This document shows, piece after piece, positions 1 to 32,000 of a stretch of DNA of 32,000 nucleotides. Source of the DNA: Candidatus Didemnitutus sp. (GTDB lineage: Bacteria; Verrucomicrobiota; Verrucomicrobiia; Opitutales; Opitutaceae); the NCBI GenBank assembly GCA_035545955.1, contig DASZXI010000077.1, positions 1 to 32,000 of the forward strand, given 5' to 3'. Below the pieces are notes generated by a model. It made no database searches and had not been told where the DNA came from. It saw only the letters and a program-made list of their open reading frames with translations. Positions within the stretch are counted from its first letter, which is position 1. Every line of letters begins with the position of its first letter. Made by a program: the position numbers and the translations under genes.

Positions 1-88
1 GCTCAAAGCGAGCGCTCGTTGGTGGGCGAGAAGCACAAACTCGAGTCGTTGGGACATGGGGGTATGGGTGCACCACGGCATCCCATGG

Positions 89-128
89 TGTTACCCATGT
101 CTCCGAACACCTGTCACCCATGTCTCCG
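89..128. repeat. two direct copies of the 17-nt motif TGTYACCCATGTCTCCG (89-105 and 112-128)
   Basis: Read directly: tgttacccatgtctccg and tgtcacccatgtctccg, 16/17 identical, 23-nt period, in non-coding DNA downstream of msrA. Confidence 0.6.
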
Positions 129-158
129 GTCCTTACAGTCCGCATCGATCCGTTGCCA

Positions 159-179
159 GGCGGCATTGGCAATGCCGCC
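159..179 (-). terminator. GC-rich hairpin downstream of msrA (possible terminator, no U tract)
   Basis: GGCGGCATT-ggc-AATGCCGCC gives a perfect 9-bp stem with a 3-nt loop, 18 nt past the msrA stop codon (197-199). No T/U run follows on either strand, so terminator function is uncertain. Confidence 0.25.
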
Positions 180-196
180 CTACAACCTCACCCGCC

Positions 197-820
197 TTAC
201 TTGGGATCCTGCGAAATCACGCCCTTGTCCTGCAGCTTCTTCACCTTGGGCCGGATCACGATGCTGCAATAGCCCTGGTTCGGATGCTGGTTGTAATAGT
301 CCTGATGGTAATTTTCAGCCGCATAGAAATGCGTCAGCGGCACGATCTCCGTCACGATCGGATCCTCCCAATTGGCCTGCGCGGCGATCTTCGCGCGGCC
401 TGCAACCTTGTGCTGCTCCTCGTTCAGATAGAAAATTGCGGACCGATACTGCGTGCCCTCGTCCGCGCCCTGGCGGTTCAGCGTCGTCGGGTCGTGCGCC
501 TCGAAGAAAACCTCCAGCAGCTTGGCGTAGCTCAGGACCTTCGGATCGAATTCGATGCGCGCCACCTCGGCGTGGCCGGTGTCTCCCGTGCACACATCCT
601 GGTAGGTCGGATTGACGGTGTGACCGCCAGCGTAACCGCTCGTGACCTTGATCACGCCCGGCAGACGTTGATAGACGGCCTCGAGGCACCAAAAACAGCC
701 GCCACCGAGGACGGCGACCTCGGTCTGGGCGGGTGGCGGATTGGCGGGCGCGGACGATGCGGAAGGGGTCATGAGAAGCAGGGCCGTCGTGACGGCAAAA
801 AATGTTGGGATCAGTTTCAT
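197..820 (-). CDS. msrA: peptide-methionine (S)-S-oxide reductase MsrA, with N-terminal signal peptide
   Basis: 207-aa ORF with ATG at 818-820. Contains the MsrA active-site motif GGGCFWC plus 'GYAGG...NPTY..VC.G.TGHAEV' and 'YHQ.Y'. The hydrophobic N-terminus MKLIPTFFAVTTALLLMTPSASSA looks like an export signal. Confidence 0.95.
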   Translation of the reverse strand: MKLIPTFFAVTTALLLMTPSASSAPANPPPAQTEVAVLGGGCFWCLEAVYQRLPGVIKVTSGYAGGHTVNPTYQDVCTGDTGHAEVARIEFDPKVLSYAKLLEVFFEAHDPTTLNRQGADEGTQYRSAIFYLNEEQHKVAGRAKIAAQANWEDPIVTEIVPLTHFYAAENYHQDYYNQHPNQGYCSIVIRPKVKKLQDKGVISQDPK

Positions 821-866
821 GGGACGCGGGGTGTGAGCCGCCGGGGTCCCGCGATATTCCCGGCGC

Positions 867-1253
867 CTATTTCGATCGCTGGATCAGCTCGATCTCGTAG
901 CCCTCCGGCGCGTCGATGAAGGCGATGACCGAGCCGCTGCCGGTTTTCGTCGGGCCGTCGCTCAGCGCAAACCCCCTGGCCTTCAGGTCGGCCGCAAACT
1001 GCTCCAGATTGTCGACCTCGAACGCCAGGTGCATCAGGTCCGGCTGCACCTGCACCGGCGGCGAGCCCGCCGGCATCTGGCAGAGCTCAATTTCCTCGTC
1101 GCTGTTCGGCGTGGCCAGAAAAACCAGCTGCGCCCCGCGCGGCGAGGTATGACGGCGCGACGCCTTCAGCCCCAGGGCCGTCTCGTAGAACTTTACACTG
1201 CGCTCGAGGTCATTCACGCGCATGCGGGTGTGGAGAAGCTTTTTGACTGACAT
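867..1253 (-). CDS. VOC/glyoxalase-I family protein (lactoylglutathione-lyase-like)
   Basis: 128-aa ORF with an ATG start. 'LHTRMRVNDLERSVKFYETALGL' and 'HLAFEVD...G...E..ELIQ' are typical of the glyoxalase/bleomycin-resistance fold. It lies 46 nt upstream of msrA on the same strand. Confidence 0.85.
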   Translation of the reverse strand: MSVKKLLHTRMRVNDLERSVKFYETALGLKASRRHTSPRGAQLVFLATPNSDEEIELCQMPAGSPPVQVQPDLMHLAFEVDNLEQFAADLKARGFALSDGPTKTGSGSVIAFIDAPEGYEIELIQRSK

Positions 1254-1322
1254 GGTTGTTCGACGCTATCCTGCCTTTCCGTCATTGCAACTCGCGTCCG
1301 CCGCGGTTCGCGTTTCGCTTCC

Positions 1323-2291
1323 GTGATCACCACGTCGTCCCTCACCCTCGCCGACATCCGCGCCGCCCACGAGCGCATCCGGCCCTACATCGTGCGCACG
1401 CCGGTGATGACGCACGACGCGCTCGACGCCGTGACCGGCGCGCGCCTCTTCTTCAAGTGCGAAAACCTGCAGGCCGCGGGTGCGTTCAAGACCCGCGGTG
1501 CATGCAACGCGGTGTTCTCGCTCGACGACGCCGAGGCCGCGCGCGGCGTCGCCACGCACTCCTCCGGCAATCACGCCGCCGCCCTCGCCCGCGCCGCCCA
1601 GCTCCGCGGCATTCCCGCGCGCATCGTCATGCCGGTCAACGCGCCGAAATCAAAGGTGCACAACGTCGGCAGCTTCGGCGGGTGGATCAGTTTCTGCGAA
1701 CCCAACCTGGTCGCCCGCGAGGCCGCCTGCGCGCGCATCATCGAGGAGACCGGCGCGAACCTCGTGCATCCCTTCGACGATTTTCGCGTCATGGCCGGCC
1801 AGGGCACCGCCGTGATCGAGCTGCTCGAGGACGCCCCTGATCTGGACCTGGTGGTTTGTCCGGTCGGCGGCGGTGGCCTTCTCTGTGGGACGGCCGTGGC
1901 CGCGAAGGCGATCCGTCCCGGCATCCGCGTCATCGGCGTCGAGCCCGCGCTGGCCGACGACGTCGCGCAATCGTTTCACACCGGTCGCCGCACCGCCATC
2001 AAGACCCCGGCGACGATTGCCGACGGACTCCGCACGAACTGCACCGGCGAAAAGAATTTCCCGCTCATCCGGGAAAACGTCGACGACGTCGTGACCGTGG
2101 ACGAGGAGTCGATTCTGGCCGCCACCCGTGAACTCTGGGAAACGTTCCGCATGGTGGTGGAGCCCTCGGCGGCTGTCCCCTACGCCGCCGTGCGTGCCAG
2201 GAAAGTCTCGGGAAAGAAAATCGGCGTCATCCTCACCGGCGGTAATGCCGACCCGGATACTTTGCCATGGCTGGTGGAGCCGAAGGCGTGA
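1323..2291 (+). CDS. PLP-dependent serine/threonine dehydratase (serine-racemase / threo-3-hydroxyaspartate ammonia-lyase-like)
   Basis: 322-aa ORF with a GTG start. PLP-lysine motif 'GAFKTRGA', 'HSSGNHAAALA' and the glycine loop 'CPVGGGGL' are present. It is divergent from the VOC gene (69-nt intergenic). Confidence 0.9.
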   Translation: MITTSSLTLADIRAAHERIRPYIVRTPVMTHDALDAVTGARLFFKCENLQAAGAFKTRGACNAVFSLDDAEAARGVATHSSGNHAAALARAAQLRGIPARIVMPVNAPKSKVHNVGSFGGWISFCEPNLVAREAACARIIEETGANLVHPFDDFRVMAGQGTAVIELLEDAPDLDLVVCPVGGGGLLCGTAVAAKAIRPGIRVIGVEPALADDVAQSFHTGRRTAIKTPATIADGLRTNCTGEKNFPLIRENVDDVVTVDEESILAATRELWETFRMVVEPSAAVPYAAVRARKVSGKKIGVILTGGNADPDTLPWLVEPKA

Positions 2292-2449
2292 GCGGCGAAG
2301 GGTGAGAGGTAAGCTGAAAGTGTCCGATGTCCTCATCGGAAAGCCGGCATTTGAACCGGCCCGTGGTCGCCCGGACATTTCCCCGCAATTCACGGCGTCG
2401 CGGGAGCTCCCTTCCGAGCCAGACATCGTTCACCGCAGACGTAGCTTAG

Positions 2450-2516
2450 GTAGGAGCCTGCTTGCAGGCGAACAGAACAGGGCAACCCATCCCATCGCCT
2501 GCAAGCAGGCTCCTAC
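2450..2516. repeat. REPIN: perfect 22-bp inverted pair of a GTAG-headed REP (GTAGGAGCCTGCTTGCAGGCGA)
   Basis: 2450-2471 is the exact reverse complement of 2495-2516, with a 23-nt spacer. Each arm contains its own palindrome GCCTGC-tt-GCAGGC. It sits between the convergent dehydratase and MFS genes. Confidence 0.85.
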
Positions 2517-2694
2517 ATGTCCGACGCCGAAGCGGCTTCACGGCGAGTCGCCATCAACGTCTTCTCGGTTCTCAGTTCTTCGCGCCAATCGTCCTTCGTA
2601 CCTCGTAAATTGTACTTTTCCGACCCGTCACCGGTGAAGGCAGCGCATGCGCAGAGCATGGCAGCATTCGCGGATTCCGCTCACCGCCAACCGC

Positions 2695-3933
2695 TCACGT
2701 TCTCTTCTTCTCCACCTCCGGCAGGAATCCCGTGAGCAGGCCGATCAGCGGCAGATAGGCGCAGACCTTGAACACGAAGTTGATGCTCGTGTGATCGGCC
2801 AGCTGCCCGAGCAAGGCGGAGCCAATGCCGCCGGCACCGAACGCCAGCCCGAAAAACAGTCCGGCCACCAGTCCCACCCGACCCGGCATCAGCTCCTGCG
2901 CGTAGACGAGGATCGCGGAGAAGGCCGACGCGAGGATCAAACCCGCGCACATCGCGAGAACGATCGTGAGCGGAAGATTCACGTGCGGCAGCAGCAGCGA
3001 GAACGGCGCCACCCCGAGGATGGAAATCCAGATTACCGGTTTTCGACCGATGCGATCGCCGACCGGTCCACCGATGATCGTGCCTGCCGCCACGGCGAAC
3101 AGGAAACTGAACAGGCCGAACTGCGCCTGCGGCACGGACAGCGCAAAGCGATCCATGAGATAGAACGTGTAGTAGTTGCTCAGGCTGACGAGGTAGAAGT
3201 ACTTCGAGAAGATCAGCACGATCAGGATGAAGATCGCGAAAGCGACGCGCGCCGTCGAAAATGCCGACCTCTTGGACGCGGACGACGCCTTGCCCGCCGC
3301 GTGCGTCGCCGCGAGACGGCGGCGATACCATCCGCCCACGCGCCACAGGACAAAAATTCCCGCCGCGGCGAGCAGGGTGAAGGCCGCGATCGAATGCTGT
3401 CCGAACGGAACCACCACCAGTGCGGCCAGCGGCGGTCCGAGCGAGGAGCCGAAGTTGCCGCCAACCTGAAACAGCGACTGGGCGAAACCGTGCTTTCCGC
3501 CCGAGGCCATGCGGGCCACCCGCGAAGCCTCCGGATGGAAAATCGCCGAACCTGCGCCAACCGTCGCCGCCGAGATCAGGATCATCGGGTAACTCCACGC
3601 CTGCGAGAGCATCACCAGGCCGACCAGTGAAATCCCCATTCCGGTCGCCAATGAAAACGGCTTCGGATGGCGGTCAGTGTAGAGTCCGACGAACGGCTGC
3701 AGAATCGAGGCCGTGATCTGAAAGGTCAGGGTGATCAATCCTACCTGGGTGTAGTTCAGCCGAAAATTATCCTTCAGCACCGGATAGATCGCCGGGATCA
3801 GCGACTGGATCGTATCGTTCAGCAGATGCGAAATCGCCAGCGCCCACAGGATGCTCATCACCGTGGTGCGGGCCGCGTCGGCGGCGATCGCCTTCGCATC
3901 AACTCCGGGCTGACTGGGAACAACGGAACTCAT
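2695..3933 (-). CDS. MFS transporter (Fsr/fosmidomycin-resistance-like)
   Basis: The ORF is open to 4032, but the first ATG that precedes the first TM segment is at 3931-3933 (MSSVVPSQPG...). About 12 hydrophobic segments are visible. 'HLLNDTIQSLIPAIYPVLK' and 'GLYTDRHPKP' resemble the Fsr subfamily, as I remember it. Confidence 0.85.
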   Translation of the reverse strand: MSSVVPSQPGVDAKAIAADAARTTVMSILWALAISHLLNDTIQSLIPAIYPVLKDNFRLNYTQVGLITLTFQITASILQPFVGLYTDRHPKPFSLATGMGISLVGLVMLSQAWSYPMILISAATVGAGSAIFHPEASRVARMASGGKHGFAQSLFQVGGNFGSSLGPPLAALVVVPFGQHSIAAFTLLAAAGIFVLWRVGGWYRRRLAATHAAGKASSASKRSAFSTARVAFAIFILIVLIFSKYFYLVSLSNYYTFYLMDRFALSVPQAQFGLFSFLFAVAAGTIIGGPVGDRIGRKPVIWISILGVAPFSLLLPHVNLPLTIVLAMCAGLILASAFSAILVYAQELMPGRVGLVAGLFFGLAFGAGGIGSALLGQLADHTSINFVFKVCAYLPLIGLLTGFLPEVEKKRT

Positions 3934-4219
3934 CGCGCGCAAAGCTCGCCGCGACGGCGCGGCTGTCAAGGCACCCCAATGTGTCAACCCGTTCGGAGGT
4001 GGCACAGTGGGCCACCGGACGGTTCGCCACAATTCGCCGCCGGGATTTAAGCGACGTCATTTATTTGGCCCACGAATTTGCGCGAACAACGCACCCGTCA
4101 TCCAAATATCTTTAGATTCCGGTCAGACTCATGCCGTCGAACAAGAACTCTGGGGGGACGAGACCGCAGGGCGCAAACCACGAATCAGGGAATTCAATTC
4201 TCTCGCGGGTGAGGGGTCT

Positions 4220-4247
4220 CTCAACCCTCAACTCTCAACCCTCAACC
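4220..4247. repeat. heptanucleotide tandem repeat (CTCAACY)x4
   Basis: ctcaacc ctcaact ctcaacc ctcaacc, read directly. It begins 13 nt downstream of the chemoreceptor stop codon (4260-4262). Confidence 0.8.
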
Positions 4248-4259
4248 GCACGCATCCGC

Positions 4260-5813
4260 TCACGCCACCGGCAACGAGTGTTCGGGCGCGCCGTTCGGAA
4301 TGGGTTTCAGCACCGGCTTCACTGTCGGTCTGATGGTTCGACGCGGTGGCGGCGCCGCGTGATTCGCTGCGCTTGCCGCTTGGGACGCTGCCCCGATCAG
4401 TTTCATCAGTTCGCCGACATTCTCGTGCATGACCTGCGCCTGGGCGCTCAATTCCTCCGCCGCCGCCGCGGTTTCCTCCGCGCTGCTGGCGTTGGCCTGC
4501 GTGACCTTATCCATTTGGCCGACCGCCGAGTTCACCTGGCCGATGCCCTGGTTTTGCTCGCTCGAAGCGGTGGCGATCTCGCCGACATGAGAGTCCACCT
4601 GGCGGGCCTTCTCGACGATCTGGCCCAGCGCCCGTGCCACTTCGGCGGAAATCGCCACGCCGCGATCGCTCCGCTGAATCGCATCCTCGATCTTGCCGGC
4701 GGTTTCCCGCGCGGCTCCCGCCGCCCGTTGCGCCAGGGCACGGACTTCCTCGGCGACGACCGCGAAACCGGCACCGGCCTCGCCCGCCCGCGCGGCCTCA
4801 ACCGCGGCGTTCAATGCGAGGATGTTCGTCTGAAAGGCAATTTCGTCGATGGTCTTGATGATCTTCGCGATGTCGGAGGACGAATCCTTGATGGCATCCA
4901 TCGCCGTCCGCATATCGTTCATCTGCACCGCACCATGCTCGGCCGCGGACCGCGTCTGTTGCGCCACGTCCTTCGCCTGCTGCGCGCTCTCGGCGTTGCG
5001 CTGCGTCATCGAGGCCATTTCCTCCAGCGACGCGCTCGTTTCCTCAAGACTGGCGGCCTGCTCGCTCGAACCATCGGCGAGGCTCTGGCTCGCGCCGGAA
5101 ACCTGACGCGAAGCGGCGGCCACCTGGTCGGCGCTGTCCCTGAGTCCGCCCGCCACGCGGCTCAACCGTGCGCCGATGCCGCGGGCGATCAGGAAACCGG
5201 CGACTGTCGCCGTCAGAAAGGAAATCACACCCAGCGTCACGGACGTGGTGAGGCTGCGGGTGGCGCTCGACTTGACCCCGTCCGCCTTCTCCTGGGCGGA
5301 TTTCTCGTTCAGCTCGACGCAGGCCTTGATGGCATCCGCGAAGACCCCGTAGGCCTTGACCGCATCGCCCTTCAGCAGCGCGAGCGCCTCGGCGTTCTTG
5401 TGGGCGCGGCTGAGTGCACGGACCTGCTTGGCCAGGGCCCGAAAATCGTTCAGCGCCGGCTCGATCTTCGCATGGAGCGCCATCTCCTCGTCCGAGTTCG
5501 CATACTTCTCGTGTTCCTTGATCAGGCCCAGGATCTCCTGCGCATGCGCGTCGCAATCCCGGTCGATCGCCGCCTTCTCCGCATCGTCATCCGCCAGAAT
5601 GTGGCGGTTGGTCAGGATGCGGTACTCGAGCGCATCGCGCTGCATGTGGCTGACGAGCTGCATTCCGGGCAGCTCGTCGCCGGCGATGTCGGACACGTCG
5701 GACTTGATGCCGCGGAGGGTGAAGATGAAGACGACGGTCGCGACCACATTGAGGATCACGAGAATGGCGAAGCCCAGCGTTAGACGCTGGCCGATGGTGA
5801 AGTTCTTGCTCAT
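4260..5813 (-). CDS. methyl-accepting chemotaxis protein (N-terminal TM + periplasmic helical sensor, HAMP, MA signalling domain)
   Basis: 517-aa ORF. It has an N-terminal TM segment '[21 protein letters not shown]' and a second TM segment '[19 protein letters not shown]'. The conserved signalling hairpin '[16 protein letters not shown]', '[39 protein letters not shown]' is present. Confidence 0.95.
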
Positions 5814-6150
5814 GGGATTCGTAAGTACGCGAGCAGTCCATCGACGATCCGCGCGAAAAATTCATCCGGCTCTCCGCCGCTTCCCGTCGACTTTTCCACG
5901 GCTCGCCAACGCGGGCGCCGCGTTCTCCATGAGTCTCCGACACTTAATGCCGCGGCCGCCCGTCGGAAGCCTCACGACGGCGTCCGAAAATAAATTTCGC
6001 CGAAGTCCGCAAGACGCCGGGATTTAACGCGATGTAAGCCCACCGCCTATATTCCGGATCGGGGATGCCCGCCGTCGAGCTGATCCCTTCGTCCGGCTGC
6101 AGGTTTCCGGCAGCCTTTCAGCCGTTCGCTCCTTCAGCCTTTCCCTCTGG

Positions 6151-6203
6151 TGTCCGGGCCGAGACTTGAACTCGGACGCCTTACGGCAATGGCTTCTAAA
6201 ACC
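6151..6203 (-). repeat. orphan duplicate of the 3' half of tRNA-Leu(UAG) (att-like direct repeat, distal island border)
   Basis: 6151-6203 matches 11203-11255 at 51/53 positions (mismatches at 6153 and 6200). The copy runs from the discriminator base to the anticodon loop and lacks the tRNA 5' half. Confidence 0.9.
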
Positions 6204-6383
6204 TGTATTTCCCGACGGAACGAAACCCCTCGGAGGGACACGACGGACTGAAGTGGCCCTTAGCGGTCCATAGCAGCCGCCGGAGATGGCGACGATATGG
6301 CGACGCATGAGACACGGCACACACCCCATTTCGCTATCAGCGTTGTGCCTTGAAAGCACCAGTCTACAGGACATCTTGCGCTT

Positions 6384-7226
6384 GTGGCAAAGAACTCCCA
6401 CATCGAATGGACGCATCACACGTTCAACCCTTGGTGGGGCTGCACGAAAGTCTCGCCTGCGTGCGACAATTGCTACGCTGAGTTGTGGGCGAAACGCGTC
6501 GGAGCGAAAGTGTGGGGCCACACGGCCTCACGTCGTTTCTTCGGCGATTCTCATTGGAAAGAGCCAGTGGCTTGGAATGCCGAGGCAGAGCGAAATGGAG
6601 AGCGGGCGCGAGTATTCTGCGCCAGCATGGCGGACGTGTTTGAGCGGCGGGCCGATCTTAATCCCCCTCGGGAAAGGCTGTGGAAGCTGATTGAGTCTAC
6701 GCCATGGCTCGACTGGCTGCTCCTGACCAAGCGACCGCAAAATGCGGCTAAAATGGTCCCATGGGGCAATTCGTGGCGAAAAAACGTCTGGATCGGCACT
6801 ACGGTCGAGAACCAGAAATTTGCCGAGCTTCGCTTGCCCCACTTACTAGCCCTGCCTGCCAGTGTCCGCTTTCTATCGTGCGAACCGCTGCTCGGCCCCA
6901 TTGACCTGACAAAGTGGATTGGTTCGGGGGCCGGGTTTCCGATCGACTGGGTCATCGCTGGAGGGGAGAGCGGGCCAAAAGCGCGACCGATGCATCCCGA
7001 TTGGGCTAGAGGGCTGATGCGGCAATGCCAGGCGAACGAAATCGCCTTCCATTTCAAGCAATGGGGTCACTGGGTGCCCGCCGAGATTTCCGGAGCCCCG
7101 GAGGATGCGGAAGAAATCGCATTCGACGATGCGAGGTCCGTGCGGATGACCAGATTGCCGAAAAAAGTGGCGGGCCGAATCCTTGAGGGTTTGACGTGGG
7201 ATCAAGTACCCGTTGGGGCCTCCTAG
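6384..7226 (+). CDS. DUF5131 / phage Gp37-Gp68 family protein (three-Cys-motif protein)
   Basis: 280-aa ORF with a GTG start. The N-terminus 'HIEWTHHTFNPWWGCTKVSPACDNCYA' is the family signature as I remember it. The three Cys motifs are GC..(6)..C..C (C20/C27/C30), 'VFCASMAD' (C79) and 'LSCEPLL' (C175), followed by 'WVIAGGESGP.ARP'. Confidence 0.85.
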   Translation: MAKNSHIEWTHHTFNPWWGCTKVSPACDNCYAELWAKRVGAKVWGHTASRRFFGDSHWKEPVAWNAEAERNGERARVFCASMADVFERRADLNPPRERLWKLIESTPWLDWLLLTKRPQNAAKMVPWGNSWRKNVWIGTTVENQKFAELRLPHLLALPASVRFLSCEPLLGPIDLTKWIGSGAGFPIDWVIAGGESGPKARPMHPDWARGLMRQCQANEIAFHFKQWGHWVPAEISGAPEDAEEIAFDDARSVRMTRLPKKVAGRILEGLTWDQVPVGAS

Positions 7227-8080
7227 CGGCGATATTTCTTCATTATGTGCTTCGCGATTCGCTCGCCCGTCTCGTTGTGACCGGCGAAGAAAAGATAATA
7301 CACGATCGCGCCTATTGAGTTCTTCATCGCCACTGGGTGCGGAACGAATTTAAAGCCGGCGACGGTCTTAAGCCGTTCGCGGAATGCTTCGACCAAAGTA
7401 TCGTTTCCGGTCTTTTCTGTTTCGGTCATCGCGCCACCGCCGAGATCGAACGCCATCTGCGGGCTCGGCTTGAACATCACTGCGTGCCAGTCCTCGTTGC
7501 CCCACAACCTGGTCATGCGCGCCCGGCCGTCGGGGCTGATGTCTTCCAAGCGTGCGCGTTTGGCGTTTCGATTGATGTCAGCCACCGGGAAATTGAGAAA
7601 TATTTCGATGGACCCGGATTTTCCGGCGGCCTCGAGAACCTTCCAATCAACGTGCATGCCGTAGGGGTCGATGAAGCAAAGAGCCCGCCGATACTGCTTG
7701 AATGGAAATTTTGGGAAAATCGTATCGAGCAGGATGGCATTGCAGTCGCCACTGTACACGTGGGCATTTGCGTGCCCTCGACACAGGGCTTGGAGCTGGC
7801 CGACCCGGGCATCATCGAGGTCCACGAAATGAAATTCGTCGAATCCCGGCGTTGCGAGGGCGATGGCCGGACTGCCGGGGATTTCTTCCCGGGATGACTT
7901 GTGCAAGTGTTTGCCAGCGCCAGCGAAGCCATCAATGTAGCCGGTCTTGAAAAGTCTGGCCCCGGTGTTCGTCCTTTGATTGCTGAGGATGGCGGCGTAT
8001 TCTTTGGAATAGGCCTGGAGAATGCGGAGTTTGTCTACTGACCACTGTCCAATCTCGTCGAGGCCGTCCGGGTTATTCAT
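7223..8080 (-). CDS. tcmP: three-Cys-motif partner protein TcmP (methyltransferase-fold-like)
   Basis: 285-aa ORF with ATG at 8078-8080. 'W...K...L..Y...Y', 'GYIDGFAGAG' (aa 47-56), 'GSPAIAL' and 'ALCFIDPYG' (aa 133-141) match my memory of the TIGR04474 TcmP family. It is adjacent to a DUF5131 gene, as the family definition expects. Confidence 0.8.
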   Translation of the reverse strand: MNNPDGLDEIGQWSVDKLRILQAYSKEYAAILSNQRTNTGARLFKTGYIDGFAGAGKHLHKSSREEIPGSPAIALATPGFDEFHFVDLDDARVGQLQALCRGHANAHVYSGDCNAILLDTIFPKFPFKQYRRALCFIDPYGMHVDWKVLEAAGKSGSIEIFLNFPVADINRNAKRARLEDISPDGRARMTRLWGNEDWHAVMFKPSPQMAFDLGGGAMTETEKTGNDTLVEAFRERLKTVAGFKFVPHPVAMKNSIGAIVYYLFFAGHNETGERIAKHIMKKYRR

Positions 8081-8199
8081 TCGATTTACGACGGTCTTCG
8101 CCGCTGGCCCTCAGCAAATTTCCCGTCCGCAGTTTTAAAGTGGATACGGGGTGAGCTGTCGACTTTTTCGCATTGGCCAGAAAACCCGAACACCAACTC

Positions 8200-8970
8200 T
8201 CACTGTCCCAGGAACGACCAATCCTGATCCGGGAACCTCTGTTCGAGTGACGCCCGCAATTCGGACCCCGCGGTACGGAGATCCACGGCCGCCTTCTGCG
8301 CTTCGAACAATGCCTCGGCAACCTTCTCGGCTTGATTCCTCAGGGCCTCCTCCTTCGCAGCACGTTTCTCCATGCTCTTCCCGATAACCGAAAGACTCGA
8401 CGCCACCAATCCCGGAACATTTCCCTGAACCGTGGCCGACACGATCTCAAAAAGCGGAGCCAGATCCGGTGGGCTCGCCTTTTCCTTCAATCCTTCTCGG
8501 GTGAGTTCGGCAAGTCGCCCCTCCTCGAGAAAAAGCTGCATCCGCTTCCCCATAGACGTCTGGCGAAGAGCCACTGCCTGGGCAGCTTGCGGATCAACCC
8601 CTCTTGCCCCGATGTTCCCAATCTGCCGCTGCGCCTCGCCGTATATATCGGTCAGCACGTGAAATCTCTGGGCAAGAAGGTTCCAATAAATTTCCTCCTC
8701 TAATCGGATCTCACGCATCTCCGGACCGAACGGTGCAACCGGTCGTCCCTTGGTAGTGGTCGTCGGAGCGACCGGTCTCTCGATCCGCGGGAGTACAGCG
8801 AGCTTGGCGTGCAGGTCGTGGGAGATCGAGATGTAGGTTTCGAGATACAATTTGGTTCGCGATCCGTCGTCGCGGGTGCAACAAGCCATGAAAACAAAGG
8901 CGATACAGAGCCCGCCCCAAAGCGCCCAATGCGGAACGGCCGGTTTCTTCACGACGGAGCAGCAAGCCAC
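8200..8970 (-). CDS. hypothetical lipoprotein / membrane-anchored helical protein
   Basis: 256-aa ORF with a GTG start. The N-terminus 'VKKPAVPHWALWGGLCIAFVFMAC' looks like a signal peptide with a lipobox-like FMAC. The remainder is Ala/Glu/Leu-rich, consistent with helical or coiled structure. I recognise no family. Confidence 0.6.
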   Translation of the reverse strand: MACCSVVKKPAVPHWALWGGLCIAFVFMACCTRDDGSRTKLYLETYISISHDLHAKLAVLPRIERPVAPTTTTKGRPVAPFGPEMREIRLEEEIYWNLLAQRFHVLTDIYGEAQRQIGNIGARGVDPQAAQAVALRQTSMGKRMQLFLEEGRLAELTREGLKEKASPPDLAPLFEIVSATVQGNVPGLVASSLSVIGKSMEKRAAKEEALRNQAEKVAEALFEAQKAAVDLRTAGSELRASLEQRFPDQDWSFLGQ

Positions 8971-9021
8971 GCGTTAAAGCGATCGCCCGCAACGAATGCG
9001 ATCACCAAGCAGCGACAAGAA

Positions 9022-9411
9022 TCATTCGATCGCACCGTTAGCTACCTCCCGTTCAGTCGACTGAGCGGTCGCTGGACGCACCGGAGTCTCATCGATCACG
9101 TTCCACTCAAAGACCTCGCCGTCTTTCATCCGGACGCCGTAATATCCGACGAGCGAGCTTCCGTGCCAGTCATCTGGCGCTGTTTCATCACCGCGGTGGA
9201 GGTCGACAACCCAATACCCTTTCCGCACGACAGCAACGCCGCACCAATACGCCCCAGGTCCGTTTTCGTTTGCGAGGTGCAGTCGCGAACCAGCGGCCCG
9301 GACGACTTCGCACGCCTTGTGTTCCGTGGTCACGGGACTATCGGATTTCGTCGCGGCCACGGCGAGTTGCGCCGAGAACGACAACAAAATGATGAGCGAC
9401 CGCAGCTTCAT
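9022..9411 (-). CDS. hypothetical secreted protein
   Basis: I chose the ATG at 9409-9411, which gives the signal peptide MKLRSLIILLSFSAQLAVAA. This start overlaps the upstream gene's stop as ATGA (9408-9411). Confidence 0.65.
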   Translation of the reverse strand: MKLRSLIILLSFSAQLAVAATKSDSPVTTEHKACEVVRAAGSRLHLANENGPGAYWCGVAVVRKGYWVVDLHRGDETAPDDWHGSSLVGYYGVRMKDGEVFEWNVIDETPVRPATAQSTEREVANGAIE

Positions 9412-9815
9412 GACTTCTTCCGATAAAGGTACAGCACGCCCAATTCGTCTATCTTTCCGGTCTTCTTCCATTGGGCGAACGCCTTGATCGTCCAGAGAAC
9501 CGGTGTGCCCCGAAGCACCCTTGGCACGCGCTCCGGATCGTGCAGTCCCTGCGCATCAAGGAGAATATGGTCACCAATGATTTTCACGGATCCGGTAATC
9601 GGCGGAGGCTCTGCTCCGACCACGTCTGTAAAATACGTTCGCCGGAAACTGTCCTCGTGGATTTCCACGACCTCGCCCGCGAACCAGCTGTGGGTGGGGT
9701 CCGGGACGTAAGTTCCGTCAGACACAAGCAAACCCTCGAAAGACCTGGAGCCCGATGCGGCGAGTCCGAGCAGTGATAGCGCAGCAGCCACCATAAGAAT
9801 CCGAAGTCCTCTCAT
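9408..9815 (-). CDS. hypothetical secreted protein
   Basis: I chose the ATG at 9813-9815, which gives the signal peptide MRGLRILMVAAALSLLGLAASG. The 61-aa extension in the ORF track has no support. Confidence 0.65.
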   Translation of the reverse strand: MRGLRILMVAAALSLLGLAASGSRSFEGLLVSDGTYVPDPTHSWFAGEVVEIHEDSFRRTYFTDVVGAEPPPITGSVKIIGDHILLDAQGLHDPERVPRVLRGTPVLWTIKAFAQWKKTGKIDELGVLYLYRKKS

Positions 9816-9949
9816 AATTTTTCTTTCGTCTTCGTCCCGATGAAGAGCGCGATCAAGCAAGCCGCAGCGGACGCCAGACAAATCGCCGCTGCGACCGCAT
9901 CCTTGTCCCCGATGAACAAGGCGACCACGACTACGAACGGGACAAACAA
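9812..9949 (-). CDS. candidate 45-aa two-TM micro-protein (absent from the ORF track, below its size cut-off)
   Basis: Hand translation from TTG at 9947-9949 gives (M)FVPFVVVVALFIGDKDAVAAAICLASAAACLIALFIGTKTKEKL*. That is two hydrophobic stretches separated by GDKD, with a basic tail. Its TGA overlaps the next gene's ATG as ATGA (9812-9815). An alternative GTG start lies at 9926-9928. Confidence 0.35.
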   Translation of the reverse strand: MFVPFVVVVALFIGDKDAVAAAICLASAAACLIALFIGTKTKEKL

Positions 9950-10356
9950 GGTGAGACAGATCTGGTATCAGCACCGCAAAGCACTGGATGAACTTCATTG
10001 AGGGACTTCACTGGAATTGCACGTTTCGCCCGACCAATCGCTGAAGCGACAAGCTCGCATTGGTCCATGTCAATCCAATCGGTGTGAGCGATGGTGGCCC
10101 ATTTTCGCCACGCAATACAAAGTCCAATGCATGGCCCAAGACCCGTCGTGAAGAACCGAATTGATTGAGCGCAGACTGCAAATTCGCTCTGAAATACCCG
10201 TCGAGACTTTCCCGGCGCAGGAGAAAATGGTGCGGCCGCTCTCCTCACTAATGTCCTAGACTTCCTCGCGAGCCGTTTCCATTCGAGGCTGTTCGGAGTC
10301 AATCTCCACCGCTCTGCGCTGTCCGTCATGCCGGTGAGCAATGATTTACCGTTCAC
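9931..10356 (-). CDS. hypothetical 141-aa protein
   Basis: It is the only ORF covering this interval. The GTG start overlaps the upstream stop as GTGA (10353-10356), and an alternative ATG lies at 10327-10329. GC3 is about 75% in the first 32 codons by hand count, which favours coding. No signal peptide is seen and I recognise no family. Confidence 0.45.
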   Translation of the reverse strand: MNGKSLLTGMTDSAERWRLTPNSLEWKRLARKSRTLVRRAAAPFSPAPGKSRRVFQSEFAVCAQSIRFFTTGLGPCIGLCIAWRKWATIAHTDWIDMDQCELVASAIGRAKRAIPVKSLNEVHPVLCGADTRSVSPCLSRS

Positions 10357-10865
10357 TTCGCCTTCTCGAGGAGCACCTTTTTCTGCGCTTCGAATTCGGC
10401 GTCTGTGATCAGGCCCTTCTTCCGTAGCTCATCGAGCTTTGTGATCTCGGTGTACAGGTCGAACGGTTTGGCGCTATCCTTGCCTTTGTCACCTGTGTCG
10501 ATCTTCACGTCGACGCTATCATGCCGCTCGACGACCTTGTCAAGGCGATCAACCATCGTGGTACGCTTTGCCTCTGGGTCCTCCTTGTCGACGACCCGAA
10601 ACTGGAGTTCGCAGTTGGCAAAATGTCCCGGAAACATGGGCGAGGAATGAAAGGTCAACGGGACCATAACCTTACCCTGCTTCGCGGCGAACGCGGCCGC
10701 GTCCCGGTAAACACCTGCCTTGAGGGCTGACTCGTTTCCGAAGATCCCGCCGTGATCGGTGCGAGCCAAAAGGTAGGTGTCGGGCGAGATGCTGACGATC
10801 TCGGGATTTGCGCAGGCCGAGAGGATGGCAACGACGGCTGCCAAGCCGATGATGCAGTAGTTCAT
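10353..10865 (-). CDS. lipoprotein with C-terminal SHOCT domain
   Basis: The ATG at 10863-10865 gives MNYCIIGLAAVVAILSAC, a signal peptide with lipobox ILSAC. The C-terminus 'ITKLDELRKKGLITDAEFEAQKKVLLEK' matches the SHOCT (short C-terminal domain) pattern. Confidence 0.7.
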   Translation of the reverse strand: MNYCIIGLAAVVAILSACANPEIVSISPDTYLLARTDHGGIFGNESALKAGVYRDAAAFAAKQGKVMVPLTFHSSPMFPGHFANCELQFRVVDKEDPEAKRTTMVDRLDKVVERHDSVDVKIDTGDKGKDSAKPFDLYTEITKLDELRKKGLITDAEFEAQKKVLLEKAK

Positions 10866-11202
10866 TGGTACGATCTCTCGCCGACCAGAGGCCCTTCTGG
10901 GAGCGACAGATGTCACACAATGGATTGAACCGGTGGATACGACAAGCTCGCTTGTCGGAACAATTCCGACATCGAAAAGTTATCACTTCCCTCCTCCGAT
11001 TTGCCGGAGCGGAGTCAAGGGAGCCTCGGCCCTTGGGCACGGAAGGGGCGCGGCACCCCGACCGGCCAGGCGGGGCTGGTGCCACTACTCCTCACGCATC
11101 GGCGCCGCAGACAATTGCGAGTTTGAACTGGCGACAACCGACGACGCGATTCACTTCGTCGGCGATGACCAAAGATTCCCCAACTCGTTATTCCCCAGAG
11201 AG

Positions 11203-11284
11203 TGCCCGGGCCGAGACTTGAACTCGGACGCCTTACGGCAATGGCTTCTAAGACCATCGTGTCTGCCAATTCCACCACCCGGGC
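11203..11284 (-). tRNA. tRNA-Leu (anticodon UAG), class II, CCA not encoded
   Basis: The reverse complement folds as follows: acceptor stem GCCCGGG/CCCGGGC; D arm GTG-GAATTGGCAGA-CAC; anticodon stem ATGGT/GCCAT with loop CTTAGAA; long variable arm TGCCGTAAGGCGT; T arm CCGAG-TTCAAGT-CTCGG; discriminator A. Total length is 82 nt. Confidence 0.95.
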
Positions 11285-11290
11285 CCTGGA

Positions 11291-11325
11291 AATTTTCGAT
11301 TTTGGATTGCGGATTTTGGATTCCC
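11291..11325. repeat. heptad repeat (GATTNNN)x4-5, left arm of a long-range inverted pair
   Basis: aattttc gattttg gattgcg gattttg gattccc. 11291-11308 is the exact reverse complement of 11635-11652. Confidence 0.8.
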
Positions 11326-11620
11326 CGAACCCGACTTTCGAGAGTGGGATTTCGGATTTTCGACGGCCTGACGCAAGCGTGGAGTGGCTGCGCCTCGAAC
11401 CGGCATGACTTGAACCACGGAGGTCTTTAACCACGGATTTCACGGACGGCACGGATTCCCCCAACCCAAGCGCGTTGAATTGACGCGCTTTCCGCTTCCC
11501 GGATCTCGCTTCTTCTTCCGGCATTCCGCGTCCCGCTCACGTCACCCTGCTCACTGTTTTTGAACCACGGAGGCACAGAGACAAGGCCCTCATCCCGTCC
11601 CCGCCGCCTCTCGGATCAGC

Positions 11621-11655
11621 AATCCCAAATCGAGAATCCAAAATCGAAAATTACC
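11621..11655. repeat. heptad repeat (AATCNNN)x4-5, right arm of the inverted pair
   Basis: aatccca aatcgag aatccaa aatcgaa aattacc. It ends 6 nt before the FG-GAP gene stop codon (11661-11663). Confidence 0.8.
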
Positions 11656-11660
11656 TCGTC

Positions 11661-12404
11661 CTATTGACTGAACAAAATGGTGACCTTCGAGTCCGATTGA
11701 TTGACGACGATGATGTCGTCCCGCCGGCCACCGTTGAGATCGGCCACCGCAAGCAATTCCGGTTCATGCTTTAGATCGATGGTCGCCGCCACCCGCATGG
11801 TGCCGTCCGCGCCCTCCAGCACGGTGAGGGTATTGTCGACGTCGTTGGCCACGACGATGTCCGGCACATCGTCGCCGTTCACATCGCCCACCGCCACCGC
11901 GTGCGTTCCGCGTCCGGCGGGAAACGGTGAGCCGCGCATCGGACGCGATTGTCCGGTCGCCTGCCCCATTTCCACGTAAATTGACCGCCTGGCCTCCCCC
12001 GCATCGGTGGCTTTGCAGGCCAACACCGCATCGACCACGCGGTCATGGTTCAGGTCGGCGAAAGCTACCATCGATGGCCGCTGCTCGATGCGGTAAGGCG
12101 CCATAGGCGACGGCACAAAGCCGCCATTCCCGTCACACCAGTAAGTCCGCACCTCGTCGCCGATCACGGTCAGGTCGTCGCACCCATCGTGATTCATGTC
12201 GCCGATGATCACCGTTTCGGAATTCTCGACGTGCAGGTTCGACTTCACGAGTGTTTCGCGAAATCCGCCCGTGCCGTCCCCGAGTGCGACCGCCAGATCG
12301 CAGTCCGGCAATCCCGCCAGCAACACGCTCAGGTGACCGCTGCGGTCAAACCGGCCCACGCCCTCCAAATGGGGAGTAACGGCGAGCTTTCGGACCCAGA
12401 TCAA
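11661..12404 (-). CDS. FG-GAP/VCBS-repeat protein, apparently lacking its N-terminus
   Basis: Repeated 'DLN.D...D..V', 'GD(V/M)N(G/H)D..(P)D', 'GNGG(F)' FG-GAP-like Ca-binding motifs are present. The only canonical start is TTG at 12402-12404. The frame stays open and FG-GAP-like (DIDRVIDVALGNGEDGF) upstream to a stop at 12528-12530. There is no signal peptide. Confidence 0.55.
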   Translation of the reverse strand: MIWVRKLAVTPHLEGVGRFDRSGHLSVLLAGLPDCDLAVALGDGTGGFRETLVKSNLHVENSETVIIGDMNHDGCDDLTVIGDEVRTYWCDGNGGFVPSPMAPYRIEQRPSMVAFADLNHDRVVDAVLACKATDAGEARRSIYVEMGQATGQSRPMRGSPFPAGRGTHAVAVGDVNGDDVPDIVVANDVDNTLTVLEGADGTMRVAATIDLKHEPELLAVADLNGGRRDDIIVVNQSDSKVTILFSQ

Positions 12405-12609
12405 GGCGTCACGCGGCTCCCGACGATGCAGGAAATGAAATTCCCGATGCGGCCTGATGAATCCGTCCTCGCCGTTGCCCAGAGCAACGTCAATGACCCG
12501 ATCGATGTCGGTGGGCCCGATCGGACGGGGTCAGGCTTTGCTCAGTGCGGCCGGCTTCACACCATTGAATCGACCTTCTCAATTCCTGCATTTTCGTCGT
12601 TGCCGAGCG

Positions 12610-13551
12610 TCATCTGACCTCTGACTTCTGACCGCTGACCGCGGTCCCCAGCCGTTCCCCCATCCGCGCATAGACCTCGGTCTGCCGCGCGCTCTGCTCG
12701 AGAAAATCCTCGTCGAAACGGATTCGATCTTTCTGAAAAAGGGTGATCACGCAGGAACCGCCGAAGCGGAAAAGGCCCTTCTCGTCGCCTTTCGCCACCT
12801 CTTTGCCGGGCGAAAATGTCTCGAGGATGCTGCCGACCATCGTCGCTCCGACCTCTACCATCGCGACGCGCCCGAATTGGGGCGACTCGATCACCGTCAC
12901 CATGCGCTTGTTTTCCCACAAATAGGCCAGATTCCGCCGGAGCGCGATCGGCGACACCGAGTAGAGCCAGCCGTTGATCAGGCGCGACTCACCGGGAGTT
13001 CCCGCCACGGGAAAATGAAAACGGTGGTAGTCGACGGGACACAGCCGGGAAATCAGGATCGACCCGCCGGCGAACTCCCGCGTCAAATTTCGCTCCGCCT
13101 CCGGCCGGTCGCTCTCGCCGAAAAGTCCGGCGAGCGAGAACCGCTGGCCTTTCACGTAGTAGCCTTCCTGCGCGCCGACATCGGCGAAGGCCAGGTGACG
13201 CCCGTCGGCTGGCAGCACTGCGACGCCGTCTCCTGTGACAATCGGGCGCGCCGTGGATTTCAGGGCGCGATAAAAGAAGTCGTTGAACGTCTTGAAGACG
13301 AACGGACTCTTCACGAACTCGTCCACATCGACGTCATAGGTGCTGATGAAGGGCAGCACGCGCTGGGCACTGAACCGGCGGTTCATCTGCCAGCCGTAGA
13401 GTCGCGAGAGCAACGCGCGCTTGACGACGATCTCCAGCGTCAGCCGGCCCAGCGGATTTCCGTAGGTCCACCGCAGCCAGCGATCGCCGTAGATGGTCTC
13501 GATCTCAATCTTTTGGCGCGCGCGATGAAAATACTGGACGGGCTCGGTCAT
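12610..13551 (-). CDS. psd: phosphatidylserine decarboxylase proenzyme
   Basis: 313-aa ORF with an ATG start. 'CPVDYHRFHFP', 'NKRMVTV', 'VEVGATMVGSI' and the self-cleavage region 'FRFGGSCV' (G-S site) are present. It lies 7 nt downstream of the ClC gene. Confidence 0.9.
   Translation of the reverse strand: MTEPVQYFHRARQKIEIETIYGDRWLRWTYGNPLGRLTLEIVVKRALLSRLYGWQMNRRFSAQRVLPFISTYDVDVDEFVKSPFVFKTFNDFFYRALKSTARPIVTGDGVAVLPADGRHLAFADVGAQEGYYVKGQRFSLAGLFGESDRPEAERNLTREFAGGSILISRLCPVDYHRFHFPVAGTPGESRLINGWLYSVSPIALRRNLAYLWENKRMVTVIESPQFGRVAMVEVGATMVGSILETFSPGKEVAKGDEKGLFRFGGSCVITLFQKDRIRFDEDFLEQSARQTEVYARMGERLGTAVSGQKSEVR
12613..12640. repeat. heptanucleotide tandem repeat (NCTGACY)x4, overlapping the last 9 codons of psd
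   Basis: tctgacc tctgact tctgacc gctgacc, read directly. It starts immediately after the psd stop codon (12610-12612) in + strand coordinates. Confidence 0.8.
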
Positions 13552-13558
13552 CGCCGGT

Positions 13559-14887
13559 TCACGCCGTCTTCAGGCGACGATGCTGCGACCGCTCGCGCAG
13601 CGCCTCGTAAATCGGCATGTTGCCCAGCCATTCCGCCACGCCATAGGCCAGCATGCAGCTGACCAGCAGCGGGAGCATGAAATCGTAGCTGCCCGTCAGC
13701 TCGATCATCAGCACGATCCCGGTGAGCGGGGCGCGCACGATGGCGGTGAAGAGCGCGCCCATGCCCAACACGCAAAAGACGCCGGGCGTGAGCTCCGCCG
13801 GGGCGTGCGCGACCAGCAGATGCACCCCGTCGCCGAACCACAGCCCCCCCAGCGCGCCGAGGACCAGCAGCGGTGCAAAAATGCCGCCGGCAGCTCCGGA
13901 GCCATAGCTCACCATTGTCAGGGAAAAACGGGCGACGACGAAAAGGGGGATCAGGGAGGTGGCAATCCGGCCGGCGAGCGCCATCTGCACCAGGGTGCCG
14001 CCGGAACCTGCCAGGCCGGGAACCGTCCAGCCGATGAAACCGACGAACGCCCCCGCCGTCGCGCCCACGGCAAACGCCGGCCAGCGGAGCAGGCGTTCGC
14101 GCAAATCGAGCGTGGCCAGCAGGCCGCGATTGAAGGCCACGCCGATGCAGCCGGCGAGCAGCCCCAGCAGGGCGGCCCAGGGCAACGTGGCCACGCCCGG
14201 ACTGGACATGTTGCTGAGATGGAAGACCGGCAGCTCGCCAATCAGCAGACGGCTCGCGACGTCGCCCGACACCGCGGCCAGAAACGCGGCGACAAACATC
14301 ACCGGCGTGAAATTCCCATGCAGTTCCTCGAGCACGAAGATCAGGCCCGAAAGCGGTGCATTGAAGGCCGCGGCCAGGCCGGCCCCCGCCCCCGCACTGA
14401 TGAGCGCGCGTCGCTCGCCCTCGCCGGTCTTCACCCGAAACAAATCCGACACCATGTGGCCCAGCCCCGCGCCCATCTGCACCGTCGGCCCCTCGCGTCC
14501 CAGCGCCATGCCGCCGCCGATGGCGGTGACGCCGCCGAGAAATTTCACCCAGAGCATGCGACGCCACTCGGGCTCGGCCTCGCGCAGCAGGATCGCCTTG
14601 AGGTGCGGGATGCCGCTGCCGGCGGCATGCGGCGCAAATCGCCGCACCAGCCAGACGCCGCATCCGCCGCCCAGGGCTCCGATCGCCAGTGCGGAGGGAA
14701 GGCTGAACCAGCCGGAAAATCGCTCGACCAGCACATCGCGCAGATGCTCGACATTTTCCAGGCTCCAGCGAAAGGCCGAGGCGAAAATGCCGGCGACCAC
14801 GCCGACAAGAATCGCCTTAAAGACGATGTTGCGCCGTTTGACCTCGGTGCCACCGAGGCCAGTGGTGATTTCAGGAGCGGAACTCAC
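13559..14887 (-). CDS. ClC-family voltage-gated chloride channel / H+-Cl- antiporter
   Basis: 442-aa ORF with a GTG start. The canonical selectivity motifs 'GSGIPH', 'GREGPTVQMG' and 'GIFAPLL' are present, with many TM segments. Confidence 0.92.
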   Translation of the reverse strand: MSSAPEITTGLGGTEVKRRNIVFKAILVGVVAGIFASAFRWSLENVEHLRDVLVERFSGWFSLPSALAIGALGGGCGVWLVRRFAPHAAGSGIPHLKAILLREAEPEWRRMLWVKFLGGVTAIGGGMALGREGPTVQMGAGLGHMVSDLFRVKTGEGERRALISAGAGAGLAAAFNAPLSGLIFVLEELHGNFTPVMFVAAFLAAVSGDVASRLLIGELPVFHLSNMSSPGVATLPWAALLGLLAGCIGVAFNRGLLATLDLRERLLRWPAFAVGATAGAFVGFIGWTVPGLAGSGGTLVQMALAGRIATSLIPLFVVARFSLTMVSYGSGAAGGIFAPLLVLGALGGLWFGDGVHLLVAHAPAELTPGVFCVLGMGALFTAIVRAPLTGIVLMIELTGSYDFMLPLLVSCMLAYGVAEWLGNMPIYEALRERSQHRRLKTA

Positions 14888-14951
14888 CCGACCAATAACG
14901 GGGCGCAGGCCGCTCGCTTCAAGAGGAAAGGCAGGAGCGGCAAAATGCCTC

Positions 14952-15304
14952 GGTGTTGCCGGGGCATCAGACCCCGGAGTTTCGGACGTGTCACCTTCGG
15001 CGCGGGTGCGTACCGGGCCCTCCGGACCCGGCTACATCAATCATGCAACCCGTGAATCGCCGCCTTACTCCAGCAGCAACATCGCTCTTTGGTGTAGCCG
15101 GGGGCGTCCGCCCCCGGTCGGTCCGCGCAACCGCTCCGGAATCGGACCGGGCCCTGCGGACCCGGCTACATCAATCCTGCAACCCGTGAATCGCCGCCTT
15201 ACCCCAGCGGCAACATCGCCCTTTGGTGTAGCCGGGGGCGTCCGACCCCGGTCGATCCGCGCAACCGTTCCGGAACCGGGCCGGGCCCTTCGGACCCGGC
15301 TACA
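14952..15304. repeat. tandem array (about 2.6 copies) of a 134-bp REPIN-containing unit, left of the RAYT
   Basis: Copies are 14952-15090 (degenerate), 15091-15224 and 15225-15304 (truncated). Each unit has a forward REP GTAGCCGGGGGCGTCCG(C/A)CCCCGG. It also has a reverse REP whose complement reads GTAGCCGGGTCCGCAGGGCCCGG. Confidence 0.9.
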
Positions 15305-15387
15305 ATTCCAATTCAAGCACGAATCTTCCAGCCATTGAGGGAAAATGAGTCTTCGCCTGCCACGCCACCATTCCATTGATCCATGCC

Positions 15388-15846
15388 ATGCCCGGACATC
15401 TGCGTCGCCTGGCTCAGGTGTGGAAGAAATGCCCCACCTATTTTGTCACTACCTGCACTGCGGGGAGGCAGCCAATTCTGTGCGATGACTTGGTCCACGA
15501 GGTCCTGCGGTTGGAATGGCAATCCCTCTCTTCACGTCTCGGCTGGAGCGTCGGTCGTTATGTTGTCATGCCGGACCACGTTCATTTCTTCCTGACGCAA
15601 TCCTTCGATACCTCCGCATCGCTAGGCTCTGCCGTTGGACAGTGGAAGGAGCGAACGGCCCGACGAATCAACCGATTCCGGCACACGCAAGGACGCGTCT
15701 GGCAGCCAGCGTTCTTCGACCATCTGCTTCGCTCGAGCGAATCGCGCTCCGAAAAGTGGGCCTATATTCAGCAAAGTCCGGTCCGCGCCGGGTTGGTCTC
15801 CCGCTCATGCGAATGGCCCTATGCAGGTTGGATCCACTACGAATAG
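15388..15846 (+). CDS. REP-associated tyrosine transposase (RAYT; IS200/IS605 Y1 HUH transposase-like)
   Basis: The ATG at 15388 gives MPGHLRRL...YFVTTCT. The HUH motif is 'VMPDHVHFF'. The C-terminal 'WAYIQQSPVRAGLV' carries the candidate catalytic Tyr. The gene is flanked by inverted GTAG-headed REPs. Confidence 0.85.
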   Translation: MPGHLRRLAQVWKKCPTYFVTTCTAGRQPILCDDLVHEVLRLEWQSLSSRLGWSVGRYVVMPDHVHFFLTQSFDTSASLGSAVGQWKERTARRINRFRHTQGRVWQPAFFDHLLRSSESRSEKWAYIQQSPVRAGLVSRSCEWPYAGWIHYE

Positions 15847-15852
15847 ACGTGC

Positions 15853-16164
15853 AGTGTAGCCGGGGGCGTCCGACCCCGGTCGATCCGCGCAACCGCTCCG
15901 GAATCGGACCGGGCCCTGCGGACCCGGCTACATCAATCCTGCAACCCGTGAATCGCCGCCTTACCCCAGCAGCAACATCGCCCTTTGGTGTAGCCGGGGG
16001 CGTCCGACCCCGGTCGATCCGCGCAACCGTTCCGGAATCGGACCGGGCCTAGCCGGGGGCGTCAGACCCCGGTCGATCCGCGCAACCGTTCCGGAATCGG
16101 ACCGGGCCCTGCGGACCCGGCTGCATCAATCCTGCAACCAATGAATCGCCGTCTTACCCCAGCA
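15853..16164. repeat. tandem array (about 2.4 copies) of the same 134-bp unit, right of the RAYT
   Basis: Copies are 15853-15986 (full), 15987-16049 (truncated) and 16050-16164 (5'-trimmed, diverged). They have the same orientation as the left array. Confidence 0.9.
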
Positions 16165-16209
16165 CCCATTCGTCGCCCTTGACCTTGAACCTGGCCGTCG
16201 CGCCCTCGT

Positions 16210-17103
16210 TCATCCCTTCGGCACGCGGCGATAGGTTCGCGGCGACTGTCCCATGACGCGCCGAAAGCAACGCGTGAAATAATAAGGATCGGCGTATCCG
16301 ACCCGTTCCGCGATTTCGCGCACGGGCAGCAGCGTGGTGTCGAGCAACCGGCAGGCATGCTGCACCCGCTGCCGGATCAGGAAATCGATCGGCGCAAAAC
16401 CGGTCTGCCGGCGAAACAGCGTCGAGTAGTGCGCCACCGACATGTGCGCCGCCGCTGCCAGCTCCTCGAGCCGATGTGACCGCTGCCAGTCACGACGCAG
16501 CGCCTCGACCGAGGCCAGGACCCGTTCCGGTGCCGAACGCAGGCCGCGCGGCGAATAGGCGAGCTGGACGACCACGCTCAACGAGTGACGCAAGGCTGCG
16601 GCCGCCGCCACCTGGTGCCGGACGGCGAAACCTCGCTCCAGCGCCGCGTGCACCTGCTCAAACGCCACCTCGTCGAGGCGATCGTCGGGCAAGGGACAGA
16701 CCAGCGGATGCGTGGAACCCGACCCGACCAGCAGCTCGCCCCAGGCGTCGACCTCACGACCCGCAAAATGCGCCCACACAATCGTCCACGGATTTTCCGC
16801 GCCCGCGCCGTAAGCGTGCGGTTCGCCTCGCGGCAGCCAAACCAGATCGCCCGGTGAGACCGGCCGCGTTTCGTTGTCGACCCGGACCCATCCTTTTCCC
16901 TTCAGACAGAGGATGACGAGCGTCGTGGGCACGCCCCCCGGACGTTTCACCTGATGATAGGCCGCCGCGGGAAAATACCCGGCGTCGGTGACATGCAGTC
17001 CCTGCAAGAGGGGATGCGCCCTCGCCTCGGCGCGAAGGGGCTCCGGGAGGACCAGCAGGTGCTGGCCTTCAAATCCTTCGCGACGGAAACGTGGCAACCT
17101 CAT
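16210..17103 (-). CDS. AraC-family transcriptional regulator (N-terminal cupin sensor + C-terminal HTH)
   Basis: 297-aa ORF with an ATG start. The C-terminal HTH_18 pattern 'LAAAAHMSVAHYSTLFRRQTGFAPIDFLIRQRVQHACRLL..T.LPVREIAERVGY.DPYYFTRCFRR..G.SPR.YR' is present. It is divergent from the glycan locus. Confidence 0.9.
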   Translation of the reverse strand: MRLPRFRREGFEGQHLLVLPEPLRAEARAHPLLQGLHVTDAGYFPAAAYHQVKRPGGVPTTLVILCLKGKGWVRVDNETRPVSPGDLVWLPRGEPHAYGAGAENPWTIVWAHFAGREVDAWGELLVGSGSTHPLVCPLPDDRLDEVAFEQVHAALERGFAVRHQVAAAAALRHSLSVVVQLAYSPRGLRSAPERVLASVEALRRDWQRSHRLEELAAAAHMSVAHYSTLFRRQTGFAPIDFLIRQRVQHACRLLDTTLLPVREIAERVGYADPYYFTRCFRRVMGQSPRTYRRVPKG

Positions 17104-17140
17104 TTTGTAAGATCGTACAGGTTCTCTGAGCTCCTGTCCA

Positions 17141-17169
17141 TTGCCGAGGTTTCGCCAACTTCATAAGAT
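17141..17169 (+). promoter_or_regulatory. possible sigma70-like promoter for the DUF5107-GH2-transporter operon
   Basis: TTGCCG (17141-17146), a 17-nt spacer, then TAAGAT (17164-17169), ending 21 nt upstream of the ATG at 17191. The match to consensus is only 4/6 + 4/6, and the promoter rules of this phylum are unknown to me. Confidence 0.25.
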
Positions 17170-17190
17170 AGTCCCGGCCCTTTGTCACCC

Positions 17191-20100
17191 ATGCCGACCC
17201 CCAGCCCGGTGCAGGTTCGTCGCGAGCCGGTCGTCCTGCCCACCTACGAGCCCCTGCCGCCGGATCGCAATCCGATGTTCCTGGAGAAGCGCGTCTATCA
17301 GGGCTCGAGCGGACGCGTCTACCCACTGCCGTGCACGGATCGCATCGCCGAACACGCGCGACCCCGCACCTGGGAAGCCGTTTTCATCGAGAACGACTAC
17401 CTGCTGGTGATGATGCTGCCCGCCCTGGGCGGCCGCATTCACCGGGCCATGGATAAAACCAACGGCTACGATTTCATCTACTACCAGCCGGTGATCAAAC
17501 CGGCGCTGGTGGGACTCGCCGGGCCCTGGGCCAGCGGCGGGATCGAGTTCAACTGGCCACAGCATCATCGCCCGTCGACTTTCATGCCGGTCGACGTCGC
17601 GGTCGAACATCACGAGGGTGGCTCCGCCACGGTCTGGCTGAGCGAACACGATCCGATGGGACGGATGAAGGGCATGCACGGGGTCCGTCTGCATCCGGAC
17701 AAATCCTATCTCGAACTCGTGGCGCGGGTCTACAATCGCACGCCCGACGTTCAGACTTTCCTTTGGTGGGCCAACGTCGCCACCCGCGTCCACGAGCAGT
17801 ATCAGTCGTTTTTTCCCGGGGATGTGACGCATGTCGCGGATCACGCCAAACGGGCCACGAGCGAATTCCCCCGCTGTCGCGGCCGGTACTATGGCATCGA
17901 CTACGGTCGCCGCCAGCGGGACGGCGTGGCCGCTGCGGAGCAACCGCGGCAGTATCGCCCCGCGCAAAAGTCGGGGCGTCAGGGAGCACCGGGCACGGGG
18001 TACGACTATCCGGCCGACGATCTCTCGTGGTACGCGAACATTCCGGTCCCCACGTCGTATATGTGCATGGGCTCGCAGGCCGATTTCGCCGGCGGCTATG
18101 ACTACCGCGCGCACGCGGGCATCGTGCAGATCGCCAATCATCACATTTCTCCCGGCAAGAAGCAGTGGACGTGGGGCAACCATGAATTCGGGTACGCCTG
18201 GGATCGCAATCTCACCGATCCGGACGAAAACGGGGAATATCGGCCGTACATCGAATTGATGGCGGGCGTCTACACCGACAATCAGCCGGATTTTTCCTTT
18301 CTTCAGCCGGGCGAAACGCGCACCTGGAGCCAGTATTGGTACCCCCTCCGCGCGATCGGCCCCGCCCAGGTCGCCACCCTCGATGCGGCCGGCAGCCTGC
18401 GGGTCAGTCGCGGCATTGCCCACATCGGAGTTGCAACGACGTCCGAGGTGAAGGACGCCGTCGTCGAGTTGCGGCAGGACGCACGTGTGATCGGCACGTG
18501 GAAGCAGACGATCGCGCCGGATCGCCCGCTGGCCTTTGAAACTCTGGTCGATGCGCACGCCGCGGCCCGTGACTTTTCCTTGGTCGTTCGGGGGGCGGAC
18601 GGGCGGAACCTCCTTTCGGTGGAGGAACGCCCGTCCGCCAATGTCCCGCCTCCCCCACCCGCCACCGAGCCGGCGGCGCCCGGCGCCGTCCGGTCCAACG
18701 ACGAGCTCTACGTGATCGGACTGCACCTCGAGCAGTACCGTCACGCCACGCGTCTGCCGGAGACCTATTGGCGCGAAGGATTGCGCCGCGACCCCGGCGA
18801 CTCGCGTTGTCATCTCGCGCTCGGCCGCTGGCATTTGCGCCGCGGCGAACTCGACGCGGCGGAAACGCATCTGCGCGCCAGCCTCGCCCGCCTCACCTCG
18901 CGCAACCCGAACCCCGCCGACGGCGAGCCCAGTTACCAGTTGGGATTGTGCCTGCAGCAGCAGGCGCTGCGCCGATCCGACGACTCGGTCCGCCTGCGGG
19001 ACGAGGCTTACGCCGCCTTCTACAAGGCGACCTGGAATCATGCCTGGCAGCCCGCGGCCTTTCATGCACTCGCCGAAATCGACGTCCAGCGTGGCGATCT
19101 GGTCGCGGCCCGGGATCACTTGAACCGGGCGTTGCGGGTCAACGCCGACAACCTTCGGGCGCGGAATCTGCTCGTGATGGTGCTTCGCGAGACCGGCTCC
19201 CTCGACGAAGCGGAGCGCCTCGTGGCGGAGTCGCTGGCGCTCGATCCCGCGGACTGGTGGTCCCGTCACCTGCGGGGCGACGCGCTGACATGCGACGATC
19301 AGATTCGGCTCGATCTGGCCGTGGACCATATTCGTGCCGGTTTGTACGAGCAGGCATTGGAAATTCTGGTCCGGCGCCCGCCCCCCGTCCCGGCGACCCG
19401 GAGGAATCGGCGCGCGCCCGGCATCGATCTTCCGAACGCATCGCTCGGCGCCAAACCGATGCTGCACTATTGCTCGGCGTGGATCTGCGCTCGTCTCCAT
19501 CGAGACGTCGACGAACGACGCCACCTCCGGATCGCCCGCCGCGCGAATCCGGACTATTGCTTTCCCGCTCGCGTTGAAGAGATCGCGTTTCTGGAGCATG
19601 CCATCGCGGCCGACGCGCAGGATGCCCGCGCCCCGTTCCTGCTCGGCAACCTGCTCTACGACCGCCGGCGCCACCGCGAGGCGATCGACTGCTGGAAACG
19701 TGCCGTCAGACTCGAGCCGGCCAACGCCGTGGCGTGGCGCAACCTCGGGATCGGTTCGTACAACATCCTCGGACAACCTCGCGCCGCACTCCACGCCTAC
19801 GAACGCGCGGTGCGCTCCGCCCCGCAGGACGCGCGGCTGCTGTTCGAACGCGACCAGCTGTGGAAGCGTCTGGGGAAATCCCCGCACCAGCGACTGCAGG
19901 TGCTGCGACGCCACGCCCGACTCGTCGAAAGGCGCGATGACCTTTCCGTGGAATTGTGCGCGCTGTACAATCAGACCGGCCGCCCGGAAAAAGCCCTCGC
20001 CCTCGTGTCCAATCGCCGGTTTCAGCCCTGGGAAGGCGGGGAAGGTTTGGCGCTCGGACAGCACGTCCGAACCCACCTCGCGCTCGGGCGCCGGTGCCTG

Positions 20101-20655
20101 AAACGCCGCGATCCGCCGGGAGCCGTCGCGCACTTCGAGGCCGCGCTCGGCGCACCCGTCAACCTTGGTGAGGCCAAGCATGTGCTCGCCAATCAAAGCG
20201 ACATCCATTTCTGGCTCGGATGCGCGCACGAGTCTCTGGGTGACAGCGTCAACGCCCGGAAGTATTGGATCATGGCGGCTGAATTTCGCGGCGACTTCCA
20301 AGGCATGAGCGTTCGTCCCTTTTCCGAGATGACGTATTATTCCGTGCTCGCCCTCCAGAATCTCGGTCGACTCAAGGAGGCGCGCGCGCTGCTGGATGGC
20401 CTTTCGCGCCACGCCGCCCGACTTGCCCGCGAGCCCGCCACAATCGATTATTTTGCCACGTCGTTGCCCACGATGCTTTTGTTCGAAGACGATCTGACCG
20501 CTCGTCAGCGCACGACCGCACTGTTCCTTCAGGCGCAGGTGCTGCTCGCCCGTCGGAAAAAGCACGCCGCCCGGAAAGTTCTCCACCAGGTTCTCCATCG
20601 CGATCCCAGTCATCCACTCGCCGGAGACCTTCTCTCCTCGACGGGAGACCGGTGA
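17191..20655 (+). CDS. DUF5107 domain + TPR-repeat protein (E. coli YphG-like), ~1150 aa
   Basis: The first ATG is at 17191 (the track starts at a TTG at 17182). The N-terminal ~400 aa ('LPTYEP...NPMF...RVYQGSSGRVYP', 'GGIEFNWPQHHRPSTF', 'KKQWTWG') match DUF5107 as I remember it. The C-terminal ~650 aa consists of TPR-like helices. Confidence 0.85.
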   Translation: MPTPSPVQVRREPVVLPTYEPLPPDRNPMFLEKRVYQGSSGRVYPLPCTDRIAEHARPRTWEAVFIENDYLLVMMLPALGGRIHRAMDKTNGYDFIYYQPVIKPALVGLAGPWASGGIEFNWPQHHRPSTFMPVDVAVEHHEGGSATVWLSEHDPMGRMKGMHGVRLHPDKSYLELVARVYNRTPDVQTFLWWANVATRVHEQYQSFFPGDVTHVADHAKRATSEFPRCRGRYYGIDYGRRQRDGVAAAEQPRQYRPAQKSGRQGAPGTGYDYPADDLSWYANIPVPTSYMCMGSQADFAGGYDYRAHAGIVQIANHHISPGKKQWTWGNHEFGYAWDRNLTDPDENGEYRPYIELMAGVYTDNQPDFSFLQPGETRTWSQYWYPLRAIGPAQVATLDAAGSLRVSRGIAHIGVATTSEVKDAVVELRQDARVIGTWKQTIAPDRPLAFETLVDAHAAARDFSLVVRGADGRNLLSVEERPSANVPPPPPATEPAAPGAVRSNDELYVIGLHLEQYRHATRLPETYWREGLRRDPGDSRCHLALGRWHLRRGELDAAETHLRASLARLTSRNPNPADGEPSYQLGLCLQQQALRRSDDSVRLRDEAYAAFYKATWNHAWQPAAFHALAEIDVQRGDLVAARDHLNRALRVNADNLRARNLLVMVLRETGSLDEAERLVAESLALDPADWWSRHLRGDALTCDDQIRLDLAVDHIRAGLYEQALEILVRRPPPVPATRRNRRAPGIDLPNASLGAKPMLHYCSAWICARLHRDVDERRHLRIARRANPDYCFPARVEEIAFLEHAIAADAQDARAPFLLGNLLYDRRRHREAIDCWKRAVRLEPANAVAWRNLGIGSYNILGQPRAALHAYERAVRSAPQDARLLFERDQLWKRLGKSPHQRLQVLRRHARLVERRDDLSVELCALYNQTGRPEKALALVSNRRFQPWEGGEGLALGQHVRTHLALGRRCLKRRDPPGAVAHFEAALGAPVNLGEAKHVLANQSDIHFWLGCAHESLGDSVNARKYWIMAAEFRGDFQGMSVRPFSEMTYYSVLALQNLGRLKEARALLDGLSRHAARLAREPATIDYFATSLPTMLLFEDDLTARQRTTALFLQAQVLLARRKKHAARKVLHQVLHRDPSHPLAGDLLSSTGDR

Positions 20656-20665
20656 ACGCTCCTCG

Positions 20666-23497
20666 ATGAAAAGCCTTCGCTGGCATTTCGGTCTTGCCCT
20701 CCTGGCCACGCTCGCCGGCCTTCACGTCGTGGGCGCCGAGACGCCCTCGCTCGAGGGCCGATGGAGTTTCGAACTCGACCGCTCCGCCGTCGGCGAATCC
20801 GAACGATGGTATGCGAACCTGCGGGAGCAGCGGTGCCGCCTGCCGGGTACGTTGCCGGGCCAGGGAATTGGCGACGATGTGACGGTCACCACCGCGTGGA
20901 CGGGCAGCATTTTCGATCGCTCCTGGTTTACCGCGCCGCGCTACGTTCCCTACCGCGAGCCCGGAAACATCAAGGTCCCGTTCTGGCTCCAACCAGACAA
21001 ATACTATGTCGGCAAGGCGTGGTTCGTGCGGGAATTTGACCTGCCAGTCGGCTGGTCGGACAAGTCGATTCGGCTGTTGCTGGAGCGTCCGCACTGGAAG
21101 ACCGCGGTCTGGCTCGATGGAGTTTCGCTTGGCTCCCGGGATTCCCTGTCGGTGCCACACGAGTATCGCTTGAGCGCCGCTCTGGCGCCCGGGCGTCATC
21201 GGCTGGCGATCTGCGTCGACAACACGCTCGCTCCGGACATCGGCGAAAATTCGCACAGCATCTCCGATCACACGCAGGGAAACTGGAACGGAATTGCCGG
21301 ACGAATCGAATTGATCGCCACGCCTGCGACCTGGATCGACGATTTGCAGGCGTATCCGGATTATCAGCGCCATCGCGTCACCGTTCGCGGCCACATTTCG
21401 CCGACCTCGCCCGCGCAGACAATCCGCGTCCGCTTCGCCGATGAGGCGGCCGGACGACCGGTCGGCTCCGCGATCGAATCCACGGCCACCCGTGACGGAA
21501 ATTTCGAGGTCGACTATCCCGTGGGCGCCGAAGCGCCGAGCTGGGACGAGTTTTCTCCCGTCGTCCACCATCTTACCGCTTCGCTGGACAACGGTGACCA
21601 TCGGACGATCGACTTCGGCCTGCGGGAAGTCGCGTCAGTCGGTCGCGAGCTGACGATCAACGGACGCCCGATGTTTCTGCGCGGGACTCTCGACTGCGCG
21701 GCATTTCCGCGCACGGGTCACCCTCCGATGGACGTTGCGTCGTGGCGCAAGGAATTTCAGGCGATTCGCGCGCATGGTCTGAATCACGTGCGCTTCCACT
21801 CGTGGTGTCCGCCCGAAGCCGCCTTCCAGGCCGCCGACGAGGCCGGCCTGTATCTGCAGGTGGAAGTCGCCTCCTGGCCCAACTGGAGCACCACGCTCGG
21901 CGACGGGAAACCGGTCGATGCCTGGCTCGACGCCGAAACCGATCGCATTCTCGACGCCTATGGAAGTCACCCGTCCTTCGCCTTTCTTTGCGCGTGCAAC
22001 GAGCCGGGCGGCGATCACGCCACCGCATGGCTGGCCCGCTGGGTCACGCGTCATCGATCGCAGGATGGACGTCGTCTCTACACTTCCGGCGCCGGCTGGC
22101 CGGAATTGTCGGAGAACGACTATCAGGTCCGGGCCGAGCCGCGCATCCAGCATTGGAAGGAAGGTCTGGCCTCGCGGCTGAATCGCCTCCCTCCCGAAAC
22201 CGTGACCGACTATCGTGAGATCGTGGCGCGCTCCGTGCGCCCGGTGGTCAGCCATGAGATCGGACAATGGTGCGCCTTTCCGAATTTCGACGAGATGTCG
22301 AAGTACACGGGTTATCTGAAACCGCGAAACTTCGAAATCTTTCGCGATGCGCTCGCCCACCGCCACCTTCTGCCACAGGCCGCGGACTTCCTGCGCGCCT
22401 CCGGGAAGCTGCAGGCCCTGTGCTACAAGGAGGACATTGAGTCCGCGCTGCGCACGCCGGAGATGGGCGGCTTTCAGTTGCTGGGCTTGTCCGATTTCCC
22501 GGGTCAGGGGACGGCGCTCGTCGGAGTGCTGGACGCTTTTTGGGAACAGAAAGGCTACATCTCGCCCGAGGAGTTTCATCGCTTCTGCGGCGCCACCATT
22601 CCGCTCGCCCGGCTGCCGCGGCGCGTCTTTACCGACGACGAAAGCCTGTCGGCCGAAATCGAAGTGGCCCATTTCGGCCCGACTCCGCTCAGCGGCGCGA
22701 AGGTGAAATGGTCGCTGCGCTCCGACGAGGGCAAGGTCGTACACGAAGGCCGAATTGGACCGGTCGATTTGCGGATCGGTCATGGAGCATCGATCGGACA
22801 GGTGACAATTCCCCTGAAAAATTTGCCCGCGCCCGCCCGATACAAGTTGGTGGTCTCAGTCGAAGGCACCTCCGCCGCCAACGACTGGGACGTTTGGGTT
22901 TATCCCTCGAAAACCCCGGAGGCACGGCCTCGCGCCGACGTGATGGTGACGCATGCGCTCGACGCCAACGCTCTGGCTGCGCTGGCTCGCGGCGCGCCAG
23001 TTGTCCTGTTTCTTGCGCCCGCCAGCCTTCGCCCCGATCCGGACCGACCCGTCGCCCTGGGCTTCACCAGCATATTCTGGAACACCGCGTGGACGAATGG
23101 CCAGGCGCCGCACACTCTGGGGATTCTTTGCGACCCCCATCATCCGGCCCTGGCGGGATTTCCCACGGATCCCTGGTCGAACTGGCAATGGTGGTATCCC
23201 ATCCGGCACGCCGGCGCGATGATCCTCGACGATTTCCCGGCGGAATTGAAGCCGCTGATCCAGGTCGTTCCCGATTGGCACGACCCGCACAAGCTCGCGC
23301 TGGCTTTCGAGGCCCGCGTGGGTTCGGGGCGCCTGCTGGTGTGCAGCATCGACCTTGACGGCGACTCGCCCGATCCCGTGCGCCGCCAGCTTCGTGCGAG
23401 TCTCCTCGCCTATTCCTCGAGCGCCGAGTTCCGTCCGCAAGTCGATGTCTCCGTCGCCGATGTCGAACGACTGGTCGCCACCTCCTCCCTCCCATGA
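20666..23497 (+). CDS. secreted glycoside hydrolase, GH2-like (sugar-binding jelly-roll + (beta/alpha)8 domain)
   Basis: The signal peptide is MKSLRWHFGLALLATLAGLHVVGA. 'WKTAVWLDGVSLGSRDS...HEY' resembles the GH2 N-terminal domain. The TIM-barrel part has 'INGRPMFLRGT', 'HGLNHVRFHSW', candidate acid/base 'CNEPGG' and candidate nucleophile 'SHEIGQW'. Confidence 0.75.
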   Translation: MKSLRWHFGLALLATLAGLHVVGAETPSLEGRWSFELDRSAVGESERWYANLREQRCRLPGTLPGQGIGDDVTVTTAWTGSIFDRSWFTAPRYVPYREPGNIKVPFWLQPDKYYVGKAWFVREFDLPVGWSDKSIRLLLERPHWKTAVWLDGVSLGSRDSLSVPHEYRLSAALAPGRHRLAICVDNTLAPDIGENSHSISDHTQGNWNGIAGRIELIATPATWIDDLQAYPDYQRHRVTVRGHISPTSPAQTIRVRFADEAAGRPVGSAIESTATRDGNFEVDYPVGAEAPSWDEFSPVVHHLTASLDNGDHRTIDFGLREVASVGRELTINGRPMFLRGTLDCAAFPRTGHPPMDVASWRKEFQAIRAHGLNHVRFHSWCPPEAAFQAADEAGLYLQVEVASWPNWSTTLGDGKPVDAWLDAETDRILDAYGSHPSFAFLCACNEPGGDHATAWLARWVTRHRSQDGRRLYTSGAGWPELSENDYQVRAEPRIQHWKEGLASRLNRLPPETVTDYREIVARSVRPVVSHEIGQWCAFPNFDEMSKYTGYLKPRNFEIFRDALAHRHLLPQAADFLRASGKLQALCYKEDIESALRTPEMGGFQLLGLSDFPGQGTALVGVLDAFWEQKGYISPEEFHRFCGATIPLARLPRRVFTDDESLSAEIEVAHFGPTPLSGAKVKWSLRSDEGKVVHEGRIGPVDLRIGHGASIGQVTIPLKNLPAPARYKLVVSVEGTSAANDWDVWVYPSKTPEARPRADVMVTHALDANALAALARGAPVVLFLAPASLRPDPDRPVALGFTSIFWNTAWTNGQAPHTLGILCDPHHPALAGFPTDPWSNWQWWYPIRHAGAMILDDFPAELKPLIQVVPDWHDPHKLALAFEARVGSGRLLVCSIDLDGDSPDPVRRQLRASLLAYSSSAEFRPQVDVSVADVERLVATSSLP

Positions 23498-24921
23498 TTG
23501 TTTCCGCACCGTCCGCCTCGTCGTCCGACTCGGCGCAACTGAACACGCGCTACATCTGGACCATCGCCTGTGCCGCCGCGCTGGGCGGACTGCTGTTCGG
23601 TTGGGACTGGGTCGTGATTGGCGGGGCGAAGCCTTTTTTCGAACGCTACTTCGAGCTCAAGGATCCCGCCCTCGTGGGCTGGGCCAACAGCTGCGCGCTG
23701 GTGGGATGTCTCGTCGGCGCGCTGGCCGCCGGCGCAGGCAGCGACCGCTGGGGACGTCGCCGCCTGTTGTTGCTGTCCGCCGCCCTTTTCGCCGGCACCT
23801 CCGTGGGCAACGCGCTCGCGGAATCGTTTTCAGTTTTTGTCGGCTGGCGCATCCTCGGTGGCGTCGCCATCGGCCTGGCTTCGAGCCTTTCTCCGATGTA
23901 CATCTCGGAAGTCGCCCCCGCCGCGATGCGCGGTCGATTGGTGGCGGTGAATCAGTTGACCATTGTGGTGGGAATCCTCCTCGCCCAATTCATCAATTGG
24001 TCGCTCGTGCGGCACCTTCCGGCGGGAGCTTCCGACGAATTCATCCGCCAGTCCTGGTTCGGCCAGCAGGGATGGCGCTGGATGTTCGGCCTGACCGCCC
24101 TCCCGTCTCTGCTGTTCCTGGTCAGCGTGTTCTTCGTGCCCGAGAGTCCGCGCTGGCTCGCGCAAAAGACCCGGATCGCGGAAGCCCGCGCCACTCTCGT
24201 CTGGATCGGCGGCGCCGACTATGCCGCCGCGCGCCTCCGTGAAATCAGCGGCTCCCTGACAACCGGTGCGCCGACCGCCGGCGGCTGGAAGCATCTCCTC
24301 GATCCGCGATTGCGAAGGGCGCTGGGCTTGGGGCTGGTCCTCGCCGTCTTCCAGCAATGGTGCGGCATCAATGTCATCTTCAACTACGCCGAGGAAATTT
24401 TCAAAGCCGCCGGCTACGACATCTCCGGAGTGCTGGCCAACATCGCGTGGACCGGTTCGGTGAATCTCGTCTTCACGTTTGTCGCGCTCGGTGCGGTTGA
24501 TCGCCGGGGTCGGCGCCCGCTGCTGCTGCTTGGCTCGGCCGGCCTGGCGTTGATCTATGCCGCCCTCGGCGCGTGCTTCGCGTGCCGCGTGTCCGGATGG
24601 CCGTTGCTGCTGCTGGTGCTCGCGGCGATCGGCTGTTACGCGATGTCGCTGGCTCCGGTCACGTGGGTGGTGATAGCGGAGATCTTTCCGAATCGCATCC
24701 GCGGCGCCGCGATGTCGGTGGCGGTGGCTGCGTTGTGGATCGCCTGCTTCGTTCTCACCTACACGTTTCCCATTCTCAACGCCCACTTGGGCGCGGCCGG
24801 GACGTTCTGGCTCTACGCGGTGACCTGCGTGGCCGGGTTCGCCTTCATTTATCTCCGGCTGCCTGAAACCAAGGGAAAAACCCTCGAGGAACTGGAGCAG
24901 CAACTCGGTGGCCCCAAGTAA
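23494..24921 (+). CDS. sugar porter family MFS transporter (XylE/GalP-like sugar:H+ symporter)
   Basis: The start overlaps the GH2 stop as ATGA. 'LGGLLFGWD', 'GRRRLLL', 'PESPRWL' and 'PETKGKTLEELE' are sugar-porter signatures. It has 12 TM segments. Confidence 0.93.
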   Translation: MIVSAPSASSSDSAQLNTRYIWTIACAAALGGLLFGWDWVVIGGAKPFFERYFELKDPALVGWANSCALVGCLVGALAAGAGSDRWGRRRLLLLSAALFAGTSVGNALAESFSVFVGWRILGGVAIGLASSLSPMYISEVAPAAMRGRLVAVNQLTIVVGILLAQFINWSLVRHLPAGASDEFIRQSWFGQQGWRWMFGLTALPSLLFLVSVFFVPESPRWLAQKTRIAEARATLVWIGGADYAAARLREISGSLTTGAPTAGGWKHLLDPRLRRALGLGLVLAVFQQWCGINVIFNYAEEIFKAAGYDISGVLANIAWTGSVNLVFTFVALGAVDRRGRRPLLLLGSAGLALIYAALGACFACRVSGWPLLLLVLAAIGCYAMSLAPVTWVVIAEIFPNRIRGAAMSVAVAALWIACFVLTYTFPILNAHLGAAGTFWLYAVTCVAGFAFIYLRLPETKGKTLEELEQQLGGPK

Positions 24922-25049
24922 CGCGTAACCTCGCGCGCGGCTCCAGGTCGCCGCCGCCTTTTGCGTCACAAGGGGAAATTCACGCTAGCCGCCCCCAGGC
25001 TCTTCTGCTTCCCTGCAGCCGACCCCTACGCGTCGGCGCCGCGTCCCCC

Positions 25050-26519
25050 ATGAAGCCCGAGGCAACTGACCTTGCCGAGCCGCCTGGTGCCACTTCCACC
25101 GGCGTGCCCGTCCCTTCCGTTCGACCGGAAACCACCCGGGCTGCGGACCGCGTCAGCTTTGCCGAGAAGGCCGCACTCGGGTCGGGCTACCTCGCGCTCT
25201 ACTATGGTTATGCCGGAATAAAGGTCCTCGCGATCCCGGTCTACCAGATGAAGCTCGGGGTCGATCCGATCATCTTCGGCGTCGCCCTCGCGATCCCCTG
25301 TTTCTGGGATGCGGTGACTGATCCGGTGGTCGGCATGGTCTCGGACAACTGCCATTCCCGGTTTGGCCGGCGCAAGCCGATTATCATCCTGGGCGCGCTC
25401 CTGCAGGCGTTGGCGTTCGGACTCATCTGGACGGTGCCAACGGGCCTCGGGCAGTCTGGAACCGTCGCCTATCTCATCGGCACGCTCCTGGTGTTCTACA
25501 CCTGCTTCTCGGTCTACTCGGTGCCGATGATGAGCCTCACCTATGAGATGACGCCCGACTATCAGGAGCGCACGCGGGTCGGGGCGTACTGCGGATTTTT
25601 TTGGAAAACCGGCGAGCTGACCTGCAGCTGGGCGTTCGTCCTCGCCAGCTCGGGCCTCTTCGCCTCGGTGGTGGCCGGCGTCAGGTCCGTGGGCTGGCTG
25701 ATCGGCCTCGCCATCCTGGGCCTGGTCGGAATGCTGCCCGGCCTTTTCGTCCGCGAGCGCTATTTCAAGAAGGCCGTCGCCCAGCAGCGCGTGCGGATCG
25801 GCCCGGCGGTAAAGGCCGTGTTCACCAATCGCGCCTTCGCCGTGCTGGTCGGACTCACCATCTGCCAGGTGATCGCCGGCATGCTCGCCAGCAACATCGA
25901 TCACTACCTGCTCGTCTACAATGTCTGCGGCGGCGACGTGGCGCTCGGATCACGCTGGAAAAGCGTTCTCTCCACGGGATACGCCGTGATCGGCATCGGC
26001 TCGATCTATCCGATCCGGTGGATGGCGAATCGCTACGGCAAACAGACGACTCTCGCCGCCATCTTCGGGCTCGTGCTGCTGGGCTCGTTTGGGAAATGGT
26101 TCCTGTTCACGCCGGGAAATCCCTGGAAAATCCTGCTCGATCCCCTGCTCTGCGGGCCGATCTGGACCGCCCTCGCCGTCCTTACACCCTCGATGCTCGC
26201 CGACGTGTGCGATGACGACGAACTCCGTCACGGCCTGCGTCGCGAGGGAACGCTCGGGGCGTTGTTCTCGTGGATCCAGAAGTCCGGCTACGGCCTCGCA
26301 TTTCTCGGCGCGTTTGTGGCGCTCGATCTCACCGGATTTAAGTCGGCGCTCGGCGGCGCGCAACCCGCCGGCGTGACCACGCGGCTGCGCCTGATCCTCA
26401 CGATCTCGACCGCCGCCTGGGCGCTGATCGCCATCGCGCTCCTTTATCTCTATCCGCTCACGAAGTCGCGGGCCTACCAGATTCGCGACGAGCTCGAGGC
26501 CCGCCGCGGCCGGATTTGA
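25050..26519 (+). CDS. GPH-family (glycoside-pentoside-hexuronide):cation symporter, MelB/YicJ-like
   Basis: 489-aa ORF. 'FWDAVTDPVVGMVSDN..SRFGRRKP' is the GPH signature region as I remember it. The protein is polytopic. Confidence 0.88.
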   Translation: MKPEATDLAEPPGATSTGVPVPSVRPETTRAADRVSFAEKAALGSGYLALYYGYAGIKVLAIPVYQMKLGVDPIIFGVALAIPCFWDAVTDPVVGMVSDNCHSRFGRRKPIIILGALLQALAFGLIWTVPTGLGQSGTVAYLIGTLLVFYTCFSVYSVPMMSLTYEMTPDYQERTRVGAYCGFFWKTGELTCSWAFVLASSGLFASVVAGVRSVGWLIGLAILGLVGMLPGLFVRERYFKKAVAQQRVRIGPAVKAVFTNRAFAVLVGLTICQVIAGMLASNIDHYLLVYNVCGGDVALGSRWKSVLSTGYAVIGIGSIYPIRWMANRYGKQTTLAAIFGLVLLGSFGKWFLFTPGNPWKILLDPLLCGPIWTALAVLTPSMLADVCDDDELRHGLRREGTLGALFSWIQKSGYGLAFLGAFVALDLTGFKSALGGAQPAGVTTRLRLILTISTAAWALIAIALLYLYPLTKSRAYQIRDELEARRGRI

Positions 26520-26590
26520 GCGAATCCTTTCGGAGCGGCGTTACGCCGTGATTTCGGAAACCTCTCCAACGGCGGCGGCGATTGCCACAC

Positions 26591-26676
26591 TGTAGGAGCG
26601 GCTTTATGCCGCGATCTGGAATTTGCGGATGGGCTTGTTAAGGCCGGGGCAATCGCGGCGCAAAGCCGCTCCTACA
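26591..26676. repeat. REPIN: imperfect 25-bp inverted pair of a GTAG-headed REP (TGTAGGAGCGGCTTTATGCCGCGAT)
   Basis: 26591-26615 matches the reverse complement of 26652-26676 (TGTAGGAGCGGCTTTGCGCCGCGAT) at 23/25, with a 36-nt spacer. Each arm has an internal GCGGC/GCCGC palindrome. Confidence 0.85.
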
Positions 26677-26757
26677 GTTCGCTATTGCCTCGAAACGCCG
26701 CTTTTCCGCGGGCCTGTACATTCCACTGCATGAGTCCCGCTTAGCCGGAGGCATGCA

Positions 26758-26785
26758 GTTGAAAGTTGAATGTTGAACGTTGAAA
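26758..26785. repeat. heptad repeat (GTTGAAN)x4, left arm of an inverted pair
   Basis: gttgaaa gttgaat gttgaac gttgaaa, read directly. Confidence 0.8.
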
Positions 26786-26896
26786 GGCCTGACCTAACCG
26801 CCAGGTCCGAAGGTCGCCGGAGCCCAGGAACCCCGCACCGTTTGGTTCGCCAATCCATCTCTCAAACAAGCGCACGGATCCGATCGGTCCGGGCCC

Positions 26897-26924
26897 ATTC
26901 AACACTCAACTTTCAACATTCAAC
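26897..26924. repeat. heptad repeat (NNTCAAC)x4, right arm of an inverted pair
   Basis: attcaac actcaac tttcaac attcaac. Its reverse complement matches 26758-26785 at 23/28. It ends 14 nt before the stop codon (26939-26941) of the GH5-like gene. Confidence 0.8.
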
Positions 26925-26938
26925 TGAATCGTTCCGGC

Positions 26939-29515
26939 TCAGTTGCCCTCGAGCCGGACCGACGCCACCTCAACCCAGGGGTCTTCCGCCTGACCGGTCG
27001 CCGCGCCGCGGCCCTCCGGACGAACGGAAAACTGGAGACGCTCGACCTCGGGCAATTTCACGTGATCGCCCGGGCCGCCGCGGCCGGCGGCCGGCGCAAT
27101 CCAGTAGTTCCATCGCTCCGGGAACCCAAGCGGCAGCATGACCCCGCGCGCCAGGCCCAGGCTTGAGAGCGGCACCCGCAGGTCCTGCCACGCGGTCGCC
27201 AGTTCGAGCCGCTTGCTCCATGAGGTGCCATCGGCCTCGACGAGCGTCACGTAGACATGCTGGCCGGCAACCGACCCGCGCACGCGAAGGAGCAGGGCGC
27301 CGGCACGGGCCACCAGACCGGCGCGGTCGGCAAGCCGGTCCTTGACGGTCAGGGAAGCCGTGTAGTCGTCGAGCGTCCGATCGAGGCTCAGCGGGAAGAT
27401 CAGGCGCAGGCAGGCCGGATCGGCGCCGCTGGCCGGCATCGCCTGGAAGATTCCGTGGCGAATGGTGTCGCCAATTCGCGTGTAGAACAGCGCTGGGATG
27501 TCGGCGGCCCCGTCAAAGAGCGATAGGGCCGCGTGCGGGTCGACGACCTTCGTGTGCAAAAACTCCCCCTCGTGCTCGGGCAGCCGGACCCGGGCACCCT
27601 CCACGACCGCGGTAAAGTAATAGTCGATCGGGCCGGCCGGAAGCCTCCCCGCGGGAAGGGTCTGCGCGTATCGATATCCCTTCGCCCGGCGAAGTGGAAA
27701 CGTGTCCGCATGGTCCGCGGTCTCACCGGCGATTTTCCAATTCAGGTTGACGTTCGCAACCGTGCCCGCCGCGACCACCGTCACGACGACCGGCACCGGC
27801 GAGCCGCTCTCATAGCTCGCGTGCATCTCGGGAATGATCTGCGGCGGCAGGTCCGGTGCGGGTGGACAGACAAACTCGTCGAGCGCCAGCGGGCCGATGC
27901 GCGCGGGCAGCTTCGCGCGATCCGGCGGCGCGCCGCGCGAGAGCAAATACACCCCCGGCTGCGCGCGAAAGCCGCCGTCTCTCGCCTGGGTCGCCAACGT
28001 GTTGCCCGCATTGATGGCAGTCACCGCATAGCCATCGCCGAGATCCGGCAACCGGATCGTCATTGGCCAGGAGTGCGCGACCAGCCGCGAGGCCACGGTC
28101 GTGTGATTGAGGCGCTGGGCAAAAGGGTCCTGCACGATCACCGCGTCGGGATAAACCTCGAGGCGCCAGACGCCTTCCGCCAGCCGGTCGAGGAAGTAGG
28201 CTCCGCAGCCTTCATAGGTCACGACGGGCGAGCTGCCGACCCCGGCGACGCGGCGCAGCCGGGAAGCGTCAACCGGCGCGGTCGAAGTGTCGCCGGCTGA
28301 CAGGTAGGTCTCCGCGGTGACCATTTCGCTCGTATCGTTTTCGTAGCTCACCCGGAACGGCCCGAAGCTGCGGTTGTTCGGGTAGTCGCCGTAGCGGCTC
28401 AGGCGTGGAATCGTTCGCATCACTTCCGCCGCAATCACCGCGCTCATCGCCTTGCGGGGCGAATACACCAGATTGAGAAAATGCGTCTGCCAGCCCAGGT
28501 TGTACGGTGCCGTGGCCAGCATGTCGTAGGAAAACATGGTGGCGAATTGCGCCCCGACCCCGCGGAAAGCGCGGGCCATCGCCGGGTACATGTAGCCCGT
28601 GTTCAAGTCGGGCGAATCGAATTCGTAGACAATCTTCGCGAAGTCCGACAGGTCGGGCCGGTACATCGGCGTGAAGTCGTCGACCGTGCGCAGGAAATTC
28701 CCGCGCAATGTGTGTCCCGCCACGAGTCCGGTCGGATACCACGCAAACGTCACGCCCTGCGAAACCGAGGCCTTGATCGCGGGCGCCATGCGGAAGTCCT
28801 GGCTCAGGTTGTAGAACAGCAGCTTCTGGCAGCCGGTCTCGCGCACTGCTCCCGCCAGCGCGTCGATGTAGGCGACGGACCCGCCGAAATCCTCCGGGTG
28901 ATGCCACGGCTCGTTGATGGTCTCGACGAAAAGGATCGCGGGCTCGTCCTTGAGCGCCACACCGGTGTAGGGGTTGATGTGCCGCAGCAGCTGCTTGAGG
29001 TAGTTGCATTGCACGGCGATCGCCGCGGGATTGGTCCCCAGTTCGCTTTTCTGGAAGGTCTTCGAAAAGCCCGGATAGGCGTCGGTCTCCTTCCCGTCCG
29101 GCCACCACGCGCCGTAGGTGGTGATCGGCGTCAAGAGGATGAAAATGCCGCGCTTCCTCGCCTGCGCGACCGCGTAGTCCAGCACGTCGAGGTGCTCGTT
29201 GACGATCAGGTTGCCGTCGCGGTCGCTGTTTTCCCAATCCCCCCAGAGACAGAGCCGCATTCCGTCCCAGCCCATGCGCGCGAAATGGGTCAGGTCCTGC
29301 TCCACCAGCTTTTTCCGGTCGGCACCCACCATCCCGGCCGCGCGGAAATCACTGGCGGAAGGCAGGCTGTAATTCGCTCCGAAAAGCGCGACCTCACGGT
29401 CGTCGGCGTTCCAGCGGATCACCCCGCGGTCATCGACATGAACCAATTCGGCGGCGGCGGCCCGAACCCCGCCAAGGACCGCCATGCAGGCCAACGCGAC
29501 CTTCAACGCCTTCAT
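26939..29515 (-). CDS. secreted clan GH-A glycoside hydrolase (GH5/cellulase-like TIM barrel) with large C-terminal beta-rich region
   Basis: The signal peptide is MKALKVALACMAVLGGVRAAAA. 'GANYSLP', 'DL.HFARMGWDGMRLCLWGDWE', 'LDYAVAQARKRGIFILL' and 'ILFVETINEPWHH' (NEP acid/base motif) are present. Family assignment beyond clan GH-A is uncertain. Confidence 0.65.
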   Translation of the reverse strand: MKALKVALACMAVLGGVRAAAAELVHVDDRGVIRWNADDREVALFGANYSLPSASDFRAAGMVGADRKKLVEQDLTHFARMGWDGMRLCLWGDWENSDRDGNLIVNEHLDVLDYAVAQARKRGIFILLTPITTYGAWWPDGKETDAYPGFSKTFQKSELGTNPAAIAVQCNYLKQLLRHINPYTGVALKDEPAILFVETINEPWHHPEDFGGSVAYIDALAGAVRETGCQKLLFYNLSQDFRMAPAIKASVSQGVTFAWYPTGLVAGHTLRGNFLRTVDDFTPMYRPDLSDFAKIVYEFDSPDLNTGYMYPAMARAFRGVGAQFATMFSYDMLATAPYNLGWQTHFLNLVYSPRKAMSAVIAAEVMRTIPRLSRYGDYPNNRSFGPFRVSYENDTSEMVTAETYLSAGDTSTAPVDASRLRRVAGVGSSPVVTYEGCGAYFLDRLAEGVWRLEVYPDAVIVQDPFAQRLNHTTVASRLVAHSWPMTIRLPDLGDGYAVTAINAGNTLATQARDGGFRAQPGVYLLSRGAPPDRAKLPARIGPLALDEFVCPPAPDLPPQIIPEMHASYESGSPVPVVVTVVAAGTVANVNLNWKIAGETADHADTFPLRRAKGYRYAQTLPAGRLPAGPIDYYFTAVVEGARVRLPEHEGEFLHTKVVDPHAALSLFDGAADIPALFYTRIGDTIRHGIFQAMPASGADPACLRLIFPLSLDRTLDDYTASLTVKDRLADRAGLVARAGALLLRVRGSVAGQHVYVTLVEADGTSWSKRLELATAWQDLRVPLSSLGLARGVMLPLGFPERWNYWIAPAAGRGGPGDHVKLPEVERLQFSVRPEGRGAATGQAEDPWVEVASVRLEGN

Positions 29516-29521
29516 GGCCGT

Positions 29522-31918
29522 TCAGCGCGGCGTCGGCAGCGGCACCTCAGCTTCGTAGCGGGGCACGATTTCCACCGAGGAAACCGACGCCACCGAATCC
29601 GCCGCGCCAAAATCTGGGACCGCACCCGCCGGCACGTAAATCCTCTGCTTCGGACCCGACACCGCATCCTTCCGGAGCGGCAGGATTTCAACCTCGAGTT
29701 CGCCTTTCAGGATGGCCGGCGCATATCGCCGCAGGCCCAGGTCGAAGGAGTTTCCGTCGTAGAAATTGTCGTCGAGCAGGTGGCCATCGAGCGTGATGCG
29801 GGCGACGTCGCCCTGGTAATGAAGCCGCAGGATCGGGTCGGTCGCGAGATCAACCGCCGCGGGCAAATGGATGCGCCAGACCGCGGCCTGCGCAAAATCG
29901 GCGTCGTCGGGCTCCGTGGCGACCGGCTCGGAGATTTTCCCCAGGGGAATTTCCCGCGGCGGGCCGGCCTTGCGCACTCGTTCCGCCGTGGCCGTCGCGC
30001 TCGATGTTGCAGGAGCGGTGACCGGCAAGGCGCTGAAGCCCGTTCCGGCGAAGACCTCGACCGCTAGGTCGTCGCGGTTCGTTGATCGCAAACGCAGTCG
30101 CTTGCCATCGAACATGAGTCCGGCCTTCGACAGGAACACCCGGCCGGAATTCCGTGGTTGCCCCGAATCTTTCCAGAGCGCCAGGGAATCGGCATCGCTC
30201 AGCACGACGAACTGCACCCGGCGCCCGTTGGCTCCGGCCAGCGCGAACGCCACGCCACGACCCGGAGTCACGACGCGTTCCTCCTTCTCGCCGGCAATGG
30301 CGAAGCGGGCGGGAACTCCCGGCGTCGCGGCGAAGAACACCGTGCGCACGGTGCCGTCGTCGTCGGAGCAGACCAGCTGCGCCGTGGCGTAGTCCAGGCG
30401 CACGCCGCCCAGGTCGAGATTGAAGGGCCAGATGAAGATTCCGTCGGCCGGAACGTCGACCGGGGTGCGGGGAAACGTGAGGGTTCCGCCCGGCAGGCCG
30501 ATGGCAAACTGCACTCCCGGTTTCACCGGCATCGGGTGGCCGCGCTCGTAGTTGTTCACGAAGACGTAACCGCTTTTTCCGTCCGAGCGCACGGTCCAGC
30601 GGAGAGTGGAATGATCGTCCGGACCGCCGGGACGAACGTCCGGCATGGTCGCGGGCATCCGCGCCAGTCCCTCGCCGAAGTCGGCGAGGAAAAGGTGCAG
30701 TCGCCGGAGCAGGTGGTAGTGCGGATTCACCTGGGCAAACTCTCCGAGCGGTGCCCCGTAATCGTAGTTTTTCACGGGCAGGTCGTTGTAGTTCGTGTTC
30801 AGCGTTCCCTGCGCCTCCATCAGCGTGGTCAGCCGGGCGTCGGGATTCGTTCCGCCGTGGTACATGTAGTAACCCGGCAGCGTGCTGCCGGAACCAAGCT
30901 TGATCATGACGGTCGACTCGACGTCCTCGGGACTGATCACCATTCGCCGGTGGTAGCTGCTGATCATTCCCCCGCCCACCTCGCAGGTCAGATACGGATA
31001 GCGGTCGACGTCGGGCGCGTCGACCGTGTCGCGCCGCCCGAGCTGCTCGGTGGCGATGTTGTCGTCCACCCGCAGGTTGGAAAACCGGAACGCCGACCAG
31101 AATTTTCCCGGCATTTTCGTGAGCTCGCGGTCCCAGAATCCCTCGGCATAGGCGCCGTAGAGCGGGACGATCTCGCCGAATGGCATCGGAGTCGACAGCG
31201 CCGGCCAGCCCGTGCGGGTATAGATCGGCACGTCGAGGCCCGCGTCCCGCGCGATTTTTTTCAGCGTGAGCAGATATTCGGCCGGACCCGGGAATTCGTT
31301 GTCGAGCTGGATGCCGATCACCGGACCGCCGTCCTTCCAGAGTTCGCCGCGCAGCTGCGTGGCGATCTGCGCGTACAACTCCCGCACGGGCGTGAGGAAC
31401 GCCTCGTCCGTGGTGCGCAGGCGGACGCCTTTCCTGACCAGCCACTCGGGAAGTCCGCCGTTGCGCACCTCGCCGTGACACCACGGACCGCAGCGCACCA
31501 CGACGTCGAGCCCGACCTCGCCCGCCTCGCGCACAAATTCGCGCAGGTTGCGCTGGCCCGACCAGTTCCACTGGCCCTCGACTTCCTCGTGATAGATCCA
31601 GAAGACGTACGTCGCCACCACCGTGAGGCCGCCGGCCTTCATCTTGAGCAGCTCATCGCGCCATTCCGCCTGCGGATAGCGGCCATAGTGAAACTCGCCC
31701 ATGACCGGAATGAACGGATGTCCGTTGCGCAGGAAGCTCGCGCTGTCGACCGTGAGCGTCGTGCCATCGGGCCGCGTCGGCGTGCCGAGATGAAATCCCT
31801 CCGCCACCGGCGGCGCCGGCGCGCGCACGGCGATCGATAGCGTCTCACCGTAAGTGAATGTAACAAGCCCGATAAAACAGTTCAAAATCAGGGCCAAGCG
31901 ACGGGAGGGAGAGAACAT
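29522..31918 (-). CDS. secreted GH35-like beta-galactosidase
   Basis: A signal peptide is present. 'NGHPFIPVMGEFHYGRYP...W.DELLKMKAGGL.VVATYVFW..HE...G.W.W.G..NL.EFV..A...GL.VV.R.GPW.HGE..NGGLP.WL' follows the GH35 N-terminal pattern, and 'IQLDNEFPG' is a candidate acid/base. It lies 6 nt upstream of the GH5-like gene. Confidence 0.8.
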   Translation of the reverse strand: MFSPSRRLALILNCFIGLVTFTYGETLSIAVRAPAPPVAEGFHLGTPTRPDGTTLTVDSASFLRNGHPFIPVMGEFHYGRYPQAEWRDELLKMKAGGLTVVATYVFWIYHEEVEGQWNWSGQRNLREFVREAGEVGLDVVVRCGPWCHGEVRNGGLPEWLVRKGVRLRTTDEAFLTPVRELYAQIATQLRGELWKDGGPVIGIQLDNEFPGPAEYLLTLKKIARDAGLDVPIYTRTGWPALSTPMPFGEIVPLYGAYAEGFWDRELTKMPGKFWSAFRFSNLRVDDNIATEQLGRRDTVDAPDVDRYPYLTCEVGGGMISSYHRRMVISPEDVESTVMIKLGSGSTLPGYYMYHGGTNPDARLTTLMEAQGTLNTNYNDLPVKNYDYGAPLGEFAQVNPHYHLLRRLHLFLADFGEGLARMPATMPDVRPGGPDDHSTLRWTVRSDGKSGYVFVNNYERGHPMPVKPGVQFAIGLPGGTLTFPRTPVDVPADGIFIWPFNLDLGGVRLDYATAQLVCSDDDGTVRTVFFAATPGVPARFAIAGEKEERVVTPGRGVAFALAGANGRRVQFVVLSDADSLALWKDSGQPRNSGRVFLSKAGLMFDGKRLRLRSTNRDDLAVEVFAGTGFSALPVTAPATSSATATAERVRKAGPPREIPLGKISEPVATEPDDADFAQAAVWRIHLPAAVDLATDPILRLHYQGDVARITLDGHLLDDNFYDGNSFDLGLRRYAPAILKGELEVEILPLRKDAVSGPKQRIYVPAGAVPDFGAADSVASVSSVEIVPRYEAEVPLPTPR

Positions 31919-32000
31919 GGGAGTGATTTTTCGGCGGCGGCGCGACCGGAAGGACGCGAACGGGAATTTCGGGAATGGACCGCGGTTTATTGGACGGAAT

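What the first reader, a model, noticed from the sequence alone, without database searches (positions are those of the whole stretch)
6151..11284. Integrase-less ~5.1-kb island in tRNA-Leu(UAG), bounded by a 53-bp duplicate of the tRNA 3' half
Seen in sequence: 6151-6203 and 11203-11255 are direct repeats, 51/53 identical. The right copy is the 3' part (discriminator base to anticodon loop) of an intact, foldable tRNA-Leu(UAG). The left copy is an orphan with no tRNA 5' half. This is the classic attL/attR footprint of tyrosine-integrase insertion into a tRNA 3' end. The enclosed DNA is visibly AT-richer in my spot counts (about 53% versus about 65%). It contains only phage-related or hypothetical genes. 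I could not recognise any integrase, recombinase, excisionase or transposase in any frame between the repeats, or in the 337 nt next to the tRNA. The element is therefore either a decayed remnant, or a small satellite-like island mobilised in trans.
Basis: partly seen in the sequence, partly recalled or inferred. Interest (0 to 1): 0.7.

Follow-up and report, generated by a model that had tools for sequence, protein, structure and literature searches.

The report
Integrase-less island remnant at tRNA-Leu
A 5-kb piece of foreign DNA carrying a candidate anti-phage gene pair sits just after a leucine tRNA gene in an uncultured soil Opitutaceae bacterium, with the classic footprint of site-specific integration but no integrase of its own; this is an ordinary, already well-described kind of decayed or hitch-hiking genomic island.

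Summary
An intact tRNA-Leu(UAG) lies at 11202-11284 on the minus strand. Its 3' 54 nt are repeated at 6150-6203 (52/54 identical), with 4,998 bp of lower-GC DNA in between: 57.5% versus 63-66%, and GC3 0.66-0.73 versus 0.76-0.87. No recombinase is detectable in any frame.

New evidence supports an insertion. The orphan copy keeps the encoded CCA end that most relatives have, while the working tRNA does not, so the orphan is the displaced original 3' end. At least nine Opitutaceae relatives have the order PSD, tRNA-Leu, MFS without any island gene. The repeat starts at the anticodon loop, exactly where a family of tyrosine integrases found next to this same tRNA in five relatives has its junctions.

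Cargo is a DUF5131/TcmP pair (PADLOC candidate defence system PDC-M41) plus four small predicted secreted or lipoprotein genes, one of them a strict ORFan. No second copy of the island or its att core was found anywhere, and the orphan has two private substitutions.

The best reading is an integrase-less relic, CIME-like in structure, of an anticodon-loop tDNA island at a variable defence-island hotspot. Active trans-mobilisation is not excluded but has no support. This is a new member of a known kind and of low interest.

The parts
11202..11284 (-). Intact, regenerated tRNA-Leu(UAG). Its 3' 54 nt (11202-11255) form the right repeat copy. It ends ...GCA-C then TCT, so no CCA is encoded.
   Evidence: ARAGORN; Rfam RF00005, 54.5 bits, E 5.5e-10; sequence read
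6148..6203 (-). Orphan 3' fragment of tRNA-Leu. The repeat copy is 6150-6203, and the native CCA is at 6148-6150. It has two private bases, U32 (6200) and A71 (6153). This is the displaced original 3' end marking the far boundary of the island.
   Evidence: neither private base occurs in any of the 57 relatives' tRNA-Leu(TAG) genes
6204..11201 (.). Island interior, 4,998 bp, 57.5% GC.
   Evidence: identical to a separate 5,062-bp Logan contig covering 6170-11231
6384..7226 (+). DUF5131 (phage Gp37/Gp68-type three-Cys-motif protein), component B of PADLOC PDC-M41.
   Evidence: PF07505 E 1e-85; PDC-M41B E 7e-58
7223..8080 (-). [quoted passage not shown] It is convergent with DUF5131 and the two overlap by 4 nt.
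   Evidence: TIGR04474 E 6e-59; PDC-M41A E 6e-65; 3,369 homologues, the nearest 63% identical
8200..8970 (-). Hypothetical 250-256 aa protein with a lipoprotein-like N-terminus (my reading of the sequence). Strict ORFan.
   Evidence: matches only itself among 5.8 billion proteins; GC3 0.66
9022..9411 (-). Small (129 aa) protein with a signal-peptide-like N-terminus. It belongs to a rare family.
   Evidence: about 70 representative clusters at E<=1e-3 out of 1.84 billion, at most 51% identity; no Pfam match
9408..9794 (-). Small (128 aa) protein with a signal-peptide-like N-terminus. It is unrelated to its neighbour.
   Evidence: gene call on the Logan contig; no Pfam match; not a paralogue of 9022-9411
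9795..10352 (.). About 560 nt with no clear coding signal. It may be degraded sequence.
   Evidence: frame-specific GC profile; no Pfam match in any frame
10353..10865 (-). SHOCT-domain lipoprotein.
   Evidence: PF09851 E 5e-9; 74 homologues of at most 62% identity, scattered over several phyla
10917..11201 (.). 285-nt non-coding spacer next to the tRNA 3' end. Relatives' elements place their integrase here. It holds no integrase trace and no TCTATAC motif.

Best explanation
This is the integrase-less relic of a small genomic island that entered tRNA-Leu(UAG) by tyrosine-recombinase site-specific recombination at the anticodon-loop sublocation. The incoming circle carried an attP copy of the tRNA from the anticodon stem to base 74. 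Recombination joined that copy to the host 5' half, which regenerated a working tRNA (11202-11284). The original 3' half with its CCA was pushed 5 kb away (6148-6203). The recombinase gene is no longer present. Either it was deleted afterwards, or it belonged to a neighbouring element in a tandem array that has since left, as with CIMEs. The island now most likely sits as a fixed, slowly decaying islet. What it contributes to the cell is its cargo: a DUF5131/TcmP pair that is a candidate anti-phage system (PDC-M41), plus four small envelope or secreted proteins. Shown: the repeat, the intact tRNA, the compositional shift, the absence of any recombinase, the absence of the island from relatives, and the cargo identities. 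Inferred: the recombination mechanism, the direction of displacement, the loss of the integrase, and the defence function.
For: The footprint is real and non-random. The orphan keeps the encoded CCA found in most relatives, whereas the functional copy does not. [quoted passage not shown] The repeat starts at the anticodon stem/loop, the most frequent crossover class in Islander (2,083 of 3,919). Relatives L004, L006, L008, L012, L016, L019, L020, L024, L130 and L146 show PSD, tRNA-Leu(TAG), then the MFS orthologue. The MFS starts 0.2-1.8 kb after the tRNA in six of them and 2.9-5.3 kb after in the other four. None of the 160 loci holds an island gene. A family of PF00589 integrases, 60-86% identical to each other, lies beside this same tRNA in L164, L209, L029, L143 and L168, and the L029 and L143 junctions fall at ...GGTCTTAGAA|. 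The island is compositionally foreign. Evidence for relic status: no recombinase in any frame; no integrase anywhere in the 32 kb; the orphan has two private transitions, one at position 32 inside the anticodon loop where strand exchange is expected; no second copy of the att core in IMG/VR or JGI metagenomes; the 256-aa cargo protein is unique among 5.8 billion proteins; and a 560-nt stretch has no coding signal.
Against: No same-species genome with an empty site exists in the collections. The nearest relatives reach only 82% and 78% PSD identity, so the attB sequence and the precision of the insertion are inferred, not seen. The three closest genomes each have different DNA after the tRNA, so some of the difference could come from replacement rather than a single insertion. 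There is no trace at all of a deleted integrase, and the conserved int-proximal motif of the relatives' elements is missing. That fits an element that never had its own integrase as well as it fits deletion. The two repeat mismatches could have come from attP rather than from decay. Only 32 kb of the genome was available, so a helper integrase elsewhere cannot be excluded.
Confidence: 0.6

Rival explanations
1. It is an active hitch-hiker. The island is an integrase-less, att-flanked element (CIME-like or satellite-like) that still excises and integrates using a tRNA-Leu(UAG)-specific integrase encoded by another element in the same cell. Mobilisation would be in trans, or in cis after tandem integration.
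For: Both att copies are nearly intact (52/54). Integrases that use exactly this tRNA and sublocation circulate in the family. The Logan assembly graph of the source sample branches exactly at the tRNA 3' end, because contig L002 stops at 11231 rather than 11235, so another context for this tRNA end exists in that sample. No integrase remnant is detectable, which fits an element that never had one. CIMEs are a recognised class (PMC6323972).
Against: No second copy of the island, its genes as a set, or its att core turned up in any collection. No helper integrase lies in the 32-kb window. The island shares no sequence or motif with the integrase-bearing elements in relatives. The orphan's U32 lies in the presumed overlap region, and such heterology is known to impair tyrosine-recombinase exchange; this step is an inference from lambda Int biology. 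The graph branch could equally come from a related organism in a soil metagenome.
Confidence: 0.2
2. It is not a site-specific integration. The orphan would be what is left of a second, tandem tRNA-Leu gene that decayed. The DNA between the copies would then have accumulated, or been swapped in by homologous recombination, at a variable hotspot.
For: L005 carries two full tRNA-Leu(TAG) genes 1.16 kb apart. Short 17-41-nt copies of the tRNA 3' end lie 0.15-1.2 kb downstream in L044, L076, L146 and L168. The site is variable among the three closest genomes.
Against: The orphan's boundary is sharp and falls at the anticodon loop, a canonical crossover sublocation and the one seen at the relatives' integrase junctions. 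The CCA pattern fits displacement. The whole 5-kb interior has a uniform, foreign composition. The two L005 genes belong to different sequence classes, whereas the two copies here are 96% identical.
Confidence: 0.1
3. It is an assembly artefact. The metagenome assembler would have joined DNA from another organism into this contig through the shared 46-nt exact repeat.
For: The source is a metagenome-assembled genome. At k=31 the island forms a separate contig bounded by the repeats.
Against: Both junctions lie inside one 162.5-kb contig. A 54-nt repeat is shorter than the final k-mer of the usual metagenome assemblers; the sister MAG's contig names carry k141, though I did not see this contig's own assembly parameters. 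The orphan's CCA runs straight on into the host flank and the island into the tRNA trailer, which makes a coherent integration structure and not a random join.
Confidence: 0.03

Closest known systems
tDNA-integrated genomic islands as defined by Islander (Hudson, Lau & Williams 2015, PMC4383910; Williams 2002 sublocation classes)
   Same: A regenerated tRNA gene plus a displaced 3' fragment in direct orientation mark the two ends. [quoted passage not shown] The DNA has a foreign composition, and the island lies downstream of the tRNA.
   Different: No tyrosine integrase gene lies inside, although such islands normally carry one next to the tRNA. At 5 kb the island is small.
CIMEs, the cis-mobilizable elements first described with Streptococcus thermophilus ICESt1/ICESt3 (definition in ICEberg 2.0, PMC6323972)
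   Same: attL and attR are retained while the integration/excision and transfer genes are missing. The element sits at a site used by integrase-bearing elements in related genomes.
   Different: There is no demonstrated or sequence-level relationship to any ICE or IME. No neighbouring helper is present. The host phylum (Verrucomicrobiota) and the target differ. One att copy carries a substitution in the presumed crossover region. Mobility is untested.
Integrase-bearing tRNA-Leu(UAG) islands of other Opitutaceae
   Same: They use the same target gene, and the junction with foreign DNA falls at the same place in the anticodon loop. They are small islands whose cargo includes defence-type genes in L029 (TerB plus a BrxC/D-family ATPase) and regulators in L164 (HTH_3, DUF7665).
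   Different: They carry a PF00589 integrase 70-120 nt from the junction and a conserved TTGAC...TCTATAC...TCTATAC region. The window's island has neither, and it shares no genes with them.
PADLOC candidate defence system PDC-M41 (the DUF5131 + TcmP 'three-Cys-motif' pair, TIGR04474)
   Same: Both components are present and adjacent, with strong HMM matches. Relatives of the pair occur as two-gene cassettes, one of them inside a clear defence island (L125).
   Different: The genes are convergent here, whereas the closest relatives have them co-directional. The literature held here reports no experimental anti-phage activity for the pair.

Membership tests
tDNA genomic island (Islander criteria) | An intact target tDNA plus a displaced fragment of the same tDNA in direct orientation on the same replicon | tested here: met
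   tRNA at 11202-11284; fragment at 6150-6203, 52/54 identical, same strand
tDNA genomic island (Islander criteria) | The fragment boundary lies at a canonical crossover sublocation (anticodon loop, T loop or 3' junction) | tested here: met
   The identity block starts at linear position 30, two bases before the anticodon loop, and ends at base 74. This is class A in Islander.
tDNA genomic island (Islander criteria) | A tyrosine (or serine) integrase gene is encoded inside the island | tested here: not met
   No Phage_integrase, resolvase or transposase match in the ORFs or in six-frame scans. tblastn with the relatives' integrases gives a best E of 0.48.
tDNA genomic island (Islander criteria) | The island is absent from related genomes, which show an uninterrupted site | tested here: inconclusive
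   Island genes are absent from all 160 syntenic loci, and the tRNA-MFS adjacency is conserved in at least nine. The nearest relatives are different species (82% and 78% PSD identity) and carry other DNA at the site. No same-species empty site is available.
CIME (cis-mobilizable element) | Lacks integration/excision and conjugation genes | tested here: met
   only DUF5131, TcmP, SHOCT and hypothetical genes
CIME (cis-mobilizable element) | Retains functional attL and attR | tested here: inconclusive
   Both copies are present at 96% identity. The orphan differs at position 32, inside the presumed overlap region, and at position 71. Function cannot be judged from sequence.
CIME (cis-mobilizable element) | Derived from, and mobilised by, a related ICE or IME that integrates at the same att site | not testable with these tools
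   No helper lies in the 32-kb window. Integrases for this site exist in other species, but they share nothing with the island. The rest of the genome is not available.
Phage satellite (PICI, P4-like, PLE) | Own integrase, replication initiator or primase, and genes for hijacking helper packaging | tested here: not met
   None of these domains appears in any frame. No PHROG-type phage module is evident, and DUF5131 is the only phage-associated family.
PADLOC PDC-M41 candidate defence system | Adjacent genes matching both the PDC-M41A and PDC-M41B profiles | tested here: met
   7223-8080 matches PDC-M41A at E 6e-65, and 6384-7226 matches PDC-M41B at E 7e-58
PADLOC PDC-M41 candidate defence system | Protects against phage infection | not testable with these tools
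   The literature held here contains no experimental report.

The most novel reading that the evidence does not exclude
The island is a live, minimal defence hitch-hiker. It would consist of 5 kb of cargo between two att sites and encode no recombinase. The family of anticodon-loop tRNA-Leu(UAG) integrases carried by other small defence islands in Opitutaceae would move it, in trans or in cis. That would extend CIME-type parasitism of integrative elements to Verrucomicrobiota and to the traffic of defence systems.
Probability: 0.12. Interest if true: 0.5.

Novelty: new member of a known kind. Interest (0 to 1): 0.25.

Why it matters
The main value is as annotation. It explains a half-tRNA and a compositional anomaly in an uncultured soil Opitutaceae genome, and it places a DUF5131/TcmP candidate defence pair on horizontally acquired DNA. 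It also shows that the site downstream of tRNA-Leu(UAG) is a variable hotspot in this family, used by one family of tyrosine integrases carrying defence-type cargo. If the island were shown to excise, it would be an example of integrase-less defence cargo riding on other elements' recombinases in a little-studied phylum. As it stands, it is a routine degenerate tDNA islet.

Tried and rejected
(1) I looked for a recombinase in four ways: Pfam on the ORFs, six-frame translations of 8050-11700 at E<=1, alternative-frame ORFs of 6024-8321, and tblastn with the relatives' tRNA-Leu integrases. All were negative. The first attempt, with raw references, failed because of stop codons.

(2) I looked for the same island elsewhere. 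The viral-contig scan with DUF5131 found 42 loci, but they share only that gene, with TcmP adjacent in 4. An exact 32-nt att-core search found nothing in IMG/VR or in JGI metagenomes. The 256-aa cargo protein has no homologue at all.

(3) I looked for a same-species empty site. The genome and metagenome scans with the PSD flank protein reached only 82% and 78% identity.

(4) I tried to read the Logan assembly graph for an empty-site allele. The left-flank contig could not be retrieved, because the MCP and glyoxalase proteins are not on record. That left only the suggestive end of L002 at 11231.

(5) Clustering ORFs downstream of the tRNA in relatives was too noisy because of shadow ORFs in high-GC DNA. 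I replaced it with a Pfam census and a recombinase probe.

(6) I considered whether DUF5131/TcmP might itself be the mobility module. I rejected this as unsupported, because the pair's relatives sit in unrelated contexts without tRNA halves or integrases. I did not test those cassettes for flanking repeats.

(7) Arm-type repeats at the island ends are only weak short repeats, and the relatives' TCTATAC motif is absent. The promoter and terminator scans were at background level.


Full report
**Observation**

The window contains one tRNA gene, tRNA-Leu(anticodon TAG), at 11202-11284 on the minus strand (ARAGORN; Rfam RF00005, 54.5 bits). Its 3' 54 nt (11202-11255) are repeated in direct orientation at 6150-6203 with 52/54 identity. 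A 27-nt core with up to three mismatches occurs exactly twice, against 0.00 expected in shuffles, and the 32 kb holds no third copy. The left copy has no tRNA 5' half and matches no Rfam family.

The GC contrast was overstated. Third-position GC is 0.66-0.73 for island genes and 0.76-0.87 for all flanking genes.

**Gene content**

The interior is densely occupied:

- 6384-7226 (+) is a DUF5131 / phage Gp37-Gp68-type protein (PF07505, E 1e-85).
[quoted passage not shown] It is convergent with DUF5131 and overlaps it by 4 nt.
- Together the two match both components of the PADLOC candidate defence system PDC-M41 (E 6e-65 and 7e-58).
- Four minus-strand genes follow, at 8200-8970, 9022-9411, 9408-9794 and 10353-10865. 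All have signal-peptide-like or lipoprotein-like N-termini by my reading of the sequence.
- The last of these has a SHOCT domain and 74 scattered homologues of at most 62% identity.
- The 129-aa protein belongs to a rare family, with about 70 representative clusters out of 1.84 billion.
- The 256-aa protein matches only itself among 5.8 billion proteins.
- 9795-10352 has no coding signal.
- A 285-nt non-coding spacer at 10917-11201 adjoins the tRNA.

**No recombinase**

Four tests found none: Pfam on the ORFs, a six-frame scan of 8050-11700 at E<=1, and the alternative-frame ORFs of 6024-8321 give no integrase, resolvase, transposase or excisionase. The rest of the window has none either. The only mobile-element gene is an IS200-like Y1 transposase at 15376-15846, a type that does not produce tRNA-half duplications.

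**Source and relatives**

The self-hits name the source as an NCBI third-party MAG of Candidatus Didemnitutus sp. (Opitutaceae, Verrucomicrobiota), on a 162.5-kb contig.

I scanned species-representative genomes and JGI metagenomes with the flanking phosphatidylserine decarboxylase (PSD). This gave 160 syntenic loci, of which the nearest are 82% (L003) and 78% (L130) identical. PSD followed by tRNA-Leu(TAG) is widely conserved.

In L004, L006, L008, L012, L016, L019, L020, L024, L130 and L146 the orthologue of the window's MFS gene (2695-4032; 64-79% identity) follows the tRNA. The gap is only 181-212 nt in L008, L016 and L019. A Pfam census of 108 ORFs downstream of the tRNA in relatives is dominated by MFS_1, PALP and OGG, which matches the window's own left flank. 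No locus contains any island gene. The island is therefore an insertion relative to the family's ground plan.

Two caveats apply. No same-species genome was available. The three closest genomes each hold different DNA after the tRNA: in L003 a DUF5677 protein and a 1,667-aa protein, and in L130 about 3.2 kb of unknown ORFs. The site behaves as a variable hotspot.

**Direction of the event**

Read in tRNA sense, the orphan ends ...CCCGGACAC-CAG. It therefore keeps the encoded CCA that most of the relatives' 57 genes have. The functional gene ends ...CCCGGGCAC-TCT. This is what is expected if the orphan is the original 3' end displaced by the insertion and the element supplied the new 3' half. 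Islander states the same principle (PMC4383910). The orphan's two private bases, U32 and A71, occur in none of the 57 relatives' genes. That fits neutral decay after displacement, although inheritance from attP cannot be excluded.

**Sublocation and candidate recombinases**

The identity block begins two bases before the anticodon loop and ends at base 74. This is the anticodon-centred class, the commonest in Islander.

Five relatives (L164, L209, L029, L143, L168) carry one family of PF00589 integrases beside this same tRNA. Pfam gave E 1e-16 and 2e-17 for the two tested, and the five are 60-86% identical to each other. In L164 and L209 the integrase starts about 70 nt after an intact tRNA. 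In L029 and L143 the tRNA sequence stops at ...GGTCTTAGAA| and foreign DNA follows. The window's repeat boundary, AT|GGTCTTAGAAGCC, coincides with this point.

These elements carry regulatory and defence-type cargo. L164 has an HTH_3 repressor and DUF7665, and L029 has a TerB_N/TerB/TerB_C protein plus a BrxC/D-family ATPase. They share no genes with the window's island. The island also lacks their conserved TTGAC...TCTATAC...TCTATAC region, and tblastn with their integrases finds nothing in the window (best E 0.48).

**Mobility**

I found no evidence that the island is currently mobile. Exact searches for a 32-nt att core gave no hit in IMG/VR or JGI metagenomes. DUF5131 homologues on viral contigs are at most 64% identical and share no other island gene. 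The nearest TcmP relatives (57-63% identity) sit as two-gene cassettes in unrelated contexts, one within a GmrSD/SMC/Eco57I/SNF2-PLD defence island, and none is next to a tRNA or an integrase.

One loose end remains. In the k=31 Logan assembly of the source run SRR12170516, the island is a separate contig covering 6170-11231. Its stop at 11231 rather than 11235 implies an extra graph branch exactly at the tRNA 3' end. That could be an empty-site allele or just a related organism. I could not retrieve the left-flank contig to decide between them.

**Interpretation**

The best-supported account (confidence 0.6) has four steps:

- A small integrative element entered tRNA-Leu(UAG) through a tyrosine recombinase acting at the anticodon loop.
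- This regenerated the gene and displaced the old 3' end.
- The recombinase is now gone, either by deletion or because it belonged to a departed tandem neighbour.
- The islet persists as a CIME-like relic whose present role is its cargo.

The rival explanations and my confidence in each are:

- An active hitch-hiker mobilised by another element's integrase (0.2).
- A decayed tandem tRNA duplicate with accreted DNA (0.1). L005's two tRNA-Leu genes and the short 3'-end copies in L044, L076, L146 and L168 show that such debris exists in the family.
- An assembly artefact (0.03).

The defence role of DUF5131/TcmP rests only on profile matches and neighbourhood. I found no experimental report.

**Verdict**

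The feature is a new member of a well-known kind, an integrase-less tDNA islet. It is locally informative but not surprising. Interest: 0.25.

Noticed in passing
L029:12634-13942 and L143:11015-12304: In two relatives the tRNA-Leu(TAG) sequence stops right after the anticodon loop (...GGTCTTAGAA|). AT-rich foreign DNA and a Phage_integrase gene follow. No tRNA 3' half lies within 7 kb in L029, and ARAGORN calls no tRNA there. The target gene seems not to be regenerated at the integrase-proximal junction, unlike in L164 and L209.
   Followed up: partly
window 11288-11655: A 368-bp stretch directly upstream of the tRNA is bounded by 35-nt inverted repeats (86% complementary). The repeats are built from GATTTTSGATTT-like units. 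Similar AAATCGAAAATC units lie upstream of tRNA-Leu in L143. This could be a MITE/REP-like element or a conserved promoter region.
   Followed up: partly
window 15376-15846 (+): An IS200-like / RAYT-like Y1 transposase ORF (PF01797, E 4e-9) has a lower GC3 (0.67) than its neighbours. It lies 4 kb from the tRNA. It may be related to the repeat units near the tRNA.
   Followed up: no
window 4260-5813 (-) and 11661-12404 (-): The methyl-accepting chemotaxis gene lies between the orphan and the MFS gene. The FG-GAP repeat gene lies between PSD and the tRNA. Neither has a counterpart at this locus in any of the 160 relatives' loci, yet both have host-like GC3 (0.84 and 0.77). They may be older lineage-specific additions on both sides of the tRNA.
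   Followed up: partly
L005:12494-13737: A Lacunisphaera MAG has two tRNA-Leu(TAG) genes 1.16 kb apart. They belong to the two different sequence classes seen in the family (CTTAGGA-type and CTTAGAA-type anticodon arms). The contig ends at the second gene.
   Followed up: no
L044:11219-11237, L076:12881-12897, L146:11483-11507, L168:9642-9682: Short 17-41-nt copies of the tRNA-Leu 3' end lie 0.15-1.2 kb downstream of the gene in four relatives. They may be mini-footprints of past integration and excision at the same site.
   Followed up: partly
L029:15514-20447: The integrase-bearing island at tRNA-Leu in this relative carries a 1,205-aa TerB_N/TerB/TerB_C protein followed by a BrxC/BrxD-family ATPase (PF10923, E 7e-152). 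This is a defence-like pair.
   Followed up: no
L002 (Logan SRR12170516 contig = window 6170-11231): The k=31 contig stops at 11231, four bases short of where the two window copies alone would force a break. The sample therefore holds another sequence context that starts exactly at the tRNA 3' end. This may be an empty-site allele or a related organism.
   Followed up: partly
L125:10001-20885: The closest long-contig relative of the TcmP pair sits inside a dense defence island containing GmrSD, an SMC-like ATPase, an Eco57I-type RM fusion and an SNF2/PLD helicase. There its partner is a radical-SAM-like protein of 356 aa and not DUF5131.
   Followed up: no

What the first reader, a model, noticed from the sequence alone, without database searches (positions are those of the whole stretch)
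6384..8080. DUF5131 (Gp37/Gp68, three-Cys-motif) + TcmP pair as island cargo: candidate Fe-S enzyme / methyltransferase-fold module of unknown function
Seen in sequence: the 280-aa protein has the DUF5131 signature with three Cys motifs, which are GC-x6-C-x2-C-Y-A at the N-terminus, VFCASMAD and LSCEPLL. Its neighbour has the TcmP pattern. In TcmP I can read a Rossmann motif-I-like DGFAGAG (aa 50-56) and a motif-IV-like DPYG (aa 138-141). The spacing of these two motifs recalls RsmD/N6-type SAM methyltransferases (DxFxGxG ... DPP[YF]). Established knowledge: the two families are defined as a conserved two-gene cassette found in phages and prophage-like regions. To my knowledge no biochemical function has been assigned. 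Inference: a Cys-cluster (possibly 4Fe-4S, radical-SAM-like) enzyme paired with a methyltransferase-fold partner, on a horizontally acquired tRNA island, fits a nucleic-acid modification function. That function could be self/non-self marking, anti-restriction or defence. This is the most system-like uncharacterised unit in the window.
Basis: partly seen in the sequence, partly recalled or inferred. Interest (0 to 1): 0.85.

Follow-up and report, generated by a model that had tools for sequence, protein, structure and literature searches.

The report
Radical-SAM-like enzyme plus methyltransferase-fold partner cassette
Two tail-to-tail genes on a small tRNA-Leu island encode a radical-SAM-like enzyme resembling a DNA-repair lyase and an rRNA-methyltransferase-like partner; this pairing is widespread and already catalogued as an untested phage-defence candidate, but its chemistry is still unknown.

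Summary
ORF 6384-7226 (+) is a full-length DUF5131/PF07505 protein (E 1e-85). ORF 7223-8080 (-) is a full-length TcmP/TIGR04474 protein (E 6e-59).

The pair is not new as a kind:
- DUF5131 is a listed radical-SAM subgroup with a CX6CX2C motif (RadicalSAM.org Megacluster-5-2).
- The pair matches PADLOC's untested candidates PDC-M41 and PDC-M30.

What I add:
- The TcmP model matches the 23S rRNA m6A methyltransferase RlmJ best. The SAM-pocket residues and the motif-IV Asp are conserved across the family.
- The DUF5131 model matches spore photoproduct lyase best, though weakly.
- Only C20, C27, C30 and C215 are conserved family-wide. The cysteines in "VFCASMAD" and "LSCEPLL" are specific to one clade.
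- TcmP had a radical-SAM-type neighbour in 79 of 80 genome loci (the other contig ends at the gene). This is usually DUF5131 and sometimes a canonical SplB-like PF04055 enzyme. DUF5131 is often alone in phages.
- The window's pair is reassorted from two cassette lineages and is convergent, sharing a CTAG stop overlap, as in the three phage lineages that carry both genes.
- The island (6150-11255) is bounded by a 54-nt tRNA-Leu repeat and has no integrase.

Most likely this is a two-enzyme, SAM-dependent module acting on nucleic acid. Its substrate and biological role remain unproven.

The parts
6384..7226 (+). DUF5131 (Gp37/Gp68) protein, 280 aa. Radical-SAM-superfamily member with a CX6CX2C motif (C20, C27, C30) and the universal C215, S81-M-x-D84, T115-K-R117, E142, S165-x-E167-P, G193-G-E-S-G197 and K225-Q-W-G228.
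   Evidence: PF07505 E 1e-85. PADLOC PDC-M41B 7e-58 and PDC-M30B 2e-56. AlphaFold2 pLDDT 85.2. Best PDB fold matches are spore photoproduct lyase, E 3.7e-4, TM 0.44. Conservation over 163 sequences.
7223..8080 (-). TcmP (three-Cys-motif partner protein), 285 aa. RlmJ-like class I SAM-methyltransferase fold with motif I D50-x-F-x-G54, G69-S-P71, an acidic residue at 87, motif IV D138-P-Y-G, and the N-terminal-helix K17 and Y24.
   Evidence: TIGR04474 5.9e-59. PADLOC PDC-M41A 6e-65. pLDDT 94.7. Foldseek top hits are RlmJ, E 3e-7, TM 0.5-0.56. HMM against PDB finds RlmJ at E 0.0024. hhalign against E. coli RlmJ gives 85% probability, with PGSP aligned to PGSP, D87 to E118 and D138 to D164. Conservation over 147 sequences.
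7223..7226 (.). Shared palindrome CTAG that holds both TAG stop codons, giving the convergent 4-nt overlap.
   Evidence: Sequence read. Gordonia phage BaxterFox has the same CTAG-sharing convergent layout.
6150..6203 (.). Left island border: 54-nt direct repeat, 96% identical to the 3' half of tRNA-Leu.
   Evidence: the repeat finder family D1.
11202..11284 (-). tRNA-Leu (anticodon TAG). Its 3' 54 nt (11202-11255) form the right island border repeat.
   Evidence: ARAGORN. Rfam RF00005, 54.5 bits. Repeat D1.
8200..10916 (-). Remaining island cargo: small ORFs on the same strand as tcmP (8200-8970, 9022-9471, 9408-9998, and 10353-10916 with a SHOCT domain). No integrase. No demonstrated link to the pair.
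   Evidence: ORF list. Gene calls on the matching Logan contig L001. Only SHOCT matched any library.

Best explanation
The two genes are an intact copy of the 'TcmP / three-Cys-motif protein' cassette, a horizontally mobile two-enzyme module that uses S-adenosylmethionine.

Shown:
- DUF5131 belongs to the radical-SAM superfamily. It has a CX6CX2C cluster motif, and its predicted fold matches spore photoproduct lyase best, though weakly.
- TcmP has an RlmJ-like class I methyltransferase fold. Its SAM-pocket residues and the catalytic Asp of motif IV are conserved.
- In all 79 informative genome loci (of 80 sampled) TcmP lies next to a radical-SAM-type enzyme, either DUF5131 or a canonical SplB-like PF04055 protein. 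DUF5131 frequently occurs without TcmP.

Inferred:
- The radical-SAM enzyme carries out the core step. It would reductively cleave SAM at a [4Fe-4S] cluster and abstract a hydrogen atom from a flipped-out nucleotide, most probably in DNA.
- TcmP is a dependent accessory that methylates the same or a neighbouring nucleotide, probably on an exocyclic amine, or that hands the substrate to its partner.
- The biological role is most likely in conflicts between mobile elements and hosts (defence or counter-defence by covalent nucleic-acid modification), with an SOS-linked lesion-processing role as a close second.

The window's copy is a reassorted pair. Its DUF5131 comes from the 'DUF5131->TcmP' lineage and its TcmP from the 'TcmP->radical SAM' lineage. 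The genes are joined tail to tail, as in the phage-borne versions, and sit on a decayed 5-kb tRNA-Leu island.
For: Family membership.

Radical-SAM link:
- RadicalSAM.org places DUF5131 in Megacluster-5-2 with a CX6CX2C motif, next to SPL in 5-3.
- The top six Foldseek PDB hits are all SPL.
- There are weak NCBIfam hits to 'radical SAM mobile pair protein A'.
- C20, C27, C30 and C215 are universal in 163 sequences.

Methyltransferase link:
- pLDDT 94.7.
- RlmJ is the best match by fold, by HMM and by hhalign, which aligns PGSP, D87 to E118 and D138 to D164.
- K17, D50, F52, G54, an acidic residue at 87 and D138 are conserved in at least 95% of 147 diverse TcmPs.
- In RlmJ, K18 and D164 are catalytic, and E118 and S100 bind SAM (PMC3814359).

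Obligate pairing:
- Of 80 genome loci, 70 have tcmP followed by DUF5131 on the same strand with a gap of about 18 nt, 3 are convergent, and 2 have DUF5131 upstream.
- Four loci lack DUF5131 within 10 kb. The three that were looked up carry a roughly 354-aa PF04055 radical-SAM protein with a canonical CxxxCxxC motif directly downstream. A similar-sized ORF lies at that position in all four, and the same partner appears on further contigs.
- That PF04055 protein weakly resembles the PA0069/Rv2578c SplB-like family.
- 66 of 80 loci of the window-type DUF5131 clade have a TcmP immediately downstream. The other 14 contigs end within 546 nt.

Asymmetry: 8 of 11 sampled phage lineages carry DUF5131 alone.

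Reassortment: the identities are discordant between the two genes.

Conflict context:
- The PADLOC PDC candidates come from genes embedded in known defence systems.
- In S. meliloti, TcmP SMa2243 is listed directly after Hna SMa2245 among the genes upregulated by NolR.
- L084 lies next to GmrSD, AAA_15 and Eco57I-type genes.
- DNA-methylase and ResIII families are the most frequent immediate neighbours.
- In Gordonia phages the pair sits between the integrase and the immunity repressor.

Damage context:
- A LexA-like gene lies beside 25 of 59 window-type cassettes, against 1 of 74 in the other lineage.
- SplB-like radical-SAM genes are SOS-regulated in several phyla (PMC8565304, PMC3765255).
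Against: - No substrate, product or phenotype is known for any member.
- The DUF5131-to-SPL fold match is weak (TM 0.44, rmsd about 10 A).
- PF04055 does not match DUF5131.
- hhalign between DUF5131 and the PF04055 partner is not significant (probability 1%, E 0.05).
- No PDB sequence relative of DUF5131 was found.
- TcmP's motif IV is D-P-Y-G rather than D-P-P-Y, and its Tyr is replaced (mostly by Lys) in 38% of the family.
- TcmP lacks RlmJ's helical subdomain.
- The equivalence of K17 with RlmJ K18 is inferred from position only.
- The convergent orientation in the window means separate promoters and no proof of co-expression. No promoter or terminator signal exceeded chance.
- Enrichment of defence genes among neighbours is modest, about 5-7% of 142 immediate neighbours; most neighbours are housekeeping genes.
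- There is no LexA-like gene in the window.
Confidence: 0.55

Rival explanations
1. SOS-type DNA repair module. The SPL-like radical-SAM enzyme directly reverses a DNA lesion, such as a pyrimidine photoproduct or an alkylated or cross-linked base. TcmP recognises and flips the lesion, or processes it by methyl transfer. The cassette serves DNA-damage tolerance rather than phage conflict.
For: - The best fold matches of DUF5131 are spore photoproduct lyase, followed by the UV-damage endonuclease UVDE.
- The alternative TcmP partner resembles the PA0069/Rv2578c SplB-like family (COG1533).
- SplB genes are members of the SOS regulon in several phyla (PMC8565304, PMC3765255).
- A LexA-like gene (PF01726 + Peptidase_S24) lies within 1.5 kb of 25 of 59 window-type DUF5131 cassettes. 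It is divergently transcribed beside the two closest relatives looked up (P0122 75%, P0129 72% identical).
- In phages, solo DUF5131 sits among RecT, DNA-methylase, HNH and ligase genes.
Against: - There is no LexA-like gene in the window or in the TcmP->DUF5131 lineage (1 of 74).
- LexA/CI-like S24 repressors also control prophages and defence genes, so the link is ambiguous.
- Lesion reversal does not need a methyltransferase with a conserved catalytic Asp and SAM pocket.
- The cassette is patchy and mobile. It sits with toxin-antitoxin genes, Bro-N/GIY-YIG genes and restriction-modification genes.
- It is embedded in defence systems.
Confidence: 0.22
2. A restriction-modification-like addiction or defence pair. 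TcmP methylates host DNA to protect it. The radical-SAM enzyme is the effector that damages unmodified (phage) DNA by radical chemistry.
For: - It is a strict two-gene unit that moves between genomes and phyla.
- The gene orders and orientations vary (tandem both ways, and convergent), and partners are exchanged, as with restriction and methylase genes.
- It is embedded in or next to restriction-modification, BREX and Hna-type loci.
- Prophages carry it in the immunity region.
- HTH or LexA-like regulators are attached to some cassettes.
Against: - The pattern of orphan genes is the reverse of restriction-modification systems. The putative 'toxin' DUF5131 is often alone (8 of 11 sampled phage lineages; 175 phage records against 9 with TcmP).
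- The putative 'antidote' TcmP had a partner in every sampled locus with enough sequence (79 of 80).
- PDC-M41 and PDC-M30 are untested.
- No nuclease-like or other effector domain is present.
Confidence: 0.1
3. RNA-directed module. Like its closest solved relative RlmJ, TcmP methylates rRNA or tRNA. DUF5131 makes a radical-SAM modification on the same RNA, in the manner of RlmN/Cfr. The effect would be to alter translation, for example resistance to an antibiotic, a toxin or an anticodon nuclease.
For: - RlmJ, an rRNA m6A methyltransferase, is the best structural and sequence relative of TcmP. Trm1 and RsmD are also among the hits.
- NCBI's pipeline named one TcmP 'RlmJ'.
- Many radical-SAM enzymes act on RNA (general knowledge).
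Against: - TcmP lacks RlmJ's helical subdomain, which in my recollection of the RlmJ structural work contributes to RNA binding.
- The nearest structural relative of DUF5131 is a DNA enzyme, SPL.
- The genomic contexts are DNA-centred: DNA methylases, ResIII, RecT, LexA.
- RlmJ's catalytic site is itself like those of DNA m6A methyltransferases (PMC3814359), so the fold does not discriminate between RNA and DNA.
Confidence: 0.08
4. The two genes in this window are adjacent by accident. They are two leftovers from different cassettes on a decaying island and do not work together.
For: - They are convergent, so not an operon.
- Each gene's closest relatives have a different partner: the window's DUF5131 clade pairs with TcmPs only 19-39% identical to the window's, and the window's TcmP clade pairs with a 33%-identical DUF5131 or a PF04055 enzyme.
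- The island has lost its integrase.
Against: - Both ORFs are full length and keep every universally conserved residue.
- TcmP had a radical-SAM-type neighbour in every informative locus, and this DUF5131 clade always had a TcmP when sequence was available, so chance adjacency of two orphans is unlikely.
- The same convergent, 3'-overlapping layout occurs in three unrelated phage lineages, one of them with the identical CTAG overlap.
- It also occurs in three other genomes, L011, L034 and L055.
Confidence: 0.05

Closest known systems
TcmP / three-Cys-motif protein pair (NCBIfam TIGR04474 + Pfam PF07505), listed in PADLOC-DB v2 as phage defence candidates PDC-M41 and PDC-M30
   Same: Both proteins pass the family models with full-length matches. 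The genes are adjacent. All family-wide conserved residues are present.
   Different: - The usual layouts are same-strand: tcmP->DUF5131 with a gap of about 18 nt, or DUF5131->tcmP. Here the genes are convergent and share a CTAG stop overlap.
- The two genes derive from different cassette lineages.
- The family has no tested function. The PDC systems are explicitly untested.
Spore photoproduct lyase (SplB/SPL) and the SplB-like COG1533 radical-SAM proteins (PA0069/Rv2578c families)
   Same: - SPL is the best solved-structure match of the DUF5131 model.
- DUF5131 and SPL are in the same RadicalSAM.org megacluster.
- DUF5131 has an N-terminal three-Cys cluster motif followed by a beta/alpha barrel.
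- An SplB-like PF04055 protein replaces DUF5131 as TcmP's partner in the clade closest to the window's TcmP.
- Related cassettes show linkage to LexA and the SOS response.
   Different: - The motif is CX6CX2C instead of CX3CX2C.
- There is no PF04055 HMM match.
- TM-score is only 0.44.
- Profile-profile similarity to the PF04055 partner is not significant.
- DUF5131 is shorter, 280 against about 340 aa.
- Equivalents of SPL's catalytic Cys and Tyr residues were not established.
RlmJ (E. coli 23S rRNA m6A2030 methyltransferase; DUF519 family)
   Same: - RlmJ is the best fold match (E 3e-7, TM up to 0.56) and the only significant PDB sequence match.
- The shared features are motif I (D-x-x-A-G-x-G), the P-G-S-P SAM-contact loop, the motif II acidic residue, the motif IV Asp, and a conserved Lys in the N-terminal helix.
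   Different: - Identity is about 12%, and no Pfam match was found.
- TcmP lacks the inserted helical subdomain, with 11 residues between motif I and PGSP.
- Motif IV is DPYG rather than DPPY, and the Tyr is variable.
- RlmJ's Y4 and H6 have no demonstrated equivalents.
- RlmJ works alone, whereas TcmP was found with a radical-SAM partner in every informative locus.
'Radical SAM mobile pair' proteins A and B (NCBIfam TIGR04471 / TIGR04470)
   Same: DUF5131 proteins match pair protein A weakly (1e-7 to 2e-11). The PF04055 partner of TcmP matches pair protein B weakly (9e-11). This suggests a wider set of mobile two-gene combinations drawn from the same enzyme classes.
   Different: The scores are far below the curated cut-offs (31.7 against 355 bits; 41.6 against 410 bits), so the window's proteins are not members. 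That pair was not examined here.

Membership tests
Pfam PF07505 DUF5131 (phage Gp37/Gp68) | Full-length HMM match above the gathering score | tested here: met
   287.6 bits against 28.9; residues 4-276 cover model positions 1-243 of 243.
Pfam PF07505 DUF5131 (phage Gp37/Gp68) | N-terminal CX6CX2C motif and the family-wide invariant residues | tested here: met
   C20, C27, C30, C215 and all other positions at least 95% conserved in 163 sequences are present. RadicalSAM.org gives the CX6CX2C motif for this subgroup.
Radical SAM superfamily | Three-Cys motif able to bind the SAM-binding [4Fe-4S] cluster | tested here: met
   CX6CX2C is universal and is an accepted variant of the motif (PMC9477430). 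Cluster binding itself cannot be tested here.
Radical SAM superfamily | Partial (beta/alpha)6 TIM-barrel fold similar to solved radical-SAM enzymes | tested here: inconclusive
   The model has six beta-alpha units, and its top six PDB matches are SPL. However, E is 3.7e-4, TM 0.44 and rmsd about 10 A, and generic TIM barrels follow in the list.
Radical SAM superfamily | Match to the PF04055 Radical_SAM model, or significant profile similarity to a PF04055 protein | tested here: not met
   No PF04055 hit at E <= 0.01. hhalign against the PF04055 partner family gives probability 1%, E 0.05.
Radical SAM superfamily | Reductive cleavage of SAM to a 5'-deoxyadenosyl radical | not testable with these tools
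   Requires anaerobic biochemistry.
NCBIfam TIGR04474 TcmP | HMM match above the curated cut-off | tested here: met
   200.1 bits against 53; residues 12-283 cover model positions 1-262 of 263.
NCBIfam TIGR04474 TcmP | Adjacent to a three-Cys-motif (PF07505) protein | tested here: met
   The genes abut and overlap by 4 nt, but in convergent orientation. In 75 of 80 other genome loci a DUF5131 gene is adjacent to tcmP.
RlmJ / DUF519 rRNA m6A methyltransferase family | Class I methyltransferase fold with conserved motif I, motif II acidic residue and motif IV Asp | tested here: met
RlmJ / DUF519 rRNA m6A methyltransferase family | Inserted helical subdomain between motif I and the PGSP loop | tested here: not met
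   TcmP has 11 residues there, where RlmJ has about 50.
RlmJ / DUF519 rRNA m6A methyltransferase family | Canonical DPPY motif IV and the motif X residues Y4, H6 and K18 | tested here: inconclusive
   D138 is universal, but the motif is DPYG and the Tyr is only 62% conserved. K17 is universal, but its equivalence to K18 rests on position only. No equivalents of Y4 or H6 were shown.
PADLOC candidate system PDC-M41 (A + B) | Both component HMMs match neighbouring genes | tested here: met
   PDC-M41A 6.1e-65 and PDC-M41B 7.1e-58. PADLOC's own synteny rule was not run.
PADLOC candidate system PDC-M41 (A + B) | Protection against phage | not testable with these tools
   The PDC systems are described as untested candidates (bioRxiv 10.1101/2024.01.29.577857). 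No later test of M41 or M30 was found.
tRNA-integrated genomic island | Direct repeat of the tRNA 3' end at the far border, and deviant base composition | tested here: met
   54-nt repeat, 96% identical. GC 0.56-0.60 against 0.64-0.68.
tRNA-integrated genomic island | Integrase gene inside the island | tested here: not met
   No integrase-like ORF or family hit between 6204 and 11201.

The most novel reading that the evidence does not exclude
The TcmP/radical-SAM cassettes encode an undescribed two-step nucleic-acid chemistry. An SPL-like radical-SAM enzyme and an RlmJ-like methyltransferase would together install or remove a covalent DNA modification. That modification would serve either as a new kind of immune or counter-immune mark, or as an SOS-controlled lesion-repair pathway distinct from SPL. 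The interchangeability of DUF5131 and canonical SplB-like partners would then show that one conserved reaction is carried by two very divergent radical-SAM scaffolds.
Probability: 0.3. Interest if true: 0.8.

Novelty: new member of a known kind. Interest (0 to 1): 0.55.

Why it matters
The TcmP family has about 6,000 cluster representatives at 50% identity in a library of 1.84 billion proteins. DUF5131 has at least 8,000 close relatives and occurs in 175 phage genome records. Neither has a known reaction.

This analysis narrows the question. It points to:
- a radical-SAM core enzyme resembling a DNA-lesion lyase;
- a dependent partner like an amino-methyltransferase, with a short, specific list of residues to mutate;
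- two alternative radical-SAM partners for comparative biochemistry;
- a subset of cassettes linked to a LexA-like gene, which suggests a testable inducing condition.

If the pair makes or removes a DNA modification, it would add a new enzyme class to phage-host conflict or to the SOS response. If it does neither, a PADLOC candidate can be retired.

Tried and rejected
- **Literature.** Searches for DUF5131, TcmP, PF07505, TIGR04474, PDC-M41/M30, Gp37/Gp68 and COG4422 found no functional study.
- **PDB sequence searches.** Two DUF5131 profiles gave only chance hits.
- **Profile-profile comparison.** hhalign of DUF5131 against the PF04055 partner family was not significant. Their relationship therefore rests on fold, motif and classification, not on my own sequence statistics.
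- **BFVD fold search.** TcmP matched only generic viral methyltransferases.
- **Promoter and terminator scan.** Counts across the island were at chance level.
- **Rfam.** Only the tRNA was found.
- **'Three separate Cys motifs' as a family signature.** Rejected, because C79 and C166 are clade-specific.
- **RsmD as closest relative.** Rejected in favour of RlmJ.
- **Toxin/antidote (restriction-modification-like) model.** Downgraded, because DUF5131 is often alone whereas TcmP had a partner wherever sequence allowed.
- **Chance adjacency.** Considered because of the convergent, reassorted arrangement. Judged unlikely because the same layout recurs in phages and other genomes.

Full report
**1. 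What is in the sequence**

The window carries two convergent ORFs:
- 6384-7226 (+), 280 aa, GTG start.
- 7223-8080 (-), 285 aa, ATG start.

Their TAG stop codons lie inside one shared palindrome, CTAG, at 7223-7226.

The first protein matches Pfam PF07505 (DUF5131, phage Gp37/Gp68) end to end (E 1e-85, 287.6 bits against a cut-off of 28.9). It also matches phrog_2045.

Identical proteins in public data are named as coming from a 'Candidatus Didemnitutus sp.' metagenome-assembled genome (Opitutaceae, Verrucomicrobiota).

**2. The island**

tRNA-Leu lies at 11202-11284 (-). Its 3' 54 nt are repeated at 96% identity at 6150-6203. GC is 0.56-0.60 between the repeats and 0.64-0.68 outside.

The roughly 5-kb segment holds the pair, several small ORFs without family matches, and a SHOCT-domain protein. 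It holds no integrase. The flanking genes are ordinary chromosomal genes: a chemoreceptor, an MFS transporter, an FG-GAP protein and phosphatidylserine decarboxylase.

**3. What is already known**

- RadicalSAM.org, following SFLD, lists DUF5131 as a subgroup of the radical-SAM superfamily. It is Megacluster-5-2, beside spore photoproduct lyase (5-3) and MJ0683-like proteins (5-1). The resource states that this subgroup has a CX6CX2C motif (PMC9477430).
- PADLOC-DB has models for both proteins. PDC-M41A matches TcmP at 6e-65. PDC-M41B and PDC-M30B match DUF5131 at 7e-58 and 2e-56.
- The PDC systems are 145 untested candidates found as genes embedded in BREX, DISARM, type I restriction-modification or Hma loci (bioRxiv 10.1101/2024.01.29.577857).
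- I found no test of M41 or M30 and no biochemical paper.
- In Sinorhizobium meliloti, a TcmP gene (SMa2243) is listed directly after the Hna defence helicase gene (SMa2245) in a table of genes upregulated by NolR (PMC12445080).

**4. TcmP**

The AlphaFold2 model is confident (pLDDT 94.7). Its best PDB matches are E. coli RlmJ, the 23S rRNA m6A2030 methyltransferase, and the DUF519 protein 2oo3 (E about 3e-7, TM 0.5-0.56). Trm1, NTMT1 and RsmD rank lower.

A TcmP profile finds RlmJ as the only significant PDB sequence relative (E 0.0024). hhalign against E. coli RlmJ gives 85% probability. It aligns P-G-S-P with P-G-S-P (RlmJ S100), D87 with E118, and D138 with D164.

In RlmJ, E118 and S100 bind SAM, and K18 and D164 are essential for catalysis (PMC3814359).

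In 147 diverse TcmPs, K17, Y24, F52, G54 and D138 are at least 95% conserved, D50 is 94.6% conserved, and position 87 is acidic in 97%. P139 is 85% conserved and Y140 only 62%.

TcmP lacks RlmJ's helical subdomain.

Conclusion: TcmP is a distant, probably catalytically competent relative of RlmJ-type amino-methyltransferases. It is not a member of the RlmJ family. The fold does not say whether the target is DNA or RNA.

**5. DUF5131**

The model is fairly confident (pLDDT 85.2) and shows six beta-alpha units after the N-terminal Cys loop. Its top six PDB matches are all spore photoproduct lyase (E 3.7e-4 to 2.8e-3, TM 0.44). UV-damage endonuclease and generic TIM barrels follow. This agrees with the RadicalSAM.org placement, but it is weak evidence on its own.

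In 163 diverse DUF5131 proteins, C20, C27, C30 and C215 are universal. So are several polar clusters: S81/D84, T115-K-R117, E142, S165/E167, G193-G-E-S-G197 and K225-Q-W-G228. C79 and C166 are conserved only in the window's clade and are V/L/I/F elsewhere. The 'three Cys motifs' reading is therefore not a property of the family.

**6. Pairing rules**

A scan of one genome per species with the TcmP profile gave 80 loci from many phyla. Their arrangement was as follows:
- 70 loci: tcmP followed by DUF5131 on the same strand, with a gap of about 18 nt.
- 3 loci: convergent pair.
- 2 loci: DUF5131 upstream on the same strand.
- 1 locus: the contig ends at the gene.
- 4 loci: no DUF5131 within 10 kb. 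These are all Opitutia and are the window TcmP's closest genomic relatives (51-59% identical).

The three of those four that I looked up have a roughly 354-aa PF04055 radical-SAM protein directly downstream of tcmP. A similar-sized ORF lies at that position in all four, and further contigs show the same partner. This protein has a canonical GCGHACRFCY motif. It weakly resembles the PA0069/Rv2578c SplB-like families and 'radical SAM mobile pair protein B'.

Two even closer TcmP relatives (59-62% identical) are preceded by a 264-aa DUF5131 that is only 33% identical to the window's.

I then scanned metagenome contigs with the window's DUF5131, which gave 80 loci at 62-69% identity. In 66 of them a TcmP-family gene of about 300-400 aa lies immediately downstream on the same strand. 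The other 14 contigs end within 546 nt. Four of these downstream proteins were scanned against NCBIfam and all pass the TIGR04474 cut-off. PADLOC calls the two long ones scanned PDC-M30A and the shorter ones PDC-M41A.

So TcmP had a radical-SAM-type neighbour in every sampled locus with enough sequence, and that neighbour can be either of two very different scaffolds.

**7. The window's pair is reassorted**

- Its DUF5131 is 62-72% identical to those of the 'DUF5131->TcmP' lineage, whose TcmPs are only 19-39% identical to the window's TcmP.
- Its TcmP is 59-62% and 51-58% identical to TcmPs whose partners are a 33%-identical DUF5131 or a PF04055 enzyme.

Chance adjacency of two orphans is unlikely, because the same convergent, 3'-overlapping layout recurs elsewhere:
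- Gordonia phage BaxterFox has a 4-nt overlap, again CTAG.
- Gordonia phage Jablanski has an 11-nt overlap.
- Synechococcus phage Ssp-JY39 has a 46-nt overlap.
- Three other genomes show a convergent pair with a gap.

**8. Asymmetry**

DUF5131 occurs in 175 phage records. TcmP-like genes were found in only 9 records. In 8 of 11 sampled phage lineages, DUF5131 has no TcmP within 2.5 kb and sits among early or replication genes such as RecT, DNA methylase, HNH and ligase.

TcmP thus appears to depend on a radical-SAM partner, but not the reverse. This favours a model with a core radical-SAM enzyme and an accessory methyltransferase. It argues against a toxin/antidote (restriction-modification-like) logic, in which orphan methylases rather than orphan effectors are expected.

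**9. Context**

I scanned 142 immediate neighbours of TcmP cassettes. The most frequent families were DNA methylase N6_N4_Mtase (5), ResIII (3), HsdM (2), phage integrase (2) and Peptidase_M78 with HTH (2). The rest were housekeeping genes. PADLOC gave five type III methyltransferase matches. The association with restriction-modification genes is therefore modest, not a strong defence-island signal.

Other context points:
- One locus lies next to GmrSD, AAA_15 and an Eco57I-type enzyme.
- Two lie beside Bro-N/GIY-YIG/HTH genes or HicAB/RelB genes.
- In the Gordonia phages the pair sits between the integrase and the immunity repressor. From my own knowledge, this is the region where actinophage prophages carry defence genes.
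- A LexA-like gene (PF01726 + Peptidase_S24) lies within 1.5 kb of 25 of 59 window-type DUF5131 cassettes, against 1 of 74 in the other lineage. It is divergent from the gene in the two closest relatives looked up.
- SplB-like radical-SAM genes are recognised SOS regulon members (PMC8565304, PMC3765255).
- The window itself has no such regulator.

**10. Interpretation**

Shown: family membership, the folds, the conserved catalytic-type residues, the consistent pairing with interchangeable radical-SAM partners, the reassortment, and the island borders.

Inferred: the pair acts on nucleic acid, probably DNA. The radical-SAM enzyme does the core step and TcmP adds a methyl transfer or presents the substrate. 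The role lies in conflict between mobile elements and hosts, or in processing of DNA damage.

I put about 0.55 on this general mechanism, 0.22 on a specifically SOS-repair role, and smaller weights on the restriction-modification-like, RNA-directed and chance-adjacency readings.

**11. Novelty and score**

The kind is known and catalogued, but its function is unknown. The window adds a new member in a rare layout, and the comparative work yields testable rules. A specialist would not be greatly surprised, but the open question of what DUF5131 and TcmP do becomes more tractable.

Noticed in passing
window 6150-6203 and 11202-11255: A 54-nt direct repeat (96% identical) equal to the 3' half of tRNA-Leu delimits a roughly 5-kb, low-GC island that has no integrase. 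It is probably a decayed integrative element.
   Followed up: partly
window 8200-10916 (-): The island's other ORFs (8200-8970, 9022-9471, 9408-9998, 10353-10916) are on the same strand as tcmP. They have no family match except a C-terminal SHOCT domain in the last one. At least one, the 9022-9471 product, contains an apparent signal peptide.
   Followed up: partly
L174 (Gordonia phage BaxterFox NC_031226) 3237-4250 (+): A clear DUF5131 ORF (HMM E 9e-112) is not annotated in GenBank. Two small minus-strand CDSs (gp40, gp41) are annotated across it instead. This is a probable misannotation.
   Followed up: partly
L176 (prophiGD53-3 gp21); P0018: Misleading names exist in public records. A DUF5131 protein is annotated 'RNA methyltransferase', and a TcmP is named '23S rRNA (adenine(2030)-N(6))-methyltransferase RlmJ'.
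   Followed up: partly
L088-L160 (25 loci), L171 5096-5713, L179 131-748: A LexA-like repressor gene (LexA_DNA_bind + Peptidase_S24) lies next to window-type DUF5131->TcmP cassettes in 25 of 59 loci with room upstream. All 25 tblastn hits are on the cassette's strand. In the two closest relatives looked up (L171, L179) the gene is divergent. It is almost absent from the TcmP->DUF5131 lineage (1 of 74).
   Followed up: partly
L082-L086, L182 (genes directly downstream of tcmP): In Opitutia, TcmP's partner is a roughly 354-aa canonical PF04055 radical-SAM protein (motif GCGHACRFCY) that is very conserved (73-89% identical among six). It is weakly related to the PA0069/Rv2578c SplB-like proteins.
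   Followed up: partly
NCBIfam hits of window 6384-7226 and L086 7874-8938: DUF5131 weakly matches 'radical SAM mobile pair protein A' (TIGR04471). The PF04055 partner weakly matches 'pair protein B' (TIGR04470). This hints at a third pairing among the same enzyme classes.
   Followed up: no
L084 8986-14885: One TcmP-radical-SAM pair lies directly beside GmrSD_N, AAA_15 and Eco57I/N6_Mtase genes, which form a defence island.
   Followed up: no
window 17185-20709 (-) and 17182-20655 (+): Two ORFs of about 1,160-1,170 aa overlap almost completely on opposite strands. The minus-strand product has no Pfam match at E <= 1e-4. I did not determine which strand is coding.
   Followed up: no
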